Source: Planctomycetota bacterium
Lineage (GTDB): Bacteria; Planctomycetota; Phycisphaerae; Phycisphaerales; SM1A02
DNA length: 31,416 bases
Assembly (NCBI GenBank): GCA_003671065.1
Contig: QWPU01000001.1
Span: 1-31,416, forward strand
Reading direction: 5' to 3'
The notes below the pieces were generated by a model that saw nothing but the letters and a program-made list of their open reading frames with translations, did not search any database and was not told the DNA's origin. The position numbers and the translations under genes are program-made. Within the stretch, counting starts at the first letter, position 1; each line of letters starts with the position of its first letter. Shown here one piece after another: positions 1 to 31,416 of the stretch.

Positions 1-879
1 CGCCCTGGTGACCCGCGTCGTTGGCCAACTGAACCAGGAATGCCTGGAGTTGTGCGCGTGATGGATCCGCGTCCGTACGAATTCAGTTTCGGTACGACCG
101 ACGAGGAGATCACCAAGAACAACCTCATCTACCTTGAAGAGATCATCCAATACGAAGGCCCAAAGAGCATCGCCGCGATGTTCATTGAAACCGTCACGGG
201 CACTAACGGCATCCTCCCGCCACCGAAGGGTTACCTCAAAGGCCTCAGGGAATTGCTTACAAAACACGGCATTCTGTTGGTGTGCGACGAAGTGATGTGC
301 GGTTGGGGTCGCACAGGAAAACTCTTCGCGTTCGAGCACGGCGACATCGTCCCCGACATTTGCACGATGGCGAAAGGTCTCACCAGCAGCTACTTGCCAC
401 TCGGCGTGATGGCCGTCAGTGATCCCATCGCGCAGCACTTCCGTGACAATACCTTCCCGGGCGGACTCACCTACAACGCGCATCCACTGTGCCTGAGTTG
501 CGCGCTCGCGGCGATCAATGTGATCATCGATGAGAAACTCGTCGAAAACTCCGCGCACATGGGTCTCGTGATGGATCGACATATGCGAAGGCTCGCGGCG
601 AAACATCGCTGCGTGCGTGAGCATCGCAACATCGGATTGTTCGGAACCATCGAATTGCGCAAGAACGCGAAGGGCGATCGACTCGTCCCCTACGCAGGTA
701 CTCATCCCGTGATGGGACAACTTGGAAAGTTCCTCCGTGACAACGGCCTCTTCACGCTGCTACAACTCAATCTGGTGATGTGCAACCCACCGCTCACAAT
801 CAACGAGCAGCAAATGGCCGAGTCATTCGACATCATCGATCGCGGACTTGATCTTGTCGATGCCGTGTTTGAGGAGTGA
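1..879 (+). CDS. Class III PLP-dependent aminotransferase (omega-amino acid/beta-alanine:pyruvate aminotransferase-like), 5'-truncated by the window edge
   Basis: The frame is open from position 1 (RPGDPRRWPTEPGMPG...). Class III motifs: FIETVTGTNG, LVCDEVMCGWGRTG, PLP lysine in AKGLTSSYLPLG, and GLTYNAHP. Confidence 0.88.
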   Translation, partial: RPGDPRRWPTEPGMPGVVRVMDPRPYEFSFGTTDEEITKNNLIYLEEIIQYEGPKSIAAMFIETVTGTNGILPPPKGYLKGLRELLTKHGILLVCDEVMCGWGRTGKLFAFEHGDIVPDICTMAKGLTSSYLPLGVMAVSDPIAQHFRDNTFPGGLTYNAHPLCLSCALAAINVIIDEKLVENSAHMGLVMDRHMRRLAAKHRCVREHRNIGLFGTIELRKNAKGDRLVPYAGTHPVMGQLGKFLRDNGLFTLLQLNLVMCNPPLTINEQQMAESFDIIDRGLDLVDAVFEE

Positions 880-886
880 GTTCGCG

Positions 887-2434
887 TCAGTTCATGCGAT
901 CATGTCGCGTGGGACTACACATCCAGTAGAACGCGCCTGCCACGAAAACACCTGTAAACCAAGCGTATGGATAGATCGCGTCGAAGAACGAAGCGTCGCC
1001 TTCGATCACATGCACGCTCTTGAGAAAGCCTGGAACATTGGGCGCGACGCCAAGAAGAAGCGCGCACAGTGCAATCCAATTCACTCCTGCGTAGCGACCT
1101 TTGCTCCGATACAGATCGGGCACATCAAGCACGCGCTTGCGCAAGATCCAATAGTCAACAATCATGATTCCTGCAATCGGACCCAGCAACGCTGAGTAAC
1201 CGATGAGCCAGTTGAAGATGTAGACATCCGCGCTCGCAAGCAGTTTCCACGGCATGATGAAGAGGCCGAGCAAGCCCGTGATGAGTCCGCCGGTTTTGAA
1301 TGAGATGAGGCGAGGCGCGAGATGCGCGAAGTCATTCGCGGGGCTCACAACATTGGCGGCGATGTTCGTACTGATCGTTGCGATCGAAACTCCCAAGAGG
1401 CTGAGTATCGCAATAGACATACGACTCATTGTGCTGTCAAGCAACGGCGCATCAAGACCAGTGGGCGGCGTAGCGCTTGTGATATGTCCAAGCACAACAA
1501 CGGGGTCCCACAGCGTGCTCGGATCAGTTCCTTTGAGAACCGTTTCCGACGCGCTCGTGATGATGATCGCCATCGCGCTGAACAACACCATCGTGGTCGG
1601 AAGACCCAACGTTTGCCCGAGCATTTGTTGCTTCTGACCGCGGCCAAAGCGCGTGAAATCTGGAATGTTCAAACTGAGCGTCGCCCAGAAACCAACCATG
1701 CCCGTGAGCGAAGGAACGAAGACCACCCAAAACTCCGCGTTGGTTTTGAACGCCGATGGACGATCAAGCATCGGACCCAATCCGCCCGCGCGATTGACGA
1801 GCCAGACGAGAAGCCACAAGCCCATGATCATGATGAGTGGCGCGGACCAATTCTCAAACACGCGCACTGCATTGATGCCCTTGAGCACAATGAGGATGTT
1901 GATCGCCCAGAAGAATAAAAATGTGATCGCGCTCGGAACGCTTAGTCCGTAGAAGTTCGCATTGCCGCCGATGTCTGCAAATGTTGGCCACAACGCAACG
2001 ATGAATGTGCGCATCGCTTCACCGCCGATGAAGCACTGAATGCCAAACCATCCGCAGGCAACGATCGCACGCAACAGCGCAGGGACATTCGCGCCAACGG
2101 TGCCGAAACTACTGCGCGCAAGCACAGGAAATGGAATGCCGTACTTCGTGCCAGGATGCGCGTTCAACAGAATTGGAATGAGCACGATGATGTTGCCGAG
2201 CAAGATCGTCAGCAACGCTTGCCACCAACTCATGCCGAGCGTGATGAGCCCGCCCGCGAGCATGTAGGTCGGAATGCAATGCGCCATCGCGATCCACAGC
2301 GCGGCGAAGTTGTAGGTGGTCCATGTGCGACGCGCGAGAGGCGTGGGCGCAAGATCGCCGTTGAAGAGCGGGCTCGTGGCGATGTCTGCGGGGAGCTCGG
2401 CGAGCGCTTCGCGAGTGAGATGTGGATCGTGCAA
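887..2434 (-). CDS. NCS1 family nucleobase:cation symporter (cytosine/uracil/allantoin/hydantoin permease family)
   Basis: Many hydrophobic segments. NCS1 motifs: RRTWTTYNFAALW, GTKYGIPFPVLARSSFG, LSLNIPDFTRF, NIAANVVSPANDF, IMIVDYWILRK. Start moved from the ORF-track position 2686 (which overlaps the kinase) to a TTG at 2434 that has GGAGGT 6 nt upstream. Confidence 0.9.
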   Translation of the reverse strand: MHDPHLTREALAELPADIATSPLFNGDLAPTPLARRTWTTYNFAALWIAMAHCIPTYMLAGGLITLGMSWWQALLTILLGNIIVLIPILLNAHPGTKYGIPFPVLARSSFGTVGANVPALLRAIVACGWFGIQCFIGGEAMRTFIVALWPTFADIGGNANFYGLSVPSAITFLFFWAINILIVLKGINAVRVFENWSAPLIMIMGLWLLVWLVNRAGGLGPMLDRPSAFKTNAEFWVVFVPSLTGMVGFWATLSLNIPDFTRFGRGQKQQMLGQTLGLPTTMVLFSAMAIIITSASETVLKGTDPSTLWDPVVVLGHITSATPPTGLDAPLLDSTMSRMSIAILSLLGVSIATISTNIAANVVSPANDFAHLAPRLISFKTGGLITGLLGLFIMPWKLLASADVYIFNWLIGYSALLGPIAGIMIVDYWILRKRVLDVPDLYRSKGRYAGVNWIALCALLLGVAPNVPGFLKSVHVIEGDASFFDAIYPYAWFTGVFVAGAFYWMCSPTRHDRMN

Positions 2435-2440
2435 AATAGA

Positions 2441-2457
2441 ACCTCCGTGTTGGAGGT
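2441..2457 (-). promoter_or_regulatory. Hairpin ACCTCC-aacac-GGAGGT that contains the Shine-Dalgarno sequence of the NCS1 gene
   Basis: Perfect 6-bp inverted repeat read directly from the sequence (+ strand acctccgtgttggaggt). The 3' arm on the mRNA is the GGAGGT SD. Confidence 0.5.
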
Positions 2458-2508
2458 CGGCAATTGCACTGTGATTCGGTGAATTACCGCTGAGCGATCG
2501 ATGAGGAT

Positions 2509-4311
2509 TTACGCAATCGAACTCGGGACTCGCAATTCGAAGCAGGCGCCTGAGGTGCCCACCACTGAACCGAGCAACTGCAGCGAGCCGCCCATGCCTT
2601 CGGCTAACGCGCGGGACACGGGCAGTCCGAGCCCGAGTCCAAACTGCGTGCCGCCTTCGCGTCCAGCGCGATCGAAGGGTCGCCAAATCGCGTTGGCCGC
2701 GCGCGGAGGGATTCCCGTGCCGTGATCGCGCACACGAATGACGAGCGTGTCGTCGGCGGCGGTGAGTTGTATTTCGATCGATGCGGGCTCGTCACCGACT
2801 CGACCATATTTCGCAGCGTTCTCGATGAGGTTCGCGAGAATCTGCGTGAGCGCCTCGCGATCAATGCGAATCGACGCGTCGGCGAGTTCGTTGTGCACTC
2901 GACAGGTTGAGGCGCCCGCGCGTTCGGCTGCGGTCGCTTCAACGAGCCGCGTAAGTTCGATCGCATCAAGCATGCTGCTCATGTGATCTGGTCGAGCTCC
3001 GCGTTCGAGTTGCGAGAGGCTCAGCACATTCTCAACGAGATGCGATAAGCGAACACTTTCGCGGCAAAGCGTGTCGAGACATTCCTTGCGGCGCGTCTCA
3101 TCGGTCACCATTCCATCACGCAGCATCTCTGCGTAGAGTTGAAAGGTCGTGAGTGGCGTGCGGAGTTCATGCGTCACACTTGATGCGAAGCGCGCTTGCC
3201 GATCGCCAAATGAAATGCTGGTCCACGCGGCGAGCGCTGCGGCTGCGAGCGCGAGAATCGCGGCGCCCCACGCGAAGAAGAGCGCGGGCGTGCTTGAGTT
3301 ACTCGCAGTCGGTCCATTGAGAACGAAGAAATCACCGCGCAATTCGGCTGGAAAACTTGCCAAGCGCGTCGGCGCGAACGCTTCGATTCCAATGACCGCG
3401 GGCACAAGCGATGCGTTGTTCGCAAGATCAGCAACTTGCGCAAGCAGCGTTGTCGACAGTTGCGACCAGTCGACAAGAAATCCTTGCACGCGTGATTCAC
3501 CGCGCTCACGCACTCGCCGAATAAACGCGAGCTCAGGCGGATCGGTGGAAAGCCACGCGGGAACGAGTGGACCAACCGAGTCTTCGGTGCTGAGATCCGC
3601 ATCGGCTACTTCGGCAACTCCATCGCGCTCCATCGTCTTGCTGTTCAACTTCGTCGAGCGTTGCTCATCGAATTGCTGCGCTTCATTCGATGCTTTCGCT
3701 CGCGTGGCGTAATCGTCAATCGCGCGCTTCGACTCTTGCACGCTCGCCGTCCACGCGTTCGCAATGCTCGCATTCGACAACTCGGCTTGCACGGCACACG
3801 CTTCGAGTGATTGCTTCGATCCCCCAAGCAACCCTGCAAGACGTTTCAGCGTTCGCGCGCGCTCAATCGGAACACCCTTCTCGAAGTACTGTCCTTCCGC
3901 GAGATCGAGCAGATTGCCTTCAGGCACTTGCGGACTGGTGATCGAGCCGTCCGCGCGCACTTCGAAATGAATCGGAATCCACTCAGGCGAACTCAACAGC
4001 AACGGGCTCGGCGTCAGCACTTCACCTTTGGCCACCGACTGCAACAACTTGTTCACTGGATCCAGTGGCGAAAAGAACGCGGCGTACTCGTTCACCGGTC
4101 GAGCAGCTTCACGCGCAAGTCGCGGCGTCATCCATCCATCCATGCGCCACAGTGCGAGACGCAACGCTTCAGCGCGCGCGAAACTTGCTTGCGTTTGCGC
4201 ATGCTTCTCTTCAAGCGTGCGCACCGCGTTGGTCACGAGCCACAGTCCTGCGACTGTTGCAATCGAAGCAACTCCAAGCGCTGCGATCCATGCAGGCCGT
4301 CGCCGTTTCAA
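2509..4311 (-). CDS. Membrane sensor histidine kinase (HisKA + HATPase_c)
   Basis: N-terminal TM, large extracytoplasmic domain and second TM. H-box VTHELRTPL, N-box NLIENAAKYG, G1 DHGTGI, G2 GLGLGL. The TTG start overlaps the regulator stop (TTGA). Confidence 0.93.
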   Translation of the reverse strand: MKRRRPAWIAALGVASIATVAGLWLVTNAVRTLEEKHAQTQASFARAEALRLALWRMDGWMTPRLAREAARPVNEYAAFFSPLDPVNKLLQSVAKGEVLTPSPLLLSSPEWIPIHFEVRADGSITSPQVPEGNLLDLAEGQYFEKGVPIERARTLKRLAGLLGGSKQSLEACAVQAELSNASIANAWTASVQESKRAIDDYATRAKASNEAQQFDEQRSTKLNSKTMERDGVAEVADADLSTEDSVGPLVPAWLSTDPPELAFIRRVRERGESRVQGFLVDWSQLSTTLLAQVADLANNASLVPAVIGIEAFAPTRLASFPAELRGDFFVLNGPTASNSSTPALFFAWGAAILALAAAALAAWTSISFGDRQARFASSVTHELRTPLTTFQLYAEMLRDGMVTDETRRKECLDTLCRESVRLSHLVENVLSLSQLERGARPDHMSSMLDAIELTRLVEATAAERAGASTCRVHNELADASIRIDREALTQILANLIENAAKYGRVGDEPASIEIQLTAADDTLVIRVRDHGTGIPPRAANAIWRPFDRAGREGGTQFGLGLGLPVSRALAEGMGGSLQLLGSVVGTSGACFELRVPSSIA

Positions 4312-5018
4312 GCGCGCACCTCTGCAGCGGCCGCAAGTCGATAGCCTTTTCCGCGCACAGTTTCAACCAGCGCATCGAGTCCAACAGCCGCAAGCGATTC
4401 GCGCAATCGTGTCATTTGCATATCCACGGCACGCGTTTCAGCACCACGCGGATCAACCGCCCACACAAGGCGCAGCAGTTCTTCTCGCGAAATCGCGCGC
4501 GTGCGATTTGCCGCAAGCGCACGGAGCACTTCGACTTCACGCGCGCTGAGCGTCACGGTTGCGTTCTTACCGCGCGCTTCGCAACGAGCGAGATCAACAT
4601 GATCTTCACCGAGCGTAATCACGCGCACATCAGCAGGTCGTTCCGCACTTCGTCGAAGCACCGCGCCAACTCGCGCGAGCACTTCACGCGCACTAAACGG
4701 CTTGACGACATAATCATCGGCGCCGCGCTCAAGTCCATCAACGCGATCGCGTTCATCACCGCGCGCAGTCACCATCACAATCGGAAGCGTCGCGCGGACC
4801 GCTCGCACCTCACGCAATATCTCAAAGCCATCGCGCCCTGGCAGCATCACATCAAGCAACACAAGATCAGGCGACGCCGCAAGAATCTCCTTCACCGCAA
4901 CATCCCCGCGCGCGCAAGGAAGTGGGATGTACCCGCCGAAGCGGAGCACATCACACAACCCTGCGCGGATCGCGTCGTCGTCTTCAACGACCATCACTCG
5001 GGGTTTCGAAACAGTCAT
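4308..5018 (-). CDS. OmpR/PhoB family response regulator
   Basis: Receiver motifs VVEDD, LLDVMLPG, MVTA and DDYVVKPF. Winged-helix motifs SREELL and ETVRGKGYRL. Confidence 0.95.
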   Translation of the reverse strand: MTVSKPRVMVVEDDDAIRAGLCDVLRFGGYIPLPCARGDVAVKEILAASPDLVLLDVMLPGRDGFEILREVRAVRATLPIVMVTARGDERDRVDGLERGADDYVVKPFSAREVLARVGAVLRRSAERPADVRVITLGEDHVDLARCEARGKNATVTLSAREVEVLRALAANRTRAISREELLRLVWAVDPRGAETRAVDMQMTRLRESLAAVGLDALVETVRGKGYRLAAAAEVRA

Positions 5019-5083
5019 GAGGTCATCGTACTTCCACGGGTCCCAAGCGAATCAACGCTAGAGTCGTTGAACGCGACTGCTAT

Positions 5084-6316
5084 TCAACAATCTTCTGGCT
5101 TCAACGGCGCTAACGCCACGGGAGGCGACACAAACTTCATCCCCTTCTTCGTCGCTTGCGTTCGAATCGCTTGCTTCAACGCGTCATCAAGCGTGATGCC
5201 CGTCGCGCCCGCCTGCTTGCGTGCTTCTTCAACGAGATACGCCTCACGCTTGACTTGCAGCGACTGAATCTCTTGCTGCACACGCAAGCGATCGGCCTGT
5301 TTCGCCGCAAGAATCGCCTTCTTTTCATCAAGCGTCTTGCCCTTCATGTCGGCTGGCAGATCTTCATCCTTGATGTCTTCGAGCTTCATCGTGCCAGCGG
5401 CGCAACCATCGACAAGGTCATTCGCGCGATTGTCATAAATCGCACTGCTCTTCGAAGACGCGCGTTGAGCCGCAACCCCACCGCTGAGACCGCGCGCATT
5501 GGCGTCCTGTTCCATTTGATTGCTGCACGCCGCAAGCCCAGCTTCACCAACCCACAGATAGGTTGTGTTGATGCTCGCGCTCAGCTCAGTGAGTTGCTTA
5601 TCAAACGGCGACTCCGCAACAAGCGCGCCCGCTGATTGATCGATGCACAGGAACTGTCCGTCCGCAAGTCGCGCGACTTCGCCCCACGCTGGTGCGATGG
5701 GATCGGTCGGTGAGCCGCAGAAGATGCTGTTCACCAAGATGCCGCGTTCAATACTGGTCTTGCTCGCAACTTGATAGGTCACAACACTGTCTTGATCTGC
5801 AGCTTCATTGCCCGCGACCACGATAATGCGCAGCGCATTGGGATCGGTTGACCACAGCAGCGAACGCGCGGCTTTGTCAACAACGCGCCCAACGAGTTCC
5901 GTTCCACCGTTGGTCTTGAGTGCGAAGAGTTTCTTCGAAATGAGATCGAGATCTTCAGTGAGTTCTGAGTCGATGACGACCCAGCCAGCCTCCGAGCTGT
6001 AGGAGTCGCAGCCGTAAGTCAGCAATGCCACGCGCACTTGCGGAACTGGCTTTGCAGTAGCGAGATCATTCACGATGCTCCACAAACGCGCCTTCGCGCT
6101 ATCGATGAGACCGTCCATGCTGCCCGAGATATCAAGGCAAATTGCGAGCTCCACAACAGGTCGAGCTTCTGGTGGCGTGACAGGAGTCCCCGCAGATGCG
6201 ACCGCAGGCGCGATCGCGTCCTGACCGACTTGGGGCGTGAGATCACTGCAGGCGAAACCTGTGCGCGGCGCGAGAAGCAGAAGTGAGGCGAAGGCGAGTT
6301 GTGAGATGTGTTGCAT
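5084..6316 (-). CDS. Exported VWA (von Willebrand factor A) domain protein
   Basis: Signal-peptide-like N-terminus (MQHISQLAFASLLLLAP...). MIDAS motif LDISGSM, NGGTE and VVAGNE. C-terminal coiled-coil-like segment. GAAGGGA RBS upstream. Confidence 0.85.
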   Translation of the reverse strand: MQHISQLAFASLLLLAPRTGFACSDLTPQVGQDAIAPAVASAGTPVTPPEARPVVELAICLDISGSMDGLIDSAKARLWSIVNDLATAKPVPQVRVALLTYGCDSYSSEAGWVVIDSELTEDLDLISKKLFALKTNGGTELVGRVVDKAARSLLWSTDPNALRIIVVAGNEAADQDSVVTYQVASKTSIERGILVNSIFCGSPTDPIAPAWGEVARLADGQFLCIDQSAGALVAESPFDKQLTELSASINTTYLWVGEAGLAACSNQMEQDANARGLSGGVAAQRASSKSSAIYDNRANDLVDGCAAGTMKLEDIKDEDLPADMKGKTLDEKKAILAAKQADRLRVQQEIQSLQVKREAYLVEEARKQAGATGITLDDALKQAIRTQATKKGMKFVSPPVALAPLKPEDC

Positions 6317-6352
6317 GAGAAGTCCCTTCAGAGTGGAGTGAGAGAAATCGAG

Positions 6353-8731
6353 TTAAAGCGTTGGTTGAAGTGGATTACGCACAAGAATGTTTTTAGATTG
6401 GTGACGCACGAGCGTGTCACCAGGAAGTGAGAGCACGGACTGGCGACCTTCGTTGGCGAGTTCGTTGACGAGTGCGAAATGGCGATCGCTACCGAACTCA
6501 ATGGTCTCATCGATATGAATGGCTTCGACTTGTTGCTGCGTCGCGGCTGTCTTCGAGGCGACGAGTTGCGAGTCGACCCATGTGCCGCGATTGTTGTAGA
6601 AGCAGCGATCATTCACCTGCTGCACACTCGTGATGCGTTGCTCGCGCATCTGCGCATCGACGAAGCGGTTGTCGTAAGCCAACTGCGATTTTCCCTTCAT
6701 CTCGTTGTAGTTGATGCCTTGATTGACGGCGCCGTCGCCGCTGCGTTGACTCGCGGCGCGTGATTCAAGCAAGTCGCACGCGCCACCAGCAAGCCCGCCC
6801 CAATCGCTGAGATTCGTGGCTTCGTCGGCAAAGAACGCGGTGTATTCGGTGAGCACACCAAAGCGTGCGCTCAATCGCACGATCTCGTCGACGAGTTCTT
6901 TCACGCGTGGATCGGAACTTGGCGGCGCAGCACTCACTGGTTGCAGCGGCTGATCCGCAGCGAGTTGCCGCACTTCATCGACAAGTTCAGCGATGCGTCG
7001 CGTAGCCCACAATCGCGCGACATAACCATGACGCGTGGTAGCAATCGCAGGATCAAACGGCACAGTCGCAACCACTGCACCCGCAGCACTGCGCGCGGTG
7101 ATTTCAAGAAGCGCGGGCGTTTCGCCTACATACGCGCCGAAAACAACGAGTTGCTCGCCCGCGAACACATCAGGAATGCGTCGAGGCGCGAGATCGCGAA
7201 TGCGTTTGGTGTCTTCCGCGCCAGTAGAAGTTCGTGCAGTAAGCGCAATGTCAGCAAGCGTTGGACCAAGAAGTTGCCGCGCCACTTGCGCAACCTTTAC
7301 TTCGACATCTTCACCAGGCGCGATGTAGGTCGCACGCGCGCGCGTGAGATCAGCGACGCGGTCAAGCAGCGGAACATTCACATCGACGCCGACACCGATG
7401 GTGTAGATGCGACGGTTGTGCATGTTGCCCTTCTCGACAATCTCACGAATCGCGCGCTCCGAAGTCTGTCCAACCGTTGGCAAGCCATCGGTGAGAAACA
7501 GCACGATTCCAAGCGTTCCATCGACATGCGGCTGACGCAACGCTTCGACGAGTGCATCTGAAATGTTGGTGCCGCCGCTCGGACGCAACGACGCGAGATG
7601 CGCGCGCGCGTCCTTAACGCTCTGCTCGCTGAGGACCACTGGTTCACGCGCGAACAGTCCAACGGCGTTTGAGTAATCAATGATGTTGAAGCGCTCGCCA
7701 TTTGAAAGACCTTCGATCACTTGCAGCGCAGCGCTCTTCGCTTGATCGAGTTTGCCCCCCGCCATACTTCCTGAACGATCGAGAACAATTGTCACTTCGC
7801 GCGGCAGCGTGCTCGCGTTCGTGGTCGATGCGGCCAGCCCACCGAGCAACATGAAGTATCCGCCGCCTGCAGTTGGATCTGGATAGGCCGCAATACTTGT
7901 CGCGGCTGTCGCGAGTGTTCCGTCACCCTTCGCGCTCAGAACGCTCAGCAAGAACGGACCAGGTGCTCGTTGCGAGAGCTCATCAAGTTTGAAGTGACGC
8001 ACAAGGGCGCCCGCTGAGCGCAACACTTCGACAATGCCGTGACTCGGCGAATACACCGCAGCAATCGGCGCACTTCCCGCGAGCGCAACCTGCACGGTCC
8101 ACGGAACGGTTTGGCGAAGACTCTCGCTACGCGGCAACGCGTAGTCCACGCGACCATCGATGCTCGGCAGCAATTCTTCCCATTCAATCCGCATGCGTTG
8201 ACGCGCACCAGGCGCGATGGGAAACACACTCGAACGCAACAGCGTCGCACCCGCAAACTCAAGCAGCCCTGGATCGCGCGCGGCTCGCACGATCGAGTCA
8301 TAGAGCCGACGCGCATCATCGCGCGGCATCACGCGAGCCACACCCTCGGTGTTCGAAACTGGTTGATTCGGCGCACCGCTGTAGGCAAATCCAAGCACAG
8401 TCGCTCCCGCAGGAACAGGCACGAGCAGCACGGCTTCAGCCTGCATGTGGGAGGGATTCTCAACCGTGAGGTCAAGCGTGGTGCGCGCAACGCGTTCGCG
8501 GATCGCAACAGTCGCGTCCACTTGCACAAGCGAGATTCCCTGCGCCACACCAGGACGAATCGGCACGACACGATGCTGCGGCACGATGATGTGCGTCACT
8601 TCGGGTGGAAGATCAGGCACGCCGATCGGAGGCGCGACGATCTGCGCATGCGCGGAAACCGCGAGAAAACCCGCGAAAATAGCAGCAAACACCTGACGGG
8701 CGAACGCGAAGTTGTGAGTCGATGGAATCAT
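6353..8731 (-). CDS. Exported VIT + VWA domain protein (inter-alpha-trypsin-inhibitor heavy chain/VWA5A-like architecture)
   Basis: Signal peptide ending in SAHA. VIT-like region (ARTTLDLTVEN...RDPGLLEF). MIDAS VLDRSGSM, GGTNI, FLTDG, IGVGVDVN and WATRRI. Start taken at ATG 8731; the ORF track extends to 8773. Confidence 0.87.
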   Translation of the reverse strand: MIPSTHNFAFARQVFAAIFAGFLAVSAHAQIVAPPIGVPDLPPEVTHIIVPQHRVVPIRPGVAQGISLVQVDATVAIRERVARTTLDLTVENPSHMQAEAVLLVPVPAGATVLGFAYSGAPNQPVSNTEGVARVMPRDDARRLYDSIVRAARDPGLLEFAGATLLRSSVFPIAPGARQRMRIEWEELLPSIDGRVDYALPRSESLRQTVPWTVQVALAGSAPIAAVYSPSHGIVEVLRSAGALVRHFKLDELSQRAPGPFLLSVLSAKGDGTLATAATSIAAYPDPTAGGGYFMLLGGLAASTTNASTLPREVTIVLDRSGSMAGGKLDQAKSAALQVIEGLSNGERFNIIDYSNAVGLFAREPVVLSEQSVKDARAHLASLRPSGGTNISDALVEALRQPHVDGTLGIVLFLTDGLPTVGQTSERAIREIVEKGNMHNRRIYTIGVGVDVNVPLLDRVADLTRARATYIAPGEDVEVKVAQVARQLLGPTLADIALTARTSTGAEDTKRIRDLAPRRIPDVFAGEQLVVFGAYVGETPALLEITARSAAGAVVATVPFDPAIATTRHGYVARLWATRRIAELVDEVRQLAADQPLQPVSAAPPSSDPRVKELVDEIVRLSARFGVLTEYTAFFADEATNLSDWGGLAGGACDLLESRAASQRSGDGAVNQGINYNEMKGKSQLAYDNRFVDAQMREQRITSVQQVNDRCFYNNRGTWVDSQLVASKTAATQQQVEAIHIDETIEFGSDRHFALVNELANEGRQSVLSLPGDTLVRHQSKNILVRNPLQPTL

Positions 8732-8736
8732 TGCAT

Positions 8737-8757
8737 CGGAAAGGTACGACCCTTCCG
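8737..8757 (-). terminator. GC-rich hairpin 50 nt downstream of the prpD-like stop, a possible operon-end terminator or stabilising stem
   Basis: Minus-strand RNA CGGAAGGGU-cgu-ACCUUUCCG forms a 9-bp stem with one G-U pair. There is no U-tract, so it is not a classical intrinsic terminator. Confidence 0.3.
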
Positions 8758-8806
8758 AGCGAAAATCGATCACGCGTTTGTAACAAGCCCCGCGGCTGAT
8801 CTCGGC

Positions 8807-10264
8807 TTACGCGCCGCGCACGGTCAGCGCCATCAACTTGTTGACATTCGGCGCCGTGTCAATGGCCATGATCTCCGCGCGCAACGCCTCGCACTGCGCA
8901 CGACCAAGCACTGAGTCTCCGAGCGCGTGGAACTTCACAGCGATCTCGTCGACCGTCATCGGATCGCGCGGATCACCCTTGGGCACATCGACGCGCACGC
9001 AATATTGCTTGCCGTTCTTGAGCGTGATCGTCACGCGGCTTGGTTGAAATTTCGGGAAGAGTTTCTCGAACTCATCGTTGGGAACGACCTTCACCATGTC
9101 CATGATGGGAATGAGCGCCTTGTCCATCACGCGTTCTTCTTTGAACTGCAGCGGTGTGACCATGCCATCGACCATGCCTGCCGCCATGCAATAAGGCAAC
9201 GAGTGATCGGCGGTTTCTTTGCTGTCGGGACGATACTTGTGCGGATCGCCAAGAATGTCGGCAGCGCGCGCGATCACTTCGACCTTGATCTCGGTGACAT
9301 CATTCACATGCACATTGCCTTCAGCGCGCGCTTTGAACATCGCTGTCAATGGCGCGTGCGAAAGCGCTTCGACGGGGAAGCTCTTCATGCCGCAATCGAG
9401 AATGCGCCAGTGGCACTTCGACGAAGTAGGTAACGCATCGAGCAACATGTTCACATCAAACCGCGCTGGCTCACCCTTGTACTGCACATGGGAAAACACC
9501 GCGAAAAGCCCCTCTTTACCGTCGAATATGTGCTCGGGTCCCGAGTAGCCACGCTGTGCAAGCAACGCACTTTCAACACCCATTCGCGTCGCCCACGGAT
9601 CAACCGTGTTCTTCATGTTGGTGAGTTTGCCCGCAGTCACGGCTCCTGGCGAGAAGGTACGCGCGGCACTGATGCCGATCGCGTTCACCATTTGCTCAAC
9701 GGTGAGGTTGAGCATGCGACCGGCGGCGATTGGTGCTGCAAACGCGGTGAGCGTTGCGTGATGCCAACCGTACTCGCGAATACCTGGGAGACCGAACTCG
9801 CACAGACGCATTTCGATTTCATACGCAATCGCGGTTCCGAGCAACAAGTCTTTGCCGCTGAGCCCGAGCATTTCAGCAAGCGCGAGAGGTCCCGCGATGA
9901 TGTCGCTTGGATGGCATGGATCCGCCTTCCAATAGATGTCGTTGTAATCCATCGCGCGAATCATGTGATTGTTCAAGAACGACGCATCAACAGCATTCGT
10001 CTTAAAACCAGTCACAAACGATGTGCATGGACCGTGACCTTTGTCACCTTGTGCGGTCATCGCTCGATAGTGTGCGAGCAAGATGTGAGCATCTTCTTGA
10101 CCGCTACCACCAATCGCGCAGCCGATCGAGTCAAACCAGAATCGCTTGCACGCGTCGATGGCGGCGGGCGAAAGTGATTCTGGAGTCAACGCGCACGCCC
10201 ATTCGGCGAGTGTGCGAGAGAGGTGCTTGACGGATGGCTTCTTGGTTTCGGTGGTAGCGGACAT
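8807..10264 (-). CDS. prpD: MmgE/PrpD family dehydratase (2-methylcitrate dehydratase-like)
   Basis: Motifs DSIGCAIGG, RAMDYNDIY, CHPSD, LAYE-like IAYEI, GWHH, GLF, KSFP and ETADHSLPY. Start at ATG 10264 with AGGA upstream. The symbol denotes the family; substrate is uncertain. Confidence 0.88.
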   Translation of the reverse strand: MSATTETKKPSVKHLSRTLAEWACALTPESLSPAAIDACKRFWFDSIGCAIGGSGQEDAHILLAHYRAMTAQGDKGHGPCTSFVTGFKTNAVDASFLNNHMIRAMDYNDIYWKADPCHPSDIIAGPLALAEMLGLSGKDLLLGTAIAYEIEMRLCEFGLPGIREYGWHHATLTAFAAPIAAGRMLNLTVEQMVNAIGISAARTFSPGAVTAGKLTNMKNTVDPWATRMGVESALLAQRGYSGPEHIFDGKEGLFAVFSHVQYKGEPARFDVNMLLDALPTSSKCHWRILDCGMKSFPVEALSHAPLTAMFKARAEGNVHVNDVTEIKVEVIARAADILGDPHKYRPDSKETADHSLPYCMAAGMVDGMVTPLQFKEERVMDKALIPIMDMVKVVPNDEFEKLFPKFQPSRVTITLKNGKQYCVRVDVPKGDPRDPMTVDEIAVKFHALGDSVLGRAQCEALRAEIMAIDTAPNVNKLMALTVRGA

Positions 10265-10322
10265 TGATTGATTCCTACACGAGATTTTGACAACGGCTTC
10301 AGAACACATCACTTCTCACGCA

Positions 10323-11477
10323 CTACTTCGCGACATACTTCGCAACTGCGCGACCGACATCAAGCGTCGTGTCTTTGCCACCCATGTCGTAGGTCTTCAC
10401 TTTGCCTTCTTCGATGACGCGCACAATCGCGGACTCAAGCGCGGCGGCGCGCTCGGTTTCGCCGAGCCACTCAAGCATCATGCGCGCGGTCAGCAACATC
10501 GCGTGCGGATTCACCTTGTATTGCCCTGCATACTTCGGCGCGCTGCCGTGAGTCGGTTCGAACACCGCATAGGTGTCACCGATGTTTGCGCTCGGTGCAA
10601 AGCCAAGTCCACCGATGATGCCTGCGCACAGATCGCTCACGATGTCGCCGAACATATTCTCGGCGACGATCACTGAGTACTCCTGCGGATTCTTAAACAT
10701 CCACATGCAGATCGCATCAATGTTCGCTTCGTCAGCCCAGATGTCTGGATATTCAGTTGCGATCTCGCGGAAGAGACGCGTCATCATGCCGCCTGTGGCG
10801 CGCAAGACATTCGGCTTCTCGACGAGCGTCACACGCTTGCGACCGTTCTTCTTCGCGAACTCAAATGCTTGACGCAGAATGTTCGTGCAACCAGCCTTGC
10901 TCACAATGCGCGTTGAAAGCGCGATGTTTTCCAGTCCTTTCGCTTTCCACGGCTTCATCTTCGGATTGAGGCAGAGCGCGTCGTACACAGCTTCGGGCAG
11001 CGGGTTGAACTCAACACCGCCGTACATGCCTTCAGTGTTTTCACGGAAGACCACGATGTCACACATGACATCAGCGGCCGTTGGATTGGCCAAACGCGTG
11101 CCGCGATAATTGAGCGGATTGCCTTTGTATGTCTTGCATGGACGCAGATTCGTGTGCAGATTAAACATCTGACGCAGTTGCACGATCGGCGAGAAGTAGA
11201 CGAGGTTCTTCGAGCGCAGCGCAGGATCGAGTTCGAGCAGCGCGTCATCTTGCGGCTTGCTGGTGATCGCGCCGAAGAGACCGCAGTGCGTGCGCTTGAG
11301 CACTTCAATCGTGCGATCAGGCAGCGGATTGCCTTCTTTGCACCAGAACTCCCAACCGATGTCGCAGTGGATGTATGTGGCATCGAGCTTCATCGCATCG
11401 AGCACGATGCGCGTTGCTTCCATCACATCGTTACCGATTCCGTCTCCTGGCATCCACGCGATTTGGTGCTTGGTCAT
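10323..11477 (-). CDS. Isocitrate/isopropylmalate/homoisocitrate dehydrogenase family beta-decarboxylating dehydrogenase
   Basis: Motifs PGDGIG, LRQ...NLRP, FRENTEGMY, KPNVL, IDAICM, NMFGDIVSD, GLGFAPSAN and FEPTHGSAPKYAG. Start at ATG 11477 with AGGAG RBS. Confidence 0.92.
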   Translation of the reverse strand: MTKHQIAWMPGDGIGNDVMEATRIVLDAMKLDATYIHCDIGWEFWCKEGNPLPDRTIEVLKRTHCGLFGAITSKPQDDALLELDPALRSKNLVYFSPIVQLRQMFNLHTNLRPCKTYKGNPLNYRGTRLANPTAADVMCDIVVFRENTEGMYGGVEFNPLPEAVYDALCLNPKMKPWKAKGLENIALSTRIVSKAGCTNILRQAFEFAKKNGRKRVTLVEKPNVLRATGGMMTRLFREIATEYPDIWADEANIDAICMWMFKNPQEYSVIVAENMFGDIVSDLCAGIIGGLGFAPSANIGDTYAVFEPTHGSAPKYAGQYKVNPHAMLLTARMMLEWLGETERAAALESAIVRVIEEGKVKTYDMGGKDTTLDVGRAVAKYVAK

Positions 11478-11591
11478 TGTAAATCTCCTGCGAGTAGTTA
11501 TGAAGCGCCGCCATGCGACGCCGAAGTAGGTGCGAAAGTCTAATGAAACCGCTGCGCCGAGGTTGCCCTCAACTCGGTCGAGGAAACACAA

Positions 11592-13583
11592 TCATGCAGG
11601 TTTGAGCGCGGCGAGTCGCTTCTGAATCAATGCTTCTGCCCCACCAGCCACGATGAGTTCCTGCGCGACGGGCGAGAGCGGCGTGAAGCCGAATTCGCGA
11701 TCCGACCACGCGAGGCGGCCAGTTGCGAAGTCGATTGATAGGTCGCCGAGATTGACAGTTTTAGCAGGAGCACTCGAACGCACCTTCGCGCGCATCGCGT
11801 CAACGAGTTCAGGTGCTTCGAAACAGAGGAATCCATTGTTGAAAGCGTTGCGCTTATACGTTTCGCTGAAGCTGCCTGCGATGACACAAGGCACGCCGAA
11901 ATACTTGAGCGCTGTTGCGGCTTGCTCGCGACTCGAGCCCGTGCCGAAGTTGTAGCCACCGATGACGATGTCGCCTGCGTGCGCGGTTGTGCGAAAATCT
12001 GCGTCGTAGTTTTCAAACACGACCGCAGCCATTTCACTCGGCGTGAGTTTGTCGTTGTAGGTGTGCTTGCCTGCGAAGATGCCGTCGGTGTTGAGGTTGT
12101 CGCGATCCATGAATCGCGCAGAACCACGGAGTTTCTCAGGGAATCCAGCGATGATCTGCGCGCTCGCTGCGGGACGCGGCGCGCTAGTCATTCGCGTGAA
12201 ACTCATCGTCGGCTTGATGTTCGCAAATGGTGTCGGTGCGCAGATGTAGCCCGCGAGCGCACTTGCAGCGACCACTGCAGGCGAACCGAGATACACCAGT
12301 CCTTCACGGTCACCCATGCGTCCTTCGAAGTTGCGGTTGGTCGACGAGATGCCGACTTCGCCTTTCTTGATCAGCCCTTCGCCGAGACCGATGCATGTGC
12401 CGCATCCTGCTGGAAGCGTTGTCGCGCCGCAGTCAATGAGCGCTTGCCAGTGACCGAGTCGTTGCGCTTCCGCGCGCACTTCGCTGCTTGCGGGAGCAAC
12501 GAAAAACTCGACACCACTCGCGACCCGTTTGCCGCGCACGATGTCCGCTGCAGCCGCAAGATCTTCAAGTCGCGCGTTCACGCATGACATGAGCCACGCC
12601 TTCTGAATCGCAATCTGCTTCACTTCGATCTCAGGCAAACTCGACATCGCCTTCACTTCATTAGGCCCCGACACATGCGGCACAACCGTGCTCACATCGA
12701 GCGTCAATTCTGCGGCGTAGCGTGCATCAGAATCCGCGGCGTAACTCGCGCGTTCATTCCACCAACGCGCCACATCATCATGCGTGTAACTGCCGCGTGA
12801 ACCCGCGCGTCGTTCGCCTGGTCGTGAAGCCTTCGCAAAGACTTCTGCTCGTGAATCGAGATATTCGCGCAGCACTGCATCAAACGGAAACAAACCCGCA
12901 AGCGCGCCCCACTCAGTCGTCATGTTCGAAATCGACATGCGGCTTCCCATCGAAAGACTCGCAACACCTTCGCCCACAAACTCAACCGCGTGATTGAGCA
13001 CTTCATCGTTCTTGAACAAACCACAGAGCGCGACAATCACATCTTTGCCAACGACACCAGGCATGAGCCGACCAGTGAGCGTCACGCGCGCCACTGGCGG
13101 CACTTGCCACCATGTCGTGCCCGTCGCCCAAATGCTCGCCGCATCCGTGCGCACAACGGGAGTTCCAAGTGCACACAACGCGCCATACATATTCGAGTGC
13201 GAATCACTGCCGACCACCATCGCGCCTGGCACCACATAACCCTGCTCGACCATCACTTGATGCGAGATGCCTGTGCCCGCGGGATAGAAGTCGACACCGT
13301 GTTCTGCTGCAAACATGCCGATTTTTGCATACTTTCCAAGATTGTCGGCCGTGACATTTTGGATGTCGTGGTCAATCGCAAACACCGCTTGATTCGGATC
13401 GAAGATGCGCGTGGCACCAATCGACTTGAACTTAGGAATCACCGCGCCCGTGTTGTCGTGCGTCATGATGTGCTTGGGGCGGATCATCACGAACTCGCCC
13501 TGACGCACGATGGCGCCCTGCGCTAGCCCATCAGTCCAGCGCGCGGCGATCTTCTCAACGAGTGTGAGTGCATGAGTCGTCAT
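11592..13583 (-). CDS. lysF: Single-chain homoaconitase-like hydratase (fungal Lys4/LysF type; aconitase large and swivel domains fused)
   Basis: Motifs TLVEKI, THDN, DHD, GISHQ, GSDSHS, GTPVVRTDAASIWATGTTWWQVPPV and NMTTEWGAL. Fe-S cysteines in SCVN and GCGTCIG. STNRNFEGRMG. Swivel domain NLNTDGI and NFGTGSSREQA. Motif wording matches fungal Lys4 as I recall it. Confidence 0.85.
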   Translation of the reverse strand: MTTHALTLVEKIAARWTDGLAQGAIVRQGEFVMIRPKHIMTHDNTGAVIPKFKSIGATRIFDPNQAVFAIDHDIQNVTADNLGKYAKIGMFAAEHGVDFYPAGTGISHQVMVEQGYVVPGAMVVGSDSHSNMYGALCALGTPVVRTDAASIWATGTTWWQVPPVARVTLTGRLMPGVVGKDVIVALCGLFKNDEVLNHAVEFVGEGVASLSMGSRMSISNMTTEWGALAGLFPFDAVLREYLDSRAEVFAKASRPGERRAGSRGSYTHDDVARWWNERASYAADSDARYAAELTLDVSTVVPHVSGPNEVKAMSSLPEIEVKQIAIQKAWLMSCVNARLEDLAAAADIVRGKRVASGVEFFVAPASSEVRAEAQRLGHWQALIDCGATTLPAGCGTCIGLGEGLIKKGEVGISSTNRNFEGRMGDREGLVYLGSPAVVAASALAGYICAPTPFANIKPTMSFTRMTSAPRPAASAQIIAGFPEKLRGSARFMDRDNLNTDGIFAGKHTYNDKLTPSEMAAVVFENYDADFRTTAHAGDIVIGGYNFGTGSSREQAATALKYFGVPCVIAGSFSETYKRNAFNNGFLCFEAPELVDAMRAKVRSSAPAKTVNLGDLSIDFATGRLAWSDREFGFTPLSPVAQELIVAGGAEALIQKRLAALKPA

Positions 13584-13598
13584 GAGTGGTGCTTTCAA

Positions 13599-14189
13599 TT
13601 ACTTCTTGCTTGCAGCGCGCTTCCCCAGCCACTTGGCGATGTCGAAATCCACGAAGTCAGCGTGGTGGAAGATGATCGACTCGATGCTGCGTTCAACTTT
13701 GTCGCCTTCGTGACTGTGCGTGGCAATGATGTGCATGACATCTGCAGGAACTCCGTGCTTGTAAGCCATTGCGACACCACTGAACGGATGACGCAGCGCT
13801 TCGCCGAAGGAACCCTTGATGATGTCTCCTGCTGCATTCTTATCGAATTCCAGCGGTTTTCCACAGTCGGCGAGCAAGGCGCCCGCGATCAGGTAATCGC
13901 GATTGATAGGAATGTCGCAAGTGAAAGCCGATTCAAGCACATCCGCAATCGCAATGCACTGACGCGCGCATGAGTTCAAGTGCTCGACGAATGTCATCTC
14001 GATATCGCCCGCAAGCAGCGTGAACTTCACGGCGCGCAACTCATCGACTGTCCAGCCTTTGCCGCCACAGCCCGTGTTGATGGCTTCGTTCCACACGGCT
14101 GCAACTCGATCGCGCAGTGATGCGTCCTTGATGTCCATGAGGTTGGGGAAAATCGCGGCGATGTCGGCGGTGGTAAAGGTCTTAGGCAT
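13599..14189 (-). CDS. HD-superfamily (HDIG-like) putative metalloprotein with an AD in place of the HD motif
   Basis: Motifs FVEH, IAGALLADCGK, LRHPFSG, IATHSHEGD and FHHADF. Start at ATG 14189; the ORF track starts at 14201. Confidence 0.75.
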   Translation of the reverse strand: MPKTFTTADIAAIFPNLMDIKDASLRDRVAAVWNEAINTGCGGKGWTVDELRAVKFTLLAGDIEMTFVEHLNSCARQCIAIADVLESAFTCDIPINRDYLIAGALLADCGKPLEFDKNAAGDIIKGSFGEALRHPFSGVAMAYKHGVPADVMHIIATHSHEGDKVERSIESIIFHHADFVDFDIAKWLGKRAASKK

Positions 14190-14213
14190 GGTGTGGTTCA
14201 AGATGAAAGAAAC

Positions 14214-15914
14214 TCAGGCGTTGATGGGTCCGTCGTACGCGTGCTTCACAGGATCGATGCGGCGCATTGGCTTCTCGCGCGTTTGTTCTTCGACGACATG
14301 CGCAACAAGTCCTGGCGTTCGCGCAATCATGAAGATGCCGTTGAAGAGCGCAGGATCAAGCCCAACATCAGCGAGAATCGCACCGATCGCGCCATCGACA
14401 TTGATCGGAAGCGGCTTGCCCGTTGCAGCAAACGCAGCTTCAAGCGCGCGCGCGGCAGCGATGTGAGCGCCGTTGATACCTGCAAGCGCGGCGAGTTCAA
14501 AGAGTCGCGGCGTGCGCGGATCTTTAGTGTGAATGCGATGACCAAAGCCGCTGAAGCGTTCGCCTCGCGCTTTGAACTCCATCATCGTTGCGTTTGCAGC
14601 CGCATCAATTGTGATGCGCTCACTCGACGCGCGCGCGATCAGTGCTGCAAGTTGGCGCGCGCAATCTTCGATCGCACCACCGTGATGACGATTGATCGAC
14701 ATGATGCCCGCAGCAACGCTCGCCCCGAGTGACGCGCCTGTCGAAGCGACGGTGCGCGCAGCAAGGCATGACGGCGGCGTCGCTCCGTGATCAATGCTCG
14801 CAACCAAAATCGCATCCATCAATCGCCCCACGCGTTCATCAGGCAGCGCGCCTGTGAGAATCAGATACACCGCGGCGCCAAAGGATGTGTTGCCCATGAG
14901 GTCTGCGATGTTGTGCCCGCGCACCGCAACATTGTTCGGCGCAATACGCGTGACGGCGGTCGTCCACACTGCTTCTCGTTCAGCCTGCGTCATAAGACTC
15001 TTTCCACCAAGTCGTTTGAGCACTTCAACAGTCGCGCTCGCGAGATCGCCAAACGCCTCAACCACCGTTGCGCCCGCTTCACGCAATGCCAGCACTTTGC
15101 CTGCGTGTGTACCGCGTCCACCTTCGATGATCGCGCCTGCGTGACTGAAGCGAGTGCCTTCTTTTGCAGCCTTTCCGCCGATGTATGCGATGACTGGCTT
15201 TGTCACACGCTTGCTTCGAATGAGCTCAGCGAGTTCTTCTTCTTGCGATGAACCGATTTCACCAAACACAACAATCGCTTCAGTTTGCGCGTCCGCTTCA
15301 AAGCGCAACGCTGCCTCGGGAATGCGAATGCCAAGCACCGCATCGCCGCCGACATGCACGATGGTGCTGATGCGCACGCCTTCTTGACCGAGGTAATAGC
15401 CCGTTGAACTACTCATGCCACCTGAACGACTCACGATGCCAACACCAGTTGGTAGCGGTGGCTTGAACCACTGGCGCGCGCTCTCTGCGCGTCCACCGAG
15501 CATGCCTGCAACAGCGCGACCTGGACTCAACACACCGAGCGTGTTCGGACCAAGAAACTCAGCGCCCTTCTCGGCTGCGCGCTCGGCAATCGCCATCGCG
15601 TCCCACACAGGCACGCGATCCGCAACAAGCACAACGAGCTTGACGCCCGCATCAATCGCTTCGATCGCAGCTTCGCGCACCATCTTTGCGGGCACGAACA
15701 GCACGCTCACATCAATAGCGCCGACGCTCTTGATTGCGTCAGAAACCGTATGAAACACAGGGATTCCAAGCACTTCGCCGCCGCCGCGACCTGGCGTCAC
15801 GCCTGCAACGACATTGGTTCCATAGTCAAGCATGAGACTCGTGCGCGCTTGACCTTCACGACCAGTGATGCCTTGCACACACACGCGCTTTGTTCGATCG
15901 ATGAGAATGCTCAT
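14214..15914 (-). CDS. Succinyl-CoA-synthetase alpha-like subunit fused to a citryl-CoA lyase (citrate synthase fold) domain; ACL subunit A-like
   Basis: N-terminal about 300 aa: VQGITGREG, GVTPGRGG, LGPNTLG, SRSGG, HVGGD, GEIG and the phospho-His motif FSHAGAI. C-terminal about 260 aa: IDHG, HHGGA, GFGHR, DPR, NVDG and ARTPGLVAH. Confidence 0.9.
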   Translation of the reverse strand: MSILIDRTKRVCVQGITGREGQARTSLMLDYGTNVVAGVTPGRGGGEVLGIPVFHTVSDAIKSVGAIDVSVLFVPAKMVREAAIEAIDAGVKLVVLVADRVPVWDAMAIAERAAEKGAEFLGPNTLGVLSPGRAVAGMLGGRAESARQWFKPPLPTGVGIVSRSGGMSSSTGYYLGQEGVRISTIVHVGGDAVLGIRIPEAALRFEADAQTEAIVVFGEIGSSQEEELAELIRSKRVTKPVIAYIGGKAAKEGTRFSHAGAIIEGGRGTHAGKVLALREAGATVVEAFGDLASATVEVLKRLGGKSLMTQAEREAVWTTAVTRIAPNNVAVRGHNIADLMGNTSFGAAVYLILTGALPDERVGRLMDAILVASIDHGATPPSCLAARTVASTGASLGASVAAGIMSINRHHGGAIEDCARQLAALIARASSERITIDAAANATMMEFKARGERFSGFGHRIHTKDPRTPRLFELAALAGINGAHIAAARALEAAFAATGKPLPINVDGAIGAILADVGLDPALFNGIFMIARTPGLVAHVVEEQTREKPMRRIDPVKHAYDGPINA

Positions 15915-17452
15915 GCGCCACCTCCGCAGCCATCGAGCGCTCGCGTTGGATCAGCAATATCCAGTTCAACAAAGAACCCTGCGACACCAGACGCGCGGCA
16001 TTCCACTTCGCACGCGATGAGTTCGCTGTCTTTCGAAGCGAATTTGTCGGCATCGACATTGAGTGCAGGACGACCAGCATCATCGCGCAAAAGACCAGAG
16101 GACTGCGCAATGATCTTCGCTGCGTGTGTTGTCCACGCCGCAGGATCGATCCACACTCGTCCACCTGTTATTGGAAAACTCACTGCGTTCTTTGCGCCAA
16201 CAAATGCTGGCATACGCGGCGCGCGCGGCTTCCAACACGCGTTCGCTTCTTCGACAAGTTCACCAAAGCGCTTCGCAATCTTCGCAGGAGGATCAGTCTT
16301 CACGAAGCCTTCAATCTTCGCGCGCAGATCTCGCGCTGCTTGATGCAGAATCGCGACGGCGCGTTCTTCACCATTGCCGCCAAGACGAATGACGACAGGG
16401 ATATCAATGTCGAGTTCGTAGAACGCTTTCGCGAGTCCATACGCGCTCCAGAATTGTTCTTGATTTGCAACACCCGATCCTGAGCCGAAGTAGCCGCATA
16501 GTCCAGGCTGCGAGAGAATCACGCGACTCGCGCGATACACCTTTGCGGCTGAAGGATTTCCACTGGTGTCTGTGAAGTTCGCAACAGTGAAGTGCTCGGC
16601 GGTGAGCGCATCCATGCTCATCATCGAACCGCCACCGCCCGCGCCGTGAAAGCCCGCGAGACCACGCGTGCCCGCAGCAGCCGTGTTTGCAAGCTCTGCG
16701 AAGTAGAAGGTGCCGCGATGATCTGCTTGCTCGATGTTGTAGGCGACGCGTTCAAGCGCGGTCGGCGGATGATCGAACTCGCGCGCGATTTCAATGCCGA
16801 GATCAGGATGACGCCACACCGCGTAATCGTCGATGGTGATGCGGCAATCAGCGGCAACCACGCTTCCATCCGCAAGAATCACCAGTGGATTCACCTCGAC
16901 GCTGCTGGCATCGCGCGATTTCGCGAGAGTGAAGATCGCGCAGATCGCTGCCGACACCGACGCGCGCTCCGTTGTTGACAGTCCAAGCGCTGCAATCGCC
17001 GATGCAAGCGCGGCCGCATCAGGTCCACTTGAAACGCGGCACGGAATGCGAGCAACTTCATTCGCGCGTTCTTCGATGCCCGTGCCGCCAGCAGCCGCAA
17101 GCAGAATCACTGGTGCACGCGCGCGATCATCAACACTGAGCGACACAAATAATTCGCGCACAAAGGAAAGCTTTTCTTCGACTAAGACCGCGTCGACTGG
17201 AAAGTTGCCGACGCGCATGCCGATCATGCGATCTGCGGCAACCGCAGCTTGCGCGGGCGTCGTCGCAAACGCCACGCCGCCGATGCCTTTGCGGCCAGTC
17301 ATCCACGCCTGAATCTTCACAACGGTCTCGCAACCGAGTTGCGCCGCGACTTTCTCAGCGGCCTGCGCGCTTGATGCGACAGCGCCGCGTGGAATCTTGA
17401 TGCCTGCTGCAGCAAGCAGCGCTTTACCTTGGTGTTCATGCAGTCGCGCCAT
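15911..17452 (-). CDS. Succinyl-CoA-synthetase beta / ATP-citrate lyase subunit B-like ATP-grasp ligase subunit with a C-terminal extension
   Basis: Motifs RLHEHQGK, VVKIQ..GRKGIGGV, LVEE, ELFVS, EVNPL, ADCRITIDDYA, GAGGGGS, NFTDTSGNP and RLGGN. Start at ATG 17452. The stop overlaps the alpha-subunit start (ATGA). Confidence 0.88.
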   Translation of the reverse strand: MARLHEHQGKALLAAAGIKIPRGAVASSAQAAEKVAAQLGCETVVKIQAWMTGRKGIGGVAFATTPAQAAVAADRMIGMRVGNFPVDAVLVEEKLSFVRELFVSLSVDDRARAPVILLAAAGGTGIEERANEVARIPCRVSSGPDAAALASAIAALGLSTTERASVSAAICAIFTLAKSRDASSVEVNPLVILADGSVVAADCRITIDDYAVWRHPDLGIEIAREFDHPPTALERVAYNIEQADHRGTFYFAELANTAAAGTRGLAGFHGAGGGGSMMSMDALTAEHFTVANFTDTSGNPSAAKVYRASRVILSQPGLCGYFGSGSGVANQEQFWSAYGLAKAFYELDIDIPVVIRLGGNGEERAVAILHQAARDLRAKIEGFVKTDPPAKIAKRFGELVEEANACWKPRAPRMPAFVGAKNAVSFPITGGRVWIDPAAWTTHAAKIIAQSSGLLRDDAGRPALNVDADKFASKDSELIACEVECRASGVAGFFVELDIADPTRALDGCGGGA

Positions 17453-17528
17453 TTGTGGGGCGCAGTGTAGAGAAGCTTCCATGATTGCGTGACGATTTCG
17501 CAGCGCTTCACCTGTTAGAGTTCATCTC

Positions 17529-18599
17529 GTGACGCAGCAGAATCAGTCGCGATATCACCGCCAAGAGCTACTCGCGGGCATTGGACCTGACGGCCAGGCG
17601 AGGTTGCGAGCGTCTCACGCATTAGTTGTTGGATGCGGCGCGCTCGGTTGCGCGGTCGTCGACATTCTTGCGCGCGCGGGCATCGGACGACTCACGATTG
17701 TGGATCGCGACATTGTTGAACGAACCAACTTGCAGCGGCAAACGCTGTATTCCGAACGCGATGCGGCCAATGGAACACCCAAGGCAATCGCGGCACAGCG
17801 TCGCGTCGCAGAGATCAATCCCGAGGTCATCTGCCGCGGCGAAGTTGATCATGTCGGACCTGAAAGCGTGCTGTCTTACGCGCGTGACACCGATGTGATT
17901 CTCGATGGTCTCGACAACTTGCACACGCGCTTCCTACTCAATGATGTCGCGGTTTCACTGGGAAAACCCTACTTCTACGGCGGTGTTGTCGCCACGCGCG
18001 GCATGTCGATGCCAGTGTTGCGCGATGAGGCCTGTCTGCGCTGCTTGTTTCCCGACAGCTCGATGCAAACGGGCGAAACTTGCGACACGGTGGGCGTGTT
18101 GATGAGTGCGGTGCTAGCAGTCAGCGCGCATCAAGCGACGCAAGCGATCAAGTGGATTGTCGGCGCGCACGCCGCGATTGATCGTTCGCTCTGGTCGATG
18201 GATGCGTGGACGAATCGCACGACGCGAGTTTCGTTGACCAATGCGCGTGATGCGAATTGTCCCTGCTGCGCTGCGCGAAACTTTGAGTTTCTTGCGGGAA
18301 TGCACGACGATCAGGCCGCGATATTGTGTGGCCGCAACGCTGTGCAGATTGCGCCGCGTCGCACGGGGACGAACGCGACGATGGCGCTTGATCTTCGACG
18401 CGCCGCCGTGACACTCCGCGCGCATGGAACATTCATCGAACGCGACGGACTGCTTGTCGGCACATTCACAAGCGTGCGCACCAACGACGATAGCGCGGTC
18501 GAACTCACACTCTTTCCCGATGGACGCGCGATCGTGAAGGGCACGACGGATGAAGTGTTCGCTCGCAGCGTCTATGACCGCTTTGTGAGCGGACTTTAG
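17529..18599 (+). CDS. moeB: ThiF/MoeB family adenylyltransferase (molybdopterin synthase sulfur-carrier activating enzyme)
   Basis: RYHRQ, nucleotide-binding VVGCGALG, DRDIVERTNLQRQ, DGLDN, and Zn sites CLRC and CPCC. No rhodanese domain. Located in the Moco cluster. Confidence 0.85.
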   Translation: MTQQNQSRYHRQELLAGIGPDGQARLRASHALVVGCGALGCAVVDILARAGIGRLTIVDRDIVERTNLQRQTLYSERDAANGTPKAIAAQRRVAEINPEVICRGEVDHVGPESVLSYARDTDVILDGLDNLHTRFLLNDVAVSLGKPYFYGGVVATRGMSMPVLRDEACLRCLFPDSSMQTGETCDTVGVLMSAVLAVSAHQATQAIKWIVGAHAAIDRSLWSMDAWTNRTTRVSLTNARDANCPCCAARNFEFLAGMHDDQAAILCGRNAVQIAPRRTGTNATMALDLRRAAVTLRAHGTFIERDGLLVGTFTSVRTNDDSAVELTLFPDGRAIVKGTTDEVFARSVYDRFVSGL

Positions 18600-18635
18600 A
18601 ACAGCGCGTTTGCAGCCAAAATAGGCTTCATTTCG

Positions 18636-19382
18636 ATGGACCCCTCGCACCTTCCCATCCTCGTGCCGCTCTTTCTGATTGTGGGCGTGCTCTATGCGAG
18701 CGTCGGTCACGCGGGCGCATCGGGCTACCTCGCAGTAATGGCGCTTGTCGGCGTTGAAGCCACACTCATGCGGCCGACGGCGCTTGCAATCAACATCCTT
18801 GTCGCCAGCATTGCGCTCGCGCAGTTTGCACGCGCGGGATTTTTCTCGTGGCGATTGCTCTGGCCATTTGCAGCGCTCTCGATACCAGCCGCGTACTTCG
18901 GCGCCATGATCAAAGTAGGACCAGGAACACTTCGCGTCAGTATCGGAATCGTGCTACTCGCAAGCGCGCTGCGGATGGTGTGGGTCGCGTGGCGACCAGC
19001 GAGCGAAGTGATCACACCTCAAGCGCCCGCGATCGGCGTCGGGCTTGCGTGCGGAGCGATGATTGGTTTCGTCGCTGGATTGACGGGCACAGGTGGCGGC
19101 ATTTTTCTGAGCCCGCTGCTTCTTATCTTCAATTGGGCAGATACCAAACGAACCGCCGCGATTGCGCCGGCATTCATTCTCGTCAACTCGATCGCCGCGC
19201 TCACCGCGCTTTCGCAAGAAGGTTGGCAGCCAACTCCTGCGATCGGCGTGCTCGCGCTTGCCGCGTGCGTGGGCGGATTCATCGGCGCGCACTTCGGAAG
19301 TCGCCGCCTTGGACATCGTGGATTGCGCGTTGTTCTCGCCCTCGTGCTTGCGCTTGCAAGTGCGAAGCTCATCCTCAGTTAA
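18636..19382 (+). CDS. TauE/SafE (TSUP, DUF81) family membrane permease
   Basis: About 8 hydrophobic segments with the repeated motifs VGHAGASGY and GLTGTGGGIFLSP. Confidence 0.87.
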   Translation: MDPSHLPILVPLFLIVGVLYASVGHAGASGYLAVMALVGVEATLMRPTALAINILVASIALAQFARAGFFSWRLLWPFAALSIPAAYFGAMIKVGPGTLRVSIGIVLLASALRMVWVAWRPASEVITPQAPAIGVGLACGAMIGFVAGLTGTGGGIFLSPLLLIFNWADTKRTAAIAPAFILVNSIAALTALSQEGWQPTPAIGVLALAACVGGFIGAHFGSRRLGHRGLRVVLALVLALASAKLILS

Positions 19383-19437
19383 CCTGATTTGCCCTGTGAT
19401 AATCGCTATTACGGATATGATAGTCTAGATATACTCG

Positions 19438-20535
19438 ATGCGAACTTCGATCTGTACAACTCCCCTGCCGCTGAAGCTGTTTGGATCGACTTCGGTCGCT
19501 TCCACAGTCGTGCCTGATGCAGCCGCGCCGCATCCGACCACGGGCGCGTTGATCGATCGATTCGGACGCGTCGTGCGTGACTTGCGACTTTCGATCACTG
19601 ATCGTTGCAACTTTCGATGCACCTACTGTCTGACACCTGACGCGCGATTCCTAGCGACCTCTGATCGCTTGAGCACTGCGGAACTCATTCGCGTTGGGCG
19701 CGTGTTCGCACGACTCGGCATCGAACGACTGCGCGTCACGGGTGGTGAACCGAGTGTGCATCCTGATCTGATTGAGATTCTTTCGGCGCTTTCACCGCTG
19801 TTTCACGATGTATCGATGACGACGAATGGATCGCTTCTCGACGACGACAGCGCTCGCGCGTGGAAAGCTGCGGGGTTGCGACGCGTCACCATCAGCATCG
19901 ACTCACTGGATCCTGCGCGCTTTCAAGCAGTCACTCGTTCGAATGTCACAAGTGAGCGCGTGCTTGCGGGTTTGCGTGCGGCGATCAATGCTGGACTCGG
20001 ACCCGTGAAGGTCAACTCAGTGCTACTTGCAGGCGTGAATGACGCAGACGCTCCTGCGCTTGCTGCACTCGCGCGTGAGCTCGCGCTTGAAGTGCGCTTC
20101 ATTGAGTTCATGCCGCTTGATGCGGATGGCATTTGGAGTCACGACACGGTTGTCTCCAGCGAACGCACGATTTTGGGCATTTCCAAGGTGTTTCCGCTGG
20201 TGCTTGAGGGACGGGATCGACCTGATCGCACCGCGGTGCGCTATCGATTCGTCGACGGTGCCGAGGGAAGCGTCAGCACAATTGCGCCAGTTTCAACGCC
20301 GTTCTGCGCGGAGTGCAGTCGTGTACGCGTCACGGCTGACGGCTTCATTCGGCCCTGCTTGCTCACCAACGCTGAGTGGCCGTTGCGAGAACTCTTGCGC
20401 GATGGATCGAGTGATGATGCGATTGAATGTGCGATTCGCCACGCGGTGTGGAACAAGGACGCGGGTGGCGCACTGCGATTGAGCGCTGCGAGAAGTGGCG
20501 CGCGCGGACGAACGATGTCCGCGATCGGAGGCTAA
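19438..20535 (+). CDS. moaA: GTP 3',8-cyclase (radical SAM)
   Basis: DRFGR..DLRLSITDRCNFRCTYC, RVTGGEP, RFIEFMP, the C-terminal cluster motif FCAECSRVRVTADG...CL, and terminal MSAIGG. Confidence 0.95.
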   Translation: MRTSICTTPLPLKLFGSTSVASTVVPDAAAPHPTTGALIDRFGRVVRDLRLSITDRCNFRCTYCLTPDARFLATSDRLSTAELIRVGRVFARLGIERLRVTGGEPSVHPDLIEILSALSPLFHDVSMTTNGSLLDDDSARAWKAAGLRRVTISIDSLDPARFQAVTRSNVTSERVLAGLRAAINAGLGPVKVNSVLLAGVNDADAPALAALARELALEVRFIEFMPLDADGIWSHDTVVSSERTILGISKVFPLVLEGRDRPDRTAVRYRFVDGAEGSVSTIAPVSTPFCAECSRVRVTADGFIRPCLLTNAEWPLRELLRDGSSDDAIECAIRHAVWNKDAGGALRLSAARSGARGRTMSAIGG

Positions 20536-20987
20536 CGCTCGTGACTTGCGCGCTCATCAACATCGTTGTGAAACACAGGTCGCTTCCACAACGGCACATC
20601 GATCTTCATTCGATCGATGAACTCGCCCATCGCCAACAGTGCCTCGACGCGATGCGCGGAATCGATGGTCAAGCGGAAACTGCACTCGCCGACAGCGACG
20701 CGACCAACGCTGTGTTCAACCGCAACACGCACCAGCCCGTGCTTGATGCAAACTTCACGCGCGAGTTGTTCAAGCAAACGATCTGCCATCGGACGATACG
20801 CCTCGTAGTTGAGCGCAGCGATGACTCGCTCACCTTCTTGCGCGCGAACGATTCCTTCGAACTTCAGCGCCGCGCCCACAGTGCACGCTCCATCGCCAAG
20901 CAGCGGCAGAGCCGCGCAGCTCACTCCAAGTGGACCGTCGATGAGCGTGATAGTGATGATTGGTGTGTCATTCGCCACGGTGTTCAT
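20532..20987 (-). CDS. moaE: Molybdopterin synthase catalytic subunit
   Basis: GA..FEGIVR, LNYEAY..MA, HSVGRVAVGE, HRVEA and IDRMKIDVPLWK. The ATG at 20987 overlaps the moaD stop (ATGA). Confidence 0.93.
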   Translation of the reverse strand: MNTVANDTPIITITLIDGPLGVSCAALPLLGDGACTVGAALKFEGIVRAQEGERVIAALNYEAYRPMADRLLEQLAREVCIKHGLVRVAVEHSVGRVAVGECSFRLTIDSAHRVEALLAMGEFIDRMKIDVPLWKRPVFHNDVDERASHER

Positions 20988-21229
20988 CCGCCAGAAACAA
21001 GCCCAATCAAAGCACATTCGTCGTTCTCAAGCACGCGTCGATCGCGTTGTGCAAACTCGCCGTTGACCGCAAGTCGCGCAGCGCGCACTGCATTCGCAAT
21101 GGAGGGACACTGCGAGGCCAATGCCCCCAGCACATCGGCAGCAGATGCGCCGTGTGCAACCTCAACGACTACGCTCGACGCTCCAACGGCGTCGCGCTCG
21201 GGACCAAACAAGAGCACTTTGACTTTCAT
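20984..21229 (-). CDS. moaD: Molybdopterin synthase sulfur carrier subunit (81 aa)
   Basis: MKVKVLLFG..., AVNGEF and the C-terminal VSGG. Start moved from ORF-track 21406 to ATG 21229. Confidence 0.92.
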   Translation of the reverse strand: MKVKVLLFGPERDAVGASSVVVEVAHGASAADVLGALASQCPSIANAVRAARLAVNGEFAQRDRRVLENDECALIGLVSGG

Positions 21230-21249
21230 GTGAAGCAAGGAATATAGCA

Positions 21250-21639
21250 ATGGCGACACGCGCACAAACAACACGAACTTCAAAGCCAGGCAAAGCGAAG
21301 GTATCGCCGAAGACTCCAGGCTCTTATCAACGATTTGGGATCGAGCAGCCGACGATCCTCGCTCACTACGAAGCGCTGGGACTTGCGTGCGCACAAGCTG
21401 GGCCACTCGATACGCGCACCATCGCGCTGTGCAAACTCGCGCTTTCTTTCGGCGCGGGGCTCGAAGGCGCCGCGCACTCGCACTGTCGCAAGGCGCTCGA
21501 AGCTGGTTGCACTGCGGATGAACTCATGCATGTTGCAATTCTCGGCGCGCCGACGATTGGCTTTCCATCGATGATGCGCAATCGCGGATGGGTGGAAGAT
21601 GTTGTGAAGGCTCGCGCCTCGAGGTCGACGAAGAAATGA
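21250..21639 (+). CDS. Carboxymuconolactone decarboxylase/AhpD-like family protein
   Basis: GPLDTRTIALCKLALS...HSHCRKALEAG.T..EL.HV..L..PTIGFP pattern of short CMD proteins. No CxxC. The stop overlaps the moeA start (ATGA). Confidence 0.75.
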   Translation: MATRAQTTRTSKPGKAKVSPKTPGSYQRFGIEQPTILAHYEALGLACAQAGPLDTRTIALCKLALSFGAGLEGAAHSHCRKALEAGCTADELMHVAILGAPTIGFPSMMRNRGWVEDVVKARASRSTKK

Positions 21640-22841
21640 CGCTCAGTGCGATCAGCACCATGACACCTGACGACGCGCTTGCTGCGCTGTTGAAAGGTGT
21701 GCGTTGTGTTGAGTGCGAGAGCATCGCGTTGACGCACGCGACTGGTCGAGTGCTCGCACAATCAGTGATGACTGATCGACCGAGTCCTGCGATGGATGTG
21801 AGCGCAATGGACGGTTTTGCACTGCGATTTGCTGATGTTTCGCGTGATGCGCTTGCGATCAGCGACGAGATCAGCGCGGGCGAACCTGCGCAACCGCTGC
21901 AAAGCGATTCGTGCGCGCGTATCGCAACAGGCGCGCCGATTCCGCTTGGCGCAGAGTTGGTTGTGCCGCGCGAACATGTTGATGAAGCAGGCGACAGCAT
22001 CACCGTGCACGCGATTCGCGCGAGTGCTGCGCGAATGGGCGCGCACATTCGTCGGCGTGGTGAGAACGCGGCTGAAGGTGCGTGCGTGCTCGAACGCGGC
22101 GTCGCGATTCACGCGCCCGCCGCAGCAGCGCTTGCTGCGTTTGGCGTTGTGAGTCCGCGCGTCACTCGAAAGGTTCGCATCGCGCTGCTTGTGACTGGCG
22201 ATGAAGTGCGCACGAACGATGATGAACTAGCGCCGTGGTGCGTGCGCGATAGCAACGGCCCTTCAGTCACTGCGCTCTTCGCGCGCCACGCGTGGGCAGC
22301 ACCCATCGTGCCCGAGCATGTCGTTGATAGCGCTGCGGCATTGCGTGATGCGTTGACGCGTGCGATTGAACTACATGATCTCGTGCTCGTCACTGGTGGC
22401 GTCGCTGTAGGCCACCGCGATTTCGTCGCGACGGTCCTCGATGAACTTGGCGCGCAGACGCACTTTCATGGCGTTGCGCAACGACCCGGTCGACCGCTGC
22501 TTGCCGCAACATTGCGCGAGCGTCGCATCCTCTGCCTTCCAGGAAATCCTGTGAGCGTGATGACTACTGCGCGTCGCTATGCACTACCACTCGCGCGCGT
22601 TGTAGCTGGTTTTTCTGCAGCAGAACCGATGTCACACCCAGTCTCGCTCGTCGAGGCGCTGCGTGATTGCGTTCCTCTCACTCGCTTCGTTCCAGTGCAC
22701 ATATCTGCGCACGGCAATGCCCGCGCCCTCATCACGCGCGGCAGCGGTGACAGCGCCGCAGTTGCATCGAGCGACGGTTTCGTTGAGATTCCCGCTTCTG
22801 CGAGCGGCGTTGGACCGTGGCGATTTTTCGAATGGAGTTGA
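21636..22841 (+). CDS. moeA: Molybdopterin molybdotransferase
   Basis: GRVLA, SAMDGFA, IATGAPIP, TGDE, DSN, TGGVAVG..DF, QRPGRP and LPGNPVS. Start at ATG 21636. Confidence 0.93.
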   Translation: MTLSAISTMTPDDALAALLKGVRCVECESIALTHATGRVLAQSVMTDRPSPAMDVSAMDGFALRFADVSRDALAISDEISAGEPAQPLQSDSCARIATGAPIPLGAELVVPREHVDEAGDSITVHAIRASAARMGAHIRRRGENAAEGACVLERGVAIHAPAAAALAAFGVVSPRVTRKVRIALLVTGDEVRTNDDELAPWCVRDSNGPSVTALFARHAWAAPIVPEHVVDSAAALRDALTRAIELHDLVLVTGGVAVGHRDFVATVLDELGAQTHFHGVAQRPGRPLLAATLRERRILCLPGNPVSVMTTARRYALPLARVVAGFSAAEPMSHPVSLVEALRDCVPLTRFVPVHISAHGNARALITRGSGDSAAVASSDGFVEIPASASGVGPWRFFEWS

Positions 22842-22845
22842 ACTC

Positions 22846-23349
22846 ATGACACGCGACACACCTCATCTCACTCATGTTGATTCCGACGGACATGTGCGCA
22901 TGGTCGATGTCACTGCGAAAACTCCCACAGCTCGCATGGCTCGCGCCGAAGCAATCGTGCGTATCTCACCTGAACTTGCGAGTCGCATTCGCGCAGGAAC
23001 GCTTGCGAAGGGTCCCGTGGAGGAAGTCATCCGAATTGCTGCGATTTGCGCGGCAAAACGCACCGACGAACTCATTCCACTCTGCCACACGCTGCCGCTT
23101 GATGGCGTGGATGTGTGCACCACTGTCGCAGATGATCATGTTCGCATCGAAGTGCGTGTCTGCACCTTCGCACGAACAGGCGTCGAGATGGAAGCGTTAG
23201 TCGCCGCTTCAATTGGCGCGCTTGCACTCATCGATATGGGAAAGGCGGTTGACCGCTGGATGGTGATCGAGCGGGTGCGCATGCTTGAAAAACGCGGCGG
23301 TCGCAGCGGCACTCATCTTGCAGCTGATGCGAAAGAGTTCGCGCAGTGA
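22846..23349 (+). CDS. moaC: Cyclic pyranopterin monophosphate synthase
   Basis: LTHVD..G..RMVDV, AKG.V, AAKRTDELIPLCH, TGVEMEAL, DMGKAVD and EKRGGRSG. Start at ATG 22846. Confidence 0.95.
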   Translation: MTRDTPHLTHVDSDGHVRMVDVTAKTPTARMARAEAIVRISPELASRIRAGTLAKGPVEEVIRIAAICAAKRTDELIPLCHTLPLDGVDVCTTVADDHVRIEVRVCTFARTGVEMEALVAASIGALALIDMGKAVDRWMVIERVRMLEKRGGRSGTHLAADAKEFAQ

Positions 23350-23879
23350 CCTCAAGCGCACAGCCGAATGATTGCATTCGCGCCGTCGTGCTCACCTCGA
23401 GTGATCGCTGCGCGCAAGGCCTCATGATCGATCTTGGCGGCCCTGCCGTCGCCGCATTCGTGCGCGATCGCCTTGCTGGCGAAGTGGTCGTAAGCGAAAT
23501 CGTCCCCGATGACATAGATCGCATCGAAGCGTTTCTCCGAGCGTGGACTGCACCGCACTCGCGTATCGATCTCGCGATTATCACAGGCGGAACAGGCCTT
23601 TCTCCGCGCGATTGCTCACCTGAAGCCGCACTGCGCGTGATCGAACGGCCACATCCAGGCTTGATGGAACTGGCGCGTGCGCGTTGCGGCGTAAAGCATC
23701 CACGCGCGTATCTCTCGCGAGGCGTCGCTGGTTGCGCGGGCGCCACGCTCATCCTCACGCTTCCTGGTTCACCAACTGGAGCGGTTGAAGTGCTCGAAGC
23801 GTTGCACGATATTCTTCCGCATGCAGTGCGCATGTTGCGTGGTGTAAGTTCCACGCACGCCCACTCGGATACGCCATGA
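23346..23879 (+). CDS. mogA: MogA/MoaB family molybdopterin adenylyltransferase
   Basis: LTSSD, D..G, VPDD, TGGTGLSPRD.SPEA, LSRGVAG and TLPGSP. GTGA overlap with moaC. Confidence 0.88.
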   Translation: MTSSAQPNDCIRAVVLTSSDRCAQGLMIDLGGPAVAAFVRDRLAGEVVVSEIVPDDIDRIEAFLRAWTAPHSRIDLAIITGGTGLSPRDCSPEAALRVIERPHPGLMELARARCGVKHPRAYLSRGVAGCAGATLILTLPGSPTGAVEVLEALHDILPHAVRMLRGVSSTHAHSDTP

Positions 23880-24481
23880 CCAACGACTCCACTCTCTCTG
23901 AACGCATCACGCCAATTGTTCTCGTTGGCGGAAAAAGCCGACGATTCGGCCGCGATAAACTGATCGAGCCAATTGGTGACAGCGTGCTCGTCGCGCTTCC
24001 CATCAATGTGTTGCGCGCCGTGTTTGGTCCGTGCGTCGCGTTAGTAGGCGATGCTGACATGAGTGTGCTGCGCGAAGGCGACACCTGCATCGAAGACGAC
24101 TACCCACTGCGCGGACCAACTGGCGGAATCCTCTCCGCGCTTGAACACACGCAAGGATCGGTGTTCGTGCTTGCTGGCGACATGCCCACAGTTTCGATCG
24201 ATCTCATCCACCGCATTCTTGAGCGCGCGAAGGAAATGCCTGATGCGGACGCAATCGTCGCAGGCAACGATGCAGGACTCGACCCTTGCCTCGGTCTCTA
24301 TCGAATGGGCGCGATCGAAGAACTTCGTCACGCGCTCTCATTCGAGCGATCGCCGTCATTGCAAAAGACGCTTGCAGCAATGCGCAGCGAATGCGTGATG
24401 GCCGACATGGCGTCGCTTTCCAATATCAATCATCCTCGCGACCTCCCACTCGCGTCGCCGCGTTTGTTCACAGAGATGTGA
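23876..24481 (+). CDS. mobA: Molybdenum cofactor guanylyltransferase
   Basis: VLVGGKSRRFGRDK, GPTGGILSAL, VLAGDMP, PCLGLY and NINHPRD. ATGA overlap with mogA. Confidence 0.88.
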   Translation: MTNDSTLSERITPIVLVGGKSRRFGRDKLIEPIGDSVLVALPINVLRAVFGPCVALVGDADMSVLREGDTCIEDDYPLRGPTGGILSALEHTQGSVFVLAGDMPTVSIDLIHRILERAKEMPDADAIVAGNDAGLDPCLGLYRMGAIEELRHALSFERSPSLQKTLAAMRSECVMADMASLSNINHPRDLPLASPRLFTEM

Positions 24482-24489
24482 CGCAATCG

Positions 24490-25185
24490 TTAGGCAGTTG
24501 GATGCTTAGGCGTCCCTGGATGCGACGGTGTTGTTGCCAATCGCGCGATGAACACAACTGTCACAAACACGCCTGATGCTGCTTCAAGCATCGTGGCAGC
24601 GCGTGACCAACTGCTGCGCGGCACGATGTCGCCGAAGCCGACGGTCGTGATTGTCATGCAGGAGTAATACAGCGCATCGTCCCACTCGAGGTGGCAGGCT
24701 TTGCCATCGGTAGTGGACCAGTAGCTGTTCGGATCGACTGCAGAAATGTGACGATGCAACGTGGCGTACATACACGCGATAAGCAGATAGACCGCAAGTC
24801 CGCCGTACACACGATCATCAAGCACCGCGGTGCTGCGCAATACGACGGCACCAGTCGCAATCGTGGCGTAGGCAAAATAGGCAGTCGCAACGAGCTCGAG
24901 CGGACTCTTTGAAATCGCCTCCAAATCAAAGCGGTATCCAAACCACGCCCAGGCAATCATTCCGACAAACACTGCAACAAGTGGCAGCGCGCGTTTCCAA
25001 CTTCCTAGCACGACCAAGCCAAACAACGGCACACTCGCAAATGCAAGCGGAAACAGCGGGCTCGGCCGGTCGCTGATGGTGTCCATAAAGAGGGGATGCA
25101 GTGCAATCAACGCGACAAGCGCGAGCAGCAGTGGCAAGGTGCGGTTACGAACCCACACCCAAGGGTCTGTTGGAATTGATCTCAC
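24490..25185 (-). CDS. Potassium channel family protein (Ion_trans_2 pore with extra N-terminal TMs)
   Basis: YYSCMTITTVGFGDIVP selectivity filter and pore helix, with several TM segments. GTG start. Confidence 0.85.
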   Translation of the reverse strand: MRSIPTDPWVWVRNRTLPLLLALVALIALHPLFMDTISDRPSPLFPLAFASVPLFGLVVLGSWKRALPLVAVFVGMIAWAWFGYRFDLEAISKSPLELVATAYFAYATIATGAVVLRSTAVLDDRVYGGLAVYLLIACMYATLHRHISAVDPNSYWSTTDGKACHLEWDDALYYSCMTITTVGFGDIVPRSSWSRAATMLEAASGVFVTVVFIARLATTPSHPGTPKHPTA

Positions 25186-25194
25186 GGCTTGAGA

Positions 25195-26478
25195 CTAACA
25201 CGAACGCGTTGTGCGCGACGCGACGATTTGCTCGAGATATTCCACCAGCTTTGCAGTTTGCTGCGAGCGCGTGAATGTCGGCGCGAGCGGGATGCGCACG
25301 CTTTCCGCCGTGAGCCCGCGTGACCACTCATCGTGCATGGCGACGAGCGCTAATGAAATCGACTCTCGCGAGCATGGATTCGCGGTGCGTGAGCGCGAAT
25401 CAGTTGCGATCCAATCTTTGGCATCGCCTTCGGGCGTGAGTCCAAGAATGGGTCGGCCTGTGGCGAAGTACTCGTAGAGTTTGCCCGGCACCATTCGCGC
25501 TCGTGCGCCGTGGAGCACATCGTGCATGGGTAACACCAGTGCGTGCGCGTTGGCGGCGAAGGTCACTGCTTCGTGGTGAGGGAGAAATCCGAGCACGCGC
25601 ACGCGATCAGCAAACCCAGAGTCATCGATGAGTTGCTGCGTCGCGCGATCAACAGTGCCTGCGATTTCAAGCACGGCATCGCGACCGCACGCGTGACCGC
25701 GCGTTCGCAATTCCTGCAGCGCGCCAAGAAGAAAGAACGGCGAGCGACCGCGACCATCGATCTGTTCGTCACTCACGCGCAGTGTTCGCCACGCGCGCTT
25801 GAGCAACGGATAGCGCACGAAATCGCTTGATACAAAGGTGCCTGAGAGTCGCAAGCGCCATTCAGTTCCGACGGGAACTGCTGTGAGCGAAGGGAAATCG
25901 ATCTCTTCCCAGCCGTTGGTGACGACGGTGTAGTCGACACCACGCGTTCGCGGCGCAATGCGTTGCATCGCATCGCGCGCGCCAGGAACATTTGCGATCA
26001 CGCCATCGGCATGCGTGAGTGCAGTACGCATGCGGCGAAGTTCACGGCGATAATCGAGCCAATGTCGATGCACCATCCAACCATCGAGCGCCCATGGATC
26101 ACGCAGATCAAGCACTGCGGGCGCGCCTGTTTGCTCGCGAAGCGCGAACGCGGTTGATGCGTGTTCGAAGGGACTGAGTGTTGCGAGCACAACATCGGGC
26201 GTCCATGTTGTGCAAACTTCTTTCGCTTTCGCGGCGATGGCGCGACTCCAAGAGCCATCCGCTCCGAGACTTGCCCGCTCGATGCGCGTGTCTTCGAGTC
26301 CATTCATCATGGTGGTGTCGAGTGGATCAAACAGCGAACGCGCCGCTCGTTCAATCGCGCGCGTGATGACGACAACTTCATGTCCACTGACACGCAAGTG
26401 CCTCGCAAACGACGCGGGGCGTTGCGTTCCTGGTCCACCGTCAGGCGGAAAGTAGTGAGCGATGAGCAGAATTCGCAT
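25195..26478 (-). CDS. Glycosyltransferase family 4 (GT-B)
   Basis: AHYFPP.GG.G.QR, DLRDPW, NGWE..DF, GFLPH and PGKLYEYFATGRPIL. Confidence 0.88.
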   Translation of the reverse strand: MRILLIAHYFPPDGGPGTQRPASFARHLRVSGHEVVVITRAIERAARSLFDPLDTTMMNGLEDTRIERASLGADGSWSRAIAAKAKEVCTTWTPDVVLATLSPFEHASTAFALREQTGAPAVLDLRDPWALDGWMVHRHWLDYRRELRRMRTALTHADGVIANVPGARDAMQRIAPRTRGVDYTVVTNGWEEIDFPSLTAVPVGTEWRLRLSGTFVSSDFVRYPLLKRAWRTLRVSDEQIDGRGRSPFFLLGALQELRTRGHACGRDAVLEIAGTVDRATQQLIDDSGFADRVRVLGFLPHHEAVTFAANAHALVLPMHDVLHGARARMVPGKLYEYFATGRPILGLTPEGDAKDWIATDSRSRTANPCSRESISLALVAMHDEWSRGLTAESVRIPLAPTFTRSQQTAKLVEYLEQIVASRTTRSC

Positions 26479-26494
26479 AGAAGCGGTGGTGATG

Positions 26495-27958
26495 CTAACG
26501 AATCACACGACGCTCGTCGTGCGCGCACGCAAGCGCGTCCCAACTCGAATCAAAGGCAAATTCGTAGTTCTTCCAACGACCAATCGATGTGCGATTGATC
26601 GGCCGACGCACTTGTTCGTGCGAGAGAGTGAAGACGGCGCGTGTGTTTGCTTCGGGCGCGAGCACGCGAGCATCCATTGCGAGACCAAGCCTGTTGAGGC
26701 AACGTGTGGCGTGACCAGTGGGATCTTCGACGAGGTCTTCGTACACGATGCACTCATGCGCGAGGCCCACACTCTGCAGCATGCTCGGCAAGATCGAGCG
26801 TTCTGCTTCGATCACGCGCCGCAGAGAAGTGAGGCTTGCAGTCCAACCGTCATTGATCGGATGGAAGTAAGAAAGGAAAGTGCTGATCGCGCTATCGCGA
26901 GGATCACGCGCAACCTGAAAGCACACGGTGCCTGGCAAGACCGCTGCAATTGCGGGAAGCCAGCGCCATGCGCGAAGTGTTTTGTCGAATGAAATCGTCG
27001 CGCCTTCACGTGTGAGACGCCGCGCGCCACTCATGTAACGCGATTGCATGGCAAGTAGAGCATCGCGCGCAATGCTCGACGCAGCACGCGGCCAACGGCC
27101 TGTTGAGACGAGGTCGTTCGCGAGCATGTCAACGCCGTCGTACTCGCCGATGCCGCTGATGGACGGATGCGCGTCAAGCATTTGCTCGAGGAGCGTGGTG
27201 CCTGATCGCGGCAACCCCACCACCATTGCAAGTCCTGTGATCGCTTCGACGCGCGGCGCGGGCCACGCTGAAGCGCTTGCAAGTTGCGCGTGCTGTTGAC
27301 GCACTGGTGCGAGCATGCCTTCAAGATCAAATGGCGGCGTCGTGTCTGCGTGCAACTTCACACTGAGATCGAATGCTTCGCGATAACGGGCAGTTTTGTC
27401 GAGTAATCCCACCGCTTCGAAACCAGCAACTCGTCGAAGTATTGGGCTGCGTTCACGCGCAGCGATGCTCTGTAAGTCAGTGATCGCGCCGTCGATGTCG
27501 TGGCTTGCACGCACTCGCGCAATCATGAGCGCCGCGCGTGGATCACGCAACCATGCACCGCCCGCTGCAACAAACGCGGCGAGTTCATCGCGTCGATGCG
27601 CAAACCACAGCACTTCCGCAAGCGCGTTGCTTGCTTCGATGGATTGCGGCGCGCTCGATGCGCTCACTCTGCGCAAATGTTTGATCGCATTGTCAATGCG
27701 GCCAAGGCGTTGATCGATCATGCCACGCAGCAGACTCGCTTGCGGGTCTGTTGGCGAGAGTTTCAGCGCCGTGTCAATGTCAACATCTGCATCTGCAATC
27801 CGACCGAGATTCATGTTTGCGCAGCCGCGAGAAAGCCATCCTGGAAAACTGCGTCGCGATTGCTTAATGAGTTCGTCCGCGATGCGCAGCGCGCCAGCGG
27901 CGTCACCACTGCGCAGCAGGCGTTCAATTGCAGTCGTTGGTGATTCGGTTGGAGGCAT
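26495..27958 (-). CDS. TPR-repeat sulfotransferase family protein
   Basis: N-terminal TPR-like helices. PAPS-binding motifs VGLPRSGTTLLEQML and RDPRD..IS. YEDLV.DP and T.S.EQVRRPI...SIGRWKNY. Confidence 0.9.
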   Translation of the reverse strand: MPPTESPTTAIERLLRSGDAAGALRIADELIKQSRRSFPGWLSRGCANMNLGRIADADVDIDTALKLSPTDPQASLLRGMIDQRLGRIDNAIKHLRRVSASSAPQSIEASNALAEVLWFAHRRDELAAFVAAGGAWLRDPRAALMIARVRASHDIDGAITDLQSIAARERSPILRRVAGFEAVGLLDKTARYREAFDLSVKLHADTTPPFDLEGMLAPVRQQHAQLASASAWPAPRVEAITGLAMVVGLPRSGTTLLEQMLDAHPSISGIGEYDGVDMLANDLVSTGRWPRAASSIARDALLAMQSRYMSGARRLTREGATISFDKTLRAWRWLPAIAAVLPGTVCFQVARDPRDSAISTFLSYFHPINDGWTASLTSLRRVIEAERSILPSMLQSVGLAHECIVYEDLVEDPTGHATRCLNRLGLAMDARVLAPEANTRAVFTLSHEQVRRPINRTSIGRWKNYEFAFDSSWDALACAHDERRVIR

Positions 27959-27991
27959 GATGTTGGTGTGAACGGAGAGGATACTCGCGAC

Positions 27992-28843
27992 TCAACCAAT
28001 CACCGCGTCCACGAGCATCGACGCGTTTGCAGGAGAAGTTGTCAGAAAAAGCGACGGTTCGATCAGTTCAAGTTCCATGAGCATGGGATGACCGGCCTCA
28101 TCGTGAGCAACATCGACGCGCGCGTAGGCAAGCGATTCACTACAGCCCGCGAGTCCCTTGCAACCAACATAGTTCAACACGCGTTGCGCGAAAGCCTTGT
28201 CCTCAGCGCTCACTTCGATGCTTCCGCGCGCTTGTTCATCATCGCCATCCCAACGCGCGTGCTTACTGACTGCATGCGAGAAACGCCCGCCGAAATGCAC
28301 CAGATTCGCTTCGCCACGCTTGAGCACCGATTGCAACAACGGTTGCACGAGAAAGTCGCGCTGCGCATGCGCGGACCGATGCGCGATAGCCGTTGCGGCA
28401 TCACCGCGCGCAACACGAATGGTTGCGAACGAACCGGCGCTGATCGCTGGCTTCACCACGAGCTCGCCATGACGCGCGAACAACGCGCTCCAATCGGCGT
28501 CTTCTCCCGCACGCACAAGTTCAGTCGCCACTACCGCAATCCCTGCGCGCGCAAACTCCATGAGATACGACTTATGCAGATTCCACTCCAACACCGCAAG
28601 CGGATTCACAAGCGTGGTCGCGCGCGCGGTTGCAGCCATCCATGCACGAAACGCTTCGTAATGCTCGAGGTAGTTCCAAGTTGAACGGATGATCGCTGCG
28701 TCGAACGCGCTCCATTGCACAGTCGAATCTTCCCATGCGACAATGTCTGACTGCACGCCTCGCGCTGCAAATGCTTCGACCAGAATCGGTAAGTCGTGAT
28801 CAGGACGCGGAAGTTTGCGAGCAGTCACAAGTGCAATACGCAT
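27992..28843 (-). CDS. ATP-grasp fold ligase (RimK/glutathione-synthetase-like, uncharacterised subfamily)
   Basis: IRSTWNY, NP..V..WN.HK.YL, VVKPAISAGS, LVQP, YARVD and MELELIEPSLF. The ATG at 28843 overlaps the upstream stop (TGATG). Confidence 0.8.
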   Translation of the reverse strand: MRIALVTARKLPRPDHDLPILVEAFAARGVQSDIVAWEDSTVQWSAFDAAIIRSTWNYLEHYEAFRAWMAATARATTLVNPLAVLEWNLHKSYLMEFARAGIAVVATELVRAGEDADWSALFARHGELVVKPAISAGSFATIRVARGDAATAIAHRSAHAQRDFLVQPLLQSVLKRGEANLVHFGGRFSHAVSKHARWDGDDEQARGSIEVSAEDKAFAQRVLNYVGCKGLAGCSESLAYARVDVAHDEAGHPMLMELELIEPSLFLTTSPANASMLVDAVIG

Positions 28844-30549
28844 CAGCGCTGCCACTGCGCAATCGCGCGATCGAGCATGGTGCGCTCAACAATCGTGACG
28901 CGCTCAAGCATGCCGAGTGCTTGATAGGTCGCGAGTTTCGACTCGGCTTCCATACCTGCGTACGCGAGATTCACATCGATGATGCGTCGACCAAGCACGC
29001 TTTCGAGTTGCGCTTGGGTGTAGACAGGCTTGACGCGTGCGCTTGACTCGGTGCCGTATTGATTGAGGTTGGATGCAAAGATTCCTGCGGCGCTTACAGG
29101 CAGAAAGTCTTCGTAGCGCAAACCTTCGTAGGCAACGAAACCGAGGCGCGCAAGCGCAAGCAAATCCGTCGTGCCGTCGTGCAACTGCGCCGCGTGCTCG
29201 ATGCCGCGAGCAGTCGCGTGATAGCAGCCGTAGACCAAACCTTTCGCGAGCAGTTCTTCGAGTGTCGTTGGAAACACATTAAACGGCCGCGCGTAGGCAA
29301 TTTCATACGCCTCAAGATCACGCGAAGCAAGCGACGGATCGGCTTCGCGCACACGATCAGCGTGTTCAAGACATGCGTCGTAGAGCGCCATGCCAATCGG
29401 CGTGCATGCATACGCGCGCGCTTCGATTTCGCCGAAGCGCGCAGTGTGCGTAGTGAGAATCTCTCGGCCGTCGGCTTCCACGAATCGCACAGGTTCAGTG
29501 AGCGCTTTGTACGCATCTTGTCGCAGCAAAATAGGCAATCCCGCGCATGGGCCCTCAGTGAAATCTTTGAAGCCTGAGTGATTCAGTTCGCTCAAACGAA
29601 ACTCTTCGCGCGCGAGTTCACGCATGAGATCATCGACGAGCGTCGACAACTCTGCTTCCGTCAACGCTACTGGCGGCGCGTTCACAGCGGCGCTCGTTGC
29701 TGCAGTATGAAAGTACAAAGTCATGAGATTGCGATCAACGCTCTGCGCGAGTCGACGCAACACCGTCGTTGCGCGCGCGCGAAGCCAGATGGCATCGACG
29801 CCGCCCAAGCAATGTTCCATCGCGGCGGTGTAGAGATCCATGCACAGCGTGTTCGGCGTCAGATGATTCAAGTGATGCGATTCAAAGCACACGATGTCGG
29901 CGGCAATCTTGAAGCCCGCGCTTGAAAGCGTTTCGTAGAGCGCGTGGTCGCGCGCCGAGGCCGTCCACTTAAAGATGCGCTCGGTGCATTCAGCGATGAG
30001 CGATTCGGCATCGACAGGCGAAAGTCCACCTTCGGTTTCACACTTCGTGATGAGCGACTTCGCTCGATCGGAAAACACTTGTCGCGTCGCAAGCAACGCT
30101 TCGATGCGCGCTTGCGTTGCCGTGTCGAAGTAGTCCGTCATCAACAGCGAAGTAAACACGCGGTGCTCAGGGCGCAGACGCGAACGAAACGCTGTCGCGA
30201 TGACAGGTTGACTGCGCGCGCCCACATCGGTCATGTCGTAGAAGTTGTGCGGCTCCATCGCAAAGCACTCAAACAACCGACCAATCCAGCGATATTCATC
30301 AGGTCGGCCAATGCGAATCGCGCCGTGACGCTCACCGCTGCTGTGATCAAATTCTGCGTCCGTGATACTGAACGCGGGATAGACCTTGCGCAGCAACGCG
30401 CACACCGCGCTATTGCACACGCGGTTCACTTCGAGCGCCTTGTCGTAGAGCGGCACTTCTCGACCGAACATGTTCGAGAGCTCGGTGAAAAGGCGGTCCT
30501 GCATGTCAAGACGATTGGCGAATTTGATTCCAGCTGCGATGGTGGTCAT
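28843..30549 (-). CDS. hglS: 2-oxoadipate dioxygenase/decarboxylase HglS/YdcJ-like (DUF1338) protein
   Basis: Ordered motifs EVP.Y, ERHGAIR.G, FTSLL, DI...HLNHLTP, TEGP, LLRQ, HTARFGEIE.R and YEDFLPVSAAGIF.SNL, which are characteristic of YdcJ/HglS. Confidence 0.82.
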   Translation of the reverse strand: MTTIAAGIKFANRLDMQDRLFTELSNMFGREVPLYDKALEVNRVCNSAVCALLRKVYPAFSITDAEFDHSSGERHGAIRIGRPDEYRWIGRLFECFAMEPHNFYDMTDVGARSQPVIATAFRSRLRPEHRVFTSLLMTDYFDTATQARIEALLATRQVFSDRAKSLITKCETEGGLSPVDAESLIAECTERIFKWTASARDHALYETLSSAGFKIAADIVCFESHHLNHLTPNTLCMDLYTAAMEHCLGGVDAIWLRARATTVLRRLAQSVDRNLMTLYFHTAATSAAVNAPPVALTEAELSTLVDDLMRELAREEFRLSELNHSGFKDFTEGPCAGLPILLRQDAYKALTEPVRFVEADGREILTTHTARFGEIEARAYACTPIGMALYDACLEHADRVREADPSLASRDLEAYEIAYARPFNVFPTTLEELLAKGLVYGCYHATARGIEHAAQLHDGTTDLLALARLGFVAYEGLRYEDFLPVSAAGIFASNLNQYGTESSARVKPVYTQAQLESVLGRRIIDVNLAYAGMEAESKLATYQALGMLERVTIVERTMLDRAIAQWQR

Positions 30550-30789
30550 CGAAAGTTCCGTCGTTCGTTCTGCCGATTGATGGCGAGAGTGCTTCCAGTT
30601 TTTGAAGGCGAAGATGGTAACGACTTTTCACTCAGCGCCTTCGCTTTCAACGCGTCAATTTCAAGGCGCGAGCATAGGCGCGAGATCTCCATCATCAACG
30701 AGTCCGTTGCCATCAAATTCGCCGCGACTGCCGTGAATAGATTCGCGGCAAACAAAGACCGACTTGCGTTTCTGCCCCATCGAGGCGAA

Positions 30790-31416
30790 TCACTTGGCCG
30801 CGCCGGCGTTGCGAACGAAGCGCGCGCCGAAGAGTTCGTTGCGCGTCGCTGGCTCAATCGCGCTACGAGCCGAAACTCCCTGCGTTCCTGCTGCATCTGC
30901 CCAACATCCGCCGCGCACAACGCGCGAGCGACCTTCCGCATCGAACATCCAATTCCACAAGTCACCTGAGTTCGCGTTCGACTGTGAGTAGGTCTGTTCC
31001 CATTCGATACTGGTTGGTAAGCGCCAACCGTTTCCGTTGGTCTGCGTGACCACCGCGCCAACAAGTCGTGCGCCGTCATGCTGGGCAAACTCAATCGTGT
31101 ATGCGGGTGCTAATCCATCACGCACAGACAATGCGTTCGCAAGCGCAATAGCTTCAAACCAAGTGAAGCCCGCGCACACACTCTGTGCCGTGCGCTCTTG
31201 CGCTTCGTACTTCATCACGGCGCGAAACAGTTCCGCGGTGATGATCGGCATGCACTGCAACATTGACGCGTCAACAGCCGCAACCGTCGCGCGCGCGTCA
31301 TCCAACACATCCGCAACTAACAACACCGCTTGTGGAGTCGCGCGAATGGCGAGCTGCGCATTGAGCGCGTCAACTTTGAGAACGAGTCGTGTGCCGATAG
31401 GAAGACGCAGCACGGG
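30790..31416 (-). CDS. Formylglycine-generating-enzyme (SUMF1/FGE-sulfatase) domain protein, 5'-truncated by the window edge
   Basis: TWFEA...ANALS...GL.PAY, GWRLPTSIEWE, GDLWNW (for GNVWEW), RVVRGG.W and R...FGARFVR. The frame is open to the window end. Confidence 0.75.
   Translation of the reverse strand, partial: PVLRLPIGTRLVLKVDALNAQLAIRATPQAVLLVADVLDDARATVAAVDASMLQCMPIITAELFRAVMKYEAQERTAQSVCAGFTWFEAIALANALSVRDGLAPAYTIEFAQHDGARLVGAVVTQTNGNGWRLPTSIEWEQTYSQSNANSGDLWNWMFDAEGRSRVVRGGCWADAAGTQGVSARSAIEPATRNELFGARFVRNAGAAK

What the first reader, a model, noticed from the sequence alone, without database searches (positions are those of the whole stretch)
8807..17452. Candidate undescribed pathway: ACL-like ligase/lyase + HD protein + Lys4-type homoaconitase + dehydrogenase + PrpD operon for ATP-linked (homo)citrate <-> 2-oxoacid conversion
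Seen: six consecutive minus-strand genes (ATGA overlap, then gaps of about 12-24, 0-15, 114 and 58 bp). No LeuA-family homocitrate synthase, no prpB/prpC and no lysW/X/Y/Z/J/K occur in the window. Known: homoaconitase plus homoisocitrate dehydrogenase convert cis-homoaconitate to 2-oxoadipate. ACL chemistry reversibly links a tricarboxylate + CoA + ATP to acyl-CoA + 2-oxoacid. PrpD is an Fe-S-independent dehydratase. Inference, best model: acetyl-CoA + 2-oxoglutarate + ADP + Pi <-> (S)-homocitrate + CoA + ATP (ACL-like), then cis-homoaconitate (PrpD), homoisocitrate (Lys4-type) and 2-oxoadipate + CO2 + NAD(P)H. Forward, this is an ATP-conserving replacement for homocitrate synthase. In reverse it is reductive carboxylation that degrades 2-oxoadipate to acetyl-CoA + 2-oxoglutarate. 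Alternative: the same enzymes act on citrate/isocitrate as a partial reductive TCA branch, or on another alkyl-citrate. I know of no named pathway with this gene set, but I cannot search.
Basis: partly seen in the sequence, partly recalled or inferred. Interest (0 to 1): 0.9.

Follow-up and report, generated by a model that had tools for sequence, protein, structure and literature searches.

The report
ATP-linked homocitrate/2-oxoadipate gene module
Six tightly packed genes form a horizontally mobile operon, shared by hundreds of Planctomycetota and Verrucomicrobiota species, that most likely runs the first part of the fungal lysine-synthesis pathway backwards, breaking 2-oxoadipate from lysine into acetyl-CoA and 2-oxoglutarate at the cost of ATP; this route has not been described or tested.

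Summary
Six co-directional minus-strand genes encode:
- a SucC-like subunit;
- a SucD-like/citryl-CoA-lyase fusion;
- an HD-fold protein that has lost the His of its HD motif;
- a single-chain Lys4-type homoaconitase;
- an NADP-type beta-decarboxylating dehydrogenase;
- a divergent PrpD-family protein.

The set is conserved in order across two phyla (at least 558 species genomes). In this genus it sits in a variable island: 24 sister species lack it although both flanks are syntenic.

Genomes carrying it also have ordinary citrate synthase, AcnA and IDH, and mostly LysA. So it replaces neither the TCA front end nor lysine synthesis.

It is tied to lysine breakdown:
- In Chthoniobacterales it lies between glutaryl-CoA dehydrogenase and L-lysine 6-transaminase plus P6C dehydrogenase, sometimes in one transcription unit.
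- In Phycisphaerae a saccharopine/lysine-dehydrogenase-family gene sits inside it.
- P6C dehydrogenase is in every module genome tested.
- The transaminase is in 7 of 7 module genomes against 9 of 114 others.

Best reading (about 0.5): 2-oxoadipate + CO2 + NADPH -> homoisocitrate -> cis-homoaconitate -> homocitrate -> (ATP, CoA) acetyl-CoA + 2-oxoglutarate. A citrate-level role (about 0.2) and the forward direction (about 0.15) remain open.

This scan met the same module on at least eight other genomes. The paper library I could search holds only a 2017 note calling the ligase/lyase pair a putative ATP-citrate lyase.

The parts
15911..17452 (-). SucC-like ATP-grasp (beta) subunit of the ligase, with a C-terminal extension of about 130 residues. 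The ORF runs to 17482; the probable start is 17452.
   Evidence: Pfam ATP-grasp_2 119 bits, with weak Citrate_bind. Best PDB matches are Thermus succinyl-CoA synthetase beta (148 bits), citryl-CoA synthetase large subunit 6hxq_B (104) and ACL beta 6hxj_A (85). Query residue 13 aligns with residue 2 of SucC. Found next to the fusion gene in 74 of 82 loci.
14214..15914 (-). Fusion of a SucD-like alpha subunit (residues 1-300) with a citryl-CoA-lyase-type citrate-synthase-fold domain (residues 310-566).
   Evidence: Pfam CoA_binding, Ligase_CoA and Citrate_synt. NCBIfam citryl-CoA lyase subfamily 243 bits against a cut-off of 212. The N-terminal half is closest to true SucD (254 bits), ahead of the CCS small subunit (152). 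The C-terminal domain scores 189 bits, about 55% identity, against Hydrogenobacter CCL 6hxp, with motifs IDHG, HGGA, GFGHR, DPR, NVD and AR kept. The ATGA overlap with the upstream gene was read directly.
13599..14189 (-). HD-fold protein of about 196 residues whose HD doublet reads AD. It is the constant companion of the lyase.
   Evidence: Pfam HD 32 bits against a cut-off of 22; HDIG 33 bits. Adjacent to the lyase in 65 of 82 loci and in every variant: fused, split and stand-alone CCL. Ala replaces His in all ligase-bearing orthologues, while the ligase-less family-f21 version keeps LHDVGK. D102, D112, H138 and H162 are invariant across 50 family members. No solved relative scores better than E = 0.0055.
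11592..13583 (-). Single-chain aconitase-superfamily hydratase of the fungal Lys4 (homoaconitase) type.
   Evidence: TIGR00139 homoaconitase 728 bits against a cut-off of 530; mitochondrial aconitase model only 194 bits. The nearest ESM Atlas cluster is 'Homoaconitase, mitochondrial family', which mixes bacteria and Mucoromycota. The three cluster Cys, the swivel-loop motif NTDGI..GK.TY and GSSREQAA are conserved in 47 orthologues. In genome G238 it is the only aconitase-family gene besides AcnA, although that genome makes lysine by the aminoadipate route.
10323..11477 (-). Beta-decarboxylating dehydrogenase (Iso_dh family) with an NADP-type motif and two insertions. It is neither a canonical IDH nor a canonical HICDH.
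   Evidence: Pfam Iso_dh 290 bits. Every NCBIfam equivalog is below its cut-off; the best is AksF2 homoisocitrate dehydrogenase at 321 against 540. Alignment to PDB IDHs and Thermus HICDH shows FSPIVQLRQ where IDH has S-x-N-V-x-x-R and HICDH has Arg85, and HGSAPKYAG where the NAD enzymes have HGSAPDIAG. The motifs are conserved in 37 orthologues, including family f21.
8807..10264 (-). Divergent MmgE/PrpD-family protein, the presumed Fe-S-independent (de)hydratase for the tertiary-alcohol step.
   Evidence: Pfam MmgE_PrpD_N 221 bits and MmgE_PrpD_C 129 bits. PrpD equivalogs are far below their cut-offs (104 against 950, 59 against 575, 42 against 458). Best PDB matches are IDS epimerase and cis-aconitate decarboxylase (about 80 bits), ahead of true PrpD (46 bits). 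In the family-f21 variant its place is taken by a second HacA/HacB pair.

Best explanation
The operon encodes a self-contained module that interconverts 2-oxoadipate + CO2 and acetyl-CoA + 2-oxoglutarate through homoisocitrate, cis-homoaconitate and homocitrate. In this organism it most likely runs in the catabolic (reverse aminoadipate-pathway) direction, as a sink for 2-oxoadipate derived from lysine.

Inferred steps:
1. The NADP-type dehydrogenase reductively carboxylates 2-oxoadipate to homoisocitrate.
2. The Lys4-type Fe-S hydratase dehydrates homoisocitrate to cis-homoaconitate.
3. The PrpD-family protein hydrates cis-homoaconitate to homocitrate. Lys4-type enzymes do not catalyse this half-reaction.
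4. The SucC-like/SucD-like ligase forms homocitryl-CoA from ATP and CoA through a phosphohistidine.
5. The fused citrate-synthase-fold domain cleaves homocitryl-CoA to acetyl-CoA + 2-oxoglutarate.

The HD-fold protein is an obligatory but unexplained partner of the lyase.

Shown here: the gene families, their conservation as a unit, their horizontal mobility, and their linkage to lysine/2-aminoadipate genes. Inferred: the substrate (C7 rather than C6), the direction, and every catalytic assignment.
For: (1) Unit conservation. The gene order is kept in Phycisphaerae, Planctomycetia and Chthoniobacterales. A split version occurs in sister families f88/f89. A ligase-less version with two HacA/HacB pairs occurs in family f21. 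So 'lyase + HD + two different hydro-lyases + dehydrogenase' is the invariant core. The need for two hydro-lyases fits homocitrate or alkylcitrates, not citrate.

(2) It does not replace central metabolism. The own genome has two citrate synthases, AcnA and a monomeric IDH. Five other carriers have CS and AcnA, and four of them a further Iso_dh.

(3) The hydratase passes the homoaconitase equivalog cut-off.

(4) Lysine context.
- In Chthoniobacterales loci glutaryl-CoA dehydrogenase lies beside the module in 27 loci (445 bits to PDB 2eba).
- L-lysine 6-transaminase (TIGR03251, 581 bits against a cut-off of 521) and P6C dehydrogenase (NF050084, 781 against 730) lie beside it in 16 loci.
- In five of these loci the two genes are co-directional and end about 35 bp upstream of the fusion gene.
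- In eight Phycisphaerae loci a non-homologous saccharopine/lysine-dehydrogenase-family gene sits inside or beside the operon.

(5) Co-occurrence.
- P6C dehydrogenase is over or within 6 bits of its cut-off in 10 of 10 module genomes and in the own genome, against 1 of 14 control genomes.
- In 121 genomes of G234's order the fusion gene is in 7. All 7 have the transaminase, against 9 of 114 others. One-sided Fisher p = 1.8e-7, with the caveat that related genomes are not independent.

(6) No glutaryl-CoA dehydrogenase orthologue was found in any of the six Planctomycetota carriers. The usual exit from 2-oxoadipate is therefore missing there.

(7) Direction.
- LysA is present and LysX/homocitrate synthase absent in the own genome.
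- The linked transaminase and aldehyde dehydrogenase are catabolic.
- The dehydrogenase carries a Lys-Tyr NADP-type motif.
- In family f21 an AMP-forming acyl-CoA ligase follows the cluster in two genera.

(8) G238 makes lysine by the LysW aminoadipate route (homocitrate synthase, LysX, LysZ, LysY, LysK; no LysA). Its only non-AcnA aconitase-family gene is the operon's hydratase. This indicates that the hydratase handles the C7 substrate there.
Against: - The lyase domain is about 55% identical to an experimentally characterised citryl-CoA lyase. It keeps every catalytic and oxaloacetate-binding motif, with no visible enlargement for 2-oxoglutarate.
- The dehydrogenase has Val at the position of Thermus HICDH Arg85, and Ser at the IDH Ser113 position, so it fails the only HICDH determinant I know.
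- In family f21 the cluster holds the only citrate-synthase-, aconitase- and Iso_dh-family genes of genomes up to 98% complete. It could therefore be those organisms' route to 2-oxoglutarate. Its dehydrogenase and hydratase loops match those of the window's enzymes.
- In Verrucomicrobiota glutaryl-CoA dehydrogenase lies next to the module, so the canonical 2-oxoadipate route coexists and the need for a second route is unclear.
- Reverse operation costs ATP and NADPH, whereas the glutaryl-CoA route yields reducing power.
- Genus g1 has P6C dehydrogenase (24 of 25 genomes) and an HglS-type 2-oxoadipate dioxygenase without the module.
- No enzyme was assayed.
Confidence: 0.5

Rival explanations
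1. Citrate-level module. The ligase/lyase is a further type of ATP-citrate lyase. PrpD plus the Lys4-type hydratase form a split aconitase, and the dehydrogenase is an NADP isocitrate dehydrogenase. Together they give a reversible, ATP-coupled link between acetyl-CoA + oxaloacetate and 2-oxoglutarate. This would be either reductive carboxylation of glutamate-derived 2-oxoglutarate or ATP-conserving citrate synthesis.
For: - The lyase domain is about 55% identical to Hydrogenobacter citryl-CoA lyase with all motifs kept.
- Thiel et al. 2017 place the Planctomycetes genes between CCS/CCL and type II ACL (PMC5459899).
- The dehydrogenase keeps the IDH-type Ser and the NADP-type Lys-Tyr, and lacks the HICDH Arg.
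- In family f21 the cluster holds the only CS/aconitase/IDH-family genes.
- From memory, untested here: E. coli PrpD is known to dehydrate citrate.
Against: - All carriers examined outside f21 already have citrate synthase and AcnA, and most have IDH.
- Citrate needs only one aconitase, yet two distinct hydro-lyases are kept in every variant.
- The hydratase passes the homoaconitase equivalog, not an aconitase one.
- Linkage and co-occurrence with lysine 6-transaminase, P6C dehydrogenase, glutaryl-CoA dehydrogenase and a lysine/saccharopine-dehydrogenase-family gene have no explanation under this reading.
- The carriers are heterotrophs, and the gene is patchy and mobile rather than part of a carbon-fixation cycle.
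Confidence: 0.2
2. Forward C7 operation. Acetyl-CoA + 2-oxoglutarate + ADP + Pi give homocitrate + CoA + ATP, which is then converted to 2-oxoadipate. This would be an ATP-conserving substitute for homocitrate synthase. It would feed aminoadipate-type lysine synthesis, or the glutaryl-CoA dehydrogenase/thiolase route.
For: - No LeuA-class homocitrate synthase is present in the own genome or in four Verrucomicrobiota carriers.
- SucCD-type ligases are reversible.
- Glutaryl-CoA dehydrogenase and thiolase lie just upstream in 26-27 loci. They could take 2-oxoadipate onward.
- In G238 the hydratase, dehydrogenase and PrpD genes probably serve lysine synthesis in the forward direction.
- An earlier scan note reports a CCL-like gene plus an HD gene inside a lysine-synthesis operon (e1-3029209). 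I did not re-test it.
Against: - The own genome and three of four Verrucomicrobiota carriers tested have LysA, and no LysX was seen. 2-oxoadipate therefore has no biosynthetic use there.
- G238, which needs the forward route, has its own classical homocitrate synthase.
- The linked transaminase and P6C dehydrogenase already produce 2-aminoadipate from lysine.
- No glutaryl-CoA dehydrogenase is present in the Planctomycetota carriers.
- The NADP-type cofactor motif is unusual for biosynthetic HICDH.
Confidence: 0.15
3. The module acts on another substrate series. Examples are 2-oxoacid elongation of a different keto acid (leucine- or isoleucine-type, or repeated elongation toward 2-oxopimelate/2-oxosuberate) or breakdown of another alkyl- or hydroxy-citrate.
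For: - The dehydrogenase pocket positions corresponding to IDH Asn115/Val116 are Ile-Val, as hydrophobic as Leu90/Leu91 of isopropylmalate dehydrogenase (the IPMDH numbering is from memory).
- The own genome and four Verrucomicrobiota carriers show no LeuA, LeuB or LeuCD.
- The f21 clusters are followed by an acyl-CoA ligase and a BioF/SPT-like gene.
Against: - The lyase keeps both Arg residues that bind the dicarboxylic keto acid.
- The hydratase is of the Lys4 type.
- The lysine-gene linkage is specific.
- Candidatus Udaeobacter relatives are described as branched-chain amino-acid auxotrophs (bioRxiv 10.1101/053942).
Confidence: 0.08

Closest known systems
Citryl-CoA synthetase (CcsAB) plus citryl-CoA lyase (Ccl) of Hydrogenobacter thermophilus, and ATP-citrate lyase AclBA (PDB 6hxq, 6hxp, 6hxj)
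   Same: Same three building blocks: an ATP-grasp beta subunit, a CoA-binding/phosphohistidine alpha subunit and a citrate-synthase-fold lyase. The lyase is fused to the alpha subunit as in AclA. The lyase domain is about 55% identical to Ccl, with catalytic motifs kept.
   Different: - The ligase halves are closer to true succinyl-CoA synthetase than to CcsAB or AclBA.
- The beta subunit carries a tail of about 130 extra residues.
- An HD-fold protein always accompanies the lyase.
- The genes occur in heterotrophs that keep citrate synthase.
- They are linked to homoaconitase-type, dehydrogenase, PrpD and lysine-catabolic genes, not to reductive-TCA genes.
- The substrate is probably homocitrate rather than citrate (inference).
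Upper alpha-aminoadipate pathway (homocitrate synthase; aconitase + Lys4/LysF homoaconitase; Lys12/HICDH) of fungi and Thermus
   Same: A Lys4-type single-chain hydratase above the TIGR00139 cut-off. The isomerisation is split between two enzymes. A beta-decarboxylating dehydrogenase is present. 2-oxoadipate is the end metabolite.
   Different: - There is no LeuA-family homocitrate synthase. A ligase/lyase of the citrate-synthase fold stands in its place.
- A PrpD-family protein replaces aconitase for the tertiary-alcohol step.
- The dehydrogenase is NADP-type and lacks the HICDH Arg.
- The likely direction is catabolic.
- The genes are linked to lysine degradation, not to LysW or Lys2/Lys9/Lys1 genes (except in G238).
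Methylcitrate cycle (PrpC, PrpD, aconitase, PrpB)
   Same: It uses a citrate-synthase-fold enzyme. It uses a PrpD-family dehydratase for the step aconitase cannot do, followed by an aconitase-family hydratase.
   Different: There is no PrpB or PrpC. The PrpD homologue is far below the PrpD equivalog cut-offs and is closer to IDS epimerase and cis-aconitate decarboxylase. A dehydrogenase takes the place of a lyase at the end.
Known bacterial 2-oxoadipate exits in lysine catabolism: 2-oxoadipate dehydrogenase/glutaryl-CoA dehydrogenase route, and the HglS (2-oxoadipate to D-2-hydroxyglutarate) route
   Same: Same proposed entry metabolite. The upstream enzymes (lysine 6-transaminase or dehydrogenase, P6C dehydrogenase) are shared. 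Genes of both known exits lie near the module: glutaryl-CoA dehydrogenase in Verrucomicrobiota loci, HglS in this window.
   Different: It would be a reductive-carboxylation, ATP-driven and oxygen-independent exit that returns 2-oxoglutarate and acetyl-CoA. No such route is described in the papers I could search.

Membership tests
ATP-citrate lyase / citryl-CoA synthetase + lyase | ATP-grasp beta subunit and a CoA-binding alpha subunit with a Ligase_CoA (phosphohistidine) domain | tested here: met
   Pfam ATP-grasp_2, CoA_binding and Ligase_CoA. By PDB score, however, the closest matches are succinyl-CoA synthetases.
ATP-citrate lyase / citryl-CoA synthetase + lyase | Citrate-synthase-fold lyase domain with catalytic His/His/Asp and keto-acid-binding Arg residues | tested here: met
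   Alignment to 6hxp and citrate synthases keeps IDHG, HGGA, GFGHR, DPR, NVD and AR. These are invariant in 31 orthologues. The mapping to pig citrate synthase numbering is from memory.
ATP-citrate lyase / citryl-CoA synthetase + lyase | Citrate is the substrate; the enzyme serves citrate cleavage in a reductive TCA cycle or as an acetyl-CoA supply | not testable with these tools
   Context argues against a reductive-TCA role. The carriers keep citrate synthase, the gene is patchy and mobile, and it is linked to lysine genes.
Homoaconitase, fungal Lys4 type (TIGR00139) | Score above the curated equivalog cut-off; single chain with a C-terminal swivel domain | tested here: met
   728 bits against a cut-off of 529.9; Aconitase + Aconitase_C in one chain.
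Homoaconitase, fungal Lys4 type (TIGR00139) | Three Cys ligands of the 4Fe-4S cluster | tested here: met
   The Cys of SCVNAR and the two Cys of GCGTC are conserved in 47 orthologues.
Homoaconitase, fungal Lys4 type (TIGR00139) | Acts on cis-homoaconitate/homoisocitrate | not testable with these tools
   Indirect only. It is the sole candidate in G238, which has an aminoadipate-type lysine pathway.
Homoisocitrate dehydrogenase | Arg at the Thermus HICDH Arg85 position, which recognises the distal carboxylate (determinant recalled from Miyazaki et al. 2003; not found in the searchable library) | tested here: not met
   Val at that position, in the motif FSPIVQLRQ. Conserved in orthologues. A 13-residue insertion just upstream might compensate; this is untested.
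Isocitrate dehydrogenase | S-x-N motif (E. coli Ser113/Asn115), which binds the gamma-carboxylate | tested here: not met
   Ser is kept, but Asn is replaced by Ile (alignment to 6ltf/6m3s). All IDH equivalogs are below their cut-offs.
2-methylcitrate dehydratase PrpD | Equivalog-level similarity and a prpB/prpC context | tested here: not met
   104 against 950, 59 against 575 and 42 against 458 bits. True PrpD 5mvi scores only 46 bits. No prpB or prpC is in the window. It is a member only of the wider MmgE/PrpD superfamily.
HD-domain metal-dependent phosphohydrolase | Canonical H...HD...D metal-binding motif | tested here: not met
   The Pfam HD domain is matched (32 bits against a cut-off of 22), but the doublet reads AD in all ligase-linked orthologues. 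His is kept only in the ligase-less f21 variant.
Alpha-aminoadipate lysine biosynthesis | Homocitrate synthase plus LysW/X/Z/Y/J/K (or Lys2/9/1) and absence of LysA | tested here: not met
   Own genome: LysA is present at 416 bits, LysX reaches only 37 bits, and the only HMGL-like frame has 293 residues. The feature is met in another carrier, G238.

The most novel reading that the evidence does not exclude
The module is an undescribed lysine-catabolic route, the upper aminoadipate pathway run in reverse. It would be driven by a new enzyme activity, an ATP-dependent homocitrate lyase built from succinyl-CoA-synthetase-like subunits, a citryl-CoA-lyase-type domain and an HD-fold accessory protein. 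It would also use NADPH-dependent reductive carboxylation of 2-oxoadipate. It would be the first 2-oxoadipate exit that needs no oxygen and no glutaryl-CoA, and it spreads as a mobile operon between Planctomycetota and Verrucomicrobiota, including abundant soil Chthoniobacterales.
Probability: 0.5. Interest if true: 0.8.

Novelty: new variant of a known kind. Interest (0 to 1): 0.72.

Why it matters
- If the reading holds, it adds a third way for bacteria to dispose of 2-oxoadipate in lysine breakdown.
- It defines a new substrate class for the ATP-citrate-lyase enzyme architecture.
- It gives a function to a bacterial clade of 'fungal-type' homoaconitases, to a distinct dehydrogenase subfamily, to a PrpD subfamily and to an HD-fold family with no solved relative.
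- It corrects a tempting mis-annotation. The ligase/lyase genes look like ATP-citrate lyase, so they can be counted as markers of autotrophy (reductive TCA cycle) in metagenome surveys of Planctomycetota and Verrucomicrobiota. Here they sit in heterotrophs next to lysine-degradation genes.
- The carriers include Chthoniobacterales/Udaeobacter relatives, which are among the most abundant soil bacteria and live on scavenged amino acids. The pathway may therefore matter for soil nitrogen and carbon turnover.
- Even if the substrate proves to be citrate, a three-part ACL with an HD subunit and a split aconitase would be new enzymology.

Tried and rejected
Readings considered and rejected:
- Mis-binned contig. 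Rejected: both flanks of the window are syntenic at 55-88% amino-acid identity with a same-genus genome (G224 contig 5) that lacks the operon.
- The operon replaces the TCA front end. Rejected: citrate synthase, AcnA and IDH are present in the own genome and in other carriers.
- The operon supplies lysine in this genome. Rejected: LysA is present and LysX/homocitrate synthase absent.
- The HglS gene at 28843-30549 is functionally coupled to the operon. Rejected as a linkage argument: HglS belongs to the genus-conserved flank and is present in G224 without the operon.
- HD protein as a homocitryl/citryl-CoA thioesterase, inactivated where a ligase is present. It fits the His-to-Ala pattern, but it conflicts with a catabolic reading of the f21 variant. 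I keep it only as an idea.

Searches that gave nothing useful:
- Extra genes inserted between operon genes in other loci are a mixed set (TPR, metallo-beta-lactamase, histidine-kinase-like ATPase, adenylate cyclase). They gave no consistent seventh partner in Verrucomicrobiota.
- Complex prediction with two copies of the lyase domain and the HD protein scored 0.00. This is no verdict either way.
- A profile search of the HD family against PDB sequences found nothing better than E = 0.0055 (YhaM).
- The promoter/terminator scan gave fewer sites than shuffled controls.
- Context look-ups for distant HD homologues mostly hit contigs too short to be informative. One showed SucD-like, CCL, HD and aconitase again.
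- The paper search for the HICDH Arg85 determinant found nothing. That determinant rests on memory.

Full report
**Observation.** The window carries six co-directional minus-strand ORFs between 8807 and 17482. Pfam and NCBIfam assign them as follows:
- a SucC-like ATP-grasp protein;
- a fusion of a SucD-like CoA-binding/Ligase_CoA half with a citrate-synthase-fold citryl-CoA-lyase-type domain;
- a 200-residue HD-domain protein;
- a single-chain aconitase-superfamily protein that passes the fungal homoaconitase equivalog (TIGR00139, 728 bits against a cut-off of 530);
- an Iso_dh-family dehydrogenase that reaches no equivalog cut-off;
- an MmgE/PrpD-family protein far below the PrpD cut-offs.

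The ATGA overlap at 15911-15914 can be read directly. None of the other large ORFs of the window belongs to the LeuA/homocitrate synthase, PrpB, PrpC or LysW-pathway families. The description is correct.

**Distribution and conservation.**
- The fusion protein has more than 2000 database relatives, many at about 75% identity. The few that carry a name are called citryl-CoA lyase or succinyl-CoA synthetase alpha.
- In one-genome-per-species contigs, at least 558 stretches encode a relative. The best 80 come from Phycisphaerae, from other Planctomycetota and, mostly, from Chthoniobacterales, including Candidatus Udaeobacter.
- tblastn with the six window proteins shows the same order in both phyla. 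All six genes are present in 21 of 82 loci. Of 51 loci with at least 9 kb downstream, HD is in 43, the hydratase in 37, the dehydrogenase in 33 and PrpD in 22.
- Where the set is split, the remaining genes can lie elsewhere in the genome, as in G236.
- A tree of the fusion protein puts the window with three Phycisphaerales-type sequences. Chthoniobacterales are nested on very short branches inside a clade whose basal members are Planctomycetia/Isosphaeraceae. This suggests transfer from Planctomycetota to Verrucomicrobiota (midpoint root, quick method).

**Mobility.**
- The fused gene was not found in 200 evenly sampled Planctomycetota genomes, nor in 24 genomes of the window's own genus.
- The contig is not mis-binned. 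Same-genus genome G224 has the left-flank genes (permease, histidine kinase, response regulator, two VWA proteins) and the right-flank genes (sulfotransferase, ORF287, HglS) on one contig at 55-88% identity. It lacks the operon and the adjoining ThiF/TauE/molybdenum-cofactor block.
- The operon therefore lies in a variable island of about 17.7 kb (about 8.8-26.5 kb of the window) and was probably acquired horizontally.
- It is patchy in Verrucomicrobiota as well: 7 of 121 genomes of G234's order.

**What it is not.**
- The own genome (78% complete) has two ordinary citrate synthases, an AcnA and a monomeric IDH.
- Four Verrucomicrobiota carriers and one Phycisphaerales carrier all have citrate synthase and AcnA. 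Four of the five have a further Iso_dh gene. The operon is an addition to the TCA front end, not a replacement.
- LysA is over its cut-off in the own genome and in three Verrucomicrobiota carriers. LysX is absent from the own genome. The operon is therefore not needed for lysine synthesis there.
- No LeuA-class gene is present in these genomes.

**Variants.**
- Sister families f88/f89 carry a split version. SucD and the lyase are separate genes at 66-72% identity, with HD, the hydratase and the dehydrogenase nearby.
- Family f21 carries a more distant version: stand-alone lyase (51%), HD (38%, with a canonical LHDVGK), HacA/HacB, dehydrogenase (58%) and a second HacA/HacB. It has no SucCD-like ligase and no PrpD.
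- The first HacB shares the swivel-loop motif (TD.IF.GK.TY) with the window's fused hydratase. The second does not, and it occupies the place of PrpD.
- The invariant core is therefore lyase + HD + two different hydro-lyases + dehydrogenase. Keeping two hydro-lyases is what homocitrate requires in fungi and Thermus, and what methylcitrate requires. Citrate does not require it (established knowledge).
- The His-to-Ala change in the HD doublet is present in all ligase-linked orthologues and absent in f21.

**Lysine context.**
- I clustered all flanking ORFs of the 82 loci to find recurrent neighbours.
- An acyl-CoA dehydrogenase recurs in 27 loci. It is a glutaryl-CoA dehydrogenase, with 445 bits to PDB 2eba and 378 bits to human GCDH. 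A thiolase recurs in 26 loci.
- An aldehyde dehydrogenase is an L-piperidine-6-carboxylate (P6C) dehydrogenase (NF050084, 781 bits against a cut-off of 730). A class-III aminotransferase is an L-lysine 6-transaminase (TIGR03251, 581 against 521). This pair is beside the module in 16 Chthoniobacterales loci.
- In eleven of those loci the pair lies downstream of PrpD. In five loci it is co-directional and ends about 35 bp before the fusion gene, so it is in the same transcription unit. Linkage kept through a rearrangement argues for selection.
- In eight Phycisphaerae loci a non-homologous gene of the saccharopine-dehydrogenase family lies inside or next to the operon. Its best solved relative is PH1688 (3abi, 72.6 bits). 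From memory, PH1688 is an L-lysine 6-dehydrogenase.
- P6C dehydrogenase is over its cut-off in 9 of 10 module genomes, including all three f21 genomes; the tenth falls 6 bits short. It is over the cut-off in only 1 of 14 control genomes. The own genome has it on contig 158 (735 bits).
- In the 121-genome sample, all 7 module carriers have the transaminase, against 9 of 114 non-carriers. One-sided Fisher p = 1.8e-7, overstated because related genomes are not independent.
- No glutaryl-CoA dehydrogenase orthologue was found in the six Planctomycetota carriers. All four Verrucomicrobiota carriers have it.
- G238 has a LysW-type aminoadipate lysine pathway: homocitrate synthase 473 bits against a cut-off of 414, plus LysX, LysZ, LysY and LysK, with no LysA. 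It has no lysT/lysU. Its only non-AcnA aconitase-family gene is the operon's hydratase.

**Interpretation.** The metabolite shared by all these neighbours is 2-aminoadipate/2-oxoadipate. That favours the C7 series for the hydratase, the dehydrogenase and the PrpD-like protein, and by extension for the ligase/lyase.

Four things make the catabolic direction the most coherent reading for this genome:
- the linked lysine genes are catabolic;
- LysA is present;
- 2-oxoadipate has no biosynthetic use here;
- the dehydrogenase has an NADP-type Lys-Tyr motif where NAD-dependent relatives have Asp-Ile.

The route would be: 2-oxoadipate + CO2 + NADPH to homoisocitrate; dehydration by the Lys4-type enzyme; hydration by the PrpD-like enzyme; then ATP- and CoA-dependent cleavage to acetyl-CoA + 2-oxoglutarate. 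It is chemically the homologue of the isocitrate dehydrogenase/aconitase/ACL segment of the reductive TCA cycle, which runs in vivo. I give this reading about 0.5, and the C7 assignment in either direction about 0.65.

**Counter-evidence.**
- The lyase domain is about 55% identical to a characterised citryl-CoA lyase and keeps every motif, including the Arg residues that hold oxaloacetate.
- The dehydrogenase has Val where Thermus HICDH has Arg85, and Ile where IDH has Asn115. It fits neither template.
- In family f21 the cluster holds the only citrate-synthase-, aconitase- and Iso_dh-family genes, and there is no HMGL-like gene. It could be those organisms' way to 2-oxoglutarate, and its enzymes share the window's specificity motifs. 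Against that, f21 genomes do have P6C dehydrogenase and lack glutaryl-CoA dehydrogenase.
- The coexistence of glutaryl-CoA dehydrogenase with the module in Verrucomicrobiota is not explained. Nor is the coexistence of HglS with it in this window.
- The energetic cost of the reverse route is also unexplained.
- The role of the HD protein is unknown. It has no close solved relative, and the complex prediction gave no verdict.

**Comparison with what is known.** The searchable literature holds one relevant mention. Thiel et al. 2017 (PMC5459899) noted Planctomycetes genes with ccsB fused to ccl, placed them between CCS/CCL and type II ACL, and read them as reductive-TCA citrate cleavage. The Udaeobacter genome paper reports that no ATP-citrate lyase was identified. 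I found no paper that joins these genes to homoaconitase, dehydrogenase, PrpD, HD or lysine catabolism. Within this scan the same module was noted on at least eight other genomes, with similar but unsettled readings.

**Verdict.** This is a real, conserved and mobile six-gene module of unknown but constrained function. It is most likely a new lysine-catabolic use of aminoadipate-pathway chemistry, driven by an ACL-like enzyme. I rate it a new variant of known kinds and of high interest. It needs enzymology to decide between homocitrate and citrate, and to settle the direction.

Noticed in passing
window:28843-30549 (-): A 568-residue HglS/YdcJ-type 2-oxoadipate dioxygenase/decarboxylase (Pfam HGLS, 285 bits). 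It belongs to the genus-conserved right flank: G224 has it at 58% identity without the operon. The genus therefore already has an oxygen-dependent exit from 2-oxoadipate, and P6C dehydrogenase is core in the genus (24 of 25 genomes).
   Followed up: partly
window:8800-26500: The operon, a divergent ThiF/MoeB-like gene, TauE, MoaA, MoeA, MoaC, a MogA-like gene, MobA, a K+ channel gene and a GT4 glycosyltransferase together form a block. That block is absent between the syntenic flanks in same-genus genome G224. It is a variable island with no clear GC deviation.
   Followed up: partly
L061:12907-15458, L066, L070, L082, L064, L097, L099, L100: In eight Planctomycetota loci a tryptophanase/tyrosine-phenol-lyase-family gene (PRK13238, 601 bits) sits between HD and the hydratase. 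It often follows the saccharopine-dehydrogenase-family gene, which is itself present in eight Phycisphaerae loci (the two sets overlap only in part). Its role in the module is unexplained.
   Followed up: partly
L101:9747-19521 and L102:365-10225 (family f21 genomes G017, G103): A distant variant: stand-alone CCL, canonical HD, HacA/HacB, dehydrogenase and a second HacA/HacB. In both genera it is followed by an AMP-forming acyl-CoA ligase, an IolE-like protein and a BioF/serine-palmitoyltransferase-like protein. These are the only citrate-synthase-, aconitase- and Iso_dh-family genes of those genomes.
   Followed up: partly
L113 (G238:C1:550000-569999): Phycisphaerales STL-PLA9 has a LysW-type aminoadipate lysine-synthesis cluster (homocitrate synthase, LysK, LysZ, LysY, LysX) and no LysA. 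The cluster contains no homoaconitase or HICDH gene, so the operon about 410 kb away probably supplies these steps.
   Followed up: partly
G000 whole genome: The own MAG (78% complete) shows no LeuA, LeuB or LeuC/D homologue outside the operon. Four Chthoniobacterales carriers show the same. This points to possible leucine auxotrophy, as reported for Candidatus Udaeobacter.
   Followed up: no
L072, L075: Two near-identical copies of the fusion gene sit in MAGs labelled Nitrospirota and Leptolyngbya (Cyanobacteriota). In the tree they nest among Udaeobacter and Phycisphaeraceae sequences respectively. The likely causes are mis-binned contigs or very recent transfer.
   Followed up: no
L100:11529-12083 and L097-L099: In the split f88/f89 variant a GNAT acetyltransferase gene is inserted between the lyase and HD genes. 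In L100 a PD-(D/E)XK-family ORF lies between SucD and the lyase.
   Followed up: no

What the first reader, a model, noticed from the sequence alone, without database searches (positions are those of the whole stretch)
14214..17452. ATP-citrate-lyase architecture built from SucD-like parts, with a remodelled tricarboxylate-binding loop
Seen: the A subunit begins MSILIDRTKRVCVQGITGREG...GVTPGRGG, which reads like SucD rather than canonical AclA, yet it is fused to a full citryl-CoA-lyase domain (DHG/HGGA/GFGHR/NVDG). In the B subunit the substrate loop is GSGSGVANQEQ (16454-16486) and the Gly loop is GAGGGGS. Known: SCS beta has NIFGGIVRCD and GNGAG; ACL has GG(S/G)IANFT and AGGGAS. Inference: this is ACL/citryl-CoA-synthetase-like (A-N kept), but the F-T to Q-E change suggests a different, possibly longer or more polar acid such as homocitrate. 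It may be an independent fusion. Automated pipelines would probably mislabel it sucC/sucD.
Basis: partly seen in the sequence, partly recalled or inferred. Interest (0 to 1): 0.75.

Follow-up and report, generated by a model that had tools for sequence, protein, structure and literature searches.

The report
ACL-like enzyme, probably for homocitrate
This gene pair encodes an enzyme built like ATP-citrate lyase but with a remodelled acid-binding site; it heads a conserved six-gene operon of fungal-type lysine-pathway look-alikes, so it most likely links homocitrate, not citrate, to acetyl-CoA plus 2-oxoglutarate in an untested pathway.

Summary
Genes B (15911-17452) and A (14214-15914), both on the minus strand, overlap by 4 bases. 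They encode an ATP-grasp beta subunit and a SucD-like alpha domain fused to a citryl-CoA-lyase domain. Every quoted motif is at the stated coordinates.

The beta subunit belongs to neither the ACL/CCS clade nor the SCS clade. Its loop signature A[SN]QEQ plus 'RLGGN' defines a separate clade. The ACL/CCS clade has AN[FN]T plus 'RR'.

The pair opens a six-gene module: B, A, an HD protein, a Lys4-type homoaconitase, an Iso_dh enzyme and a PrpD-like protein. The module keeps this order in Planctomycetota and Verrucomicrobiota, and at least 558 species genomes hold the fused gene. The dehydrogenase carries the fungal homoisocitrate-dehydrogenase motif SPIV.LR, not the S-x-N of isocitrate dehydrogenases. 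Host genomes keep ordinary citrate synthase, aconitase and IDH.

In Verrucomicrobia the module often lies beside lysine 6-transaminase and piperideine-6-carboxylate dehydrogenase genes. My best reading (about 0.5) is an ATP-linked homocitrate lyase in a route from 2-oxoadipate to acetyl-CoA plus 2-oxoglutarate. Plain citrate cleavage remains a serious rival (about 0.3).

The fused architecture was already noted in Planctomycetes as a putative ACL (Thiel 2017). This scan reached the same homocitrate reading earlier on other DNA. Nothing has been tested biochemically.

The parts
15911..17452 (-). B (beta) subunit, 513 aa from Met11 (ORF open to 17482): ATP-grasp ligase subunit of a distinct 'QEQ' clade
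   Evidence: ATP-grasp_2 119 bits; Citrate_bind only 19.3 bits (cut-off 26.8). Relatives align from residue 11. Tree placement.
16625..16645 (-). Gly loop GAGGGGS
   Evidence: Coordinates. Shared with H. thermophilus CcsA 'GGGGS'; SCS has 'GNGAG'.
16454..16486 (-). Acid-binding loop GSGSGVANQEQ (clade signature A[SN]QEQ)
   Evidence: Coordinates. A, Q and Q are invariant in 25 relatives. ACL/CCS-like representatives have AN[FN]T and SCS-like ones have GGITRCDE.
16367..16390 (-). IRLGGNGE segment: Leu where the ACL/CCS clade has the second Arg of 'RR(A/G)GP'
15914..16237 (-). C-terminal extension of B (about 108 aa), absent from SucC, CcsA and AclB; probably a ferredoxin-like domain that has lost its cluster ligands
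   Evidence: Distant relatives carry two Cys4 motifs at aligned positions and give weak Fer4 hits. The window copy keeps only C-E-V-E-C. The AF2 model has pLDDT 87 and no significant PDB match.
14214..15914 (-). A (alpha) subunit, 566 aa; its ATG overlaps the stop codon of B (ATGA at 15911-15914)
15015..15914 (-). SucD-like CoA-binding and phosphohistidine domain (residues 1-300; FSHAGAI at 15129-15149)
   Evidence: NF004230 265 bits (under cut-off 336). Best PDB hit is SCS alpha 2yv2 at 254 bits; CcsB scores 152.
14226..14978 (-). Citryl-CoA-lyase-type (citrate-synthase-fold) domain, residues 313-563; motif IDHGATPPS at 14769-14795
   Evidence: NF004869 243 bits, over cut-off 212. 6hxp 189 bits with all catalytic motifs kept. 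'DHGAT' here against 'DHGIA' in citrate-type lyases.
13599..14201 (-). HD-domain protein with Ala in place of the His of the HD motif; follows A in 63 of 81 related loci; role unknown
   Evidence: Pfam HD 32 bits. 'LLAD.GK' conserved. Synteny. AF2 pLDDT 86, generic HD fold only.
11592..13598 (-). Fused aconitase-family protein of the fungal Lys4 (homoaconitase) type
   Evidence: TIGR00139 728 bits, over cut-off 529.9. The nearest Atlas cluster is 'Homoaconitase, mitochondrial family'. It occurs in exactly the relatives that hold A/B.
10323..11477 (-). Iso_dh-family dehydrogenase, probably 384 aa from MTKHQ; FSPIVQLRQ at 11169-11195; NADP-type HGSAPKYAG at 10524-10550
   Evidence: Start inferred from relatives. 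The motif equals S. pombe homoisocitrate dehydrogenase 'SSPIVALRK', while IDHs have S-x-N-V.
8807..10312 (-). MmgE/PrpD-family protein, closer to IDS epimerase and cis-aconitate decarboxylase than to PrpD
   Evidence: Pfam. PDB hits: 82 and 78 bits against 45 bits for PrpD. Last gene of the module in 20 of 81 loci, many of which are truncated.

Best explanation
B and A form a two-subunit, ADP-forming acid-CoA ligase joined to a citrate-synthase-fold lyase. The proposed chemistry follows ATP-citrate lyase and is inferred from homology. ATP phosphorylates the His of the FSHAGAI loop. The phosphate passes to a carboxylate of the bound hydroxy-tricarboxylate. CoA displaces the phosphate to give the acyl-CoA. 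The fused lyase domain then splits that acyl-CoA into acetyl-CoA and a 2-oxo-dicarboxylate. I propose that the acid is homocitrate, not citrate: homocitrate + ATP + CoA <-> acetyl-CoA + 2-oxoglutarate + ADP + Pi. Because all known enzymes of this fold act on the si face, it is probably the (S) enantiomer. The other genes of the module would supply the acid. The Iso_dh enzyme would reductively carboxylate 2-oxoadipate with NADPH to give homoisocitrate. The Lys4-type enzyme would dehydrate homoisocitrate to cis-homoaconitate. The PrpD-like enzyme would hydrate cis-homoaconitate to homocitrate. Together this runs the upper half of the alpha-aminoadipate pathway backwards and turns 2-oxoadipate, for instance from lysine breakdown, into acetyl-CoA and 2-oxoglutarate. 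What is shown here: the domain architecture, the separate clade and its signature, the conserved operon, the family assignments of the neighbours, and the neighbourhood of lysine-catabolic genes in other genomes. What is inferred: the substrate, the stereochemistry, the direction, and the roles of the PrpD-like and HD proteins.
For: (1) Beta is outside the ACL/CCS and SCS clades (SH-aLRT 96-100). It lacks their Thr and second Arg (A[SN]QEQ and 'RL' against AN[FN]T and 'RR'). It misses the Citrate_bind cut-off, which ACL/CCS-like representatives pass. (2) The six genes keep their order in 81 loci from two phyla and in a 2.4-Mb contig. Among 40 relatives the Lys4-type gene is found in exactly the genomes that hold A/B. 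(3) The aconitase-family gene passes NCBIfam's homoaconitase cut-off (728 against 529.9). (4) The dehydrogenase has SPIV.LR as in S. pombe homoisocitrate dehydrogenase. Two ordinary IDHs in a module-bearing genome have S-x-N. (5) Module-bearing genomes keep citrate synthase, AcnA and IDH, so a second citrate branch would be redundant. (6) Isomerisation is split between two enzymes: PrpD-like plus Lys4-type here, and two HacAB-like pairs in L093. Homocitrate is known to need two enzymes (PMC3556520). (7) The lyase motif is 'DHGAT' in five module-type sequences and 'DHGIA' in H. thermophilus CCL and in the partner of an ANFT+RR beta. (8) Lysine 6-transaminase (568.7 against 520.8) lies within 9 kb of the module in 11 loci and piperideine-6-carboxylate dehydrogenase (783.9 against 730) in 14 loci. 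This genome has the latter on C158 (735 against 730) and an HglS-family 2-oxoadipate enzyme in the window. (9) The dehydrogenase has the NADP-type HGSAPKYAG where homoisocitrate dehydrogenases have HGSAPDIAG.
Against: The lyase domain matches characterised H. thermophilus citryl-CoA lyase at 189 bits over 243 residues. It keeps every motif that binds oxaloacetate in citrate synthases (DH, HGGA, GxGHR..DPR, NVDG, F..AR). The only published reading of these genes is citrate cleavage (PMC5459899). All nine other module-bearing genomes tested have PFOR or 2-oxoacid:ferredoxin oxidoreductase genes, so a reductive TCA role is not excluded there. In this window no lysine-catabolic gene lies next to the module, and lysine 6-transaminase was not found in this 78%-complete genome. 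The roles I give to Thr348 and Arg379 of human ACLY come from memory of Sun et al. 2010 and could not be confirmed in the papers I read. A reverse pathway costs ATP and NADPH, whereas the usual glutaryl-CoA route yields energy. No tool here could dock or assay a substrate.
Confidence: 0.5

Rival explanations
1. It is a genuine citrate enzyme: a CCS/CCL-derived ('type II-like') ATP-citrate lyase that cleaves citrate to acetyl-CoA and oxaloacetate, or runs backwards as an ATP-yielding citrate synthase. The neighbouring genes would then form a private citrate <-> isocitrate <-> 2-oxoglutarate branch.
For: The lyase domain is closest to characterised citryl-CoA lyase and keeps all its active-site motifs. 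Thiel et al. 2017 place Planctomycete sequences between Aquificae CCS/CCL and type II ACL. PFOR/OFOR genes occur in 9 of 9 other module-bearing genomes. Earlier notes of this scan read the Aminicenantes version as citrate-linked.
Against: Beta lacks the citrate-site signature of the ACL/CCS clade and lies outside that clade. The dehydrogenase has Ile where all aligned IDHs have the Asn of S-x-N. The hydratase passes the homoaconitase cut-off and misses the aconitase cut-offs. The genomes already have citrate synthase, AcnA and IDH. No PFOR/OGOR was found in this genome (78% complete). A single aconitase suffices for citrate, yet the module keeps two isomerisation enzymes.
Confidence: 0.3
2. 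It acts on another 2-hydroxy acid. Candidates are a longer homologue (2-oxoadipate + acetyl-CoA <-> (homo)2-citrate, towards 2-oxopimelate) or a hydroxy-dicarboxylate such as citramalate or malate.
For: The QEQ clade is versatile. A Bathyarchaeial member pairs with a CitE/HpcH-type lyase instead of a citrate-synthase-fold lyase. Loss of the Arg and Thr of the citrate site would also suit an acid without a third carboxylate. The best NCBIfam hit of the dehydrogenase is methanogen AksF2, which acts on longer homologues, though it is under the cut-off.
Against: The Arg residues of the lyase domain that hold a distal carboxylate are conserved. A leucine or isoleucine role is unlikely: LeuA and LeuCD were found in none of five near-complete module-bearing genomes, and an intact IlvC in only one. 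The dehydrogenase motif matches fungal homoisocitrate dehydrogenase, not IPMDH.
Confidence: 0.12
3. It supplies 2-oxoadipate for lysine biosynthesis, that is, it is an ATP-yielding replacement for homocitrate synthase in the alpha-aminoadipate pathway.
For: One Phycisphaerales genome (G338) has a LysW-X-Y-Z-K cluster and no homoaconitase candidate other than the module's.
Against: That genome also has a canonical homocitrate synthase (473 against 413.55). This genome, 4 of its 5 module-bearing relatives and 4 Verrucomicrobial genomes have LysA of the diaminopimelate route. None of them has a homocitrate synthase over the cut-off, and the genomes tested for LysW lack it.
Confidence: 0.05
4. It is an ordinary succinyl-CoA synthetase with a decorative domain.
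For: The top NCBIfam hits are SucC and SucD, and JGI annotates the proteins that way.
Against: Both hits are far under the cut-offs. The genome has separate SucD-like and SucC-like genes on C162 and C40. The fused lyase domain and the loop signature are conserved.
Confidence: 0.01

Closest known systems
Citryl-CoA synthetase CcsAB plus citryl-CoA lyase Ccl of Hydrogenobacter thermophilus (PDB 6hxq, 6hxp)
   Same: The same three modules: ATP-grasp beta, CoA-binding/phosphohistidine alpha and a short citrate-synthase-fold lyase. The lyase domain matches at 189 bits with all catalytic motifs kept. The GGGGS and 'G.NP' segments of beta are shared.
   Different: Here alpha and lyase are fused. Beta matches CcsA at only 104 bits, falls in another clade, and has QEQ/RL instead of NNT/RR. 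Alpha is nearer to SCS alpha. The lyase has DHGAT instead of DHGIA. Beta has an extra C-terminal domain. The operon partners are homoaconitase-like and homoisocitrate-dehydrogenase-like.
Bacterial ATP-citrate lyase AclBA (Chlorobium limicola, PDB 6hxj) and human ACLY
   Same: Two-subunit layout, with the alpha subunit carrying the lyase domain at its C-terminus. Presumably the same phosphohistidine mechanism.
   Different: Beta matches AclB at 85 bits and the lyase domain matches AclA at about 51-53 bits. Both ACL-specific Pfam models are under their cut-offs. A is 566 aa with a short linker, against 617 aa for AclA. The fusion is independent, because unfused relatives exist.
[quoted passage not shown] 2017, PMC5459899)
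   Same: The same described architecture, with ccsB and ccl fused into one 'aclA'. The Planctomycete sequences in that paper are evidently this family.
   Different: Those papers assume citrate cleavage in a reductive TCA cycle. They do not discuss the loop signature, the homoaconitase, dehydrogenase, PrpD-like and HD partners, or the presence in heterotrophic soil Verrucomicrobia. Affiliation with the Magnetococcus type II genes could not be tested here.
Upper alpha-aminoadipate pathway of fungi (Lys20/21, Aco2, Lys4, Lys12)
   Same: A Lys4-type single-chain hydratase, a dehydrogenase with the fungal SPIV.LR motif, and two separate enzymes for the isomerisation (PMC3556520).
   Different: There is no LeuA-family homocitrate synthase; an ATP-linked ligase-lyase of the citrate-synthase fold takes its place. 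A PrpD-family protein stands where fungi use an aconitase. The dehydrogenase has an NADP-type signature. The hosts make lysine by the diaminopimelate route.
Succinyl-CoA synthetase SucCD
   Same: The best overall sequence matches for the ligase parts are SCS: 3ufx_B at 148 bits and 2yv2_A at 254 bits.
   Different: The match is under the NCBIfam cut-offs. The substrate loop differs and a lyase domain is fused. Separate SucC-like and SucD-like genes exist in the genome.

Membership tests
ATP-citrate lyase (AclB/AclA, canonical) | Beta subunit carries the ACL citrate-binding domain (Pfam Citrate_bind PF16114, Citrate_synth_N PF24948) | tested here: not met
   19.3 bits against cut-off 26.8, and 28.2 against 83. 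ACL/CCS-like representatives have strong precomputed hits.
ATP-citrate lyase (AclB/AclA, canonical) | Citrate-site signature: loop G-G-x-A-N-F/N-T and 'RR(A/G)GP' | tested here: not met
   The window has GVANQEQ and IRLGGN.
ATP-citrate lyase (AclB/AclA, canonical) | Beta subunit branches within the ACL/CCS clade | tested here: not met
   Quick ML tree of 88 representatives. The query sits in the QEQ clade (SH-aLRT 96-99). The ACL/CCS-like clade (100) lies on the other side with SCS. Groups were labelled by motif, not by named sequences.
ATP-citrate lyase (AclB/AclA, canonical) | Alpha subunit = CoA-binding/phosphohistidine domain + C-terminal citrate-synthase-fold lyase domain | tested here: met
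   Pfam CoA_binding, Ligase_CoA and Citrate_synt; FSHAGAI loop.
ATP-citrate lyase (AclB/AclA, canonical) | ATP- and CoA-dependent cleavage of citrate | not testable with these tools
   Needs an enzyme assay.
Citryl-CoA lyase (CCL) | Matches a curated CCL model over its cut-off; catalytic His, His and Asp of the citrate-synthase fold present | tested here: met
   NF004869 243.1 against 212. HGGA, GFGHR and NVDG motifs aligned to 6hxp.
Citryl-CoA synthetase (CcsA/CcsB) | Ligase subunits orthologous to H. thermophilus CcsA and CcsB | tested here: not met
   Beta: 104 bits to 6hxq_B against 148 to an SCS beta. Alpha: 152 bits to 6hxq_A against 254 to an SCS alpha. Different clade.
Succinyl-CoA synthetase (SucC/SucD) | Scores over the NCBIfam equivalog cut-offs; loop GGI(T/V)RCD | tested here: not met
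   188.2 against 370 and 264.9 against 336. Loop differs.
'Type II ACL' (Hugler and Sievert 2011) | CcsA-like gene followed by a fused ccsB-ccl gene | tested here: met
   Gene order and fusion. Description of the type in PMC5459899 and PMC6783814.
'Type II ACL' (Hugler and Sievert 2011) | Sequence affiliation with the Magnetococcus/Endoriftia type II genes | not tested
   No named reference sequence could be obtained. Thiel 2017 places Planctomycete sequences beside, not inside, type II.
Homocitrate-handling module (upper alpha-aminoadipate pathway) | Homoaconitase of the Lys4 type | tested here: met
   TIGR00139 728 against 529.9. Atlas nearest cluster is 'Homoaconitase, mitochondrial family'.
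Homocitrate-handling module (upper alpha-aminoadipate pathway) | Dehydrogenase with homoisocitrate-type rather than isocitrate-type substrate motif | tested here: met
   FSPIVQLRQ against S. pombe HICDH SSPIVALRK; IDHs have S-x-N-V. All curated HICDH models are under their cut-offs, so this rests on the motif.
Homocitrate-handling module (upper alpha-aminoadipate pathway) | LeuA-family homocitrate synthase | tested here: not met
   No TIGR02146 match in G000 or its module-bearing relatives. The ligase-lyase is proposed to stand in its place.
Homocitrate-handling module (upper alpha-aminoadipate pathway) | Activity on homocitrate, homoaconitate and homoisocitrate | not testable with these tools
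   Needs assays.

The most novel reading that the evidence does not exclude
The pair is an ATP-dependent lyase for (S)-homocitrate, an enantiomer not known from metabolism. The six-gene module would be a reductive, CO2-incorporating route that runs the fungal-type aminoadipate upper pathway backwards: 2-oxoadipate + CO2 + NADPH + ATP + CoA -> 2-oxoglutarate + acetyl-CoA. It would serve lysine breakdown in very abundant soil Verrucomicrobia and freshwater Phycisphaerae. The PrpD-family enzyme would solve the stereochemical mismatch, as PrpD does in the methylcitrate cycle.
Probability: 0.35. Interest if true: 0.85.

Novelty: new variant of a known kind. Interest (0 to 1): 0.68.

Why it matters
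If the reading holds, the ATP-citrate lyase scaffold has a second natural substrate, and an undescribed central-metabolic route exists in some of the most abundant soil bacteria (Chthoniobacterales, 'Ca. Udaeobacter') and in freshwater Phycisphaerae. There are two practical consequences. First, genome surveys that count CCS/CCL or ACL homologues as markers of the reductive TCA cycle would wrongly score hundreds of heterotrophic PVC genomes as potential autotrophs. Second, a reversible, ATP-coupled acetyl-CoA + 2-oxoglutarate <-> homocitrate enzyme would be a useful part for engineered 2-oxoadipate, adipate or lysine pathways. The module also shows bacterial relatives of the 'fungal' Lys4 and Lys12 types, which bears on the origin of the fungal lysine pathway.

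Tried and rejected
**Leucine or isoleucine chain elongation.** Considered because LeuA and LeuCD are missing from five near-complete module-bearing genomes. Rejected for three reasons: IlvC is also missing or broken in four of the five, the lyase keeps the Arg residues for a dicarboxylic oxoacid, and the dehydrogenase motif is of the homoisocitrate type.

**Methylcitrate.** Rejected on chemistry: 2-methylisocitrate is a tertiary alcohol that an Iso_dh enzyme cannot oxidise.

**Lysine biosynthesis.** Rejected for this genome and most hosts; LysA is present and homocitrate synthase is absent.

**Reductive TCA cycle.** Not supported in G000, where no POR_N gene was found. It could not be excluded elsewhere.

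**HD protein.** No PDB sequence match. The fold search gave only generic HD-superfamily neighbours.

**C-terminal domain of B.** Foldseek against the PDB gave no match with E <= 0.001. A small ferredoxin appears only at rank 33 (TM 0.61 by target).

**Promoter and terminator scan of 8000-18000.** Fewer sites than in shuffled sequence.

**Cluster look-up of ten beta representatives.** Almost no names.

**Alpha and lyase-domain trees.** Look-ups of ACL/CCS-like representatives mostly returned short contigs. These trees against named ACL, CCS and type II sequences were therefore not built; I relied on PDB bit scores.

**Literature.** The search for 'homocitryl-CoA' gave 0 papers. Searches for homocitrate combined with citryl-CoA or ACL terms, and for Udaeobacter with citrate lyase, gave nothing on this system. 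I could not confirm from the papers held the citrate-binding roles of ACLY Thr348 and Arg379.

**Not run.** Complex prediction was not used, because alpha-beta binding is not in question.

Full report
**What is there.** Two tightly coupled genes lie on the minus strand. B's ORF runs 15911-17482, and relatives start at its Met11, so the gene is 15911-17452. A is 14214-15914, and its ATG overlaps the stop codon of B. B has an ATP-grasp_2 domain. It gives only a sub-threshold match to the ACL citrate-binding domain (19.3 bits, cut-off 26.8). A has CoA_binding, Ligase_CoA and a C-terminal Citrate_synt domain. NCBIfam places A residues 315-562 in citryl-CoA lyase NF004869 (243 against 212), while the SucC and SucD models stay well under their cut-offs.

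**Mosaic ancestry.**
- Against solved structures, the alpha part is most like SCS alpha (254 bits). CcsB scores 152 and AclA 163.
- The lyase domain is most like H. thermophilus citryl-CoA lyase (189 bits over 243 residues, all catalytic motifs kept). Citrate synthases score about 70 and the AclA C-terminus about 52.
- Beta is most like an SCS beta (148 bits), then CcsA (104), then AclB (85).
- Relatives in the same order, and a distant cluster (L093), encode the alpha and lyase parts as separate genes. The fusion therefore arose within this lineage, independently of canonical AclA.
- The fused architecture itself is published. Thiel et al. [quoted passage not shown] They place those sequences between Aquificae CCS/CCL and the postulated type II ACL.

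**The beta subunit is a clade of its own.** I searched 1.8 billion cluster representatives and aligned the 91 near-full-length hits. Three signatures appear.
- SCS-like: GNGAG, FGGITRCDEV, 'RLxG'.
- ACL/CCS-like: (S/G)GGG(A/G)S, G-G-x-A-N-F/N-T, 'RR(A/G)GP'. H. thermophilus CcsA shows exactly this signature.
- The query's group: GGGGS, S-G-x-x-A-S/N-Q-E-Q, 'RLGGN' or 'LIAGN'.

A quick maximum-likelihood tree puts the query in a 13-row clade (SH-aLRT 99) inside a 23-row clade (96). The ACL/CCS-like rows form their own clade (100), which groups with the SCS-like rows. Two caveats apply: groups were labelled by motif, and only the quick tree finished. In 25 aligned family members the A, Q and Q of the loop are invariant.

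The remodelled loop is therefore real and clade-defining. It is accompanied by loss of the second Arg of 'RR'. From memory of Sun et al. 2010, that Arg (Arg379) and the loop Thr (Thr348) contact citrate in human ACLY. I could not confirm this in the papers available.

**The operon.** Downstream on the same strand, with gaps of 0-12 bases, lie four more genes:
- an HD-domain protein (13599-14201);
- a single-chain aconitase-family protein that passes NCBIfam's homoaconitase model (TIGR00139, 728 against 529.9; 11592-13598);
- an Iso_dh-family dehydrogenase (10323-11477);
- an MmgE/PrpD-family protein (8807-10312) that is closer to IDS epimerase and cis-aconitate decarboxylase than to PrpD.

The fused A gene occurs in at least 558 species-level genomes. 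The 80 best are Phycisphaerales and other Planctomycetota, and Chthoniobacterales, 'Ca. Udaeobacter' and other Verrucomicrobiota. In these loci plus one long contig the genes keep the order B-A-HD-ACN-IDH-PrpD. Of 81 loci, B is present in 72, HD in 63, ACN in 48, IDH in 38 and PrpD in 20; many loci are truncated. Among 40 relatives the Lys4-type gene is present in exactly the five genomes that hold A/B, and in none of the other 35. A distant version (beta 45% identical) has B, alpha, lyase, HD, two HacAB-like heterodimers and the same kind of dehydrogenase.

**What the partners say about the substrate.**
- The dehydrogenase segment aligns best with S. pombe homoisocitrate dehydrogenase and shares its motif: FSPIVQLRQ against SSPIVALRK. 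Isocitrate dehydrogenases have S-x-N-V at this place, and T. thermophilus HICDH has GAIRYLRR.
- The motif is conserved across the module family. Two ordinary IDHs of a module-bearing genome have S-L-N and S-I-N.
- The nearest Atlas cluster of the hydratase is 'Homoaconitase, mitochondrial family'.
- Fungal homoaconitases catalyse only the homoaconitate/homoisocitrate half-reaction, and a second enzyme is needed for homocitrate (PMC3556520). This fits a module that always carries two isomerisation enzymes.
- Module-bearing genomes keep canonical citrate synthases, AcnA and IDHs.
- In the lyase domain the two residues after the conserved DHG are A-T in five module-type sequences. They are I-A in H. 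thermophilus CCL and in the lyase partnered with an ANFT+RR beta. This is a small sample, but the position corresponds to the oxaloacetate pocket of citrate synthases.

**Physiology.**
- The module is not for lysine synthesis in this lineage. G000 and most relatives, including four of the five that hold the module, have LysA and no homocitrate synthase over the cut-off. Four Verrucomicrobial genomes have LysA and no LysW.
- One Phycisphaerales genome does use the LysW route. It has its own homocitrate synthase.
- The module is not for branched-chain amino acids either.
- I followed a lead from earlier notes of this scan by clustering the flanking ORFs of the 81 loci. L-lysine 6-transaminase (TIGR03251, 568.7 against 520.8) occurs in 11 loci and L-piperideine-6-carboxylate dehydrogenase (NF050084, 783.9 against 730) in 14. 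An acyl-CoA dehydrogenase occurs in 24 loci and a thiolase-domain gene in 26. All of these loci are Verrucomicrobial.
- The first two enzymes convert lysine to 2-aminoadipate, one transamination away from 2-oxoadipate.
- G000 itself has the dehydrogenase on another contig (735 against 730). It also has an HglS-family 2-oxoadipate dioxygenase/decarboxylase 11 kb from the module (PF07063, 285 bits).
- Three features favour the cleavage direction: ATP dependence, the NADP-type signature HGSAPKYAG and this neighbourhood. The proposed reaction is 2-oxoadipate + CO2 + NADPH -> homoisocitrate -> homoaconitate -> homocitrate -> acetyl-CoA + 2-oxoglutarate.
- All known citrate-synthase-fold enzymes are si-specific, so the homocitrate would be the (S) enantiomer. 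That would explain a PrpD-family enzyme in place of an aconitase, by analogy with the methylcitrate cycle. This is inference.

**Why I stop at about 0.5.**
- The lyase domain is very close to a characterised citryl-CoA lyase.
- The published reading is citrate cleavage.
- PFOR/OFOR genes are present in all nine other module-bearing genomes tested.
- This window has no lysine-catabolic neighbour.
- The reverse route is energetically dearer than the glutaryl-CoA route.
- No tool here could test a substrate.

**Other anatomy.**
- B carries a C-terminal extension of about 108 residues that SucC, CcsA and AclB lack. In distant clade members the aligned positions hold two Cys4 motifs and give weak Fer4 hits. 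The window copy keeps only C-E-V-E-C, so it looks like a ferredoxin-like domain that has lost its clusters. The AF2 model is confident (pLDDT 87) but has no significant PDB neighbour.
- The HD protein has Ala in place of the His of the HD motif throughout the family. It folds as a generic HD domain. Its role is unexplained.

**Host.** The window is contig C1 of a 78%-complete MAG. None of 24 same-genus genomes has the module. A DNA search of 30 same-genus genomes with 17483-31416 matched only the right-hand quarter of the window, at 64-88% identity, mostly 64-77%. The module is therefore either a recent acquisition or the contig is mis-binned.

**Verdict.** The enzyme is a new variant of a known kind, an ACL/CCS-CCL-type enzyme with a distinct acid site and probably a new substrate, inside an undescribed pathway. 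This scan had already flagged the same operon on other DNA with the same reading.

Noticed in passing
window 28843-30549 (-): HglS-family 2-oxoadipate dioxygenase/decarboxylase (PF07063, 285 bits), 11 kb from the module. It is also present at about 68% DNA identity in same-genus genomes that lack the module, so it is not tied to it.
   Followed up: partly
window 17529-24481 (+): Molybdenum-cofactor gene set next to the module, transcribed divergently from B: MoeB/ThiF-like, TauE-like permease, MoaA, MoeA and others. This stretch gave no DNA match in 30 same-genus genomes.
   Followed up: partly
window 1-31416 (= G000 contig C1): None of 24 same-genus genomes holds the module, and only the right-hand quarter of the window has DNA matches in the genus. 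Either a horizontally acquired island or a mis-binned contig in a 78%-complete MAG.
   Followed up: partly
window 14217-14996 (-): The protein collection holds a 259-aa product, 100% identical to the lyase domain, from a 31,416-base contig (P0278). Some gene caller split the fused A gene although the frame is open from 15914 to 14214.
   Followed up: no
L098:5001-8662: An ACL/CCS-type cluster (ANFT+RR beta) whose beta subunit is fused to a HAD-family phosphatase domain. It is followed by alpha, CutA1, a separate lyase and an inositol-phosphatase-family gene. This is a second case of a phosphohydrolase attached to such a system, beside the HD protein here.
   Followed up: no
L094:9001-12361: In a Bathyarchaeial MAG a QEQ-clade beta subunit and its alpha subunit are followed by a CitE/HpcH-type C-C lyase instead of a citrate-synthase-fold lyase. 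The ligase clade therefore serves more than one lyase type.
   Followed up: no
L093:9001-18224: Distant version of the module on a 2.7-Mb contig: B (with Cys-rich C-terminal domain), separate alpha, separate lyase, HD, two HacAB-like heterodimers, an unknown 199-aa protein and the same kind of dehydrogenase. It has no PrpD-family gene.
   Followed up: partly
L090:5857-11441 (G338, Phycisphaerales STL-PLA9): A complete LysW-LysX-LysY-LysZ-LysK cluster with a canonical homocitrate synthase. The genome lacks LysA, and its only homoaconitase candidate is the module's Lys4-type gene.
   Followed up: partly
G337, G339, G340, G341 (Verrucomicrobial genomes holding L029, L043, L024, L050): No LeuA and no LeuCD were found, and IlvC is missing or broken in three of the four. 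This fits the reported amino-acid auxotrophy of the Udaeobacter group.
   Followed up: partly
window 10323-11591 (-): The longest ORF of the dehydrogenase starts at a TTG 38 codons upstream of the start used by relatives (MTKHQ, 11477). The upstream extension is not conserved.
   Followed up: yes
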